Below, one piece after another: positions 1-32,000 of a stretch of DNA of 32,000 bases. The number at the start of each line of letters is the position of its first letter. Within the stretch, counting starts at the first letter, position 1. The translations under genes were made by a program, and so were the position numbers. The notes beneath the pieces were generated by a model. It did not search any database. It was not told the DNA's origin and saw only the letters and a program-made list of their open reading frames with translations. The stretch lies in contig DIRZ01000003.1 of NCBI GenBank assembly GCA_002421785.1, positions 60,001 through 92,000 on the forward strand, written 5' to 3'. The stretch comes from Candidatus Saccharimonadota bacterium (GTDB taxonomy: Bacteria > Patescibacteriota > Saccharimonadia > Saccharimonadales > Saccharimonadaceae).

Positions 1-1098
1 AACTGCTTTTTGAACGCGAAGCAACGTTGCGTTAGCAACATCATTCATGGCGCGTTCGCTTGATTCGAGTTTAGCTACTATCGCTTCATCATTGACGTCA
101 GCCAAGCGTTCCTGGAAGCCGCGCAAAAAGGCTGCCATCTCCTCGGCAACGACTTTTTTGAAGTCACCGTAGCGTTCCTGTCCTTCGAACTCTGCCGCAA
201 CTTCGGCAACTGGCTTACCGCGCAAAAGCGCAAGGATATCCAGTAGGTTGCTAATGCCTGGTTGTGTGGTTTTGTCGTAATGAATGCTCGCGAGGTTGTC
301 GGTAGTAGCACCCATGATTTTTTTGACCGCTTCTTCAGGGCTGTCGCTCAGGAATATCACGCCCTTGCCTGTTTCATCGCTTTTGCTCATTTTTTTGCTT
401 GGGTCGAGCAGGTCTTTGATGCGTAGGCCTTGGTCTTTGCCAAAGAATTCGTGTTGCTTGGCAACAGGTTCTGGCACGACGAACAATTCACCGAACTTGC
501 TATTCATACGCTCTGCGATATCGCGGGTAAATTCAAGGTGCTGCGTTTGATCGTCGCCAACGGGCACGTACTGCGCGTTATAGAGCAAGATATCGCTTGC
601 CATGAGGACCGGGTAGTCGAACAAGCCAACACTCACTGTACCCGCATTGTTCAAAAGTTGCATAGTTGCTTTGCGGGTTTCTCTATCAACAACATCCAGC
701 GCCCCCGCCTCTTTTAAGGTGGTATTTGCAAACTTCGCAGACTTGTCTTTGAATTGTGTCATGCGGCTCATTTCACCAAATCCAGTAAAGCTGTTTAGGA
801 TAATAGTTAACTCACTGTGCGCGGGCACGTAACTCTGGCGGTAAAGGTGGATGGAGTCGTTATCAAGGGGCAAGCCGGCTGCTGCATATACCCGGGCATT
901 ATTCATAATTGATTCATATAGCTTGCTGTGATCAACGGGTGTCGTGAAGCTATGGAGGTCAGGGATGAAAAAGTTGACATCATATTCTGCTGAGCGAGTT
1001 TTCGCCATATCGATAATCGGCATCATCGCGCCAAAATAGTTACCGATATGGAGGTCGTTGTTGGCACGTATGCCGGTGAGAATTACTGGTTTAGTCAT
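1..1098 (-). CDS. trpS: tryptophan--tRNA ligase, C-terminal end runs off the left edge
   Basis: My translation from the ATG at 1098 gives MTKPVILTGIRANNDLHIGNYFGA..., with a class-I HIGH-type motif (HIGN) and a KMSKS loop (PSKKMSKSD). The frame stays open to base 1 (366 codons). It is missing from the ORF track because it is partial. Confidence 0.9.
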   Translation of the reverse strand, partial: MTKPVILTGIRANNDLHIGNYFGAMMPIIDMAKTRSAEYDVNFFIPDLHSFTTPVDHSKLYESIMNNARVYAAAGLPLDNDSIHLYRQSYVPAHSELTIILNSFTGFGEMSRMTQFKDKSAKFANTTLKEAGALDVVDRETRKATMQLLNNAGTVSVGLFDYPVLMASDILLYNAQYVPVGDDQTQHLEFTRDIAERMNSKFGELFVVPEPVAKQHEFFGKDQGLRIKDLLDPSKKMSKSDETGKGVIFLSDSPEEAVKKIMGATTDNLASIHYDKTTQPGISNLLDILALLRGKPVAEVAAEFEGQERYGDFKKVVAEEMAAFLRGFQERLADVNDEAIVAKLESSERAMNDVANATLLRVQKAV

Positions 1099-1109
1099 AG
1101 TTGTTTCCA

Positions 1110-1814
1110 TTATAGCGTAATTTCCTCTGGCATGCTCGCCTTAAAGCCTAGGTAGTCGGTTAGTTTCTTGTATGAATTCTCTCCTGTCATGATGGGCACA
1201 AAGCCAAGAGCGTTCATTTCGAAGTTGACAAAGGTTGTCGCTTGCTCGGACGTCACCTCATTTTTGTAGATTTTATCGATCATCGTGAAGTGCTGTTTTG
1301 CGATATGTGGTGCATTGCCATCTATGAAGTTGTGTAGATCCTGACTTATGGCGTCGAGTACTGCGGAGGTAATGTGGTGGTTTGGCACTTCATATCCAAT
1401 GACATTGTCGCCGAGCGTTGCGACATCGCTGAGCGAGTGGACTGTCAGGATAGTATCGATATGGCTGGCGCCCAGGAAGCGTCGTCGCATTGCCCCGTCG
1501 AGTCCACCCACGATGAGGCAGTTTGGCTGCTGGCAACTGGTCGTGTGCATGTCGAGTACGACATCGGGCTTAGTGTGCCCAATGTAGTCGCTAATCTCGC
1601 GGGCACGCTGTTCTTCGTAGCGTGTGCCCCTGCTGCCGTAGCTACGGTTTAGGTCGCAGTCAATGTAGCGCGTCCGTGCAGCGAGCGCGCGCGGGTTGGC
1701 AATAATGAAATCGATATACTCGAGTAGCGGGGAGCGCTGCTGCAGAAGCCGTTGGTACAGCTTGATACCGAGCAACTCGTTGCCGTGTGTTGCGGCGATG
1801 ATGAGAATTTTCAT
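1110..1814 (-). CDS. succinylglutamate desuccinylase/aspartoacylase (AstE/AspA) family zinc hydrolase, short form
   Basis: 234 aa. Motifs ATHGNELLG, DLNRSY and DMHTT match the metal-ligand pattern I recall for the AstE/AspA (M14-like) family. It lies 11 nt upstream of trpS. Confidence 0.6.
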   Translation of the reverse strand: MKILIIAATHGNELLGIKLYQRLLQQRSPLLEYIDFIIANPRALAARTRYIDCDLNRSYGSRGTRYEEQRAREISDYIGHTKPDVVLDMHTTSCQQPNCLIVGGLDGAMRRRFLGASHIDTILTVHSLSDVATLGDNVIGYEVPNHHITSAVLDAISQDLHNFIDGNAPHIAKQHFTMIDKIYKNEVTSEQATTFVNFEMNALGFVPIMTGENSYKKLTDYLGFKASMPEEITL

Positions 1815-1850
1815 GGAGTGATTGTCTTTCTGGTAAGTATTGATAATGAT

Positions 1851-1873
1851 AAAAAGTCGCCTAATGCGGCGAC
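1851..1873 (-). terminator. rho-independent terminator downstream of the hydrolase gene
   Basis: GTCGCC (1856-1861) pairs with GGCGAC (1868-1873) around a 6-nt loop. The A-run at 1851-1855 reads as a U-run on the minus strand. Confidence 0.5.
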
Positions 1874-1981
1874 CAACTGTCTTTAGAGAAGAAAATCACC
1901 AAGAACACAGGCCGCCACACGCAGTTCCTGGACCCCAGTACCGATGATTGTGTATGCAGCTCATATTACTATTATACGACG

Positions 1982-2848
1982 CTATTGTGCTTGTGTCGAT
2001 ACCCTCGTTGGCTTCACGTTCGCTATAGACCGCTCGATTGTTTTTACGACCTTTGATTCTAGTAAGCCTTTAATTTCATGGCCAGCGATAACAGATGACC
2101 ATGTGATGCTCGGGTATTCTTTTGCTAGCCTGCGAACTGTTGATTCATTGATAAATGGATCGAGTTTTCCGGTGAGGATGGTCGTTGGTTTTTTGAGCCG
2201 TATAAGGTCGCGCATAGAGGTTTGGTTGATAATTGCTGTTTCGAGCGTACCGAGAAAGGTCGGTAAATCGATACGTGATACATCAAACCCTTGATTCACG
2301 AGCTTATATTGCGAAGCAAGGACGAATAGCTTAGCAAGGGAATCTGGATGGCTACTGATGGCTGCATGGACATTCTGAAGCATTCTGCGCGGATGATACA
2401 CGATGGTTGACTTGGGCTCCCTATCGATGTCGTATAGCGGCGGACTAACGAGAATGAGCTCGCGCGTCATTATGGGGTATCTGCGTGCAAATTCGATGGC
2501 AACCAGGGCTCCGAGCGAATGGCCGGCGATGATGACAGGGCCGGTAATTCGCATTGCAAATAACGTGGTGGCGATACTATCTGCCTGGATACGGGCACTG
2601 TAGGTGTTCCAAGCGGGTTTTGGCGATTTGCCGAACCCAAGTAGGTCTAGTGCGATAACCCGTGAATGTGCGGGTAACTTCGATGCAGTGTTGTCCCACA
2701 TTGCTGTTGAGCTACCGATGCCATGAAGCAAGATGACGGTCGCTGCGTATTGCTTGGGAGCCTGGTAGTGAACAGTGTGTAAAATATATGGCGCTTTAAG
2801 CCATTTGTGAAGAAGTTTTTGCCACATACTCTTAGTATACGTTGTCAC
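1982..2848 (-). CDS. alpha/beta-fold hydrolase
   Basis: 288 aa with the HG oxyanion motif (LLHGIGSS) and the nucleophile elbow GHSLGA. The start is ambiguous: GTG at 2848, or ATG at 2827 preceded by TATACT-N6. Confidence 0.7.
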   Translation of the reverse strand: MTTYTKSMWQKLLHKWLKAPYILHTVHYQAPKQYAATVILLHGIGSSTAMWDNTASKLPAHSRVIALDLLGFGKSPKPAWNTYSARIQADSIATTLFAMRITGPVIIAGHSLGALVAIEFARRYPIMTRELILVSPPLYDIDREPKSTIVYHPRRMLQNVHAAISSHPDSLAKLFVLASQYKLVNQGFDVSRIDLPTFLGTLETAIINQTSMRDLIRLKKPTTILTGKLDPFINESTVRRLAKEYPSITWSSVIAGHEIKGLLESKVVKTIERSIANVKPTRVSTQAQ

Positions 2849-2868
2849 CGGTAAAGTGTGTAGTGTGG

Positions 2869-3804
2869 CTAGCCTCGCGCCATCAGATAATCAAGCAGCG
2901 CCATGCGGGCGTATAAACCATTGCCTGCCTGTCGGAAGTAGAGCGCGCGCGGGTCGCGGTCGACATCTGTCGTAATCTCACCGACGCGCGGCAAGGGGTG
3001 CATAATAATGGCGCTCGGGTTCATGACGTCAAGCACGTTCTGATCAATCACGAACTCTTCATCCTGCATCGACTCACCGGGGTCGAACCGTTCTTTTTGT
3101 AGCCTTGTCCAGTAGACGACGTCTGCTTGCTTGACCGAATCGTGTACGTTATCTGACTCACGAAACGAGGTGCCTGCCTGGGTAAGTTCCTGCTTGATGT
3201 CATCGGCGATGCGAAATGATGGTGTAGAAACGAAGGTAACGTCGTTGCCTGGGTACAGCGCGAGTAGACGCGCTAGTGACCGTGCTGTGCGGCCCTGACG
3301 CAAATCACCGCCTATCGTGACACTCAGGTCGTTGAGCCGTCCGAAATGCTCGTAGATAGTGTAGCTGTCGAGGAGCGCCTGAGTTGGATGCTCCCCTTTC
3401 CCATCACCGGCGTTAATAATTGCCATGTGGTCTGCCGCTACCGCAGCGGCACGCGCAGCTGCGCCAGTTTCGGGATGCCGAATGACGAGTGCGTCGACAT
3501 GATAATTGTTGAACATCTGTATGGTATCTTCGAGCGTTTCACCCTTGGCTGCGCTGGAAAATTCTTTGGCGTTTTCGGTTTGATCTTTGCCGATGCCTAG
3601 CTTGGCCGCAGCAAGACCAAAGCTGCTACGAGTTCGAGTGGACGGTTCATAAAAAAGCGAGTACATTTGCCTGCCGATATGTCGAGAAGCTAGTTCGCGG
3701 CGTTCGTCAATAGTACCGTTGTCTAGGCGGCGCATCTCGCTTGTTTTGTCAAAAAAATAACCCAGATTTTCTGGGCTGAAGTCCTTCGTTGAAATAATAT
3801 TCAT
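2869..3804 (-). CDS. pyrB: aspartate carbamoyltransferase catalytic subunit
   Basis: Motifs STRTRSSF, VIRHPETGAA, HPTQALLD, GDLRQGRTARS and HPLPR fit ATCase rather than OTCase, which has HCLP. The first ATG is at 3804; the ORF-track start at 3819 is a TTG. Confidence 0.85.
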   Translation of the reverse strand: MNIISTKDFSPENLGYFFDKTSEMRRLDNGTIDERRELASRHIGRQMYSLFYEPSTRTRSSFGLAAAKLGIGKDQTENAKEFSSAAKGETLEDTIQMFNNYHVDALVIRHPETGAAARAAAVAADHMAIINAGDGKGEHPTQALLDSYTIYEHFGRLNDLSVTIGGDLRQGRTARSLARLLALYPGNDVTFVSTPSFRIADDIKQELTQAGTSFRESDNVHDSVKQADVVYWTRLQKERFDPGESMQDEEFVIDQNVLDVMNPSAIIMHPLPRVGEITTDVDRDPRALYFRQAGNGLYARMALLDYLMARG

Positions 3805-3883
3805 ATATGTATCATACAACGTGCTTATGCTACCGGCAACTGCCCGGCTGGCCCCCTAGCACCAAAAGAGCTATAGTAACACT
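3805..3883. promoter_or_regulatory. divergent promoter region; both -10 boxes lie 6 nt from their ATG (leaderless geometry)
   Basis: Minus strand: TATGAT (3811-3816), 6 nt, then the pyrB ATG at 3804. Plus strand: TATAGT (3872-3877), 6 nt, then the ATG at 3884. Neither gene has a Shine-Dalgarno. The -35 elements are weak (TTGCCG for pyrB). Confidence 0.45.
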
Positions 3884-4777
3884 ATGAAGATATTTTCAGT
3901 TGCGGTGTTGATATATAATCCCAAAAGCACGGGCGATGCTGAACCAAAGGCAAAAGTAGTCGCTAAAGAGCTTGAGGCACTGGGGCTGCGGACGGTGCTT
4001 TCTCCTACCCGACATGCTGGTCATGCCATCACTTTGGCGCGAGAGGCTGCGCTTAGCAGTCCGCGACCTCTCATTGTATCGGTGAGCGGAGATGGCGGGT
4101 ACAACGAGGTTATAAATGGCGTGATGTCAGCATTGGAGAAGTCTTCGCAGGTCCGGCCCGTCGTGGCGGTTGTGGCCGCAGGAAATGCCAATGACCATAA
4201 GCGCACGATGCGCGATGATGTGTCGCTGGCCGAGCTGGTTCGCACCAAGAAAGTAAAGCCGCTCGATTTATTGCGCCTGACGGTGCGGTATGATAGCGAA
4301 ATTGTTCAGCGGTATGCTCACTCCTATATTGGACTTGGGCTTTCCGCTGAGGGTGGTAAGGCTATAAATGAAAGCGAGAAGGGCGGTTTACACGAGGCAA
4401 ATGCAATTTTGCAAACACTTCGCAACCACGAGCCGTTCATGGTACGCCGTCCAATGGGCTGGCGTCGCTACGATAGCCTCGTATTTGCAAATATTCCTGA
4501 GATGGCGAAAGTTATTAAATTAAGCAAACATCGCCGAGTTCGCGATGGTCAATTTGATGTGCTTGCGATCCCCCACCATTCTTGGTGGAACGTCGCCGTT
4601 ACACTCCTTAAATCTGTTGTGGGTGTTCACCCCGGCGCAAAGCGTCGTAGACATTTCGATGCGCATGTGCGCAATTGCCCACTCATTCAGCTCGATGGCG
4701 AGGTTATCGAAGTGCCAAAGGAATATCACCTTCAAATTGCTGTACGTAAGCGGGTGCTTGAATCGTTATATGACTAG
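3884..4777 (+). CDS. diacylglycerol kinase-family lipid kinase (YegS/DagK-like)
   Basis: 297 aa. SVSGDGGYNEVINGV matches the GDG(T/G) catalytic-domain motif of the DAGK_cat family, and AAGNANDH follows it. Confidence 0.7.
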   Translation: MKIFSVAVLIYNPKSTGDAEPKAKVVAKELEALGLRTVLSPTRHAGHAITLAREAALSSPRPLIVSVSGDGGYNEVINGVMSALEKSSQVRPVVAVVAAGNANDHKRTMRDDVSLAELVRTKKVKPLDLLRLTVRYDSEIVQRYAHSYIGLGLSAEGGKAINESEKGGLHEANAILQTLRNHEPFMVRRPMGWRRYDSLVFANIPEMAKVIKLSKHRRVRDGQFDVLAIPHHSWWNVAVTLLKSVVGVHPGAKRRRHFDAHVRNCPLIQLDGEVIEVPKEYHLQIAVRKRVLESLYD

Positions 4778-4787
4778 CCAAATAAGC

Positions 4788-4813
4788 AAATATCCCCTCG
4801 TAAGGGGATATTT
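4788..4813. terminator. bidirectional hairpin terminator between convergent genes
   Basis: ATATCCCCT (4790-4798), loop CGTA, AGGGGATAT (4803-4811). The hairpin is flanked by an A-run and a T-run, and sits between the lipid kinase (+) and rpsI (-). Confidence 0.8.
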
Positions 4814-4829
4814 GTTATGCGATGTACGC

Positions 4830-5231
4830 TTAGCGCTTTGAGTATTGTTCGCGCTTACGAGCACTGCGAAGGCCGTATTTCTTGCGTTCTTTTTCGCGTG
4901 GATCGCGACGCAATAGTTCTGCTTTCTTGAGCGTGCTTCGAAGATCAGGCGCGCCAACGGTGATTGCTTTTGCAATCGCCATTTTAATAGCGTCTACTTG
5001 ACCTGCGAGTCCACCACCGCTGACGCGGATAGTGACATCAAACTCCTGCTGTTTACCAACCAGCGCAAGCGGGTCAGTAATTTCAGCGAGCATTGTTTTG
5101 TTGCCTGACAAGTAGTCGGCAGCTGGCTTGTCGTTAATTGTCACATTGCCCTTGCCCTTGATTAGGCGAGCGCGTGCTGTGGCGGCTTTACGACGGCCAA
5201 GACCGTAGTCGTATGTTTTAGCATCAGCCAT
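4830..5231 (-). CDS. rpsI: 30S ribosomal protein S9
   Basis: 133 aa. GGGLAGQVDAIKMAIAKA and the C-terminal ...ARKREQYSKR are typical of uS9. It follows rplM. Confidence 0.95.
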   Translation of the reverse strand: MADAKTYDYGLGRRKAATARARLIKGKGNVTINDKPAADYLSGNKTMLAEITDPLALVGKQQEFDVTIRVSGGGLAGQVDAIKMAIAKAITVGAPDLRSTLKKAELLRRDPREKERKKYGLRSARKREQYSKR

Positions 5232-5232
5232 A

Positions 5233-5670
5233 TTACTTTACCTCAACTTTCTCAGGTTTTTGAGCCGCGTGGGCGTGTTCGCTGCCTGCAAAAATCTTGA
5301 GGCGAGCCATTCGCTCTGGGCTTAGTTTGTTCTTTGGGAGCATCCCGCGAACAGCAGCTTCAATGATGCGCTCTGGGAACTTCTCGCGAACTTCCTTCAG
5401 CTGCGCGTCCTTGATACCACCTGGGAATCCTGAGTGGCGGTAATAAATCTTATCGGTTTCTTTCGCACCTGTAACCGGCACTTCAGCAGCATTGATAACG
5501 ACGACATAGTCACCGCTGTCGATGTGTGGTGTGTAGGTAGGCTTGTATTTGCCAATAAGATACTTAGCAATTTGTGTGCTTAGTCGGCCAAGCGTTGCAT
5601 CTTTTGCGTCGATGAGAATCCATCGGCGTTCGATTTCGCTGGTTTTCTGTGAATAGGTTTTACCGGCCAT
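5233..5670 (-). CDS. rplM: 50S ribosomal protein L13
   Basis: 145 aa with the uL13 signature WILIDAKDATLGRLSTQIAKYLIGK. Confidence 0.95.
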   Translation of the reverse strand: MAGKTYSQKTSEIERRWILIDAKDATLGRLSTQIAKYLIGKYKPTYTPHIDSGDYVVVINAAEVPVTGAKETDKIYYRHSGFPGGIKDAQLKEVREKFPERIIEAAVRGMLPKNKLSPERMARLKIFAGSEHAHAAQKPEKVEVK

Positions 5671-5672
5671 GA

Positions 5673-6113
5673 TTAGTTGGCCTCCTTCTTAGCTGCTGGC
5701 TTTTTTGCCGCCGCAGGTTTAGCTGTTACCGTTTCGGGCTTAGCGACTGCTTTGAGTTCGTCTACGAACTCAACAACAGCCATCTGAGCGCCGTCACCAA
5801 CGCGAAGGCGGGTGCGTACAACGCGGATGTGACCGCTTGTGCGACCAGTTAGCTGTGGTGCAATCACGTCAACGAGCTTAAAAGCTGCGATTTGAGTAGA
5901 AAGTCCAGCAATAACCATACGTCGATTTGCGAGGTCACCGCGCTTTGCTTTGGTGATTAATTTTTCAATGTACCGTACGAGCTCTTTGGCTTTAGGAAGT
6001 GTGGTTTCAATCCGCTCTTCCATCACTAGACTAGTAGCGAGGCCTTTCACCAGCGCACGGCGTTGGTCAGTTTCCCGACCGAACTTGCGTCCTTTATATC
6101 CGTGACGATGCAT
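5673..6113 (-). CDS. rplQ: 50S ribosomal protein L17
   Basis: 146 aa starting MHRHGYKGRKFGRETDQRRALVKGLATSLV. It follows rpoA and has a Lys/Ala-rich C-terminal tail. Confidence 0.95.
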   Translation of the reverse strand: MHRHGYKGRKFGRETDQRRALVKGLATSLVMEERIETTLPKAKELVRYIEKLITKAKRGDLANRRMVIAGLSTQIAAFKLVDVIAPQLTGRTSGHIRVVRTRLRVGDGAQMAVVEFVDELKAVAKPETVTAKPAAAKKPAAKKEAN

Positions 6114-7037
6114 TTAAAGCTCCAGTTCTGCGAGTTTATCTTTAACTTCGTCAAGCGCTTTGCTGCCGAAGCCCTTAAGCTCACGTAGGTCTTGTTCGCT
6201 GAGCGTTACAAGATCGTGGACAGTGCGAATATCGTTGTTGATAAGCGCGTTGGCTGTACGTGCACTAAGGTTTAATTCTTCAATTGGGGTGTTGAGTTCG
6301 CTTGTTTCGTCGTCAACTTGAGTACCGAGGGCAGGTGCTGACTCAACAGTTGTTGCGCCGGCAAGTGCCGAGTACTGGTTAACGAGGATAGCACTTGCTT
6401 CCTCAAACGCTTCGCGTGGTGACAATGTACCGTCTGTTTCGACAGTCATTTCGAGCTTGTCGAGGTTGGTTTCTTGGCCAACGCGAGTTGGGTCGACTTT
6501 GAAGCGTACGCGAGTTACTGGGCTAAACATTGCATCAAGCGCGATCATGTCGCTGTGGACACGGGATTTACTTGATTCTTCGATAGCGTGGTAACCACGG
6601 CCTGCTTCGACCACAAGGTCAATGACGACAGTTTTCTTTGGGTCGTCAATAGTACAGATGACTTGCTCTGGGTTCAAGATTTCGACATCAGCGTTCGCCT
6701 TGATATCAGCAGCGGTGACTTCACCGGCGCCCTTCTTCTCAAGACGGAGTTCAACTGGTTCGTCACTGTGAACCTTTACATTTACACCCTTGAGGTTCAG
6801 CATGATGTCGACGACATCTTCCTGAACACCAGCAACGGTAGTAAATTCGTGGGTTGCACCTTCAATGCGGAAAGCGACAATTGCACCACCACGAATGCTC
6901 GAAAGCAGAACGCGGCGAAGGCTGTTGCCTAGCGTGTTGCCGTAACCGGCGTGAAGGGGTTCGATGACAAACGTGGTTGCGTTTGTGTCGGTGTCTTCAA
7001 CTCGTGAGAGCGCTGGATTGTGAATTACTTTAGACAT
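6114..7037 (-). CDS. rpoA: DNA-directed RNA polymerase subunit alpha
   Basis: 307 aa. N-terminal domain GNTLGNSLRRVLLSSI and C-terminal domain LNLSARTANALINNDI. It sits in the canonical rpsD-rpoA-rplQ context. Confidence 0.95.
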   Translation of the reverse strand: MSKVIHNPALSRVEDTDTNATTFVIEPLHAGYGNTLGNSLRRVLLSSIRGGAIVAFRIEGATHEFTTVAGVQEDVVDIMLNLKGVNVKVHSDEPVELRLEKKGAGEVTAADIKANADVEILNPEQVICTIDDPKKTVVIDLVVEAGRGYHAIEESSKSRVHSDMIALDAMFSPVTRVRFKVDPTRVGQETNLDKLEMTVETDGTLSPREAFEEASAILVNQYSALAGATTVESAPALGTQVDDETSELNTPIEELNLSARTANALINNDIRTVHDLVTLSEQDLRELKGFGSKALDEVKDKLAELEL

Positions 7038-7057
7038 ATTATATCTCCTTACCCTTT

Positions 7058-7675
7058 TTAGCGTGAGTAGAACTCAACAATTAGCTGCTCGTTAATATCT
7101 TGTTCTGCTTCTTCGCGCTTTGGTGCACCAGTCACTTCAATCTTTAGCTTCTTGACGTCGCCTTTTACCCAGCTCAGGGGTGCCTGAACTGTGTTGCCGA
7201 ATACGTCGTTGATTTGGCTGAAGTAACCTGATTTGGTGCTCTTTGGGCGAACGGTAATTTCGTCACCAGCCTTTACGCGGATTGATGGAATGTCAACGCG
7301 GCGGCCGTTAAGCAGGAAGTGGCCGTGGCTCACAAGTTGCCTTGCGCCACGTCGACTTGTTGCAAAGCCTGCGCGGTAGACGGTGTTGTCAAGTCGGAGT
7401 TCGAGGAACTGAAGCAGGTTTTCACCTGCAAGTCCTGGACGACGACTTGCTTCATTCATCAATTTTGCAAACTGCTTTTCAAGCAGACCGTACATGCGTC
7501 GCACTTTTTGCTTCTCGCGAAGCTGTGTTGCATACATGCTTTGTTTGCCCTGACGCCCCTGACCGTGCTGGCCTGGAATGCCGCTCTTTCGAGCCATGAT
7601 TTTGTGTGCTTTAGGGTGAAGTGCGACACCTTCGCGGCGACTCTGCTTCACAATTGGAGAAGTATCTCGTGCCAT
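7058..7675 (-). CDS. rpsD: 30S ribosomal protein S4
   Basis: 205 aa with the S4 RNA-binding domain RLDNTVYRAGFATSRRGARQLVSHGHF. Confidence 0.95.
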   Translation of the reverse strand: MARDTSPIVKQSRREGVALHPKAHKIMARKSGIPGQHGQGRQGKQSMYATQLREKQKVRRMYGLLEKQFAKLMNEASRRPGLAGENLLQFLELRLDNTVYRAGFATSRRGARQLVSHGHFLLNGRRVDIPSIRVKAGDEITVRPKSTKSGYFSQINDVFGNTVQAPLSWVKGDVKKLKIEVTGAPKREEAEQDINEQLIVEFYSR

Positions 7676-7678
7676 AGG

Positions 7679-8083
7679 TTATGCCCTTCGTGCCTTACGT
7701 GGACGGACGCCACCATGAGGAACGCCAGTCACATCTTTAATACTATTGACGGCAATATCGAAATTGCCAAGTGCGCGGATCGCCGCGTCGCGGCCAAGGC
7801 CAACGCCCTTGACGAAAACGTCAACGGTGTGGATACCATAGCCACTCTTTACAGCTTCTGAAGCTTTTTCGGCAGCAACCTGGCTCGCATATGCGGTGCC
7901 TTTTTTGCTACCACGGAAGCCGCAAGCGCCAGCACTACTCGTAGCAAGTACATTGCCTTTGCTATCTGCAAATGTGACGATCGTGTTGTTAAATGTTGCC
8001 TGAATGTGCAGCTGACCAGATGGGACTGATCGGCGCTGCTTTTTCTTGTTGCTAGGTTTGCTAGCTGTATTAGCGTCTGCCAT
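7679..8083 (-). CDS. rpsK: 30S ribosomal protein S11
   Basis: 134 aa with IQATFNNTIVTFADSKGNVLA...GFRGSKKGT. Confidence 0.95.
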   Translation of the reverse strand: MADANTASKPSNKKKQRRSVPSGQLHIQATFNNTIVTFADSKGNVLATSSAGACGFRGSKKGTAYASQVAAEKASEAVKSGYGIHTVDVFVKGVGLGRDAAIRALGNFDIAVNSIKDVTGVPHGGVRPRKARRA

Positions 8084-8095
8084 ATCTGTCCTTTC

Positions 8096-8482
8096 CTACG
8101 TCTTACTCGCTGCTTTAGGTTGTGCTCCACCAACGGCGACTGCTTTACCCTTGCGAGTTCGTGCATTCGTTCGGGTTCGTTGACCGCGAGTTGGAAGTCC
8201 AGACTTGTGCCGAAGACCGCGATACGCGTTGATGTCTTTGAGGCGTTTGATATTGTTGGTCACCAGGCGTTGTAAGTCGCCTTCGGTCGTATAATCGGCA
8301 TCGATTATCTCGCGAATGCGTTGTTCTTCAGCCTCGGTGAGATCTTTCACCCGAGTGGTCGGCTCTACTTTAGCCGCCGCAAGGATGGTCGAAGAGTGCT
8401 TGGGACCGATGCCGTATATATACGTCAAAGCGATCTGCACCTGCTTCTCTGCGGGTATGACTACCCCAGAAATTCGAGCCAT
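8096..8482 (-). CDS. rpsM: 30S ribosomal protein S13
   Basis: 128 aa starting [26 protein letters not shown]. Confidence 0.95.
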
Positions 8483-8484
8483 GC

Positions 8485-8601
8485 TTAACCCTGCCTTTGC
8501 TTATTCTTAGGTTTTTTCTTGTTGATGACACGGAGGCGCCCTTTACGGCGGACCAGCTGGTCATCTGGGCTGATCTTTTTGACACTCGCACGAACTTTCA
8601 T
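8485..8601 (-). CDS. rpmJ: 50S ribosomal protein L36
   Basis: My translation gives [38 protein letters not shown] (38 aa), too short for the ORF track. It sits in the canonical infA-rpmJ-rpsM position. Confidence 0.9.
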
Positions 8602-8674
8602 GAGCGTAAAAACTCCTTCAGGAAAAACCTGCATTAATGAGAAACTGAATGATATCTGTTCAGATTCTACGTTA

Positions 8675-8899
8675 TTAATCTCTTGCGCGGAAAACGATTC
8701 TGCCCTTCGTAAGATCGTAGGGGGTCAACTCGACTTCCACGGTATCGCCTGGTACCAAACGGATATAATGTTTTCGCATTTTGCCGCTTATGTGAGCGAT
8801 AATACTTAGGCCATTCTCAAGTTCGACCTTAAACTGAGTATTAGGTAGTGCTTCCACTACCTTACCTTTTAGTTTAATTACTTCCTTTTGACTCGCCAT
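8675..8899 (-). CDS. infA: translation initiation factor IF-1
   Basis: 74 aa with the S1-like OB sequence [20 protein letters not shown]...[14 protein letters not shown]. Confidence 0.95.
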
Positions 8900-8915
8900 A
8901 GATATACAGCTTCGT

Positions 8916-8944
8916 ATTATAGAGGAGATGACGGCAAATGTAAA
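8916..8944 (-). promoter_or_regulatory. sigma70-type promoter for the infA-rpmJ-rpsM...rpsI unit
   Basis: On the minus strand: TTTACA (8939-8944), 17 nt, TATAAT (8916-8921). The -10 box ends 16 nt before the infA ATG, and there is no SD in between. Confidence 0.65.
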
Positions 8945-9036
8945 CAGATATTTAAGATTTCGCAGATGTTTGTTTCTGCCTGATTCTTCCTCTATTTTAC
9001 CCCACAGTCTGTATTCGTCAAGTCTTTGGCTCTACG

Positions 9037-9288
9037 TTACGCGCGGGAATCGAGTGCACCGCAGTTCATGCAGCCACCACCCCAGTTGGGGGTGTTTGCG
9101 CCACAGACGAAGCAATAGACGTTTGATGTCTCACCACCCCCAGCTGATAATGAAGATTCAATCAGTATTGCCTTGTTGGCTAACTGCGCTAATTGCGCGT
9201 CGGTGAGTATCGGGAGCTGTGGTGCTTTCTCTGGAATCACTTCATATTCCGGTGTGCACGCATGCTTGAATCGGCTACTTGTAGTCAT
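9037..9288 (-). CDS. small zinc-ribbon protein, hypothetical
   Basis: 83 aa with C-terminal CFVC-N11-CMNC (CxxC...CxxC). The ATG lies inside the last codons of secY (14-nt overlap). It occupies the slot where adk/map usually sit. Confidence 0.5.
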   Translation of the reverse strand: MTTSSRFKHACTPEYEVIPEKAPQLPILTDAQLAQLANKAILIESSLSAGGGETSNVYCFVCGANTPNWGGGCMNCGALDSRA

Positions 9289-10681
9289 CGTACGTCACCA
9301 TCAAAGCGCGTGAGTTGACTTGGCGAAGTGTTTCGAGGCCGACAGTCACAACGATGAGGAGACCAGTACCGCCAATACTCAAATTGGCTGCGTTAATACC
9401 GAGCTGTACGAAGACATAGTCAATAATGAACGGCATGACGGCAATTAGACCTAGCGCGATTGAACCGAACAAAATAAGGCGATTAACGGTGCGACTGAGG
9501 TATTTTTCGGTCTGAAGCCCGGGACGAACACCCTCGATGAATCCCCCTTGCTTTTGCAGATTTTCGGAAATCTCATTCGCGTTGAAAACGATACCGGTAT
9601 AGAAGTACGTGAACAGAATGACCAGTAGGAAGTAGGCGACTGGATAAATAGCCACGCCCCAATCGCCTGTGGCGAATGATGTTGCGGTTGGTGCCTGGAA
9701 CCATTTAACGAGGTTGTCGGCAATAGTACGATCGGCGTCAGGCATTGCTTTCATTACCTGTCCTACGAACGCGGGGAGGCTCAGGAACGCAACGGCAAAG
9801 ATGACGGGAATCACGCCGGCAGCGATAAGCTTAACAGGAAGAATGCTCTTGATGCCGCCGTAGCTGGTGTTGCCGCTCACGCGTTTCGCATAATTCACGG
9901 TGATAATACGCTGGGCTTCATTTATTTTTACGAGTATGTAAAGCATGGCAAGGCCAAGGAGACTCACTCCTAGCACTACCCAGAACGCTGTTGGGTTGAC
10001 TGGCAGGTTAAACCAACCAAATACGCTGAGGGTGCCCGCGCTTGTATCAACGAGCGATGTAATCATGCTGCCAAGCGTCGTTGGAAGCTGGCTAATGATA
10101 CCGGCGAAGATTACTAAACTTATTCCGTTTCCGATGCCCTGCTCGGTAATGAGCTCGCCAAGCCACATCAGTAACACGGAGCCTGCTGTCATGGCTGCAA
10201 CTGCGACAACCCATTCGACAGGGCTTGTGCTAACGGTACCGGCGGTGCTGCCTGCGAGTACGGATTGGCGAAGGATGTAGATAAACGCAATTGACTGGAT
10301 GACTGCAAGCGGCACGCTGACAATACGAGTCCACTGGTTAATTTTGCGACGTCCAGACTCACCGTCTTTATGAAGCTCTTCGAGCTTAGGAATCGCTTTT
10401 GTGAGGAGCTGGGTGATGATGCTCGCGGTAATAAAAGGACTCATGCCGACGAGTACGATTGAAAGTTGGCTGAGTGCTCCACCGCTCATTAGGTTGAGGA
10501 AGCCACCAAAGTCGCTGTTACTGACGACGTTATCAATGATTGACTTTAATTTAGTGGGCTCTGCGAGCGGCACCGGTATGTGTGCCATAAAACGAAAGGC
10601 CACGATGAGCCCAAAGACAATGCCCATGCGTTTTTGCATATCGCGGTTCTTAAGTGAACGAAGTACAGTTTTCCAGTTCAT
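9275..10681 (-). CDS. secY: preprotein translocase subunit SecY
   Basis: 468 aa, multi-TM, with a typical SecY N-terminus (LKNRDMQKRMGIVFGLIVAFRFMAHIPVP). It lies downstream of rplO. Confidence 0.95.
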   Translation of the reverse strand: MNWKTVLRSLKNRDMQKRMGIVFGLIVAFRFMAHIPVPLAEPTKLKSIIDNVVSNSDFGGFLNLMSGGALSQLSIVLVGMSPFITASIITQLLTKAIPKLEELHKDGESGRRKINQWTRIVSVPLAVIQSIAFIYILRQSVLAGSTAGTVSTSPVEWVVAVAAMTAGSVLLMWLGELITEQGIGNGISLVIFAGIISQLPTTLGSMITSLVDTSAGTLSVFGWFNLPVNPTAFWVVLGVSLLGLAMLYILVKINEAQRIITVNYAKRVSGNTSYGGIKSILPVKLIAAGVIPVIFAVAFLSLPAFVGQVMKAMPDADRTIADNLVKWFQAPTATSFATGDWGVAIYPVAYFLLVILFTYFYTGIVFNANEISENLQKQGGFIEGVRPGLQTEKYLSRTVNRLILFGSIALGLIAVMPFIIDYVFVQLGINAANLSIGGTGLLIVVTVGLETLRQVNSRALMVTYDDYK

Positions 10682-10725
10682 ATGTGTCGATTCTTCCCCA
10701 TTTACAGTCGCTTAAATTCTCATTT

Positions 10726-10734
10726 ATTATACCA
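10726..10734 (-). promoter_or_regulatory. extended -10 promoter element upstream of secY
   Basis: The minus strand reads TGGTATAAT (TGn + TATAAT), about 45 nt upstream of the secY ATG and downstream of the terminator at 10761-10808. I see no good -35. Confidence 0.45.
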
Positions 10735-10760
10735 CGTTGCCCTAGGAATTACTGTAACCT

Positions 10761-10808
10761 ACAAAATGAAATACCCCGCCTATCGCAGATTACTCTACGA
10801 TAGGCGGG
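10761..10808 (-). terminator. rho-independent terminator of the 78-aa gene
   Basis: An 11-bp stem, CCCGCCTATCG (10775-10785) with CGATAGGCGGG (10798-10808), and a 12-nt loop. On the minus strand it is followed by GTATTTCATTTTGT. Confidence 0.7.
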
Positions 10809-10830
10809 TGGTGAATGGGGTGACCCGGGA

Positions 10831-11067
10831 CTACGATTGTAGCCGAGTGGCGTATTGGCGCCCGTTGATTCCAATCTCGATGACAAGGTCATCGGTGACG
10901 AGCACAGTGCGAACATGGCCCATGGCACGCTCGGGGGTTGGAAGTCCATCGGGAAGCTGCGGGTCGACACTGTATGTCTTCCAGTTCCAGCCGATCCGAA
11001 CAGCGACCGTGGTGTCGCTGAGTACGCGGGTTACCGCAGAGGTGCATCGCGACGAAGTGGTATTCAT
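10831..11067 (-). CDS. hypothetical 78-aa protein in a GC-rich islet between rplO and secY
   Basis: SD GAAAGAAGG upstream of the ATG. My hand count of GC3 is 51/78 codons in this frame. It has its own terminator. I recognise no family. Confidence 0.55.
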   Translation of the reverse strand: MNTTSSRCTSAVTRVLSDTTVAVRIGWNWKTYSVDPQLPDGLPTPERAMGHVRTVLVTDDLVIEIGINGRQYATRLQS

Positions 11068-11092
11068 GACTACCTTCTTTCAGAGCGGATAC

Positions 11093-11126
11093 TTTATATT
11101 ACAACACAAACATAAAACATATTCAA
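11093..11126 (-). promoter_or_regulatory. AT-rich putative promoter for the 78-aa gene
   Basis: On the minus strand: TTGAAT (11121-11126), then TAATAT (11096-11101) after a 19-nt spacer. The spacing is suboptimal. Confidence 0.3.
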
Positions 11127-11133
11127 TACATAC

Positions 11134-11164
11134 AAAAACCCCGGTTATGTAAACCGGGGTTTTA
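11134..11164 (-). terminator. rho-independent terminator after rplO, breaking the spc operon
   Basis: A 10-bp stem, AACCCCGGTT (11137-11146) with AACCGGGGTT (11152-11161), and a 5-nt loop. A-run and T-run flanks are present. It lies 19 nt after the rplO stop. Confidence 0.8.
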
Positions 11165-11182
11165 CGGAACGAGTAGTGAGAA

Positions 11183-11671
11183 CTATTTCGTTACTTTGTC
11201 AGCTGCTTCTGCTTCTTTTGCGCCCTTAGGGAGCGGAGTTGCAGTTTTTTCGAAAGCTCCACCAGCTTTGGTGATAGCATCGACAACACTTTTTGAGGCA
11301 CCCTGAGTTTTGAGTGTCAGTTTTGCTGACAGCTCGCCACGGAGGATGACCTTAACGGTGTGGAACGGAGTCGCGATAAGCCCTGCTTCGTAAAGCTTGA
11401 AGTTATCAACAGTTCCCTTTAGGTCGTTAAGTCGGTCAAGATAGACAACTTGAGCAGGGGTGCGAAGGCTTTTAAATCCTCGGCTCTTTGGTACGGCACT
11501 TTGGATGCCGTTTTGACCACCCTGGAACATGCTGCGGAGTTTCTTGCCGGTACGAGAATTCTGACCCTTTGTACCACGTCCAGCAGTTTTACCGCCGCCA
11601 GCGCTGATACCGCGTCCAACTCGCTTGCGCGATTTGTTTGCCTCAACTTGGAGTTCGTTATACTTAGTCAT
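11183..11671 (-). CDS. rplO: 50S ribosomal protein L15
   Basis: 162 aa with RVGRGISAGGGKTAGRGTKGQNSR. The start overlaps the rpsE stop as TAATG. Confidence 0.95.
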   Translation of the reverse strand: MTKYNELQVEANKSRKRVGRGISAGGGKTAGRGTKGQNSRTGKKLRSMFQGGQNGIQSAVPKSRGFKSLRTPAQVVYLDRLNDLKGTVDNFKLYEAGLIATPFHTVKVILRGELSAKLTLKTQGASKSVVDAITKAGGAFEKTATPLPKGAKEAEAADKVTK

Positions 11672-12360
11672 TACTTGGTCTCCTTCTTCACTACAGGCTT
11701 TTTAGCTGGAGCTTTTTTAGCAGGAGCTTCGACAGCAACGTCTTCCGACTTGACTGCTTTCTTAGCGGCAGGCTTTTTGTCGCCTTTACCGCTGTTAGCG
11801 AGCCACTGGTCGCGTGCAACCAAGTTACCAAGCGCTTCAACAGTTGCGTAAGCGATGTTTACCTTGTTTGTACTACCAAGACTTTTGCTAATGAGGTTGC
11901 GGATGCCTGTTACGTTGACGACCGAGCGAACCACGCCACCAGCAATAATACCGGTACCAGGAGCCGCGGGTTTAATGAGAACGCGTGCACCTGAGAGTTT
12001 TACTTCGATTTCGTGAGGAATCGTGTCGTTAGCGACAGGAATCGTAACGAGGTGCTTCTTTGCAACATCAGTTGCTTTTGCGATAGCAGTTTGGACGTCA
12101 GCGCCCTTAGCTACACCAACGCCTACTTTGTTCTTGCGGTTACCCACAACAACCAGTGCTTTGAATCGGAAGCGACGGCCACCCTTGACAACACGTGCCA
12201 CGCGGTCGATGTTGATTACCACTTCTTCAAATTCTTTTGGTGCCTCTGGGGCAGCATTTCGTCGGTCATCGCGACGACCACCGCGTCCACCAGCTGGGCG
12301 ACCACCTTGGTGGCTGCTTGCGGCAGGACGAGGGGTAGTATTTGCAGCTTGTTCTGCCAT
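11671..12360 (-). CDS. rpsE: 30S ribosomal protein S5 with N- and C-terminal low-complexity extensions
   Basis: 229 aa. The uS5 core is VINIDRVARVVKGGRRFRFKALVVVGN. The N-terminus is RG-rich and the C-terminus is KA-rich. Confidence 0.95.
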   Translation of the reverse strand: MAEQAANTTPRPAASSHQGGRPAGGRGGRRDDRRNAAPEAPKEFEEVVINIDRVARVVKGGRRFRFKALVVVGNRKNKVGVGVAKGADVQTAIAKATDVAKKHLVTIPVANDTIPHEIEVKLSGARVLIKPAAPGTGIIAGGVVRSVVNVTGIRNLISKSLGSTNKVNIAYATVEALGNLVARDQWLANSGKGDKKPAAKKAVKSEDVAVEAPAKKAPAKKPVVKKETK

Positions 12361-12361
12361 A

Positions 12362-12718
12362 CTAGAACTCCAATCCTTCTTTACGTGCTGCGTCAGCGAG
12401 CGCCTTTAGGCGACCAGCGTACTGGCGACCATTGCGATCGAAGACAACAGCGGTTACTTTTGCTTTCTTAGCTTTTTTTGCAATATCAGCACCGACGACA
12501 GCGGCCTTTTCGGTCATTGTACCAGTGGCTTTGGTGCCAACAGTTGTGGCGGCAACAATGGTGTGTTGCTTGACGTCATCGATAACCTGCGCACTGATGT
12601 GTGTGTTGCTAATCGTGACAGTCAGGCGAGGACGCTCTGCAGTGCCGGTAACTTTGCTGCGAACACGTGCTTTACGCAAGCTTTTGTTAAGAAGCTTTTT
12701 AGCGAGTGTGTGAGCCAT
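12362..12718 (-). CDS. rplR: 50S ribosomal protein L18
   Basis: 118 aa with ...VFDRNGRQYAGRLKALADAARKEGLEF. Confidence 0.95.
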   Translation of the reverse strand: MAHTLAKKLLNKSLRKARVRSKVTGTAERPRLTVTISNTHISAQVIDDVKQHTIVAATTVGTKATGTMTEKAAVVGADIAKKAKKAKVTAVVFDRNGRQYAGRLKALADAARKEGLEF

Positions 12719-13254
12719 TATTTTTTCCCTGCCTTTCCTGCTTTACGCAAAATCTGTTCGCCTTGGTAGGCGATACCCTTGCCCTTGTACGGCTCCGGTT
12801 TCTTAATCGCGCGGATTTCAGCCGCAACCTGACCCACCTGCTGCTTGTCGATACCAGCGACGATGATTACCATCTTGTCGTTAGTGAGTGTGATGCCAGC
12901 TGGTGCTTTGTACTTCACGGGATGGCTAAAACCGAGGCTCATGTCGAGCTCGTTGTTAGCCGTTGCAACACGGAAGCCAACGCCTTTTACTTCAAGGCGT
13001 TTCTCAAAGCCCTTCGTGACGCCATCCACGGCGTTGTTCAGGAGTGCGCGTTGTAGGCCATGTTGTGCCTTGGCGATTCGTTCGTCATCCTTGCGGGTAA
13101 CAATGATATTGCCATCTTCTTGGCTGACAGTAACGTCGCTCAGATGTGGCACAATCAGTTCGCCCTTGGCGCCTTTGACGGTGATGGCATCTGAGTCGAC
13201 CGTGATTGTCACGCCCGATGGAATGCTAATTGGTAGTTTTCCGATTCGACTCAT
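12718..13254 (-). CDS. rplF: 50S ribosomal protein L6
   Basis: 178 aa starting MSRIGKLPISIPSGVTITV. Confidence 0.95.
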   Translation of the reverse strand: MSRIGKLPISIPSGVTITVDSDAITVKGAKGELIVPHLSDVTVSQEDGNIIVTRKDDERIAKAQHGLQRALLNNAVDGVTKGFEKRLEVKGVGFRVATANNELDMSLGFSHPVKYKAPAGITLTNDKMVIIVAGIDKQQVGQVAAEIRAIKKPEPYKGKGIAYQGEQILRKAGKAGKK

Positions 13255-13255
13255 T

Positions 13256-13378
13256 TTATTTACCTTTCTTATTTATAGTTCTAGCGATTACTGTCAGTAA
13301 CATAACGAGTGACCATCGTAGCGCAAAGCCTAATGCACCCAATGCGACTATCGTTATAATTACTGCCCAAAACTCCAT
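13256..13378 (-). CDS. 40-aa hydrophobic mini-protein between rpsH and rplF
   Basis: My codon-by-codon translation gives MEFWAVIITIVALGALGFALRWSLVMLLTVIARTINKKGK. The ATG lies 1 nt after the rpsH stop, and its TAA lies 1 nt before the rplF ATG. It is too short for the ORF track. Confidence 0.55.
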   Translation of the reverse strand: MEFWAVIITIVALGALGFALRWSLVMLLTVIARTINKKGK

Positions 13379-13379
13379 A

Positions 13380-13781
13380 CTAGTAAACCTTAAGGAGTAG
13401 CTCACCGCCAAGTTTGTGCTTGACTGCTTCGCCACCAGTCATCACACCCTTGCTCGTGCTGACGAGCACGATGCCACGACCAGATTTGACTTTAGGAATG
13501 TCGGCTGCTGCAACGTAGACACGGCGACCAGGCTTGCTGATACGGGTAATCTCGTTGATGACGGTGTTCTCGCCAGGCTTGTTGATGGTCACAACCAGCG
13601 TACCGCGTGGTTTACCATCTTCAAGGGCGACTGCTTCAAGGTATTTGTTCTTTACTAGTTGTTCTGCAACAACTTTTTTGAGCTTGCTCGTTGGCACGCG
13701 TACTTCATGTTTGCCGACCATAGCGGCATTACGAATGCGGGTCAGGAGGTCAGCGATTGGATCTGTAGATTGTAGACTCAT
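13380..13781 (-). CDS. rpsH: 30S ribosomal protein S8
   Basis: 133 aa with DPIADLLTRIRNA. Confidence 0.95.
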   Translation of the reverse strand: MSLQSTDPIADLLTRIRNAAMVGKHEVRVPTSKLKKVVAEQLVKNKYLEAVALEDGKPRGTLVVTINKPGENTVINEITRISKPGRRVYVAAADIPKVKSGRGIVLVSTSKGVMTGGEAVKHKLGGELLLKVY

Positions 13782-13796
13782 AGTGTTTCCTCCTTC

Positions 13797-14066
13797 TTAC
13801 CAGCTACTCTTAGTGATGCCAGGGATTTCACCCTTGACAGCTTTTTCTCGAAAATTGATACGGCTCAGGCCGAAGCGTCGCATGTAGGCGCGTGGTCGTC
13901 CACTCAGGACGTCACGGTTTTTCCAGCGACTTGGGCTACTGTTTTTAGGCAGTTTCTGTAGACCTTCGAGGTCGCCCATCTCTTTTAGCTCAGCGCGCTT
14001 TGCAGCGAACTTCAGAATCATCCTCTGACGCTTTGCATCTTTGGCAATCATAGACTTCTTTGCCAT
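13797..14066 (-). CDS. rpsN: 30S ribosomal protein S14 (long, Cys-free form)
   Basis: 89 aa from the internal ATG at 14066 ([14 protein letters not shown]...PGITKSSW), which lies 1 nt after the rplE stop. The ORF-track start at 14120 would overlap rplE. Confidence 0.9.
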
Positions 14067-14067
14067 A

Positions 14068-14649
14068 TTAGCGACCCCCTTCTTTCTCAAATGGTAGACC
14101 AAACTTTTCAAGTAGTGCACGGCTCTTCACTTTGTCGCCTTCCTTGATGGCGAAGGTGATTTGCATGCCGTGAACGAGTTGAGTCTCTTCAAACGATAAT
14201 TCTGGGAAGATGCTTTGGTCGGTGATGCCGAGGTTGTAGTTGCCGCCACGATCGAACTTGGTGCCGATGCCATGGAAGTCACGTACGCGTGGCAAGGTAA
14301 CGTTAGCAAGTCGGTCGAGGAATTCGTACATACGAGCGCCACGAAGGGTGACGTTGATACCCACGCGGTTCATACCGGCGCGGATTTTGAATCCAGCGAT
14401 AGACTTTTTCGCCATTCGGTCAACGGGCGCCTGGCCAGTGACTTTGGTAAGCGTATTCTTGACAGCTTCGTAGTGACGCTTATCGTCTTTATTTTTACCG
14501 ATACCGACACTGACCACGATTTTCTCGAGTTTTGGCACTTGGTGCACGTTCTCGAGGCCGAGTTCGGTCTGAAGTTCCTTGACATACTGAGTAGTATACA
14601 AGGCTTTCAAACGAGGAGCGGTAGCAGTAGTAGTTTTTGGTTTAACCAT
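14068..14649 (-). CDS. rplE: 50S ribosomal protein L5
   Basis: 193 aa with [16 protein letters not shown] and KIVVSVGIG. Confidence 0.95.
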
Positions 14650-14963
14650 TACTTAATCTCCTTATCTTTTAGTTGTCGCGCAACACGTGATTTGACACCG
14701 CTGACAACTTTGTAGCCGACACGACTCGTTTTGGTTGCTTTTTCATCAACAACAAGAGCGAGTTTGTGTAACGGTGTTGCGACATGGATGTCTTTTTTGC
14801 CACCACGTGGGTTGAGCTGGCTTGGTTTAACATGGCGGCGGCCAAGGCCGACGCCTTCTACCAATGCACCCTCAGAGGTAACACTCAGGACTTTACCTGT
14901 TGTTCCTTTGTTGGCGCCACTGATAATCTTTACAAGGTCATCTTTGCGGATACGCTGTGCCAT
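14649..14963 (-). CDS. rplX: 50S ribosomal protein L24
   Basis: 104 aa with the KOW motif IRKDDLVKIISGANKGTTGKV. Confidence 0.95.
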   Translation of the reverse strand: MAQRIRKDDLVKIISGANKGTTGKVLSVTSEGALVEGVGLGRRHVKPSQLNPRGGKKDIHVATPLHKLALVVDEKATKTSRVGYKVVSGVKSRVARQLKDKEIK

Positions 14964-14964
14964 A

Positions 14965-15333
14965 CTAGAGTACCTCCGGTGCTAGGCTGATAATTTTCGC
15001 ATAGCCCAAATCGCGTAGTTCGCGTGGCACGGGGCCAAATACGCGAGTAGCCTTTGGCGTTTTGTCATCGTTAATGATGACTGCAGCATTGTCGTCAAAG
15101 CTGATGGTGCTGCCGTCTTTGCGGCGGATTTGGTCGCGGGTGCGAACAACAACTGCCTTAACAACGGACTTCTTTTTGACGTTACCTGTAGGGTTAGCGT
15201 CTTTCACGGTAGCGACAATGATGTCACCTACGCGGGCATAACGACGCCTGGTGCCACCCAGTACACGGATGCACAGGATTTCCTTTGCACCGCTGTTGTC
15301 GCATACCTTTAGACGTGATTCTTGCTGGATCAT
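14965..15333 (-). CDS. rplN: 50S ribosomal protein L14
   Basis: 122 aa from the ATG at 15333 ([17 protein letters not shown]), 1 nt after the rpsQ stop. The longer ORF-track start overlaps rpsQ. Confidence 0.95.
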
Positions 15334-15334
15334 G

Positions 15335-15619
15335 TTACTTCTCCACCTCTTCAACGTCGTTCTTTACTTCAATCGAACCCTTAGATTTCTCAACGATTTC
15401 CTGAAGTTTGAATGCTTTGCGCTTACTAATCGGACGTGTTTCCACAATCACGACTTTGTCGCCTTTGCCGGCTTCGTTGTTCTCGTCGTGAGCCGCGTAC
15501 TTACGGCTAACAGTGTACTGCTTGCCATAAATAGGATGAGTCTCACGGCTAGTAACGGTGACGGTAATAGTTTTGTCACTAGCGTTGCTGGTAACAATAC
15601 CGGTCAATGTCTTGGCCAT
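15335..15619 (-). CDS. rpsQ: 30S ribosomal protein S17
   Basis: 94 aa with [18 protein letters not shown] and the expected operon position. Confidence 0.95.
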
Positions 15620-15620
15620 A

Positions 15621-15863
15621 TTAGTTGCTCTCCTTTTTAGCGGCCAACTCAGCAGCCTTGATAGCTGTGTGAAGACGCGCGATTTCTTTTCGGGATGTAC
15701 CGAGAACCCGTGGGTTCACGAGCTCGCCAGCACGGTGGGAGCGTTTGCTCTCCAACAGGTCGGCTTGCTTGCTTGCAAGATCGTTCTGCATGTCTGCAAT
15801 TGACTTAACTTCAGTTGCGTTCTTTGCAGCGGGCTTTTTGGTTGTTTGCTTAGCTTCAGCCAT
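15621..15863 (-). CDS. rpmC: 50S ribosomal protein L29
   Basis: 80 aa in the expected position between rplP and rpsQ. It has an N-terminal Lys/Ala-rich extension. Confidence 0.9.
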   Translation of the reverse strand: MAEAKQTTKKPAAKNATEVKSIADMQNDLASKQADLLESKRSHRAGELVNPRVLGTSRKEIARLHTAIKAAELAAKKESN

Positions 15864-15864
15864 A

Positions 15865-16278
15865 TTATGCCTCCTCTCGCTTTACAAAACGGGTCTTTAC
15901 AGGAAGTTTGTGCCCTGCGAGGCGCATTGCCTCGCGTGCAGTTTCTTCTGTAACACCTTTCATTTCAAATAGGACGGTTCCAGACTTTACCTTCGCGACG
16001 AAGAATTCTGGGTTTCCTTTACCACCGCCCATCTTGAGACCCAGCGGTTTGCGGGTAACAGGGGTGTGCGGGAAGATGCGAATCCAGATTTTACCACCAC
16101 GCTTAATGTAGCGGGTCATTGCCTGGCGGGCGCTTTCGATTTGGCGGCTGGTAATGCGCTCGTTATCGAGGCTTTGCAGACCGTAATCGCCGAAGGCGAC
16201 GTAGTGACCGCGAGTAGCGTTGCCCTCGTTTTTGCCAATACGAACCTTACGGAATTTAGTTTTCTTAGGAAGCAGCAT
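15865..16278 (-). CDS. rplP: 50S ribosomal protein L16
   Basis: 137 aa starting [19 protein letters not shown], with [26 protein letters not shown]. Confidence 0.95.
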
Positions 16279-16916
16279 TATTTATCGCTCCTTTCGCCCT
16301 TGTAGATCCAAACCTTCACACCGACGATACCAACGCCTGGGCAGTTAGCACGTGCTGAGTGGAAGTCGATATCTGCGCGCAGAGTATGGAGAGGCACTGA
16401 GCCTTCAATAATCTTTTCGCGGCGGGCCATTTCAGCGTTGTTCAAACGACCAGCAACCTGGATACGGATACCTTTGGCACCGGCGTTCATAGTGTTTTGA
16501 GCAGCCATTTTGGTTGCGCGGCGGAAATTCGCACGGCGCTCAAGCTGGCGGGCAATGTTTTCAGCAACAAGCTTCGCAGCGAGCTCTGGACGCTTCACTT
16601 CTTCGACGTTGATACGTACAGGAAGGCTAGCAATCTTTTCAACATCTTTTTTGAGCTCGGTGATACCTGCACCACCACGCCCGATCACTACACCAGCTTT
16701 GGCAGTGTGAATGGTAAGAGTGATAAGGTTTGCGCTGCGCTCAATTTCAACTTTGTTAATTGTTGGACGGCTTTCAAATCGCTTCTCAACGAGATCACGA
16801 ATCCGGATATCTTCGGCAAGCCACTTAGCAAAATCTTTTTTGCCAGCGAACCAGCGTGAGCTCCAGTTCTTGTGAACCTGTAGGCGGAAGCTAATTGGGT
16901 TAACTTTTTGTCCCAT
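16278..16916 (-). CDS. rpsC: 30S ribosomal protein S3
   Basis: 212 aa starting [12 protein letters not shown], with the KH domain [11 protein letters not shown]. Confidence 0.95.
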
Positions 16917-17338
16917 TACTTCTTCTCCTCTTCAGCTGGCTGCTCGGTTGGCGTGACCGCCTTCTTTTCAGCTGGCTTCTTACGGATTTTTTCGGCACCA
17001 CTTACTTCGACTAGAATGTGGCTTGTTTTCTTCTTGAAAGGTAGCGCACGTCCGCGGCTTGCAGGTTTGAATCGCTTTAGGCGAGGACCAGCAGTGACGC
17101 TGAGTGTGCTAATTTGCAAAGTTTTACCGTCAAGACCATGATTGTTGGTCGCGTTTGCTGCCGCGCTGGCGATAGCTTTTTTGACGATAAGCGCACTGCG
17201 CTTTGGAGTGTGGTCAAGGATGACAAGAGCATCGGCGACTGAACGGCCACGAACAAGGCTGGCAACAAGTGCAACTTTGCGTGGTGCTTGGTCAACGCCT
17301 TTCGCGTAGGCTCGTACTGTGTAAATTTCTTCAGCCAT
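16916..17338 (-). CDS. rplV: 50S ribosomal protein L22
   Basis: 140 aa with APRKVALVASLVRGRSVADAL and a charged C-terminal tail. Confidence 0.95.
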   Translation of the reverse strand: MAEEIYTVRAYAKGVDQAPRKVALVASLVRGRSVADALVILDHTPKRSALIVKKAIASAAANATNNHGLDGKTLQISTLSVTAGPRLKRFKPASRGRALPFKKKTSHILVEVSGAEKIRKKPAEKKAVTPTEQPAEEEKK

Positions 17339-17604
17339 TACTTCTTCTCCTTGCCACCGTGCTTGCGGAACTTGCGTGTTGGGCTAAACTCACCGAGTTT
17401 GTGGCCAACCATGTTTTCGCTAATAAGCACAGGAACATGTACTCGACCGTTGTGAACAGCGATTGTACGACCAACCATATCTGGTGTAATCGTAGAGCTG
17501 CGAGCCCAGGTCTTGAGTACCGTGCGGTCATCGAGGCTAAGCGCCGCTATTTTCTTAGCGAGCTTGGCGTCAATGTATGGGCCCTTTTTGAGTGAACGAC
17601 TCAT
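17338..17604 (-). CDS. rpsS: 30S ribosomal protein S19
   Basis: 88 aa starting [12 protein letters not shown], with [10 protein letters not shown]. Confidence 0.95.
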
Positions 17605-17606
17605 AA

Positions 17607-18446
17607 CTACTTCTTCCTCTTAGCTTCGTGACGACTGCGGACAATCATCTTGTTAGTTGATTTACGGGTGCGCGTTCGGTAGCCAAGTGTGAGCTGGCCC
17701 CATGGAGTGCGTGGTGGTTTACCAGTACCATGACGTCCACCGTCACCACCACCGTGTGGGTGGTCTGCAGCATTCATGACAACACCGCGAACGCCTGGGC
17801 GAATACCCTTGCGTCGGTTGCGACCAGCGCTACCAATTTTGACGTTTTGGTGTTGAACGTTGCCAACGACACCGAGAGTCGCTTCGCACTCAAGTCGGAA
17901 CTTGCGTACTTCGCCGCTCGGCATACGAACCATTGCGTAGTCGCCTTCTTTGGCCATCAACTGAGCTTTTGTGCCTGCTGATCGAACCATTTGGGCGCCC
18001 TTACCGGGGTTGATTTCGATTGCGTAAATTTGTGAACCGACAGGAATATTGACAAGTGGCATGCGGTTGCTTGCTTCAACAGGTGCATCTGCGCCAGTTT
18101 GAAGAACTTTGCCCTTGGTCATCTGCGTGTCGGCCAAAATGTAGTGGTATAGACCATGTTGGTCTTTGACTCGAGCGATACGAGCGCTGCGGTTTGGATC
18201 GTATTCGATTTCTTCAATCGTCAGAGTGAGGCCAGCGGCCAAACGGTGATTGAGCAAACGATAGTGACGGCGGACACCACCACCGCGGTGGCGGACGGTG
18301 ATACGACCGGTATTGTTGCGACCAGCGTTCTGCTTTCTGCTCTTGATAAGGCTTTTGAGTGGCTTACGAGTTGTAACTTCGCTCATGTCCTGGCTAGTCA
18401 TGCCACGACGGCCCGGAGTAGTTGGGTTGTATGCTTTAATCGGCAT
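17607..18446 (-). CDS. rplB: 50S ribosomal protein L2
   Basis: 279 aa with [16 protein letters not shown] and [11 protein letters not shown]. Confidence 0.95.
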
Positions 18447-18763
18447 TACTTCTTCTCCTTCGTTTCTTCTTGCTCAAACACCTTGATCTTGCCTTCACTC
18501 AGAGTGACGTAGGCTTTCTTGGTGTTCTGCCGAGTCGTCGTGCCAGGGTAGCGGTTCTTGCCGCGGCTGAATCGGATTGATTTACCGCTTTGAACGACTG
18601 TCTTGATGGACGCGACTTTGACGTTTTCGTACTGAGCCTCAACGGCTGCGACGATTTGCTGCTTGTTTGCTGTGGTTGGCACGTCGAACACGTAAGTGTT
18701 CTGTGCGGTGACCAAGCGGTAAGCTTTTTCGGTCGCACGAGGGGTAACAAGGATGGTAGTCAT
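18446..18763 (-). CDS. rplW: 50S ribosomal protein L23
   Basis: 105 aa from the ATG at 18763 (MTTILVTPRATEKAY), which overlaps the rplD stop as TAATG. The ORF-track start at 18790 would overlap rplD by 28 nt. Confidence 0.9.
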   Translation of the reverse strand: MTTILVTPRATEKAYRLVTAQNTYVFDVPTTANKQQIVAAVEAQYENVKVASIKTVVQSGKSIRFSRGKNRYPGTTTRQNTKKAYVTLSEGKIKVFEQEETKEKK

Positions 18764-19392
18764 TACTTGCTCTCCTTCGGTGCGAGCCAACCGGCTACTG
18801 CCTTGACAGCCGCAGGGCTGATGACAATCTGGTCAGCGTTTAAGATGTAATACACGTTTAAGTAGGTTGCGCGAACCAAGAGGGCGTTCTCGATATTGTT
18901 CGTCGCACGCATTAGCTCAGGAGTCTTTTCGTCTACGACGATAAGTACCTTTGCGTCTTTATGGAACTTACTGTCAACAAAGAACTTCGCGACTTCAGCA
19001 GTTTTGCCGGTTGTCTTGATATCTGCAACAGTGATTTTCTTTGCCTCGTTAGCTAGGGTGAGCGCCTGGCGAACGGCTACGATCTTACTTGTCTTGCTGA
19101 CTTTCAGTTTGTAGTTTTCGTTGCCACGTGGACCGAAGACGATACCACCACCACGCCAAATCGGGTTGCGTGAGCTACCGAATCGGGCACGGCCGGTTCC
19201 CTTTTGCTTCCAAGGTTTCTTGCCACCACCACGGACTTCGCCGCGCTGGAGAGTCGTTGCGCTTGCCAGACGGCCATTCGCGAGGAATGAGTCATAAGCA
19301 AGCTTGAGTAGCTGGTGGTTTGGCACCTCTACTGCAAAAACTTCTTTTGGCAAGGTTGCTTTTGCTGGCGTTGCTTTGGTAGTTTCAGCCAT
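18763..19392 (-). CDS. rplD: 50S ribosomal protein L4
   Basis: 209 aa with GGGKKPWKQKGTGRARFGSSRNPIWRGGG. Confidence 0.95.
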   Translation of the reverse strand: MAETTKATPAKATLPKEVFAVEVPNHQLLKLAYDSFLANGRLASATTLQRGEVRGGGKKPWKQKGTGRARFGSSRNPIWRGGGIVFGPRGNENYKLKVSKTSKIVAVRQALTLANEAKKITVADIKTTGKTAEVAKFFVDSKFHKDAKVLIVVDEKTPELMRATNNIENALLVRATYLNVYYILNADQIVISPAAVKAVAGWLAPKESK

Positions 19393-20003
19393 TACTTAGC
19401 ACCTCCGATAACGATTAAGCCCTTCTTAGGACCTGGTACAGCGCCCTTGACACCAATCAAGTTGTCAGCGGCCGAAATGTAAGCAACCTTCAGGTTCTTG
19501 ACGGTTACTTGCTCGGCACCCATGTGCCCAGCCATACGCTTACCTTTAAATACTTTTTGTGGGTACATGCTACCGATTGAACCTGGTTTGCGTGTATTAC
19601 CCTTACCACCATGCGTTTTGCGATGGCGCATAAAGTTGTGTCGCTTGATTGTTCCAGCGAACCCCTTACCTTTGCTGATGCCAGTAGCATCAACAACGTC
19701 ACCGAGTTCAAACCCAGTTACGTCAAATGTGTCACCGATCTTGATCTCACCAAGTTCGTCGACACGAAACTCCCGAATTTCTTTCGGGGTCACACCGCTA
19801 GACTTAACGTGTCCAGCAACGGCCTTGCTCAGGTTCTTACCCTCACCATATGCCACTTGCACCGCGTTGTAGCCGTCGGTTTCGACGGACTTCACCTGAG
19901 TCACGGTGACTGGGCCGGCCTGAATAAGTGTTACAGGAGTTGCAACACCATCCTCACCGATGATTTGGGTCATACCAATTTTGGTACCGAGAAGTGCTTT
20001 CAT
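19392..20003 (-). CDS. rplC: 50S ribosomal protein L3
   Basis: 203 aa from the ATG at 20003 (MKALLGTKIGMTQI, the canonical uL3 N-terminus, with AGAGGG just upstream). An alternative upstream ATG at 20021 adds 6 aa. Confidence 0.9.
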   Translation of the reverse strand: MKALLGTKIGMTQIIGEDGVATPVTLIQAGPVTVTQVKSVETDGYNAVQVAYGEGKNLSKAVAGHVKSSGVTPKEIREFRVDELGEIKIGDTFDVTGFELGDVVDATGISKGKGFAGTIKRHNFMRHRKTHGGKGNTRKPGSIGSMYPQKVFKGKRMAGHMGAEQVTVKNLKVAYISAADNLIGVKGAVPGPKKGLIVIGGAK

Positions 20004-20110
20004 AGCCCTCTTTGCTCCCATTTAAAATCCCCGGTGGCCGGTAGTATCCCCTCTGGGACTTGCCGATTCACACAGGAACAAGTTTGTATTACGTAATAAG
20101 TTACCGAGCT

Positions 20111-20140
20111 ATCATAGCACAGTAGCGCCCCTGATGTCAA
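20111..20140 (-). promoter_or_regulatory. strong sigma70 promoter for the rplC...rplO unit
   Basis: On the minus strand: TTGACA (20135-20140), 18 nt, then the extended -10 TGCTATGAT (20111-20119). It lies about 100 nt upstream of the rplC ATG. Confidence 0.75.
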
Positions 20141-20179
20141 GGCTTTTAACAGATAAACGAGAGCAATAGCGACGGCGGG

Positions 20180-20503
20180 TTAGATAACGATGCCTGCCGG
20201 AACAAAATAGCTGATGATTGTTACGAGAATTAAGATAGCATACCAAATTTTACGATCAAATTGTGACTTCTCACGGTACCCAACCAAAAGTAATCCAAAC
20301 AACATGCCCACAGGGATACCAGCAACTGGAATATTAATAAAAGCAAATGGCTGCTGAAACTTGAGCCAAAATGTGCCGAGTAGCACAACTAGCACGAGCT
20401 TGAGCAAATATTGTCCATCTGTTTCTGCCGACGTAAAGTTACCCCGCCTTGTGAGGATTCGGTTCCGCGCGTAGGTGCGTTGTTTGTGTTTTTTCGAGGC
20501 CAT
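20180..20503 (-). CDS. hypothetical small membrane protein (about 3 TM)
   Basis: 107 aa from the ATG at 20503 (MASKKHKQRTYARNR...). The extended -10 TGCTATAAT (20511-20519) lies 7 nt upstream of the ATG and there is no SD. The segment is AT-rich (21/60 GC, hand count at 20221-20280). Confidence 0.55.
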   Translation of the reverse strand: MASKKHKQRTYARNRILTRRGNFTSAETDGQYLLKLVLVVLLGTFWLKFQQPFAFINIPVAGIPVGMLFGLLLVGYREKSQFDRKIWYAILILVTIISYFVPAGIVI

Positions 20504-20578
20504 ACACCGCATTATAGCATAAGCATATTGCAACTTTTTTTCATCTGTACGATAATGAATATAAACTAAAGAGGAACA

Positions 20579-20905
20579 GTGAGTACTATGGCAACGTCAA
20601 AAGCGGTTAAGAAAACAGCTACAAAAAAAGCACCGACACGCCCAGTGTCAAAAACCAAGGTAAAGCATGTCGCAAAGGCTAAAAAACCGGCTATGCGCTC
20701 ATTTGCGCCAGCGCCCGCTTCGGAACCATTCATGACATTCCGCCTTACGAACCAGACGCTCTATTGGGCTATACTTGCTGCATTCGTGCTCGTGCTCGGT
20801 ATATGGGTAACCGTCATTAGCGTCAGAGTGCAACACATTTACGACACTATCGACGCAACAAACGCGCAGGCAGATGCGCTTGTTATTCCTATGGAAAAGT
20901 CGTAA
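20579..20905 (+). CDS. hypothetical single-TM protein with a Lys-rich N-terminus
   Basis: 108 aa. SD AAAGAGGAA at 20567-20575. The start is GTG at 20579 or ATG at 20588. One hydrophobic span is LYWAILAAFVLVLGIWVTVISV. Confidence 0.55.
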   Translation: MSTMATSKAVKKTATKKAPTRPVSKTKVKHVAKAKKPAMRSFAPAPASEPFMTFRLTNQTLYWAILAAFVLVLGIWVTVISVRVQHIYDTIDATNAQADALVIPMEKS

Positions 20906-20924
20906 CGATTCACAGAGAGTAACT

Positions 20925-20951
20925 AAATACCCCGCGAGCTGCGGGGTATTT
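20925..20951. terminator. bidirectional terminator between the 108-aa gene (+) and rpsJ (-)
   Basis: AAATACCCCGC (20925-20935), loop GAGCT, GCGGGGTATTT (20941-20951). The arms are perfect 11-bp repeats that include the A and T tracts. Confidence 0.8.
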
Positions 20952-20969
20952 AAGTGGACAACATGCAGT

Positions 20970-21305
20970 TTACATGCGGATTTCAGCGTCAACGCCACTT
21001 GGCAGGCTGAGGTTCTGTAGGCTGTCGATAGTCTTTGGTGTCGCGTTGGTGATGTCAATAAGACGCTTGTGTACGCGCATTTCGAACGCTTCACCACCCA
21101 TTTTGTAAACGTGCGGGCTTTTGACAACCGTGTAGACGCTGCGGCGAGTAGGTAGTGGTACTGGGCCAGCGATGCTAGCGCCTGTACGGATAGCCGTTTC
21201 AATGATTTGCTTTGCGCTTTGGTCGATGACCTTGTGGTCGTATGCCTTTAGGCGAATACGAATGCGTAGCCCTTCTGCGGGGCTGGCTTTTGCTTCTGCT
21301 GCCAT
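20970..21305 (-). CDS. rpsJ: 30S ribosomal protein S10
   Basis: 111 aa with [24 protein letters not shown]. Confidence 0.95.
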
Positions 21306-21411
21306 AGTGGTAACTGCTCCTTTGTGTGGTGACGCGTAACCTCTGCTCGATTAGTGTCCCGTGGGGCTCACTTCTGGCCGAGTTGTCGCATCGATTAATA
21401 GTACATAGGTC

Positions 21412-21440
21412 ACTATACGCTAAAGCGTCCACTTTTGCAA
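21412..21440 (-). promoter_or_regulatory. sigma70 promoter for rpsJ
   Basis: On the minus strand: TTGCAA (21435-21440), 17 nt, TATAGT (21412-21417). It lies about 100 nt upstream of the rpsJ ATG. Confidence 0.7.
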
Positions 21441-21460
21441 GCTGGTGCGACCTTGCAAAA
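21433..21460. promoter_or_regulatory. perfect 9-bp inverted repeat overlapping the rpsJ -35 (candidate operator)
   Basis: TTTTGCAAG (21433-21441), N10, CTTGCAAAA (21452-21460). Confidence 0.4.
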
Positions 21461-21515
21461 CAATGTATTCATGCTGCAATACAATGCGTCACACCAACTA
21501 GGGATAGGAACTGGC

Positions 21516-21815
21516 ATGAAGAAACTCGGAAGTTTGACGCTGATGGTGATCGCCGCCGTGACGCTTGCGTCGTGCACGAGCAGTGGTGAGCAGGGTGCCG
21601 TGGCGCCTCCGTCCACGGTCAACCGGGCTGTGTCGGCTCGTAACAACAACACCGACCCTTATGCCGGCTGGGTGCCGAAGTTCAACGACACTGGGAACTG
21701 GTACGACACGGTATTCTACCGTTGCGACACGAACGGCACGGCCGCCTACCGCACTTACGACACCAGGGGCGGCCTTGCCGTTGTGGCGAATAGCCCGGAC
21801 TGCCCGGCCCGCTGA
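21516..21815 (+). CDS. small secreted lipoprotein, hypothetical, in a GC-rich islet
   Basis: 99 aa from the ATG at 21516. Signal peptide plus lipobox: MKKLGSLTLMVIAAVTLASC. Codons are GC3-rich. Local GC is 40/60 (hand count at 21541-21600), against 28/60 in rpsE (12001-12060). Confidence 0.65.
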   Translation: MKKLGSLTLMVIAAVTLASCTSSGEQGAVAPPSTVNRAVSARNNNTDPYAGWVPKFNDTGNWYDTVFYRCDTNGTAAYRTYDTRGGLAVVANSPDCPAR

Positions 21816-21819
21816 CGCT

Positions 21820-21868
21820 CGCCCGCTCTGCACTCCTATGTGGAATGTGGGGCGGGCGCTTTAATTTA
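21820..21868 (+). terminator. possible terminator of the lipoprotein gene
   Basis: CGCCCGC (21820-21826) pairs with GCGGGCG (21852-21858) across a long, partly paired loop, followed by TTTAATTT. Confidence 0.4.
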
Positions 21869-21875
21869 TGACAAC

Positions 21876-21906
21876 AAAATACCCCGGTGAAAACCGGGGT
21901 ATTTGT
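21876..21906. terminator. bidirectional terminator downstream of tuf
   Basis: AATACCCCGG (21878-21887), loop TGAAAA, CCGGGGTATT (21894-21903), with A and T flanks. Confidence 0.8.
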
Positions 21907-21922
21907 ACTAATACGAGTGTAA

Positions 21923-23107
21923 TTAGTCGTTGATCTTGGTAACAACACCTGCACCAACAGTACGGCCACCTTCGCGGATAGCGAAGTTAAGACCCTGCTC
22001 CATAGCGATAGGAGCAAGCAACTTGACCTTGAAGGTAACTGTGTCACCAGGCATGACCATTTCTTTGTCAGCTGGAAGTTCAACTTCACCAGTAACGTCC
22101 GTTGTGCGGAAGTAGAACTGTGGTTTGTATCCCTTGCTGAATGGTGTGTGACGGCCGCCTTCTTCCTTTTTGAGGATGTAGACTTCGGCGTCGAACTGGG
22201 TGTGAGGAGTCAGGCTACCTGGCTTCACAACAACCTGACCACGTTCGATTTGTTCACGCTCAATACCGCGAAGCAATAGACCAGCGTTGTCGCCTGCTTG
22301 GCCTTGGTCGAGGTTCTTTTTGAAGGCCTCGATGCCAGTAACAACAGAGTTCTGGGTAGCCTTGATGCCAACAATTTCAACTGGGTCGTTGATTTTGATA
22401 ACACCCTGCTCAATACGGCCGGTAGCAACAGTACCACGACCCTTGATTGAGAAGACGTCTTCGATTGGCATAAGGAATGGCTTGTCGAGTTCGCGCTTTG
22501 GTTCGTCGATGTAGCTGTCCAGGGCTGCAACGAGTTCCATAATAGCATCTTCGCTAGCAGCGTCACCTTCGAGGGCCTTTGTAGCAGAACCCTTGATGAT
22601 TGGCGCGTTGTCGCCGTCGTAACCGTTCTTTGAAAGAAGTTCACGAACGTCCATTTCAACAAGCTCTACCAACTCTGGGTCAGCGAGGTCCATTTTGTTG
22701 AGGAAGACAACGATTTTTGGAACGTTCACCTGGTGTGCAAGCAACACGTGTTCACGTGTCTGTGGCAGTGGGCCGTCGTTTGCAGCAACCACAAGGATTG
22801 CGCCATCGATTTGTGCGGCACCGGTGATCATGTTCTTGACATAGTCGGCGTGGCCTGGCATGTCAACGTGAGCATAGTGACGTGCTTCTGATTCGTATTC
22901 CTGGTGAGACGAAGCAATGGTGATACCACGTGCTTTTTCTTCAGGTGCGTTGTCGATTTGGTCGTATGCAACTGGTTTGTTAACTGCACTTGGGAGGCGC
23001 TTTGCAAGCACGCTCGTGATAGCTGCAGTAAGGGTTGTTTTACCGTGGTCAACGTGGCCCATTGTGCCGACGTTTACGTGGGGCTTCGTTCGGTCGAAGT
23101 CTGCCAT
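21923..23107 (-). CDS. tuf: elongation factor Tu
   Basis: 394 aa with [18 protein letters not shown] and NKMD. Confidence 0.97.
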
Positions 23108-23214
23108 GGATATAATTCTCCTACTTATTATTAGTTATTGCTTGGTACGCGAGCTGTGGTTAGTCGTGAATGGGTGTTCACAAATAACAAACCGCGCCCG
23201 AGCGTATGACGTTC

Positions 23215-23243
23215 ATTATAAGGGAAACGCGTCACGATGTAAA
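23215..23243 (-). promoter_or_regulatory. sigma70 promoter for tuf
   Basis: On the minus strand: TTTACA (23238-23243), 17 nt, TATAAT (23215-23220). The leader is about 100 nt and ends with the SD AGGAGA. Confidence 0.7.
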
Positions 23244-23287
23244 CACCTTTGTACGGTGTTACGGGACGACCGCGCTATTGCATAGTG

Positions 23288-23323
23288 AAAGCCCCCGCCT
23301 CTCACGAATGAGGTGCGGGGGCT
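23288..23323 (-). terminator. terminator of the GC-rich membrane-protein gene
   Basis: GCCCCCGC (23291-23298) pairs with GCGGGGGC (23315-23322), with extra inner pairs. Only a short U-run (TTTCAC) follows on the minus strand. Confidence 0.55.
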
Positions 23324-23340
23324 GTGTGACCTGCGCGCGA

Positions 23341-23736
23341 TCAGTTGTCGGCGTACAGGTAATACCTAGTGCCGTTGGCGTCGATGGTGGTGCTGTAGAC
23401 GACGAGCTTGGTGCGCTTGTACAGCCACGGAAAGACCAACACGCCGATGAAGCCAATCACAGTTCCCGCCAGGGCTGCTATGTTCGACGGCTTGGCGAGG
23501 AGCCACCAATCGTACGAGACGATGGTGACAATGCAGCTCAGGGTGGCACCGAGTGCCCAGTACCAGCGCTTGCGGGCGCGCCTCTGGAGCACCTGGAGGT
23601 CCTCGTCGCTGAGACTGTCGTCGGCCTTGGAGCCACGCGAGATCGCGTATGCCGAGTAGGCCATAGTGCCGTACATGCCGGCCATCCACAAGTAGATGAG
23701 GGTCATGAGGGTCATGAGAACGCCGGTGATGAACAT
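23341..23736 (-). CDS. hypothetical membrane protein in a GC-rich islet
   Basis: 131 aa from the ATG at 23736, preceded by AAGGAG-ACTT. It starts MFITGVLMTLMTLIYLWMAG... and has 3-4 hydrophobic spans. Codons are GC3-rich. Hand-counted GC is 34/60 and 40/60 in two blocks. Confidence 0.6.
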   Translation of the reverse strand: MFITGVLMTLMTLIYLWMAGMYGTMAYSAYAISRGSKADDSLSDEDLQVLQRRARKRWYWALGATLSCIVTIVSYDWWLLAKPSNIAALAGTVIGFIGVLVFPWLYKRTKLVVYSTTIDANGTRYYLYADN

Positions 23737-23855
23737 AAGTCTCCTTAAGGCTAGTGTTGTCATAACGACAGAACGAACGACGCGCGTACAGGATGTACAC
23801 ACATAGTTATATTATAGCATATCAATGCCATAAAAGCAATATCCGGAAACCTTAA

Positions 23856-25103
23856 CTAGAACGACTTAGGGACAAATGTATGGGCGTGACCACGCGCGCC
23901 ACCACGGCCAGTACGACCAATGCGGTGAATGTAGTCTTCGTACACCTGCGGGGTATCGAAGTTGATGACGTGGCTGACATTTGGGATGTCCAGGCCGCGT
24001 GCTGCAACATCGGTCGCTACAAGGACGCTGACTTTGCCAGATTTGAATGCATCAAGGGCGCGCGTGCGCTGGCTTTGCGATTTGTTTCCGTGAATCGCCG
24101 CTGCGGCAATCTCGGTTTTGTTCAGCTTGTCTGCCAGACGCTGAGCACTAAACTTTTTGCCACAGAACACAAGGACCTTGTCGTAGTTGTCTTTACGCAG
24201 CATATCAATCAACAAGTCATATTTGTGGTCCTGGCTCGTAAACTCAACGACGTCCTGCTCGACATGGTCGCTTGTTTCGGACGTCCGGACACTGACTGTC
24301 ACCGGCTTGTCGAGGAACTGCGCGGTGATAGTAGCAATTTCGGGAGTAATTGTTGCACTGAAGAAGAGCGTTTGTCGTTCTTTTGGCATTTCGGCAACGA
24401 TGCGGCGAATGGGCGGCAGGAAGCCCATGTCAAGCATGCGGTCTGCTTCGTCCAGCACCAGTGTGGTCATGTTGCCACAGTGGAGTTCGCGGCGATCAAG
24501 CAGGTCGATGATACGACCAGGGGTGCCAATAATGACGTGTGGGCGACGGCGAAGGTCACGAATTTGACGGTCAATGTTCATACCGCCGACAACAAGCGTT
24601 GAATAGAGATTCATGCCCTTTGAAAAGGCACGGAATTCGGCATCAATTTGTTGCGCGAGCTCGCGGGTTGGCGAAACAATCAGAACACTTGGTCGTACCG
24701 ATACGCCACGAAGACGTTCGATGATTGGCAGCAAGAAGGCGGCGGTTTTGCCCGTACCAGTGTTTGCAAGCCCGATTACGTCGTGGCCGTTCAGAATAGG
24801 TTCGATTGCCTGATCCTGAATAGGACTTGGGTTGACATAGCCCTTCGACTCAATATTGAACTTCAGCTCGGGGCCAAAGGCAAAGTCGGCGAACGTGTGC
24901 TGTGGCTCGTAGGCAACTTCAGCAGCTTTCTCGACGGATTTGTTGATATATTTGCTTGGGTGAATCGTGGATGATTTACCACGGTTTGAGCCACGACCGC
25001 CCTGTTGTGGGCGGGAGAAGTTACGACCGCGAGTGCCACCGGGGCGTGGGCGGCCATTAAACGTTGGACGGGCAGATGAACTACCCCTGTTGATATAGGG
25101 CAT
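23856..25103 (-). CDS. DEAD-box ATP-dependent RNA helicase
   Basis: 415 aa with motifs GTGKTAAF, PTRELA, DEAD, SAT and HRIGRTGRGG. The N-terminal extension is RG-rich. Confidence 0.92.
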   Translation of the reverse strand: MPYINRGSSSARPTFNGRPRPGGTRGRNFSRPQQGGRGSNRGKSSTIHPSKYINKSVEKAAEVAYEPQHTFADFAFGPELKFNIESKGYVNPSPIQDQAIEPILNGHDVIGLANTGTGKTAAFLLPIIERLRGVSVRPSVLIVSPTRELAQQIDAEFRAFSKGMNLYSTLVVGGMNIDRQIRDLRRRPHVIIGTPGRIIDLLDRRELHCGNMTTLVLDEADRMLDMGFLPPIRRIVAEMPKERQTLFFSATITPEIATITAQFLDKPVTVSVRTSETSDHVEQDVVEFTSQDHKYDLLIDMLRKDNYDKVLVFCGKKFSAQRLADKLNKTEIAAAAIHGNKSQSQRTRALDAFKSGKVSVLVATDVAARGLDIPNVSHVINFDTPQVYEDYIHRIGRTGRGGARGHAHTFVPKSF

Positions 25104-25234
25104 GAAAATTAATTCCTTTCACTTGAATTTTGTATCACTCTCACAGACGTGTAGTAACGGCGAGATTGATTCTGGTGCCCACAAAGCGTGTGACGGTAGA
25201 GCCGGCTCGGCATTCTATCGAATGTAATAGTTCA

Positions 25235-25263
25235 ATTATAGCACAACCGACAACAAAATGCAA
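25235..25263 (-). promoter_or_regulatory. sigma70 promoter for the DEAD-box helicase
   Basis: On the minus strand: TTGCAT (25258-25263), 17 nt, then the extended -10 TGCTATAAT (25235-25243). The leader is about 125 nt. Confidence 0.65.
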
Positions 25264-25356
25264 CCTATTCAGTCATGTCACGTGTAACCGACAATATCCA
25301 TGCATACGCTAAGAGCTGTCCAATCAGCTCAACGACAAGGAGCGTCGTAAAGTGAG

Positions 25357-25806
25357 TCAGATTAAATACACCATGAGAAGCATCGTAGTGCCGACTGCTG
25401 CGTAGCCGATACGGTAGGTTCGCGCGTGAAAGCCGGAGTGAACGCGGCGAAGCGTAAGGATGAGGCCGCTGAGGACAAAAAACTGTCCATAGCCAAAGAT
25501 ATTATGAATAACGGGAAACGTATCGAAAGGGAATGCCCCAACACCCACCAAGCATATGGCAACCACCACCAACGCCGCTTGTAGCTGCCGTGCGCCGCTA
25601 CTGCTGTGTCGGCGACGCATTTCGTCAGCTATGCGCGTGGCCAGCAATATCAGCACCATGGCGGCGAGTATCATCGTCCCATTGAATATAAACGACGCAG
25701 TGCTGTTGCCTTCGCCGAGCCTGCTAAGGTGCCAGTTTGCCCACTTCGTGTCCTGCGTGAGAAGCATACTGAGTGCAAAGCCAGTTGTAATAATACCCAG
25801 GAGCAC
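25357..25806 (-). CDS. hypothetical 4-TM membrane protein
   Basis: 149 aa with a GTG start and an in-frame stop 14 codons upstream. It lies 56 nt downstream of the Nudix gene and may be the last gene of that operon. Confidence 0.5.
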   Translation of the reverse strand: MLLGIITTGFALSMLLTQDTKWANWHLSRLGEGNSTASFIFNGTMILAAMVLILLATRIADEMRRRHSSSGARQLQAALVVVAICLVGVGAFPFDTFPVIHNIFGYGQFFVLSGLILTLRRVHSGFHARTYRIGYAAVGTTMLLMVYLI

Positions 25807-25862
25807 CCATGCAAAGGAGTAACTTGTGGGTTTGGGATGGAATACTCTTCAGAGAAAATGCA

Positions 25863-26384
25863 TCATACTGAATCTGCTGCACGCAGTATAGCGATGTCGC
25901 GGGCTTTCATCATCGCGAGGCCGGTCGCGCTACCATCTTCGTCTAGAGTGTCACTACTTTCAATCCATTCAATTGCCTGCTCGATTGTTTCCGCCCAACA
26001 GAGCTCCATACCCTCGGACTGTTCTTTTTCGGTTAGTTCAGTGCCCACAAAATCGCCCGCTAGCGCCGTGTAGCAGTACGAAATTTGGTGCATGCCGCAG
26101 TAGTAACGGTTTTCGGTCACTGTGCCAAGTTCGGCTACGTCCGTGATAGTGTAGCCGGTTTCTTCGCGAAGCTCGCGATGAAGCGCCGCGAGAATGTCTT
26201 CGTCCTCGTCTATTCCGCCACCAGGCAGTTTGTACGAACCTGTTACAGTGAAGTGCATAACAGCAATCTGATCACGATCATTACGCATCACGGCACGTGC
26301 GGCTTGCCGTGTGTAATTAACTGATGTGTCAGTGGTCTCGTGAAGCCCTATATCGTGCTGATCGAGGTCGAGAATAAGATTCAT
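25863..26384 (-). CDS. Nudix hydrolase
   Basis: 173 aa from the ATG at 26384. The Nudix box is GGGIDEDEDILAALHRELREETGY (GX5EX7REUXEEXGU). Confidence 0.85.
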   Translation of the reverse strand: MNLILDLDQHDIGLHETTDTSVNYTRQAARAVMRNDRDQIAVMHFTVTGSYKLPGGGIDEDEDILAALHRELREETGYTITDVAELGTVTENRYYCGMHQISYCYTALAGDFVGTELTEKEQSEGMELCWAETIEQAIEWIESSDTLDEDGSATGLAMMKARDIAILRAADSV

Positions 26385-26406
26385 TTTACTAATATAACAT
26401 AGACTA

Positions 26407-27078
26407 TTAGAGGGCTTTATCCCTCTTCTGAAAAAATGCTCGAAATACCGCACGGCTCCCCGTGTTTTCTTGTTTTACTTCCTCGCCCTGATCGCTGGCC
26501 AGCTCAAAATCGACCGCATCCATCATCGATACAAATGTTTCGCGTGGGAGGAGTGTTTGGGGTAGTCCTTCTTGGGTAAGAACTGAGTAGCCATCCGGCG
26601 AAGTTACTGTGTACGTATCATCCCAAGCTTTATTGGTGAATATGTTGAGTAGAACAAACCCCGAAGGCTTTGTTACTCGAGCTAACTCTTCGAGTGCTCG
26701 TACGTATTCTTCTATGGTGTTCGCTTGGTGCAGGACACCAGTCGTAACAACAATATCGAATACCTCATTATCGGCGGGAATGGCGAGGATGGAACCTTCG
26801 TGAATATCGGCAACCAGCCCGAGTGAATCCAGACGCGCATGCGTGGCGACTAGCATGCCAGGGTTAACGTCGACACTCGTTACCAGATGGCCAAGACTGG
26901 CGAGTAATTCCGAATGACGCCCGCCCCCACACCCTAAATCGAGTACACGGGCATGAGGATGAGTCTCCGTAAAATGTTCCATAAACGCTACGATTCGAGG
27001 ATCGGCTGGTTTACTTTCAAAATATCGTGTGATGTCAGGTGAATTCCAAAATTGACGCTCCGACCGTGTGATAGCCAT
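26407..27078 (-). CDS. class I SAM-dependent methyltransferase
   Basis: 223 aa from the ATG at 27078, 1 nt after the upstream stop. Motif I is VLDLGCGGGRHS; post-I is VTSVDVNP. An alternative ATG at 27102 exists. Confidence 0.8.
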   Translation of the reverse strand: MAITRSERQFWNSPDITRYFESKPADPRIVAFMEHFTETHPHARVLDLGCGGGRHSELLASLGHLVTSVDVNPGMLVATHARLDSLGLVADIHEGSILAIPADNEVFDIVVTTGVLHQANTIEEYVRALEELARVTKPSGFVLLNIFTNKAWDDTYTVTSPDGYSVLTQEGLPQTLLPRETFVSMMDAVDFELASDQGEEVKQENTGSRAVFRAFFQKRDKAL

Positions 27079-27079
27079 A

Positions 27080-28177
27080 TTATTGCTTACCTTTCTTGCC
27101 AACGGATTCTACGAGATATGTTTCCGAGAACAAAGACACATGGTAGGTGTTCATGTCTAGCTCAGCAAATTTTTTTGAAATGCGCTCAGGTTCAGAAGTG
27201 ACCGCGAAGAATCCTGGGCCCACAGATGAAAGCGAGATCATAGCAACTGCCTCGTCGTCGGCAAATGGACGTAGCTGTTCGGCAATATCATTAATTCTAG
27301 GTAACACGAACGAGCAGTTCTTGATACTGCCCATATTCCAGCGGTAATCAAAAATTAGCCTCTTACAGCTATCAAACTTGCCCAGTTGCAGGTCGGGTAA
27401 CACTTGATGCACTAGGTGGTAAGCGATGTCCTTGCCATAGTGTTCGCCGGTTGAAATGAATCCATCCATGTTGTCTTCTTCAAGCTGCATTAGTGTGCGG
27501 GAATCTGGATGCTGGAAGTCTATCGGTATACCAATGACAACTGAGTAGCGTTCCGGAAAGGCAGAGCGCATAATCGGCGTGGCTTCGCCAGCCAACACAA
27601 TAAGGCTGCCGCTGTAGTTTCCGCAAACTGCAGAACCACCGATACATTGTACTGCTACGAGTGTATCATCGCTGCCATCAAGCTCCTCCCCATGGTTCTG
27701 AGCACAGTACAAACATAACGCATGCGGATCAATAGGGCGCCCGTACAGCTCATTGATAGCTGATGCGACGGCTGCTATGGTGCCGCTGCTAGAGCCAAGT
27801 CCGCAGTGACGCAGGCTAAGTTCGTCCTCTACATCAATTTGCAAGGTATCACGAATGCCGAGGGTTTGCCGCATCAGAAGAGCTGCGTGTAGCACCAACG
27901 ACCTACGGCCGGTTCGTTCGCTTATCTCGATCTCTCGTCCCGTGAATGGTACGATACGTACACTAACTCTCTTGAAGAGAGCGACACAGACATCAATTTG
28001 ACCTGCGGTGTACACAAGTGAGTCGTTAGTTGCGATTTTAGCGGGATCGAGCGCCATTGCTTCGAGTCTCGCAGGATATTTAATACATATCGACTCCCCC
28101 TGTTTCACGGCGTTTCGGTTGATTGTACAGGTATTCGTAATAGTACCAGCCGGAAATGTTGCAACGATTTTAGGCAT
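27080..28177 (-). CDS. GHMP-kinase-fold protein, tentatively beta-RFAP synthase / C-glycoside synthase-like
   Basis: 365 aa from the ATG at 28177, with SD AAGGGAGAG and an 8-nt overlap with the upstream gene. The central motif HCGLGSSSGTIAAVASAINELYG is GHMP motif II-like. The N-terminal YPARLEAMALDP resembles the (T/S)PSR(L/I)HxxLxD motif I recall for beta-RFAP synthases. Confidence 0.5.
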   Translation of the reverse strand: MPKIVATFPAGTITNTCTINRNAVKQGESICIKYPARLEAMALDPAKIATNDSLVYTAGQIDVCVALFKRVSVRIVPFTGREIEISERTGRRSLVLHAALLMRQTLGIRDTLQIDVEDELSLRHCGLGSSSGTIAAVASAINELYGRPIDPHALCLYCAQNHGEELDGSDDTLVAVQCIGGSAVCGNYSGSLIVLAGEATPIMRSAFPERYSVVIGIPIDFQHPDSRTLMQLEEDNMDGFISTGEHYGKDIAYHLVHQVLPDLQLGKFDSCKRLIFDYRWNMGSIKNCSFVLPRINDIAEQLRPFADDEAVAMISLSSVGPGFFAVTSEPERISKKFAELDMNTYHVSLFSETYLVESVGKKGKQ

Positions 28178-29177
28178 GCTGCTCTCCCTTGGCGTCTTGT
28201 AGTCGGCGTAGGTTCTCCTGGGTCTTGTCGATGAGCACGTCAAGAATATCCGGCGTGTAGGTGCCGCTCCCTACGCTGTCGTCGCCCCGTAACTTGAAAT
28301 TATCTTGGGCGATTCGTCGGTGTGGGAAACGAAATTTCTTGAGCTTTTGGAATATAGCTATCGCAGCATCTTGACCCGCACTATCATTACCCTCAATAAG
28401 TAAATCAACGACGCTCCGACCATTTTGCCGATCAGTGCATTGCTGTATCCATGCGCGCTGGTCAGGGCTTAAATAGCGAACATTGTCGGCGTAGTAATCC
28501 ATATATACCTTGTCTGCACTGCCTACTCCCCACAGCACATAATCTGTTGCGATTAGCTGTAGTTGCGCACCACCCGCACCCGCATAGGAGGTTCCCCCTA
28601 TTTCCACGGCATCAAAATATGGCCGCAACTCATTGGTAAAGTATGTCGCAGTTACGCCACGACGTACTGCAATAATTGACTCAATGAGAGTATCGAGACT
28701 CTTATCAATAGCAGCGAGTCCTGTTTGAATGTCATTTTCCGCGAACACTCGCATGGCATGTTCGGCATCAGCAGAGCTTGTTCGAACAGAGTCAATAAAC
28801 AGCGCTTCCGCATCGCTACCCGTAAATGAGCGTTGACGCTCATCGCTTGGGTTAACATGGGCATATGTAGTGACTGTTCCTCGTGGAACTGTGTTCGCGA
28901 TTCTCCCCAGGGCCATAAGTATGCGCTCGAAGCCATTAACTGATTCAATATAATTCTCCCCGTGACGTATCCCGGAGCTCAATATGAAATCCGAATCGCG
29001 CAGAGAGGCTAATGCATCTGCTGCTGAGAACTCGCTAGGTACCGTGTCTGTAGCGATTCCGTTTGCAATATTGCGAAGTGTGCCGACATCTGCGCGCTCA
29101 TTTATTAGCGGAAGCTCACGCAGTCGTTCGTCAAGACCAAGTGGGTCTAGCTTACGAACAGATTCATAGTCCATCAT
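28170..29177 (-). CDS. PrnB (monodechloroaminopyrrolnitrin synthase)-like / TDO-superfamily heme protein, tentative
   Basis: 335 aa. Segments NPSDERQRSFTGSDAEALFIDSVR, ELRPYFDAVEIGGTSYAGAGGAQLQLIATDYVLWG and FRFPHRRIA...VGSGTYTPDIL resemble what I recall of PrnB and the TDO proximal-His motif (WRxxH...GTGGSSG). Confidence 0.45.
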   Translation of the reverse strand: MMDYESVRKLDPLGLDERLRELPLINERADVGTLRNIANGIATDTVPSEFSAADALASLRDSDFILSSGIRHGENYIESVNGFERILMALGRIANTVPRGTVTTYAHVNPSDERQRSFTGSDAEALFIDSVRTSSADAEHAMRVFAENDIQTGLAAIDKSLDTLIESIIAVRRGVTATYFTNELRPYFDAVEIGGTSYAGAGGAQLQLIATDYVLWGVGSADKVYMDYYADNVRYLSPDQRAWIQQCTDRQNGRSVVDLLIEGNDSAGQDAAIAIFQKLKKFRFPHRRIAQDNFKLRGDDSVGSGTYTPDILDVLIDKTQENLRRLQDAKGEQHA

Positions 29178-29219
29178 ATGTTGGGGCCTCTCTCCACTGC
29201 GTGGATCTGTTTTTTATTA

Positions 29220-29270
29220 TTTATACAGTAGAAGCACTTGTTTGTCAATCGATAAAAAATATGTTATATA
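29220..29270. promoter_or_regulatory. back-to-back divergent promoters sharing one -35 region
   Basis: Plus strand: TTGTCA (29242-29247), 17 nt, TATATA (29265-29270). Minus strand: TTGACA (29243-29248), 17 nt, TATAAA (29220-29225). The two -35 hexamers overlap by 5 nt. Confidence 0.6.
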
Positions 29271-29302
29271 TAGCTTAATATAAACGCACATAAGGAGTAG
29301 GT

Positions 29303-29926
29303 ATGATATTTGTAACCGGTTACCATGCTTCCGGTAAATCATTCCTCGCACGCAAGCTCGCATCAGATTTTAATTTATTTCATGTCGAAACAAGCGCAAT
29401 CGTACAAGCAGCTCATGCAATTGATGCTCCTGAGCGAAGTCTTGGCGATTGGGCTCGCGATATGGAGCATCGTTTCGGGGAGGAATTCTTTGATGACATG
29501 ATCGTCGATGCCGCTGCGCAGGAGTACGTTTGCGAGCTTGCCAGCGGCAGGCAATACAATGATATCATTATTACAGGAAATCGTTCTCTTCGTGGTATAC
29601 GATATGCGGCGTCTGGTTTGTCTGAAAAAATTCCGTTTCTAAAACCCGAGGCACATATTCTATATATTGATGCTGACGAGTCTGTTGCGTACGAGCGGTT
29701 CAAATCTCGAAATCGGCATGAGGGTGATGCGACCATGTCTCTCGAGGACTATCGTGAAATAACTCTCGACGAAGACCAGCGGGGCCTCACTGAGATTCGA
29801 GATAGTGCTGACTATTGCATTACAAATAACGGGACACTCGAGGATCTCGTATACCGAGCCAGTGAAATGCTGGGCGAGAGCGCCGTCCTTGCACGTGAGA
29901 CATATCGCGACTATCGTCATGTATAA
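29303..29926 (+). CDS. P-loop NTPase, nucleotide/nucleoside kinase-like
   Basis: 207 aa with a strong SD (AAGGAG). The Walker A motif is GYHASGKS, at the extreme N-terminus as in small-molecule kinases. ITGNRSLRGI follows. Specificity is unknown. Confidence 0.55.
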   Translation: MIFVTGYHASGKSFLARKLASDFNLFHVETSAIVQAAHAIDAPERSLGDWARDMEHRFGEEFFDDMIVDAAAQEYVCELASGRQYNDIIITGNRSLRGIRYAASGLSEKIPFLKPEAHILYIDADESVAYERFKSRNRHEGDATMSLEDYREITLDEDQRGLTEIRDSADYCITNNGTLEDLVYRASEMLGESAVLARETYRDYRHV

Positions 29927-29956
29927 TAACCATCAGTAGACTAATGGGAGGACCTA

Positions 29957-30517
29957 ATGAGTATTGCGTACGTTACCGGTAATCAATCGAAGTTTCAAAA
30001 CGCTACTGCATTTTTGCAGACAGTAGGCGTTACCATTCATCAAGCTAGTGTGTCTGTCGATGAAATACAGGCAGGCACCGGCATAGAGGTAGCCATACGA
30101 AAAGCACACGACGCTTATAATCAGCTTCAGGAGCCGTTGTTTATCAATGATGCTGAGTGGGCAATTCCTGCGCTTGGCGGCTTCCCGGGGCCATACATGA
30201 AATATATAGTCGGCTGGTTGACGCAGCAGGATCTACTGAAACTCATGGAGGAGAAGTCGGACCGTAGCCTAATACTTCGCGATACCGTCGTATATTACGA
30301 TGGCTCCGTAGAAAAGGTCTTTACCCACGAAGTTCATGGTAAAATTCTTACATCACCTCAGGGCGAGCCCCGTGGACCATTTGTCACGCAGATATTTAGT
30401 CTACGCCAGGATGGTAAGAGTATTGCAGAGGACACAACTATAGGGTTTAGTGAGGATGAGGCAATACTCTGGGCGGAGTTCGCAACATGGCTAAAAACGC
30501 ATATCCCCCAGGCCTGA
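29957..30517 (+). CDS. Ham1/RdgB-family non-canonical purine NTP pyrophosphatase (ITPase-like)
   Basis: 186 aa with SD GGGAGG. Family motifs: VTGNQSKF (TGNxxK), VDEIQ and INDAEWAIPALGGFPGPYMKY. Confidence 0.75.
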   Translation: MSIAYVTGNQSKFQNATAFLQTVGVTIHQASVSVDEIQAGTGIEVAIRKAHDAYNQLQEPLFINDAEWAIPALGGFPGPYMKYIVGWLTQQDLLKLMEEKSDRSLILRDTVVYYDGSVEKVFTHEVHGKILTSPQGEPRGPFVTQIFSLRQDGKSIAEDTTIGFSEDEAILWAEFATWLKTHIPQA

Positions 30518-30589
30518 GACCCTAACTTCTAAGTATGTAGTGTGGCCGACAATTTTGTGTCGACTAGCTATTTCGGTTATGATATAATC

Positions 30590-32000
30590 ATGCGCCTACC
30601 TAACAACCCGACCATCTATGAAATACACACTGCCGCGTACCTAAACGAACTCGCCGTCCGCGACAAAACGAACATTTATCTGGACACAATCCCCGATGAT
30701 GAGCTGAATCGACTCATGACTCTCGGCATTGATGCCGTTTGGTTGATGGGCGTTTGGCAACGGAGTGCTGCGGCTGTGGCTGTGGATATGGCAAATGAGG
30801 GGCTGCAGGCAGAGTTTCGCGCAGTCCTGCCAGATTTTACTCCAGAAGATGTCATCGGTTCTGCCTATGCCGTGCAGGATTATACTGTTGATGCTCGGTT
30901 TGGGGGCGACGATGCATTAGCGCGACTACGTGAGCGACTTTCTCATCGCGGAATTGGCCTGATTCTCGATTTTGTACCCAACCATACCGCCCCAGATCAT
31001 GTGTGGACACGTGAACATGTAGACTACTACATTCATAGCGACAGCAATGCCGCTCTGCGTGAGCCGGATGCCTATGCTGCTGTTGGTGATCACAGTATTG
31101 CCATGGGGCGCGATCCTAACTCAGCCCCCTGGCCAGACGTGTTACAGATGAATGCGTTTTCACCAGGCTACCGCAAAGCAACGGTAGATACTTTAGGGCG
31201 TATTGCATCGATGAGCGACGGCGTTCGCTGCGACATGGCCATGTTGATGCTAGATGATGTCGTACAGCGCACGTGGGGACAGCTCGCAGGTGAGCCGCTC
31301 GCAACCACCTATTGGCAGGACGCCACGCATGCTGTGCGCGAGCAGCACCCTGACTTTACCTTCATCGCCGAATGTTACTGGGACACTGAGCGTACGCTGA
31401 TTGAGCAGGGCTTCGACTACTGTTACGACAAGACACTCTACGACTACCTTGTTGCGAATGATCCGGCCGGTGCGTGCGACTACCTCGCGCGAACGGCTGA
31501 CATCCAGTCGCACATGCTTCATTTCGTCGAAAATCACGATGAGCCTCGAGCAGCAGCTAGGCTCCCCCTTGACCAATCGATGGCGGCTGGCGCAATAACA
31601 GCAACATTGCCTGGGGCAAGCTTGCTCCATCATGGGCAAGTAGAGGGTAAACAGATAAAAATACCCGTACAGCTGGGGCGTGGGGCCCATGAACTGCCCT
31701 GTTCGGCTACTCGGGATTTCTACGGTAAGTTATATGCTTGGCTCAAGGAGTCAAATATTCGAGATGGAACCTGGTCACCACGCGCAACCCAAGATTCGGC
31801 AATCATTACCTACGAGCTGCAGCACGAGCATACCGTCGCCATGCTGCTGGTTAATTATTCGGAGACGCGCACCACCATTGATCTTCCCATTCCCATAGCT
31901 AACTATAGTGATGTGCTAGCGGACAACGACGGCGCGCCCATCATAGTTCAAGCGGCCGCCGACAAGCAGCTTCAGCTCGGGCCATGGCAAACGCGGCTGC
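30590..32000 (+). CDS. GH13 alpha-amylase-family glycoside hydrolase, C-terminus beyond the right edge
   Basis: My translation is open from the ATG at 30590 to the window end (470 codons). GH13 regions: LILDFVPNH (I), GVRCDMA (II), FIAECYW (III), FVENHDE (IV). TATGAT (30578-30583) lies 6 nt upstream of the ATG and there is no SD. Confidence 0.85.
   Translation, partial: MRLPNNPTIYEIHTAAYLNELAVRDKTNIYLDTIPDDELNRLMTLGIDAVWLMGVWQRSAAAVAVDMANEGLQAEFRAVLPDFTPEDVIGSAYAVQDYTVDARFGGDDALARLRERLSHRGIGLILDFVPNHTAPDHVWTREHVDYYIHSDSNAALREPDAYAAVGDHSIAMGRDPNSAPWPDVLQMNAFSPGYRKATVDTLGRIASMSDGVRCDMAMLMLDDVVQRTWGQLAGEPLATTYWQDATHAVREQHPDFTFIAECYWDTERTLIEQGFDYCYDKTLYDYLVANDPAGACDYLARTADIQSHMLHFVENHDEPRAAARLPLDQSMAAGAITATLPGASLLHHGQVEGKQIKIPVQLGRGAHELPCSATRDFYGKLYAWLKESNIRDGTWSPRATQDSAIITYELQHEHTVAMLLVNYSETRTTIDLPIPIANYSDVLADNDGAPIIVQAAADKQLQLGPWQTRL

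Follow-up and report, generated by a model that had tools for sequence, protein, structure and literature searches.

What could be made by a set of closely packed genes for a PrnB-type haem enzyme, a GHMP-fold protein, a methyltransferase and several nucleotide-handling enzymes in the genome of a Candidatus Saccharimonadota bacterium? The question was raised by a first-pass annotation of a 32,000-nt stretch of DNA (here called the window), which had read six genes by eye as a pathway for an aromatic, possibly tryptophan-derived ribonucleotide analogue. Here we report the families, active-site residues and genomic neighbourhoods of these genes and discuss what they may produce.

A divergent cluster of six genes

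All six open reading frames and a seventh, small one were found again in the window, the 8-nt overlap, the 1-nt and 22-nt gaps and the 125-nt spacer were re-read exactly as first described, and profile HMMs confirmed each of the family calls made by eye. The minus-strand operon begins with the gene for a 335-aa PrnB-family haem enzyme (28170–29177), followed by those for a 365-aa GHMP-fold enzyme next to beta-RFAP synthase and ForT (27080–28177), a 223-aa class I SAM-dependent methyltransferase (26407–27078) and a 173-aa Nudix hydrolase (25863–26384); beyond it on the same strand lies the ORF of a 149-aa DUF998 membrane protein (25357–25806). The two operons are separated by an AT-rich divergent intergenic region of 125 nt, read directly from the sequence (29178–29302), and the plus strand encodes a 207-aa P-loop kinase of the adenylate-kinase-related type (29303–29926) and a 186-aa nucleoside-triphosphate pyrophosphatase of Ham1/ITPase fold that lacks the C-terminal SHR motif (29957–30517).

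The PrnB-like and GHMP genes overlap by 8 nt in ATGCCTAA (28177–28170), which holds both the start codon of the GHMP gene (ATG, 28177–28175) and the stop codon of the PrnB-like gene (TAA, 28172–28170). AAGGGAG stands 6 nt upstream of this ATG, and the GHMP gene is predicted to be translationally coupled to the PrnB-like gene through the overlap. The GHMP stop codon (TAA, 27082–27080) is separated by the single base 27079 from the methyltransferase ATG at 27078, and 22 nt lie between the methyltransferase stop (26409–26407) and the Nudix ATG at 26384. On the opposite strand the kinase ATG at 29303 is preceded, 8 nt before, by AAGGAG. Three of the genes have longer alternative reading frames from upstream TTG or GTG starts, and the putative ribosome-binding sites favour the starts chosen in the first-pass annotation. 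A scan of the 125-nt spacer for consensus sigma-70 promoters found nothing above the shuffled expectation.

The haem enzyme and its GHMP-fold partner

The PrnB of pyrrolnitrin synthesis yields an aminophenyl-pyrrole, and the 335-aa protein is a true member of its family by family profile, fold and residues. It matches Pfam PrnB (PF08933) at 1.4e-25 (90 bits, cut-off 27), its family profile aligns with PrnB structures from end to end (9dfg, 4e-70; 2v7i, 2e-66) and in a Foldseek search with its AF2 model (pLDDT 93.7) the top 12 matches are all PrnB, with TM-scores of 0.83–0.90. Identity with TDO or IDO was rejected, IDO and SO4414 reaching TM-scores of 0.6–0.7 only; of the original ‘PrnB/TDO-like’ call it is the PrnB side that holds. 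The haem ligand His286 is invariant in the family alignment (A1), as are Gly203, Ser304 and Tyr105, and Ala204 is conserved in at least 90% of the sequences; the carboxylate contacts Gly203/Ala204 and Ser304 correspond to Gly210/211 and Ser319 of FbPrnB, and Tyr105 to its Tyr104 (PMC11791213). Full in vitro reconstitution of PrnB itself has never been achieved (PMC11791213). Homology with the pyrrolnitrin enzyme extends over the full length at 27–33% identity, and the proximal His, the carboxylate-contacting Gly-Gly and Ser and the FbPrnB Tyr are kept. Unlike that enzyme, the one described here has a GHMP-fold enzyme as its coupled or fused partner, and its hosts are Patescibacteria rather than pseudomonads or Burkholderia. 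No gene for the halogenases PrnA or PrnC or the oxygenase PrnD lies nearby, which excludes a prn cluster as the source of a 7-chloro-tryptophan substrate; the enzyme probably uses O2 to oxygenate or oxidatively rearrange L-tryptophan or a close analogue.

ForT, PyfQ and beta-RFAP (RHP) synthase, which serve the formycin, pyrazofurin and methanopterin pathways, are C-glycoside synthases of GHMP fold; they couple an aromatic carboxylate with PRPP and release CO2 and PPi. The GHMP protein of the window is a distinct clade in this beta-RFAP-synthase/ForT branch. It matches GHMP_kinases_N (PF00288) at 1e-9, and Foldseek with its AF2 model (pLDDT 92.1) returns ForT as the top three matches (1.6e-16; TM 0.66/0.73) and kinases from 4e-13, a margin of about three orders of magnitude only at similar TM-scores. 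Profile–profile comparison of the family by hhalign ranks beta-RFAP synthase (Prob 96.4, E 1.2e-9) ahead of homoserine kinase (Prob 94.0, E 1.4e-7), and in an outgroup search covering 1.84 billion representatives the best-scoring models for nine of the ten nearest proteins are those of beta-RFAP synthase. Identity to ForT, PyfQ and beta-RFAP synthase is only 17–19%, and in NCBIfam the two beta-RFAP synthase models give 21 and 19 bits, far below their curated cut-offs, against 32 bits for homoserine kinase. Fold, hhalign and outgroups all favour the beta-RFAP side, on which clustering with homoserine, mevalonate or ordinary sugar kinases was rejected and the kinship proposed from the first reading stands.

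The motifs refine this placement. Motif I (P-x-R37-L) and motif II (His124-x-GLGS-x-Ser131) are of the ForT type, the invariant Arg37, His124 and Ser131 corresponding to ForT Arg19, His99 and Thr106, and the protein shares with all three synthases the pyrophosphate-contacting Arg of motif I and the His-x-G-x-GS-x-[ST] of motif II. In ForT and beta-RFAP synthase the motif G-R-x-x-[RT]-S-G-x-G binds the 5'-phosphate of PRPP and is essential by mutagenesis (PMC8183095). Its position aligns here to Gln160 and Gly180/Gly181 with an invariant acidic-rich insertion, H162-G-E-E, whose acidic pair is more reminiscent of the Mg2+ ligand in GHMP kinases. Because the ForT residues for the 5'-phosphate (Arg135, Ser139 and Ser142) are replaced by the invariant insertion QNHGEE, PRPP, to which the first-pass annotation had the relatives of this enzyme join aromatic amines or acids, is reduced to a candidate donor. 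The partner enzymes also differ from those of the three synthases, and no formycin, pyrazofurin or methanopterin genes lie near the GHMP gene; one ForT-like gene, on a Mesorhizobium plasmid, is adjoined by a Nudix gene as in the window.

A conserved module with an apparently exchangeable entry step

The cluster was compared with 45 non-redundant related loci, almost all from Patescibacteria and one from Nocardia. The methyltransferase accompanies the GHMP gene in 34 of the 45, plus fusions, and in 27 it lies directly downstream on the same strand, usually overlapping or at most 10 nt away; the P-loop kinases fall into three subtypes, and in 36 loci one of them is found no further than 5 kb from the GHMP gene; a Ham1 gene is likewise present in 36. 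The same genes recur in dozens of loci at only 40–55% protein identity, and their clustering is therefore far beyond chance. The PrnB/GHMP overlap is shared by the window and L001, L002, L004 and L005, the two proteins are fused in L016 (an ORF of 739 aa), P0193 and P0192, and the methyltransferase is fused to the GHMP C-terminus in at least seven representative proteins, including P0184 and P0225. The six genes thus belong to a conserved enzyme module of tiny-genome Patescibacteria, the Nudix gene as an accessory of this lineage outside the conserved set itself. The initial pathway reading had turned on the PrnB and GHMP kinships and on co-occurrence in related genomes; the kinships hold, and the genes are co-localised across the loci and in some fused. 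The cluster had also seemed unexpected in a minimal genome, but the module is typical of Patescibacteria and its G+C content here is the same as that of the surroundings. A literature search found no description of such a module, as the first-pass annotation had supposed. GreA, an unrelated housekeeping gene, adjoins the module in 25 of the 45 loci, so that part of the shared gene order is no more than inheritance. A PLP decarboxylase is carried by L004 and L043, an APH-type kinase by L004 and sulfotransferases by L004 and L005.

The script scored PrnB in 25 loci, the L016 fusion making 26, and a four-Cys U32 protein in 12, of which 11 also have a racemase or a HisC-like aminotransferase; in clusters of U32 type the gene immediately upstream of GHMP encodes a HisC/CobD-like PLP enzyme. 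The two never occur together (0 of 45 loci; Fisher p = 4e-6, kinship ignored). Eight loci were scored with neither, among them L016, later found to be the PrnB–GHMP fusion; the others are mostly short contigs, except L011 and L029. PrnB-type and U32-type loci interleave on the GHMP tree, no column of the GHMP alignment is specific to either type, 66 columns reach 90% conservation or more over the whole set of cluster types, and the active site is unchanged between PrnB and U32 loci. This mutual exclusion, interleaving and constancy of the GHMP site suggest that PrnB and U32 are interchangeable O2-dependent and O2-independent entry steps. The PrnB step appears dispensable as such, a U32 Fe–S protein with an aminotransferase or racemase standing in its place in one third of the clusters.

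Such an exchange of O2-dependent for O2-independent enzymes is known from ubiquinone synthesis (UbiI/H/F and UbiU/UbiV) and from tRNA ho5U formation (TrhO and TrhP). Here, too, a U32 protein with the four conserved Cys of its family replaces an O2-using enzyme in otherwise identical clusters; in contrast to those systems, the role of O2 user falls to a haem enzyme of PrnB type, an aminotransferase or racemase accompanies the U32 protein, and equivalence is suggested by gene exchange alone. The sole NCBIfam match of the cluster U32 protein is a weak one to TrhP; those U32 enzymes that have been characterised, TrhP and RlhA, act on RNA, where they hydroxylate pyrimidines at C5.

Several of the remaining proteins are consistent with a handling of nucleotides. 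The methyltransferase matches Methyltransf_11 (7e-19) and Methyltransf_25 (5e-18), with no specific relative in a PDB search. The P-loop kinase matches AAA_17, AAA_18 and AAA_33 and is similar over its full length to SSO1041, an ‘adenylate kinase related protein’ (3h0k/3lw7, 5e-5), and to adenylate kinase 9. The Ham1 protein matches Ham1p_like (PF01725) at 4e-21, MJ0226 (1b78) at 1.3e-17 and NF011396 at 112 bits, under the cut-off of 203; SHR, the canonical form of the C-terminal Ham1 motif, is absent from both cluster-associated subtypes. Other neighbours are a DNPH1/Rcl-like N-glycosidase (12 loci), a PfkB kinase, a uridine-kinase-type PRK protein and a HAD hydrolase with a weak, below-threshold NT5C-type match, and together with Ham1, the P-loop kinases and, in the window, Nudix their predicted functions share a nucleotide theme.

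The Nudix protein matches NUDIX (PF00293) at 8e-15, has the Nudix box GX5EX7REUXEEXGU intact in ‘GGIDEDEDILAALHRELREETGY’ and finds its nearest solved relative in an Ap4A hydrolase (1e-7). It had been counted as part of the pathway, but only four of the 45 loci have a homologue at 5 kb or less from the GHMP gene; the gene is also present in L060, a strain with 95% nucleotide identity. The membrane ORF (DUF998, PF06197, 4e-10), once considered a possible last gene of the operon, falls outside the module, with no homologue in 48 related loci. Its L060 counterpart has 200 aa; compared with this version the ORF of the window is shortened at both ends, with CGA>TGA at what is codon 6 in L060 and 1 nt deleted close to the 3' end.

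Possible pathways and products

From the family memberships, conserved residues, synteny and fusions, the PrnB/U32 exchange and the constant GHMP site we infer a substrate, a donor, an order of steps, a product and a biological role. With a probability that we put somewhat below one half, the module makes from tryptophan a small methylated molecule that resembles a nucleotide, through a core of PrnB-like enzyme, GHMP-fold enzyme and methyltransferase, flanked by nucleotide enzymes. The haem enzyme would hold L-tryptophan or a close analogue by its amino-acid end and, with O2, oxidise or rearrange the indole in a PrnB-like manner; in other lineages the four-Cys U32 protein and a HisC-like aminotransferase or amino-acid racemase would achieve this step without O2. 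The GHMP-fold enzyme, presumably no conventional kinase and keeping the pyrophosphate-binding Arg and His, would attach the aromatic product to a donor activated by a diphosphate, PRPP being the likeliest, and give a ribosyl-5'-phosphate, which the methyltransferase would methylate. Phosphates may then be added by the adenylate-kinase-like P-loop kinase and removed by the Ham1 pyrophosphatase that lacks SHR, with Nudix adding to this control here and the DNPH1-like N-glycosidase elsewhere; together these enzymes might either complete the route or prevent incorporation of the analogue into nucleic acids. Families, co-localisation and fusions bear out part of the pathway first proposed; the Nudix and membrane genes and PrnB as a fixed step do not carry over, PRPP becomes a candidate donor and the product stays conjectural.

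A route of psilocybin-type logic, unlikely but a serious contender, would instead lead to a phosphorylated, methylated tryptophan derivative without ribose: the PrnB-like or U32 enzyme adds an oxygen, the GHMP protein is an ATP-dependent kinase for that oxygen or for the amino-acid part, the methyltransferase acts last and the nucleotide enzymes are co-substrate housekeeping. The GHMP phosphate-binding loop is indeed intact, the invariant Glu164/Glu165 occupy the place of the kinase Mg2+ ligand, the ForT 5'-phosphate site is missing and homoserine kinase is the best single-sequence and profile match in PDB and NCBIfam; yet motif I (P-x-R-L...D) and the motif II His are of the beta-RFAP/ForT type and not of the kinase type, the nearest outgroups are beta-RFAP-like and ForT is the best fold. 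The pairing of a HisC/CobD-like enzyme with a GHMP protein in U32-type clusters resembles that of CobD with the GHMP threonine kinase PduX, and the decarboxylase (L004, L043), APH-type kinase (L004) and sulfotransferases (L004, L005) are typical tailoring enzymes of amine metabolites. Psilocybin synthesis likewise combines hydroxylase, kinase and SAM methyltransferase steps on a tryptophan scaffold, and the PLP decarboxylase of some variant clusters would take the role of PsiD, whereas its families are unrelated (P450, APH-type kinase, METTL16-like methyltransferase) and it has no nucleotide-handling genes; the repeated recruitment of at least five such families beside the module is left unexplained by a ribose-free product.

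Alternatively, the module would act not on tryptophan but on one of the common nucleotides or nucleobases, for example by ring hydroxylation with the U32 or PrnB-like enzyme and then O-methylation, with Ham1, DNPH1-like and Nudix proteins sanitising the modified pool and the kinases re-phosphorylating it. TrhP and RlhA do act on RNA pyrimidines and the cluster U32 protein weakly matches TrhP, DNPH1 relatives hydrolyse hydroxymethyl-dUMP (going by PDB names), and Ham1 and Nudix are classic sanitising enzymes of nucleotide pools. We nevertheless consider a nucleotide substrate less probable again, as the PrnB-like enzyme keeps the residues for an alpha-amino-acid carboxylate and the fold of tryptophan-bound PrnB, no GHMP enzymes acting on nucleotides are known, and the aminotransferase or amino-acid racemase that comes with the U32 variants points to an amino-acid substrate. 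It is very unlikely that the genes have no joint function and are neighbours merely by inherited gene order in small genomes, as the frequent adjacency of GreA and the silent promoter scan of the spacer might suggest: order and orientation are shuffled among loci while the same families stay together, stop and start codons overlap, fusions of two kinds join PrnB to GHMP and GHMP to methyltransferase, and the module recurs in Nocardia, on a contig with 67.5% G+C that also carries exporters.

Layout and conservation of the gene module

All open reading frames lie where the first-pass annotation had placed them. On the minus strand, a PrnB-like gene (28170-29177) is followed by genes for a GHMP-fold protein (27080-28177), a methyltransferase (26407-27078), a Nudix protein (25863-26384) and a DUF998 protein (25357-25806), while a P-loop kinase gene (29303-29926) and a Ham1 gene (29957-30517) occupy the plus strand. 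The tight coupling described for the minus-strand genes could be read directly from the sequence: the PrnB-like gene ends and the GHMP gene begins within ATGCCTAA (28177-28170), where stop and start overlap, a little downstream of an AAGGGAG motif; the gap between the GHMP stop and the methyltransferase ATG is a single base (27079), and that between the methyltransferase stop and the Nudix ATG (26384) is 22 nt. The divergent spacer between both operons is likewise as described (29178-29302, 125 nt, AT-rich), and here AAGGAG precedes the start of the P-loop kinase gene. Profile HMMs agreed with every family call that had been made by eye (PrnB, GHMP N-terminal domain, class I methyltransferase, Nudix, P-loop and Ham1), and in addition assigned the P-loop protein to AAA_17/18/33 and the small membrane ORF to DUF998. 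A promoter and terminator consensus scan of the window was uninformative, a PADLOC search for defence systems returned no meaningful match, and the window yielded no hit in Rfam and tRNA scans. The module has the G+C content of the remaining window and is characteristic of the lineage; origin as a horizontally acquired island was therefore rejected. The approximately 1.5 kb located 3' of the Ham1 gene (30518-32000) are devoid of a convincing ORF, which is unusual given the compact genome; the sole ORF of at least 100 aa is Cys-rich with an odd composition, and the stretch contains no Rfam match, tRNA or notable repeat.

The first-pass annotation had read these genes as one pathway, to be refuted if they were never co-localised in related genomes. 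They are co-localised there, much more strongly than its author could have known, and its interpretation finds partial support. PrnB-like homologues at about 40% identity have the same neighbours, and a contig search with the GHMP alignment retrieved 43 further loci, nearly all from Patescibacteria; a contig search with a single PrnB-like sequence as query gave no match. Neighbours within 5 kb of the GHMP gene were counted with our own script in 45 non-redundant loci. Ham1 and the P-loop kinase (in three subtypes) are each present in 36 of them, the methyltransferase in 34 with five GHMP-methyltransferase fusions in addition, PrnB in 25 and a DNPH1/Rcl-like protein in 12. Nudix (4/45), which had been counted among the members, and DUF998 (0/45), which had been named as a possible last gene, do not belong to the module. 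The methyltransferase gene is situated directly 3' of the GHMP gene in 27 loci, mostly overlapping it. PrnB-GHMP fusions of 726-883 aa are found in the related locus L016 (8834-11053) and in P0193 and P0192, two representative proteins from the GHMP profile search, and GHMP-methyltransferase fusions of 526-584 aa in at least seven representative clusters (P0184, P0191, P0197, P0208, P0218, P0225 and P0242). Strand and gene order differ among the loci and yet the genes stay linked as a set, which argues for function and not inherited order. P0192 carries an additional HEPN/Toprim-like segment at its N-terminus.

A family of about 190 aa without Pfam match that adjoins the module is a DNPH1/Rcl-type nucleoside-5'-phosphate N-glycosidase (PDB 2klh, 1.5e-15) with a ribbon-helix-helix-like tail, encoded in L001 (12201-12734), L002 (9334-9909), L005 (9381-9923) and nine other loci. 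Further variant members include a PfkB kinase, a uridine-kinase-type PRK protein and, in L005, a HAD hydrolase that weakly matches NT5C, and nucleoside-phosphate handling is a recurring theme around the core trio of PrnB-like protein, GHMP-fold protein and methyltransferase. In L011, two DNPH1/Rcl-type copies flank the PfkB kinase. The greA gene, which codes for a transcription factor, adjoins the module in 25 of the 45 loci, on either side and in either orientation (e.g. L003, 6614-7084), and is absent from the window; a link to transcription was set aside because the adjacency looks like inherited synteny.

A PrnB-family haem enzyme and its probable U32 counterpart

The PrnB-like protein matches PF08933 (DUF1864) over most of its length with 90.3 bits (cut-off 27). 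A family profile built from 23 relatives (alignment A1) aligned end to end with two solved PrnB proteins in a PDB search (4e-70 and 2e-66), and IDO reached an E-value of only about 0.1-0.4 against the same profile. In Foldseek comparisons of the AlphaFold model (pLDDT 93.7), ranks 1-12 are all PrnB with TM-scores of 0.83-0.90, and SO4414 and IDO1 score 0.6-0.7 with E-values of 1e-8 or weaker; the predicted fold is thus that of PrnB rather than IDO/TDO. In FbPrnB the tryptophan carboxylate is bound by Gly210, Gly211 and Ser319, and Tyr104 shapes the indole pocket (PMC11791213). According to the profile alignment the corresponding residues in the window protein are Gly203/Ala204, Ser304 and Tyr105, and the haem histidine is His286; His286, Gly203, Ser304 and Tyr105 are invariant in the 23 sequences of A1 and Ala204 is present in at least 90%. 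On the strength of profile, fold and conserved residues, the 335-aa protein is a genuine member of the PrnB family, and it has probably kept the ability to bind an aromatic alpha-amino acid. The pyrrolnitrin cluster contains prnA, prnC and prnD, whereas no such partner gene stands beside the PrnB-like gene of the window, and the neighbouring genes, both here and in L001-L005, include no halogenase or Rieske oxygenase.

Twelve loci without PrnB (L019, L021, L023, L024, L030-L032, L035, L036, L038, L046 and L048) encode instead a U32 protein in which four cysteines are conserved, and in 11 of the 12 either a HisC/CobD-like aminotransferase or an amino-acid racemase with two cysteines goes with it. 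PrnB is found in 25 loci, U32 in 12 and both in none (Fisher p 4e-6, with the kinship of the loci ignored); L016, initially scored as possessing neither, encodes the PrnB-GHMP fusion. Clusters of the PrnB and U32 types interleave on the GHMP tree, no column of the GHMP alignment separates them and 66 of its columns show conservation of at least 90% in either type, which suggests that the GHMP substrate is the same in both cluster types and that the two front ends are functionally equivalent. Characterised U32 enzymes (UbiU/V, TrhP, RlhA) are O2-independent hydroxylases, from which we infer that the swap represents an aerobic versus an anaerobic route. In L048, a DAHP-synthase-family gene (8203-8979) is inserted between the U32 and aminotransferase genes; U32 hydroxylases need prephenate, and this gene could be related to its supply.

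The GHMP-fold enzyme adjoins the C-glycoside synthases

In sequence searches alone the GHMP protein is ambiguous, since homoserine kinase, mevalonate kinase and ForT are all weak matches; PF00288 is matched at 1e-9 and the phosphate-binding loop reads GLGSSS (residues 126-131). Using the structural model (pLDDT 92.1), ForT occupies Foldseek ranks 1-3 in the PDB (1.6e-16, TM 0.66/0.73) and kinases rank below it (4e-13 or weaker). In hhalign comparisons, a set of five beta-RFAP-family sequences obtained from plasmids by tblastn gave Prob 96.4, score 74.6 and E 1.2e-9 over 267 columns, versus Prob 94.0, score 60.0 and E 1.4e-7 over 231 columns for six homoserine kinases. The ForT/beta-RFAP type is seen in motif I (P-x-Arg37-L...Asp44) as well as in motif II (His124-x-GLGS-x-Ser131); in the window protein they read P-A-R-L-E-A-M-A-L-D and R-H-C-GLGS, which is the form found in the beta-RFAP family. 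The kinase-type motif I (P-A-[ST]-x-A-N-x-G), which goes without a histidine in front of the loop, is not matched: homoserine kinases have P-A-S-x-A-N and no such histidine, whereas the GHMP protein has Arg37 and His124 instead. In ForT the pyrophosphate of PRPP is bound by Arg19, His99 and Thr106 (PMC8183095), which align to Arg37, His124 and Ser131 of the GHMP protein, all of them invariant. When 1.84 billion representative proteins were searched exhaustively with the profile, only 313 relatives came up, 110 of them at E 1e-30 or better; of the weakest-scoring full-length relatives, which form the nearest outgroup, nine of the ten tested score best with beta-RFAP synthase models. Judged by fold, hhalign, motifs and outgroup scores, the protein lies on the beta-RFAP-synthase/ForT branch. 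Neither half of the refutation that the first-pass annotation had named, a 335-aa protein without PrnB/TDO-superfamily similarity and a GHMP protein among ordinary sugar, mevalonate or homoserine kinases, is borne out.

Two observations count against full membership of the beta-RFAP/ForT family. The scores against the curated beta-RFAP models are far below their cut-offs (NF040726, 21.1 bits versus 328; TIGR00144, 19.2 bits versus 113.5), and the site that holds the 5'-phosphate of PRPP in ForT (Gly134-Arg135, Ser139 and Ser142; motif GRxx[RT]SGxG) is missing. The motif aligns to Gln160 and Ile179-Gly180-Gly181, with a 15-residue insertion that includes an invariant H162-G-E-E. The use of PRPP by the GHMP protein, a part of the proposed pathway, consequently failed the 5'-phosphate site test. 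The region matching the ForT general base Glu211 contains invariant Asp225 and Glu233, a correspondence that is regional and not residue-level; invariant Glu164/Glu165 are located near the acidic Mg2+-ligand Glu of homoserine kinase, which hhalign pairs instead with His162. The enzyme belongs to a separate clade adjoining the C-glycoside synthases and, judging from the conserved residues, retains the pyrophosphate site, with PRPP, another diphosphate or ATP as candidate donor.

P0311-P0338 (329-373 aa) are intermediate between the Patescibacteria clade and beta-RFAP synthases; they have the same insertion (N-[FY]-x-E-E ... E-T-G-V-G), and both arginines of the PRPP 5'-phosphate site are absent. 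A ForT fragment, reconstructed from an HMMER alignment and used as query against the entire database, gave no match. On the Mesorhizobium plasmid NZ_AP023260.1 (L049, 145032-146496), a ForT-like beta-RFAP-family gene without methanopterin context overlaps a MutT-type Nudix gene, mirroring the GHMP/Nudix pairing in the window.

Accessory proteins and the candidate product

PDB searches with the methyltransferase and the Nudix protein identified generic relatives only. The Nudix box GX5EX7REUXEEXGU is intact in the translation (GGIDEDEDILAALHRELREETGY; PF00293, 8e-15). Over its full length the P-loop kinase resembles the archaeal adenylate-kinase-related protein SSO1041. The Ham1 protein passes PF01725 at 76 bits and resembles MJ0226 (1e-17), and scores below the equivalog cut-offs (NF011396, 112 bits versus 203; TIGR00042, 76 bits versus 145). 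The C-terminal Ser-His-Arg motif of Ham1/ITPase proteins reads the purine base; it is absent from the window Ham1 and from both cluster-linked subtypes, the MJ0226 alignment stopping before the motif, and the specificity of these proteins has probably changed. The two subtypes are recognisable by 'FINDA...GFPGPYMKY' and 'IREDHS...PGPY', and the window Ham1 weakly matches KomB (PDB 8zsg), which is itself Ham1-like and belongs to the anti-phage system Kongming. The strain L060, 95% identical at the nucleotide level, shares this seven-gene layout. Compared with its 200-aa version there, the DUF998 gene of the window (region 25264-25882) is shortened at both ends: codon 6 of the 200-aa version is changed (CGA>TGA) and one nucleotide is deleted close to the 3' end, leaving a 149-aa ORF, which could reflect gene decay or a sequencing error.

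With the PrnB-family enzyme at its entry, the ForT-like pyrophosphate site and the recurrent nucleoside-phosphate enzymes, the module may well make a tryptophan-derived, methylated, ribonucleotide-like compound, a reading to which we give slightly less than an even chance. A route of hydroxylase, kinase and methyltransferase without ribose in the product has the missing 5'-phosphate site in its favour and the ForT-type rather than kinase-type motifs against it, and is rather unlikely. Modification of an ordinary nucleotide by the module appears improbable. That the genes are held together by synteny alone, as greA seems to be, is scarcely credible given a gene set that stays linked through changes of order and strand. 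The tryptophan-derived compound can be specified further, if only doubtfully as a whole: Patescibacteria would make a novel ribonucleotide, C- or N-linked, methylated and cycling between mono- and triphosphate, by means of an enzyme clade sister to beta-RFAP synthase/ForT, with interchangeable entry via an O2-dependent PrnB-type haem enzyme or an O2-independent U32 Fe-S protein plus aminotransferase/racemase, and the compound would serve them as a cofactor throughout the lineage, as a signal or as an antimetabolite deployed on the host.

Three other candidates were rejected. Replacement of de novo NAD synthesis, by the tryptophan as against the aspartate route and with the GHMP protein acting as QPRT analogue, drew its appeal from the haem-versus-Fe-S and racemase pattern and founders on the inability of a single haem enzyme to make quinolinate. 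PduX/CobD-type aminopropanol-phosphate synthesis fits the U32-type clusters only, and free pseudouridine-type nucleotide synthesis was set aside for want of evidence.

Patescibacteria are a large radiation of ultra-small, mostly symbiotic bacteria whose stripped-down genomes have lost most biosynthesis. That many of their lineages have nonetheless retained this five-enzyme module, partly as fusion proteins, indicates that it is likely of biological importance to them. Its steps are not known to have been described, and searches of the literature on PrnB, GHMP, U32 and Saccharibacteria themes found no description of the module. If the model of a tryptophan-derived ribonucleotide is true, it would provide a new natural nucleotide analogue, add a further branch to the GHMP-fold glycoside synthases, which are rare, give PrnB-type chemistry its first physiological role outside pyrrolnitrin and present the first U32 Fe-S enzyme standing in for a haem oxygenase. 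The model is tractable, as it involves three or four small soluble proteins for which the natural fusions are ready-made constructs.

The module also occurs on a genuine Nocardia wallacei contig (L043, 67.5% G+C), which carries genes for a large PLP decarboxylase, PrnB, methyltransferase, P450, KAS III-like protein, nucleotidyltransferase, GHMP protein, P-loop kinase and two ABC transporters. L004 is similar in gene content, and both look like actinobacterial secondary-metabolite clusters for an exported specialised metabolite. Saccharibacteria live on actinobacteria, which makes gene exchange conceivable. In L001 (Saccharimonadales), TraG/VirB4-like and CHAP type IV secretion genes, a serine recombinase and a relaxase-like gene lie beside the module (14990-21029 and 2479-5701), which may ride on a mobile element there.

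Follow-up and report, generated by a model that had tools for sequence, protein, structure and literature searches.

PrnB (monodechloroaminopyrrolnitrin synthase) belongs to the same superfamily of heme-dependent aromatic oxygenases as IDO and TDO and shares their fold. Its family is small: among 1.84 billion representatives it forms about 280–450 clusters when grouped at 50% identity, and two members have been solved, one from P. fluorescens (2v7i) and one from Flavobacteriales (FbPrnB, 9dfg). The reaction of PrnB resists reconstitution in vitro from the purified enzyme, and the canonical enzyme is inactive once purified (PMC11791213), which makes its chemistry an uncertain template for its relatives. 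ForT, PyfQ and beta-RFAP (RHP) synthase, the other described enzymes with a bearing on this locus, are PRPP-dependent decarboxylative C-glycoside synthases of the GHMP superfamily. In ForT, R19 and H99 bind the pyrophosphate of PRPP, as do T106 and the H99–S104 loop (PMC8183095).

The window analysed here, a stretch of 32,000 nt from a Candidatus Saccharimonadota bacterium, carries on its minus strand an ORF of 335 aa with an ATG start (28170..29177). The first-pass annotation had placed its product in the PrnB/IDO superfamily, and this placement held. The protein matched the Pfam PrnB family (PF08933) over its full length (E=1.4e-25; 90.3 bits against a cutoff of 27). In a phmmer search of the PDB, it matched the PrnBs 9dfg (E=2.4e-38) and 2v7i (E=1.1e-36), both alignments spanning about residues 6–327 with 28–32% identity. 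Its AF2 model (pLDDT 93.5) had the IDO-like all-helical fold, and the best 12 Foldseek matches in the PDB were all PrnB chains (E ~1e-17), with TM 0.83–0.90 and rmsd 2.7–4.6 Å on solved PrnB. The resemblance to PrnB is far above chance level, and the ORF, judged from its sequence and model, is predicted to encode a PrnB-type heme enzyme.

The next structural matches were SO4414 and IDO1 (E ~1e-8 to 1e-7, TM 0.65–0.74). By sequence, the Pfam IDO family (E=0.017, 14.4 bits, under the cutoff of 26) and the IDO-like protein SO4414 in the PDB (phmmer, E=0.033) gave marginal matches, below a family-level assignment to IDO/TDO. The HMM comparison suggested earlier therefore came out in favor of PrnB, whose model scored far above its cutoff while that of IDO fell under its own. 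The assignment is supported by the strong PrnB matches and not by the TDO motif that the first-pass annotation had cited.

All the sequence motifs quoted for the protein were found in its translation: Q115-R-S-F-T-G120, S130-V-R132, E183-L-R-P-Y-F188, G194-G-T-S-Y198, V214-L-W-G217, F282-R-F-P-H286-R-R288 and V302-G-S-G-T-Y307. The His of FRFPH, proposed as the proximal heme ligand, is His286 (CAC codon at 28320..28322, minus strand). It pairs in the phmmer alignments with the His of RFRAPH in P. fluorescens PrnB and of KFRKPH in FbPrnB, within the heme-ligand region of each, and was invariant in 23 of 23 homologues in one set and in 28 of 28 distinct homologues, down to 28% identity, in another. 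Its candidacy was thereby strengthened. At least Y105, R116, F118, T119, R185, P186, F188, G203, G303, S304 and G305 were invariant as well. G210, G211, S319 and Y104 of FbPrnB are carboxylate contacts or pocket residues (PMC11791213), and they correspond in the alignment to G203, A204, S304 and Y105. A204 was kept in 25 of the 28 homologues and replaced by Ser in the rest; the other three were invariant. The protein thus has in common with the solved PrnBs its proximal His and, around the substrate carboxylate, the Ser and glycine-rich loop that bind it; its pocket Tyr matches that of FbPrnB. It differs in its host, a CPR bacterium, and in the loop motif, which is GAGGAQ here and GPGAVE in P. 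fluorescens PrnB. A rough NJ tree separated the two solved PrnBs from the homologues that share its gene neighborhood (see below). These homologues have 28–34% identity to either solved PrnB, so their substrate or reaction may differ.

The gene had been described as stand-alone, which is correct with respect to pyrrolnitrin genes only. As had been noted, the window lacks genes like prnA, prnC and prnD: there was no flavin halogenase or Rieske oxygenase among its ORFs, and the gene is not part of a prnABCD cluster. Neither type of gene was found within 6–8 kb in about 90 related loci. No chlorinated substrate is therefore expected. In every other respect the gene has company, being the leading cistron of a compact operon on the minus strand. 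Its stop codon is overlapped by 8 nt by the ATG of the next gene (ATGCCTAA), which encodes a ForT/beta-RFAP-synthase-like GHMP-fold protein of 365 aa (27080..28177), and the two genes are translationally coupled. A class I SAM-dependent methyltransferase gene (26407..27078, 223 aa; Pfam Methyltransf_11/25, E ~1e-18) starts 2 nt past the GHMP stop. It is followed by genes for a NUDIX hydrolase (25863..26384, 173 aa; Pfam, E=1.1e-14) and a DUF998 membrane protein (25357..25806, 149 aa; Pfam, E=4e-10), the latter being the last gene on this strand before that of a DEAD helicase. The GHMP, methyltransferase and NUDIX genes are also called as genes on a contig identical to this one.

Two further genes diverge from the operon on the plus strand. 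The first encodes a small P-loop kinase of the nucleotide-kinase type (29303..29926, 207 aa; Pfam AAA_17/18/33). Its full-length match in the PDB was the adenylate-kinase-related SSO1041 (3h0k/3lw7, E ~5e-5), and adenylate kinase 9 matched in the P-loop region only (E=1.4e-5). The second encodes a divergent NTP pyrophosphatase of the Ham1/ITPase family (29957..30517, 186 aa; Pfam Ham1p_like, E=4e-21). It matched 1b78 in the PDB (E=1.3e-17) and scored 112 bits with the NCBIfam XTP/dITP diphosphatase model, under the cutoff of 203. The remaining ORFs of the window encode ribosomal proteins, SecY, EF-Tu, the DEAD helicase, OTCase and similar proteins, and no tRNAs were found in it.

The five genes for the PrnB, GHMP, methyltransferase, P-loop kinase and Ham1 proteins form a conserved, undescribed cassette that is found in CPR bacteria and in DPANN archaea; a literature search found no paper describing it. 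It recurs in 73 distinct loci, which belong to Saccharibacteria, Vogelbacteria, further CPR bacteria and one archaeon. In four of four Saccharibacteria genomes, the PrnB, GHMP and kinase genes stand in a row with Ham1 adjoining on the opposite strand, and the methyltransferase gene is usually present. A soil contig of 1.46 Mb carries PrnB-like, GHMP-like and methyltransferase genes. All five genes are found, in different orders, in a Vogelbacteria genome and in an archaeal contig that also has histone, Topo VI and deoxyhypusine synthase genes. Among the 33 of the 73 loci that had at least 2.5 kb on both sides, hereafter the well-flanked loci, 30 had Ham1, 28 had the methyltransferase gene and 26 had the kinase gene. 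Relatives of the kinase gene adjoin the GHMP-like gene in most loci. Of the 31 loci with a PrnB gene, 22 have it in the position directly upstream, on the same strand. In two loci, PrnB-like and GHMP-like sequences are fused in one ORF (L030, 742 aa; P0237, 726 aa), and GHMP-like and methyltransferase sequences are fused in five others (P0184, L053, L067, L072 and L074). The first-pass annotation's view of an isolated gene is thus replaced by the 8-nt overlap here and by a five-gene cassette conserved in CPR bacteria and an archaeon. We also considered that Ham1 and the kinase might be incidental housekeeping neighbors, and rejected this since their linkage survives changes of gene order across phyla and domains. 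The NUDIX gene, part of the operon here, had relatives in just two other loci, and relatives of the DUF998 gene were found in no other locus; neither is a conserved member of the cassette.

About half of the loci have, in place of PrnB, a peptidase-U32-family protein and a HisC/CobD-like PLP enzyme (hisC, E=1e-34; CobD, E=3e-32), and the two front ends are almost mutually exclusive. In the 33 well-flanked loci, 17 had PrnB only, 14 had the U32 protein and/or the PLP enzyme, none had both and two had neither (Fisher p=1.5e-7, ignoring kinship of the loci). The PLP gene takes the slot immediately upstream of the GHMP gene. U32 is a family of O2-independent hydroxylases. PrnB and its replacement may therefore represent aerobic and anaerobic ways to reach one intermediate, or two similar ones. 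A comparable pair is found in ubiquinone synthesis, where O2-dependent flavin hydroxylases and the U32-family proteins UbiU and UbiV serve as aerobic and anaerobic counterparts. As there, an O2-using oxygenase, here PrnB-like, or a U32 protein stands ahead of the same downstream genes; the cassette differs in pairing its U32 protein with a PLP enzyme, and the O2 dependence of its oxygenase is presumed. A reading in which most loci carry the cassette without PrnB was rejected on two grounds: the hit count behind it (70 for PrnB vs 731) may partly reflect faster divergence of PrnB, and U32 and PLP enzymes fill the place where PrnB is truly absent.

The GHMP-like protein matched Pfam GHMP_kinases_N (E=1.2e-9), and with its AF2 model (pLDDT 91.8) the top three Foldseek matches in the PDB were ForT entries (8aoz, 8ap0 and 6yqq; E 4e-17 to 1e-15, TMt 0.73). 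The best true kinase reached 5.6e-14 and others were weaker. Its motifs include YPARLEAMALDP, RHCGLGSSS and LSSVGPGFFA. R37, H124 and S131 align with R19, H99 and T106 of ForT and were invariant in 21 family sequences, so that the GHMP phosphate loop is kept along with the counterparts of R19 and H99. The substrate class expected from this likeness, electron-rich aromatic (carboxylic) acids, is of a type that a PrnB-type reaction might deliver.

By sequence, the GHMP-like family stands farther from these enzymes. The beta-RFAP-synthase HMM matched 21 of 21 members over about 240 residues, but the curated thresholds were missed widely (NF040726, 21.1 bits vs a cutoff of 328; TIGR00144, 19.2 vs 113.5). 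Homoserine-kinase HMMs scored the family equally well (best E 2.1e-13 vs 1.2e-13), likewise far under their curated cutoffs. When the family profile and the archaeal member were compared with PDB sequences, the phosphate-loop region alone aligned. A protein search with a ForT fragment rebuilt from an alignment yielded no ForT relatives for a profile comparison. Around the 5′-phosphate site of ForT (G134/R135, S139 and S142), which lies beyond all the alignments, the protein here has AQNHGEE...CIGGSA. The family's own invariant motifs are AQNHGEE, PVQCIGGSA and DYRWxMGSIxNCSF. The two acidic residues of AQNHGEE resemble the Mg-binding Glu of true GHMP kinases, and for this reason the protein could be an ATP-dependent kinase.

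In our judgment it is highly probable that the protein is a heme protein of the PrnB family and that, within a conserved cassette, it is coupled in function to the genes for the GHMP-like protein and the methyltransferase. As the best overall explanation we tentatively propose, with somewhat less than even confidence, that a PrnB protein with His-ligated heme is the O2-dependent entry enzyme of this CPR/DPANN cassette and serves a purpose other than pyrrolnitrin synthesis. The cassette would probably turn an aromatic amino acid into a methylated small molecule linked to ribose phosphate, the product and the GHMP chemistry being deduced from the likenesses above. From residue conservation, heme would be bound through His286, and G203, A204 and S304 would provide the carboxylate and amine contacts for an aromatic L-amino acid, which is most likely L-Trp without a halogen. 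By analogy with PrnB, the substrate might be oxidized, rearranged and decarboxylated to a pyrrole-type or other electron-rich heteroaromatic compound. This compound would be handed directly to the coupled, occasionally fused GHMP-fold enzyme, which, like ForT and beta-RFAP synthase, may join it to ribose 5-phosphate from PRPP. The SAM methyltransferase, itself occasionally fused to the GHMP protein, would methylate the product. How the nucleotide-like compound is phosphorylated might be set by the P-loop kinase and the Ham1-like NTP pyrophosphatase, joined in this genome by the NUDIX hydrolase. Other lineages would use the U32-family protein and the HisC/CobD-like PLP enzyme to supply the same downstream genes. 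The full mechanism, with a ribonucleotide derived from Trp, we regard as possible though rather doubtful. About as speculative is its general form, a new pathway of CPR bacteria and DPANN-type archaea to a methylated C- or N-ribonucleotide whose "base" comes from Trp or another aromatic amino acid through a PrnB-type enzyme, with O2-independent U32 and PLP proteins as substitutes in anoxic lineages.

The kinase-like features of the GHMP protein lead to a different pathway, which is a serious if unlikely candidate. The PrnB-like protein would be a heme aromatic hydroxylase, like TyrH and SfmD of its superfamily, or an oxidative decarboxylase, the GHMP-like protein would phosphorylate the new or a side-chain hydroxyl with ATP, and the methyltransferase would then modify the phospho-compound. 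This would yield not a nucleotide but a methylated and phosphorylated amine, for instance a head group or part of a cofactor. The logic resembles that of cobamide linker synthesis by PduX, a GHMP Thr kinase, and CobD, a PLP decarboxylase. Homoserine-kinase and shikimate-kinase HMMs match the family as strongly as does the beta-RFAP-synthase HMM, and the invariant HGEE appears to lie where kinases place their Mg-binding Glu. As U32 is a family of hydroxylases, a heme oxygenase in place of a U32 protein would suit a hydroxylation step. HisC/CobD-type PLP enzymes typically act on phosphate esters, as do the characterized relatives of the partner in PrnB-less loci; this preference would suit either kind of pathway, kinase or nucleotide. 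Against a kinase, the best structural neighbors are ForT entries, and RHCGLGSSS, with its His before the glycine loop, PxRL and S-V-x-GP are ForT-like, where kinases have PLGSGLGSSAA and SGSGPS. Such a pathway also leaves the conserved P-loop kinase of the nucleotide type, and the Ham1 NTP pyrophosphatase, without an evident function.

Three further readings appear very improbable. An ordinary PrnB could make 3-(2-aminophenyl)pyrrole from free L-Trp as its final product, such as an antimicrobial, next to unrelated housekeeping nucleotide genes. PrnB family membership and the retained amino-acid binding residues are compatible with this, and PrnB accepts Trp as an alternative substrate (PMC11791213), but it would leave unexplained why the five-gene linkage outlasts extensive shuffling of order across CPR phyla and an archaeon, why PrnB and GHMP proteins are fused or translationally coupled, and why the same neighbors recur behind the alternative front end. 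We give as little weight to a Trp dioxygenase of the TDO/IDO type, which would open the indole ring in a kynurenine route and feed a PRPP-dependent step like that of quinolinate phosphoribosyltransferase, in an NAD-like salvage. The shared superfamily and fold, IDO and SO4414 as the next-best structures, and the weak Pfam IDO match point that way; the PrnB sequence E-value is more than 30 orders of magnitude stronger, the TM is 0.88 vs about 0.7, and genes for kynurenine formamidase, kynureninase or 3-HAO-type enzymes were not found among the recurrent neighbors. Equally far-fetched, in our view, is a nucleotide-based defence or toxin directed at phages or hosts, with Ham1 and NUDIX in immunity or signal processing, an idea that overlaps with our preferred one if the product is a toxic nucleotide. 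NUDIX and NTP-pyrophosphatase self-protection occurs with nucleoside antibiotics, and the Ham1-like KomB of a defence system is among the PDB matches of the Ham1 gene (8zsg, E=3.7e-8). PADLOC, however, matched the methyltransferase and NUDIX domains only generically, the kinase weakly and in part (to VakA), and the PrnB, GHMP and Ham1 proteins not at all, and the genes are set beside core genes, not in defence islands.

Both CPR bacteria and the archaea of the DPANN group are ultra-small symbionts with tiny genomes and almost no biosynthesis. A multi-gene cassette kept across such genomes, even in fused form, is therefore likely to be important for the symbiotic lifestyle, its product being perhaps a cofactor, a signal or a toxin. 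CPR bacteria generally lack heme synthesis; the heme would therefore need to be scavenged, and the question arises how a heme enzyme is supplied in heme-less organisms. With the entry-enzyme role proposed here, the small and enigmatic PrnB family would gain a second, possibly older, biological role. From the PrnB-GHMP fusions it would follow that the PrnB-type reaction reaches completion, or is drawn forward, when its product is captured at once; if true, this could also account for the inactivity of isolated PrnB in vitro. Natural fusions, and homologues that are soluble, open new ways into a heme reaction whose reconstitution in vitro from purified enzyme has failed for decades. If the ForT-like step is real, the cassette would provide a new natural C-nucleotide scaffold and a new pair of biocatalysts.

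The divergent intergenic region (29178..29302) is AT-rich as read by eye. Its minus strand contains TTGACA-17 nt-TATAAA at about 29247–29219, and GGAGAGAGG sits about 8 nt ahead of the PrnB ATG on the same strand; both are consensus matches only. The TTGACA/TATAAA pair was absent from the list of the promoter scanner because the rule of the scanner demands T at the last −10 position, and the scanner's hits were no more numerous than in shuffled sequence. As for the wider surroundings, the loci adjoin core genes, namely a ribosomal operon here and genes for GreA, DnaK and aminoacyl-tRNA synthetases elsewhere. The GreA-like neighbors count here as synteny only; a reading of them as Rnk-type regulators was rejected, since their length fits ordinary GreA.

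The open reading frame reported in the first-pass annotation was present on the minus strand at 28170-29177, with an ATG start and a length of 335 amino acids. All the motifs quoted there were found in the protein: QRSFTG (residues 115-120), SVR (130-132), ELRPYF (183-188), GGTSY (194-198), VLWG (214-217), FRFPHRR (282-288) and VGSGTY (302-307). The claimed resemblance to PrnB is not due to chance, as the Pfam, phmmer and AlphaFold-model matches were all to PrnB. The Pfam PrnB model (PF08933) gave E=1.4e-25 and 90.3 bits, where the gathering score is 27. Only two strong targets were detected by phmmer among PDB sequences, both of them PrnB and aligned over approximately the whole protein: FbPrnB, a Flavobacteriales homologue (PDB 9dfg, E=2.4e-38), and P. 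fluorescens PrnB (2v7i, E=1.1e-36). For the AlphaFold model (pLDDT 93.5, built on 23 homologues), PrnB chains were the 12 best PDB neighbours (TM 0.83-0.90), followed by SO4414 and human IDO1 (TM 0.65-0.74) with E-values at least 9 orders weaker. The placement in a TDO/PrnB superfamily held on the strength of the PrnB matches; the Pfam IDO model reached only E=0.017, below its cutoff. The observation of a PrnB-family gene was confirmed, and its interpretation is supported.

In the PDB alignments, KFRFPH of the PrnB-like protein lies over RFRAPH of P. fluorescens PrnB and KFRKPH of FbPrnB, the proximal-histidine region. The histidine in question (His286, codon at 28320-28322, minus strand), a candidate proximal heme ligand, was invariant in 23 of 23 database homologues and in all 28 distinct cassette-linked homologues from genomic loci, down to 28% identity. 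According to a 2024 JBC study, the heme iron in PrnB is ligated by the substrate amine; in FbPrnB, G210, G211, S319 and a heme propionate hold the substrate carboxylate, and Y104 makes the indole pocket narrower (PMC11791213). In the phmmer alignment, G210, G211, S319 and Y104 correspond to G203, A204, S304 and Y105 of the PrnB-like protein. Y105, G203 and S304 were invariant and A204 nearly invariant among the 28 cassette-linked homologues. Given these mapped and conserved pocket residues, the most economical inference from sequence is that the enzyme would bind an aromatic amino acid as PrnB does.

The gene had been called stand-alone. This is correct with respect to pyrrolnitrin genes: as claimed, neither a flavin halogenase (prnA/prnC) nor a Rieske oxygenase was found among the window genes, the remainder of which are an S10/spc/alpha-type ribosomal protein operon, SecY, EF-Tu, a DEAD-box helicase, OTCase and similar genes. 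It is not correct with respect to context, for the gene lies within a conserved cassette. Its TAA stop overlaps by 8 nt the ATG (ATGCCTAA) of the gene directly after it, which encodes a GHMP-fold protein (27080-28177, minus strand, 365 aa) and is separated by 1 base from a SAM methyltransferase (MT) gene (26407-27078, minus strand, 223 aa). Genes for a NUDIX hydrolase (25863-26384, minus strand) and a DUF998 membrane protein (25357-25806, minus strand) follow downstream; comparison of related loci showed these two to be particular to this genome's version of the cassette. A P-loop kinase gene (29303-29926, plus strand, 207 aa) and a Ham1-family NTP pyrophosphatase gene (29957-30517, plus strand, 186 aa) are divergent from the PrnB-like gene. 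The AT-rich spacer of 125 bp between the PrnB-like and kinase genes carries, on its PrnB side, TTGACA-17-TATAAA and a Shine-Dalgarno-like GGAGAGAGG, both spotted by eye; a promoter scanner did not have TTGACA-17-TATAAA among its matches, and its total for the window was not above that for shuffled sequence. An identical PrnB-like protein, with the same gene order, was found on a 194-kb JGI metagenome contig and in several Logan assemblies.

The Ham1-like protein is divergent (112 bits against an NCBIfam cutoff of 203). It reads GEPRGPFVTQIF where the family has GFGYDP, the canonical base-binding motif, and this replacement hints at an altered nucleotide specificity. No complete ORF is seen at about 30540-32000 (plus strand) because an alpha-amylase-family gene of 495 aa continues past the window end, as judged from gene calls on the identical contig. 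The stretch that separates EF-Tu from the DEAD-box helicase (23108-23855, about 750 bp) contained no tRNA genes and only overlapping, unannotatable ORFs, one of 180 aa on the plus strand and one of 153 aa on the minus strand; these matched nothing better than a 2-TM domain, and that weakly.

Named homologues of the PrnB-like and GHMP-like proteins belong to Candidatus Saccharibacteria, Saccharimonadales and other Patescibacteria, so the window is almost certainly part of a TM7/CPR genome. The four species-representative genomes recovered with PrnB patterns were all Saccharibacteria, and in all four, consecutive PrnB-like, GHMP-like and kinase genes were adjoined by Ham1 on the opposite strand, usually together with the MT. 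Three further contigs were traced from GHMP-like homologues: a 1.46-Mb soil contig with PrnB-GHMP followed by an MT on the opposite strand, a Candidatus Vogelbacteria genome with the order Ham1-kinase-PrnB-GHMP-MT, and contig LKMJ01000002.1 with the order GHMP-MT-kinase-Ham1-PrnB. Because genes for a histone-fold protein, topoisomerase VI A and B and deoxyhypusine synthase lie on the last of these, we infer that it is archaeal.

Scanning metagenomes with two invariant GHMP-family peptides as seeds added 80 loci. Annotating all loci locally with purpose-built HMMs gave 73 distinct loci, 33 of which were well flanked (2.5 kb or more on each side). Ham1 was present in 30, the MT in 28 and the kinase in 26 of these 33. 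In 22 of the 31 loci with a PrnB-like gene, that gene was immediately upstream of the GHMP gene and in the same orientation. The steps of the cassette are also linked by gene fusions. A single 742-aa ORF in locus L030 (4825-7053) consists of a PrnB-like part (33-377) followed by a GHMP-like part (388-741); protein P0237 (726 aa) is a second, independent fusion of the same kind; and fusions of GHMP-like and MT parts were found in P0184, L053, L067, L072 and L074.

Other PrnB-family fusions (P0253/P0280) join PrnB to a HAD-phosphatase-like N-terminus (627 aa, high-GC organism) or to a HATPase/anti-sigma-like N-terminus (510 aa). In most other Saccharibacteria loci (L001 7317-7868, L003 7314-7853, L005 6312-6932 and about 20 others), the gene just upstream of PrnB encodes a conserved protein of some 185 aa (MKLYYATT...) that matches nothing in Pfam or NCBIfam; it is absent from the window, which carries NUDIX and DUF998 instead. 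Proteins with a GreA/GreB C-terminal domain (about 157-170 aa) adjoin the cassette in many CPR loci, in two clusters of 19 and 15 loci (L007 5095-5598, L039 2-619, L047 7501-8145 and about 30 others); this proximity may be either neutral synteny or a functional link.

When the other ORFs of all loci were clustered, two families emerged in loci without PrnB: a Peptidase_U32 protein (about 376 aa; PF01136, E=1.7e-11) and a class I/II PLP enzyme (about 354 aa; PF00155, E=1.2e-23) nearest to HisC (E=1e-34) and the threonine-phosphate decarboxylase CobD (E=3e-32). Among the 33 well-flanked loci, 17 had PrnB only, 14 had U32 and/or PLP, none had both and 2 had neither (Fisher's exact p=1.5e-7, uncorrected for shared ancestry); among all 73 loci, only L026 had PrnB together with U32/PLP. 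The PLP gene occupies the slot of PrnB, immediately upstream of the GHMP gene and overlapping it. Characterised U32 members (UbiU/UbiV, TrhP, RlhA) are O2-independent hydroxylases, so the exchange of PrnB for U32 and PLP would resemble that of an aerobic (heme/O2) for an anaerobic route into the same downstream chemistry. PrnB-less operons with U32 and PLP genes upstream of the GHMP-like gene include L028, L033, L046, L058, L063, L080, L083 (gene pair at 3753-4940 and 4941-5984) and others. Some loci also have an Asp/Glu racemase gene (L053, L054, L067, L072, L074, L078, L087).

For the GHMP-like enzyme, sequence methods are unable to decide the class: homoserine-kinase and beta-RFAP-synthase models matched 21 of 21 members about equally, with best E-values of 2.1e-13 and 1.2e-13, all far under curated cutoffs. 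The structure nearest to its AF2 model (pLDDT 91.8) was ForT, the PRPP-dependent decarboxylative C-glycoside synthase of formycin biosynthesis (PMC8183095). ForT entries gave E-values of 4e-17 to 1e-15 (TM 0.66-0.67 by query, 0.73-0.74 by target), ahead of homoserine kinase, IspE and others (from E=5.6e-14). ForT binds the pyrophosphate of PRPP through R19 and the H99-S104 loop, and the 5'-phosphate through T106, G134/R135, S139 and S142 (PMC8183095). R37, H124 and S131 of the GHMP-like protein, all invariant in the family, correspond to R19, H99 and T106 in the single alignment available. The C-terminal LSVTGPACFA of ForT is nearer to the GHMP-like LSSVGPGFFA than is the kinase motif SGSGPS. 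In the region of the R135 site, whose counterpart was not located by alignment, the family has an invariant AQNHGEE, with which the enzyme may possibly be a true kinase.

The PrnB-like protein, with intact heme-ligand and amino-acid-binding residues, is coupled genetically and physically to a ForT-like GHMP enzyme and an MT, and is accompanied by a nucleotide-type kinase and by an NTP pyrophosphatase. In our preferred explanation, its substrate would be an aromatic amino acid without halogen, most likely Trp, which it would convert by oxidation into an electron-rich heteroaromatic compound. In the route proposed for PrnB, decarboxylation comes after intermediates that have a rearranged ring and are carboxylated (PMC11791213 and general knowledge), and ForT-class enzymes use such aromatic carboxylic acids and PRPP as substrates (PMC8183095). 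The GHMP enzyme would join ribose 5-phosphate to the PrnB-like product, the MT would decorate the ribosylated product, and the kinase, Ham1 and NUDIX would set its phosphorylation state. The main rival has the genes coupled in the same way and makes the GHMP enzyme a kinase of a hydroxylated, decarboxylated amino-acid derivative, following PduX/CobD-like logic; the HisC/CobD-type PLP partner is in its favour. Three minor alternatives fit the data poorly: that free aminophenylpyrrole is the end product, that the ring is opened as by TDO, and that the cassette is a defence system.

The PrnB family is small, with 712 matches at E<=1e-3 and 283 at E<=1e-30 in a profile search of 1.84 billion cluster representatives. 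An xxGGAQ loop of the cassette type was found in 131 and the canonical GPGAVE in 13 of about 211 fetched family sequences, a sample biased to the query profile. In a rough NJ tree, the two solved PrnBs clustered together, outside the cassette-linked sequences, which share 28-33% identity among themselves and are as far apart as from canonical PrnB. Some Saccharibacteria homologues are already labelled "PrnB" or "PrnB family protein" by automated annotation, and therefore the family call alone is not new. The object of interest is larger than a single gene: a cassette that crosses domains, is supported by gene fusions and has heme and U32/PLP entry modules that are interchangeable. Our full-text searches found no paper tying PrnB or RFAP-synthase-like genes to Saccharibacteria, Patescibacteria, CPR or DPANN, and it is realistically possible that the whole pathway is new.

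The gene of the crystallised FbPrnB (protein P0306; L096 8001-9053 in GCA_020635475.1 JACJZR010000013.1, also L095) is not in a prnABCD cluster. Its neighbours encode an AMP-binding enzyme, a DegT/DnrJ/EryC1 PLP aminotransferase, a UbiA prenyltransferase, glycosyltransferases, four radical-SAM/SPASM/B12 proteins and a PAP2/VCPO-like protein. As this neighbourhood is unlike prnABCD, the structural model used for PrnB (9dfg) may come from a third, uncharacterised pathway.

Follow-up and report, generated by a model that had tools for sequence, protein, structure and literature searches.

The GHMP-fold protein encoded on the minus strand at positions 27080-28177 of the DNA analysed here, from a Candidatus Saccharimonadota bacterium, is best described as a member of an uncharacterised GHMP subfamily that belongs to the ForT / beta-RFAP-synthase branch, lying outside the curated families TIGR00144 and NF040726. 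Its nearest characterised relatives are not kinases but put ribose phosphate onto aromatic rings. We propose that this protein is a ribosyltransferase that uses PRPP and takes as its acceptor the product of the PrnB-type enzyme encoded directly upstream, a reading to which we assign a probability of about 60%. The cassette in which it lies probably makes a nucleotide-like compound from an aromatic amino acid. The window is the whole 32,000-nucleotide stretch that was analysed, and its relevant features are listed here.

25863-26453, minus strand: NUDIX hydrolase, final gene of the same-strand operon, with an internal ATG near 26384 as its likely start
26407-27078, minus strand: class I SAM-dependent methyltransferase (Methyltransf_11/25, UbiE/UbiG-like)
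27080-28177, minus strand: GHMP-fold protein gene, ATG start, 365 aa
28170-29177, minus strand: PrnB-type heme enzyme, 335 aa, recognised by Pfam PrnB and by PrnB structures
29178-29302: divergent intergenic region, 125 bp, between the PrnB-GHMP-methyltransferase-NUDIX operon and the kinase-Ham1 pair
29303-29926, plus strand: P-loop NMP-kinase-like protein, divergent from the PrnB-GHMP operon
29957-30517, plus strand: Ham1/ITPase-family non-canonical NTP pyrophosphatase

Gene organisation and coupling to a PrnB homologue

The open reading frame at 27080-28177 is real, and its minus-strand orientation and the continuation of the operon are points absent from the original prediction. A longer frame in the same register, with a TTG start, extends up to 28243; the ATG start fits the N-termini of homologues (M-x-K-T-D-F...), and AAGGGAG is found a few bases upstream of it. 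The 8-nt overlap that had been claimed with the PrnB-like gene is exact when read from the junction sequence (cag cAT Gcc TAA), in which the stop of the upstream gene and the start of the GHMP gene have the sequence ATGCCTAA in common. On the other side, the methyltransferase ATG (27078) lies 1 nt past the GHMP stop, and the same-strand operon then continues into the NUDIX gene.

The upstream neighbour, which had been called PrnB-like, is a genuine PrnB homologue. It matches Pfam PrnB (PF08933) with 90.3 bits against a cut-off of 27 (E 1.4e-25) and the solved PrnB structures 9dfg (2.4e-38) and 2v7i (1.1e-36) over almost its full length. The proximal heme histidine (FRFPH) is retained, as are the equivalents of the substrate-binding residues of FbPrnB, namely the GG pair, Ser319 and Tyr104, and the G-S-x-x-Y motif is kept. 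Since the heme histidine, the residues for the substrate carboxylate and the Tyr104 equivalent are all kept, the enzyme probably binds an alpha-amino acid such as tryptophan in the manner of PrnB. No PrnA, PrnC or PrnD was detected in the scanned ORFs of the window or in the loci examined. The setting differs from that of pyrrolnitrin PrnB, in that the heme enzyme is here coupled or fused to a GHMP enzyme together with a methyltransferase.

The divergently transcribed NMP-kinase-like protein belongs to a family whose profile matches best the UPF0200/AdkA-like archaeal proteins (3h0k/3lw7; 2.5e-18, full length), followed by adenylate kinases and then UMP/CMP kinases. The Ham1 protein is divergent, scoring 112 bits where the cut-off is 203. 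The promoter and terminator scan stayed at background level, with no sigma-70-like site standing out in 29178-29302; no Rfam families or tRNAs were found in the window, and searches of plasmid and phage collections gave no matches. A defence role for the window is unsupported, PADLOC having no defence-system model for GHMP, PrnB, Ham1 or U32 proteins.

Family assignment by profiles, fold and phylogeny

By its own sequence alone, the GHMP protein is not assignable either to the kinases or to the beta-RFAP synthases. Pfam recognises only GHMP_kinases_N (PF00288; 38.9 bits against a gathering score of 22.3), a domain that is also found in non-kinase members of the superfamily, and the GHMP_kinases_C domain gave no match. 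The original prediction had proposed scoring the protein against TIGR00144 and against true kinase models. The kinase models score slightly higher, with 31.9 and 30.9 bits for homoserine kinase (cut-offs 194 and 168) and 30.5 bits for archaeal shikimate kinase (cut-off 127), against 21.1 bits for the beta-RFAP synthase equivalog NF040726 (cut-off 328) and 19.2 bits for the beta-RFAP synthase subfamily TIGR00144 (cut-off 113.5); IspE gives 16.9 bits (cut-off 364), and every score is far below its cut-off. Homoserine kinases were also the best matches in the single-sequence NCBIfam and PDB sequence searches, an ambiguous result. The NF040726 match extends over residues 95-337 of the protein (profile positions 67-302); those to the kinases stay within motif II. 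Among 38 family members, the homoserine kinase and NF040726 models matched about equally (best E 2e-13 and 1e-13), and the best E for TIGR00144 was 2.2e-11, which, like that for NF040726 (1.2e-13), falls well short of what the cut-off needs. Querying the PDB by phmmer with only the C-terminal half was uninformative, and a word-indexed search with a ForT fragment gave no match. Because these single-sequence scores are ambiguous and all far below thresholds, family profiles and the fold were needed to place the protein.

The higher kinase scores bear on the main rival explanation, namely a true GHMP kinase, ATP-dependent and with a diverged loop, which phosphorylates a hydroxyl of a PrnB- or U32-derived metabolite before the AdkA-like kinase adds a second phosphate to give a diphosphate leaving group. 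Parallels exist in mevalonate kinase followed by the NMP-kinase-fold phosphomevalonate kinase, and in MfnE of methanofuran synthesis. The restriction of the Pfam result to GHMP_kinases_N and the homoserine kinases at the head of the single-sequence searches are in its favour, but the kinase matches reach only about 30 bits against cut-offs of at least 127-194 and do not leave motif II. We consider a kinase unlikely, while still giving it weight for reasons that lie in its active site and in its nearest relatives.

A family-level search gave a clearer result. The GHMP family comprises 731 matches at 90% clustering, chiefly from Saccharibacteria and other Patescibacteria. An exhaustive HMMER profile scan of 1.84 billion representatives gave 325 matches at E <= 1e-3 and 111 at E <= 1e-30, the latter threshold being passed by at least 111 clusters at 50% identity. 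Next after the family itself (A1), the same scan picks up a second group (A2) at E 1e-20 to 1e-25, with lengths of 329-351 aa. Among the full-length A2 proteins scanned, seven of eight score best on beta-RFAP synthase models (51-92 bits), and the eighth (P0257) scores slightly higher on homoserine kinase. Group A2 includes a large family of methanogen paralogues that carry the automatic names 'GHMP kinase' or 'beta-RFAP synthase' (JGI), and all ten of those scanned stay below the curated cut-offs (52-103 bits). This bridging RFAP-like group is itself uncharacterised.

Profile-profile comparison with hhalign joined A1 to A2 with 100% probability (E 3.2e-40, 335 columns), and A2 to ForT, along the whole length, with 98.3% (E 1.2e-14, 288 columns); the merged A1+A2 profile reached ForT with 98.7% (E 3.6e-15, 289 columns). 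For these comparisons ForT was represented by residues 11-153 and 185-337, rebuilt from HMMER alignments. A1 aligned directly with ForT only over the N-terminal 121 columns (71%, E 3.7e-5), and the corresponding values were 35% for E. coli ThrB (E 3.9e-4, 217 columns), 28% for IspE (E 6.2e-4, 85 columns) and 5% for GalK (E 7.4e-3, 177 columns). The AF2 model of the GHMP protein has a pLDDT of 94.1 and a pTM of 0.94, and in a Foldseek search against the PDB the top three matches were ForT entries (E 7e-17 to 7e-16, TM 0.65-0.67 / 0.73), followed by homoserine kinases (about 1e-13, TM 0.53-0.59) and by decarboxylases of the superfamily (E 1e-12 to 1e-11). The GHMP fold of the original prediction is thus borne out by Pfam and by ForT as the nearest solved structure. 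In a rough NJ tree (353 columns, 100 bootstrap replicates), monophyly of the family is recovered in 100/100, and A1, A2 and ForT are split from ThrB, GalK and IspE in 76/100. This placement by profile and fold speaks against the kinase explanation.

Placement on this branch is distinct from membership in the curated beta-RFAP synthase family, outside which the protein falls since it scores below the cut-offs of both TIGR00144 and NF040726. The likeness to beta-RFAP/RHP synthases (MptG; MJ1427, MTH0830) lies in the P-x-R-Φ...D motif I, in the histidine before the loop, in a weak full-length alignment with NF040726, and in RFAP-synthase-like paralogues being the nearest sequence neighbours of the family. 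That the protein would be a bona fide MptG in methanopterin-type cofactor synthesis, as the weak NF040726 similarity over residues 95-337 and the JGI automatic names of related proteins might suggest, is very improbable, and this candidate was rejected on curated thresholds and gene context. Its scores of 19-21 bits compare with cut-offs of 113.5 and 328, its partner set is different, and no methanopterin genes are nearby in the loci examined. The family also occurs in Saccharibacteria, Streptomyces and Clostridia, which are not known as makers of methanopterin. Its expected acceptor is a product of PrnB or U32 chemistry, not pABA.

Active-site residues compared with ForT and the GHMP kinases

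Residue conservation was counted in 85 homologues from five major lineages at 35-55% identity, and equivalences to ForT were read from the merged-profile (A1+A2) alignment. In ForT, PRPP is held by R19, H99, the loop amides, T106, R135, S139 and S142, E211 is essential, and S21, S174, K263 and Q266 are acceptor ligands (PMC8183095, PMC9832568). R19 bridges the PRPP phosphates, and Arg135 is the ligand of the 5'-phosphate and essential for PRPP binding (PMC8183095). In MTH0830, D19, R26 and H98 matter (PMC6787355).

Both motifs that had been pointed out from the sequence, YPARLEAMALD (residues 34-44, motif I) and HCGLGSSSG (residues 124-132, the phosphate loop), are present, and their residues are kept across the 85 homologues. 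R37, the equivalent of ForT R19, is invariant (85/85), and so are H124, directly before the glycine-rich loop and equivalent to ForT H99 and MTH0830 H98, G126 (ForT G101), G128 and S129; P35 is found in 84 of the 85. These motifs are therefore not chance resemblances. S131, equivalent to ForT T106, is kept in 78/85, and D44, equivalent to ForT D28 and MTH0830 D19, is Asp in 59/85 and otherwise N or Q. E233 is invariant (85/85) and lies within 1-2 columns of ForT E211, which hhalign sets opposite L232, beside E233, in a low-confidence region of the alignment. The P-x-R of motif I does not exclude kinases because galactokinase has it too (PGRVNLIGEH), and the histidine before the loop and the clade placement are more discriminating for this reason. 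With the GHMP kinases (ThrB, MVK, IspE, GalK), the protein shares the superfamily fold, the GxGSS phosphate loop, the AINEL helix and the motif III SSVGP (S317-S-V-G-P321, a further conserved element), but histidine replaces their Gly/Ser before the loop. This column is Gly in homoserine kinase and invariant His here, in ForT and in the RFAP-like group, which argues against a kinase.

Other parts of the site differ from ForT. ForT R135 aligns with the variable Q160 (Q in 51, S in 19, A in 7 and R in 3 of 85), so that Arg135 is not conserved; the invariant R279, or R91 (83/85), might take its place. A 15-residue insertion (N161-H-G-E164-E165...), with N161 and E164 invariant, is absent from ForT and is also present in A2 (N-F-V-E). 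E164 aligns with the 'YGE' of the homoserine kinase 1fwk, whose Glu we take to be the Mg2+ ligand (Glu130 in the M. jannaschii enzyme). Both the invariant E164 in a segment missing from ForT and the loss of Arg135 count for the kinase explanation; E164 itself, however, favours neither kinase nor non-kinase, as the RFAP-like group has a Glu as well. The weight that we leave to a kinase derives from this retained Glu, from the missing Arg135 and from the uncharacterised state of the bridging group. The family has further invariant residues of its own (H97, Q177, G180-G181, Y278-R279, N287-C288), the equivalents of K263 and Q266 are not conserved, motif I is two residues shorter than in ForT, and identity to ForT is 17-18%. 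The affinity to ForT and the beta-RFAP synthases that the original prediction had seen therefore stands as regards the branch (profiles, Foldseek) and the equivalents of R19, H99 and T106, and is qualified by the missing Arg135 and the invariant kinase-like Glu.

This remodelling, with the NHGEE insertion, no equivalent of Arg135 and the family's own Y278-R279 and N287-C288, also counts for a second rival, a ForT-branch enzyme with a different activated phosphate ester as donor (an NTP or another sugar diphosphate) or one carrying out an ATP-dependent decarboxylation or elimination like mevalonate diphosphate decarboxylase. The decarboxylases among the Foldseek matches (E 1e-12 to 1e-11) and the presence of Ham1, an NTP-binding fold that is fused to the GHMP protein in one locus (L052), agree with such an enzyme. 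Yet all characterised enzymes of the nearest branch work with PRPP (PMC8183095, PMC6787355), R37 and H124 are invariant and their equivalents hold the PRPP phosphates in ForT, and nothing points positively to a different donor; we therefore regard a change of donor or reaction as quite improbable.

The gene cassette across genomes and the proposed pathway

A scan of one genome per species gave 80 loci, from Saccharibacteria and many other Patescibacteria, DPANN archaea (Pacearchaeota, Woesearchaeota), Streptomyces (about 16 species), Nocardia, Micromonospora, Clostridia, Bacilli and Mycoplasmatota; the Firmicutes-side loci include Eubacterium ramulus ATCC 29099 and Lachnotalea glycerini DSM 28816. 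Partners were counted with iterated HMMs among the ORFs of 84 non-redundant loci within 5 kb of the GHMP gene. The most constant partner is a SAM methyltransferase, which is beside or fused to the GHMP gene in 77/84 loci. PrnB is a partner in 45 loci and a Peptidase_U32-family protein in 31, the two are never found together (0/84), and six of the eight loci with neither are on truncated contigs. All 16 Firmicutes loci that have either of them have U32. A HisC/CobD-like aminotransferase is present in 24 of the 31 U32 loci and in none of the 45 PrnB loci. In the U32 loci, a U32 protein and an aminotransferase take the place of PrnB. The remaining partners are Ham1 (54/84), an NMP-kinase-like protein (40/84), a GreA-like protein (32/84), an MfnA/histidine-decarboxylase-like PLP decarboxylase (19/84) and NUDIX, an inconstant member at 8/84; a DAHP synthase is also among the partners related to aromatic amino acids.

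The composition varies with lineage. Actinobacterial loci have PrnB-GHMP-methyltransferase, sometimes with a decarboxylase, GT2, an ABC transporter, HAD or APH, and neither Ham1 nor the NMP-kinase-like protein was found in them. Firmicutes loci have U32, an aminotransferase and a GHMP::methyltransferase fusion, to which Lachnospiraceae loci add a HAD phosphatase and two radical-SAM enzymes. Natural fusions join PrnB::GHMP (P0123, L019), GHMP::methyltransferase (many), Ham1::GHMP (L052) and kinase::methyltransferase (L006). The coupling of PrnB to the GHMP gene, which had been read from the gene overlap, is thus a conserved link, even to the point of fusion. Literature searches on these families or lineages, covering open-access papers and bioRxiv, brought up no account of this cassette. 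These partners (PrnB or U32, methyltransferase, Ham1, NMP kinase) and lineages (CPR, DPANN, Firmicutes) set the family apart from ForT/PyfQ, the C-glycoside synthases of formycin and pyrazofurin (PDB 6YQQ, 8AOZ, 8AP0), which have the same GHMP fold. The ForT gene adjoins genes for the enzymes that make its aromatic substrate, and by analogy the GHMP gene appears to be placed likewise.

This gene context bears on the kinase explanation from both sides. The second kinase that it calls upon is often nearby (40/84), but actinobacterial loci lack one and often have a HAD phosphatase, and Ham1 and NUDIX would be left without a role. With partners of NMP-kinase fold, Ham1 and NUDIX here and HAD phosphatases elsewhere, a ribose-5-phosphate product fits better than a simple phosphate ester. 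An aromatic acceptor is suggested by a PrnB with tryptophan-binding residues, the HisC-like aminotransferase, the MfnA/histidine-decarboxylase-like enzyme and DAHP synthase. UbiU/V, TrhP and RlhA are prephenate-dependent U32 hydroxylases, and by analogy with these the loci with PrnB and those with U32 plus aminotransferase are suggested to reach the same intermediate by different routes, an oxygen-dependent and an oxygen-independent one.

For the PRPP-dependent ribosyltransferase that we favour, the following sequence of steps is proposed. The fold, the branch, the conserved residues, gene order, fusions and co-occurrence are observed; the donor, the acceptor, the C- or N-glycosidic nature of the linkage, the order of the steps and what the kinase and Ham1 do are all inferred. 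The translationally coupled PrnB-type heme enzyme would convert an aromatic amino acid, probably tryptophan, to an electron-rich aromatic compound. The GHMP protein would bind Mg-PRPP in its glycine-rich loop, with H124 and the loop amides holding the pyrophosphate and R37 bridging the pyrophosphate and the 5'-phosphate, and would transfer the 5-phosphoribosyl group to the aromatic acceptor through an oxocarbenium-like transition state. The adjacent methyltransferase would modify the same scaffold, and the product would be an analogue of a nucleoside-5'-monophosphate. In this genome, the AdkA-like NMP kinase may phosphorylate the product further, with Ham1 returning it from the triphosphate level and/or NUDIX trimming it. 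A speculative variant, modelled on ForT and its aminopyrazole dicarboxylate, is that the PrnB rearrangement gives a carboxylated aminophenyl-pyrrol(in)e that would be C-ribosylated with loss of CO2. A fuller scheme is tentative, and doubtful as a whole: tryptophan or another aromatic amino acid would be turned into a methylated aryl or pyrrole C-ribonucleotide, through PrnB under aerobic conditions or, in loci lacking PrnB, through U32 and the HisC-like aminotransferase, and in CPR, DPANN and Firmicutes an AdkA-like kinase would raise it to the di- or triphosphate under the policing of Ham1. RNA polymerase is a possible target in this scheme, given how often a GreA-like partner occurs.

Among the non-kinase enzymes of the GHMP superfamily, only two activities are known to us, those of beta-RFAP/RHP synthase and of ForT/PyfQ, both of which form C-C bonds from PRPP. 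If the proposed function is true, the family would be a third subfamily, widespread and marked by a conserved active-site signature of its own and by new partners, extending this rare chemistry, and PrnB-type heme enzymes would gain a role outside pyrrolnitrin synthesis. The prediction is directly testable, as the family is present in culturable strains, among them Eubacterium ramulus ATCC 29099, Lachnotalea glycerini DSM 28816, Streptomyces rochei NRRL B-2410 and S. atriruber. A new nucleotide-like metabolite would then be produced not only by Saccharibacteria, other CPR bacteria and DPANN archaea, whose biosynthetic repertoires are very small, but also by Streptomyces and gut Clostridia; and should the C-ribonucleotide pathway also be true, these episymbiotic ultrasmall microbes, like Streptomyces and gut Clostridia, would be sources of a natural nucleotide analogue.

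Replacement of PrnB by a U32-family protein

We found that every locus without PrnB and with sufficient flanking sequence (31 loci) carries a divergent protein of the Peptidase_U32 family, and that PrnB and the U32 protein occur together in none of the 84 non-redundant loci (L-numbers) analyzed for the cassette around the GHMP-fold, ForT-like gene. The U32 protein has about 350-390 aa, with a Pfam match of 2e-08, and is matched by no NCBIfam model. The 31 loci include L014, L022, L027, L031, L036-L042, L044, L046, L053-L056, L058, L073, L076 and L080, and in 24 of the 31 a HisC/CobD-like aminotransferase accompanies the U32 protein. It looks like an oxygen-independent substitute for the PrnB-type heme enzyme. 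Two example loci are as follows:

L027:11913-13052, minus strand, U32 protein
L073:6897-7958, plus strand, U32 protein

One U32-type cassette, in a Zambryskibacteria genome, also contains a DAHP synthase (AroA-type; L038:3013-3765, plus strand), which scored 253 bits, short of the 268-bit cut-off. This enzyme is unexpected in a CPR organism, and its presence fits a requirement for prephenate or another intermediate of the shikimate pathway.

A GreA-like cassette member and other genes of the window

A small GreA/GreB-like protein of about 155-160 aa is encoded near the GHMP gene in 32 loci and is a frequent cassette member in CPR and Firmicutes; the window itself has no such gene. The protein scored below the GreA cut-offs and is weakly similar to Rnk, annotated as "nucleoside diphosphate kinase regulator". 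This partner hints at a tie of the cassette product to RNA polymerase or to nucleotide pools.

Example loci of the GreA/GreB-like protein
L003:5095-5598, minus strand
L022:10405-10872, plus strand
L034:3982-4464, plus strand
L045:11541-12005, plus strand

In the window, the NUDIX gene is followed immediately, on its own strand, by a gene for a DUF998/DUF7103 membrane protein (25357-25806, minus strand), which could move the cassette product out of or into the cell or have no connection with the cassette. As read from its translation, the ORF at 23856-25103 (minus strand, 415 aa) is a putative DEAD-box RNA helicase with an N-terminal tail of about 45 residues rich in Arg, Gly and Ser. In the roughly 1.5 kb 3' of Ham1 (30518-32000), where G+C climbs to 55%, we found no gene-like ORF longer than 146 aa, no Rfam family and no tRNA; this segment may hold a gene running past the window end.

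The beta-RFAP-synthase-like sister group

In two loci, a gene of the sister group (A2), whose products are beta-RFAP-synthase-like, has a small P-loop kinase-like gene as its partner:

L096:5423-7038, A2-type gene (protein P0271) and overlapping upstream gene (193 aa)
L094:1087-2707, A2 gene and small P-loop kinase-like gene

The L096 pair is flanked by Lamassu LmuB, an Old/GajA-like nuclease and a DUF4062-NACHT protein, surroundings that are defence-island-like; no PADLOC model covers these two genes. A large methanogen family (P0287-P0384, about 357 aa; for example L095:6001-7071, Methanoplanus limicola) is annotated automatically as "GHMP kinase" or "beta-RFAP synthase". All ten members scanned scored 52-103 bits, below the curated thresholds of both beta-RFAP synthase models (113.5 and 328), and the family seems to be an uncharacterised paralogue and not MptG itself.

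Actinobacterial clusters

In Streptomyces, Nocardia and Micromonospora (L060-L086), PrnB, the GHMP protein and the methyltransferase are encoded in a compact cluster, from which both Ham1 and the NMP kinase are missing. These clusters often add a Tyr/His-decarboxylase-like PLP enzyme, a GT2 glycosyltransferase, an ABC transporter, a HAD phosphatase and an APH-type phosphotransferase.

L086:219-6806, example cluster
L065:6826-13702, example cluster

The actinobacterial version has the look of an orphan natural-product cluster, and the strains that carry it can be cultured.
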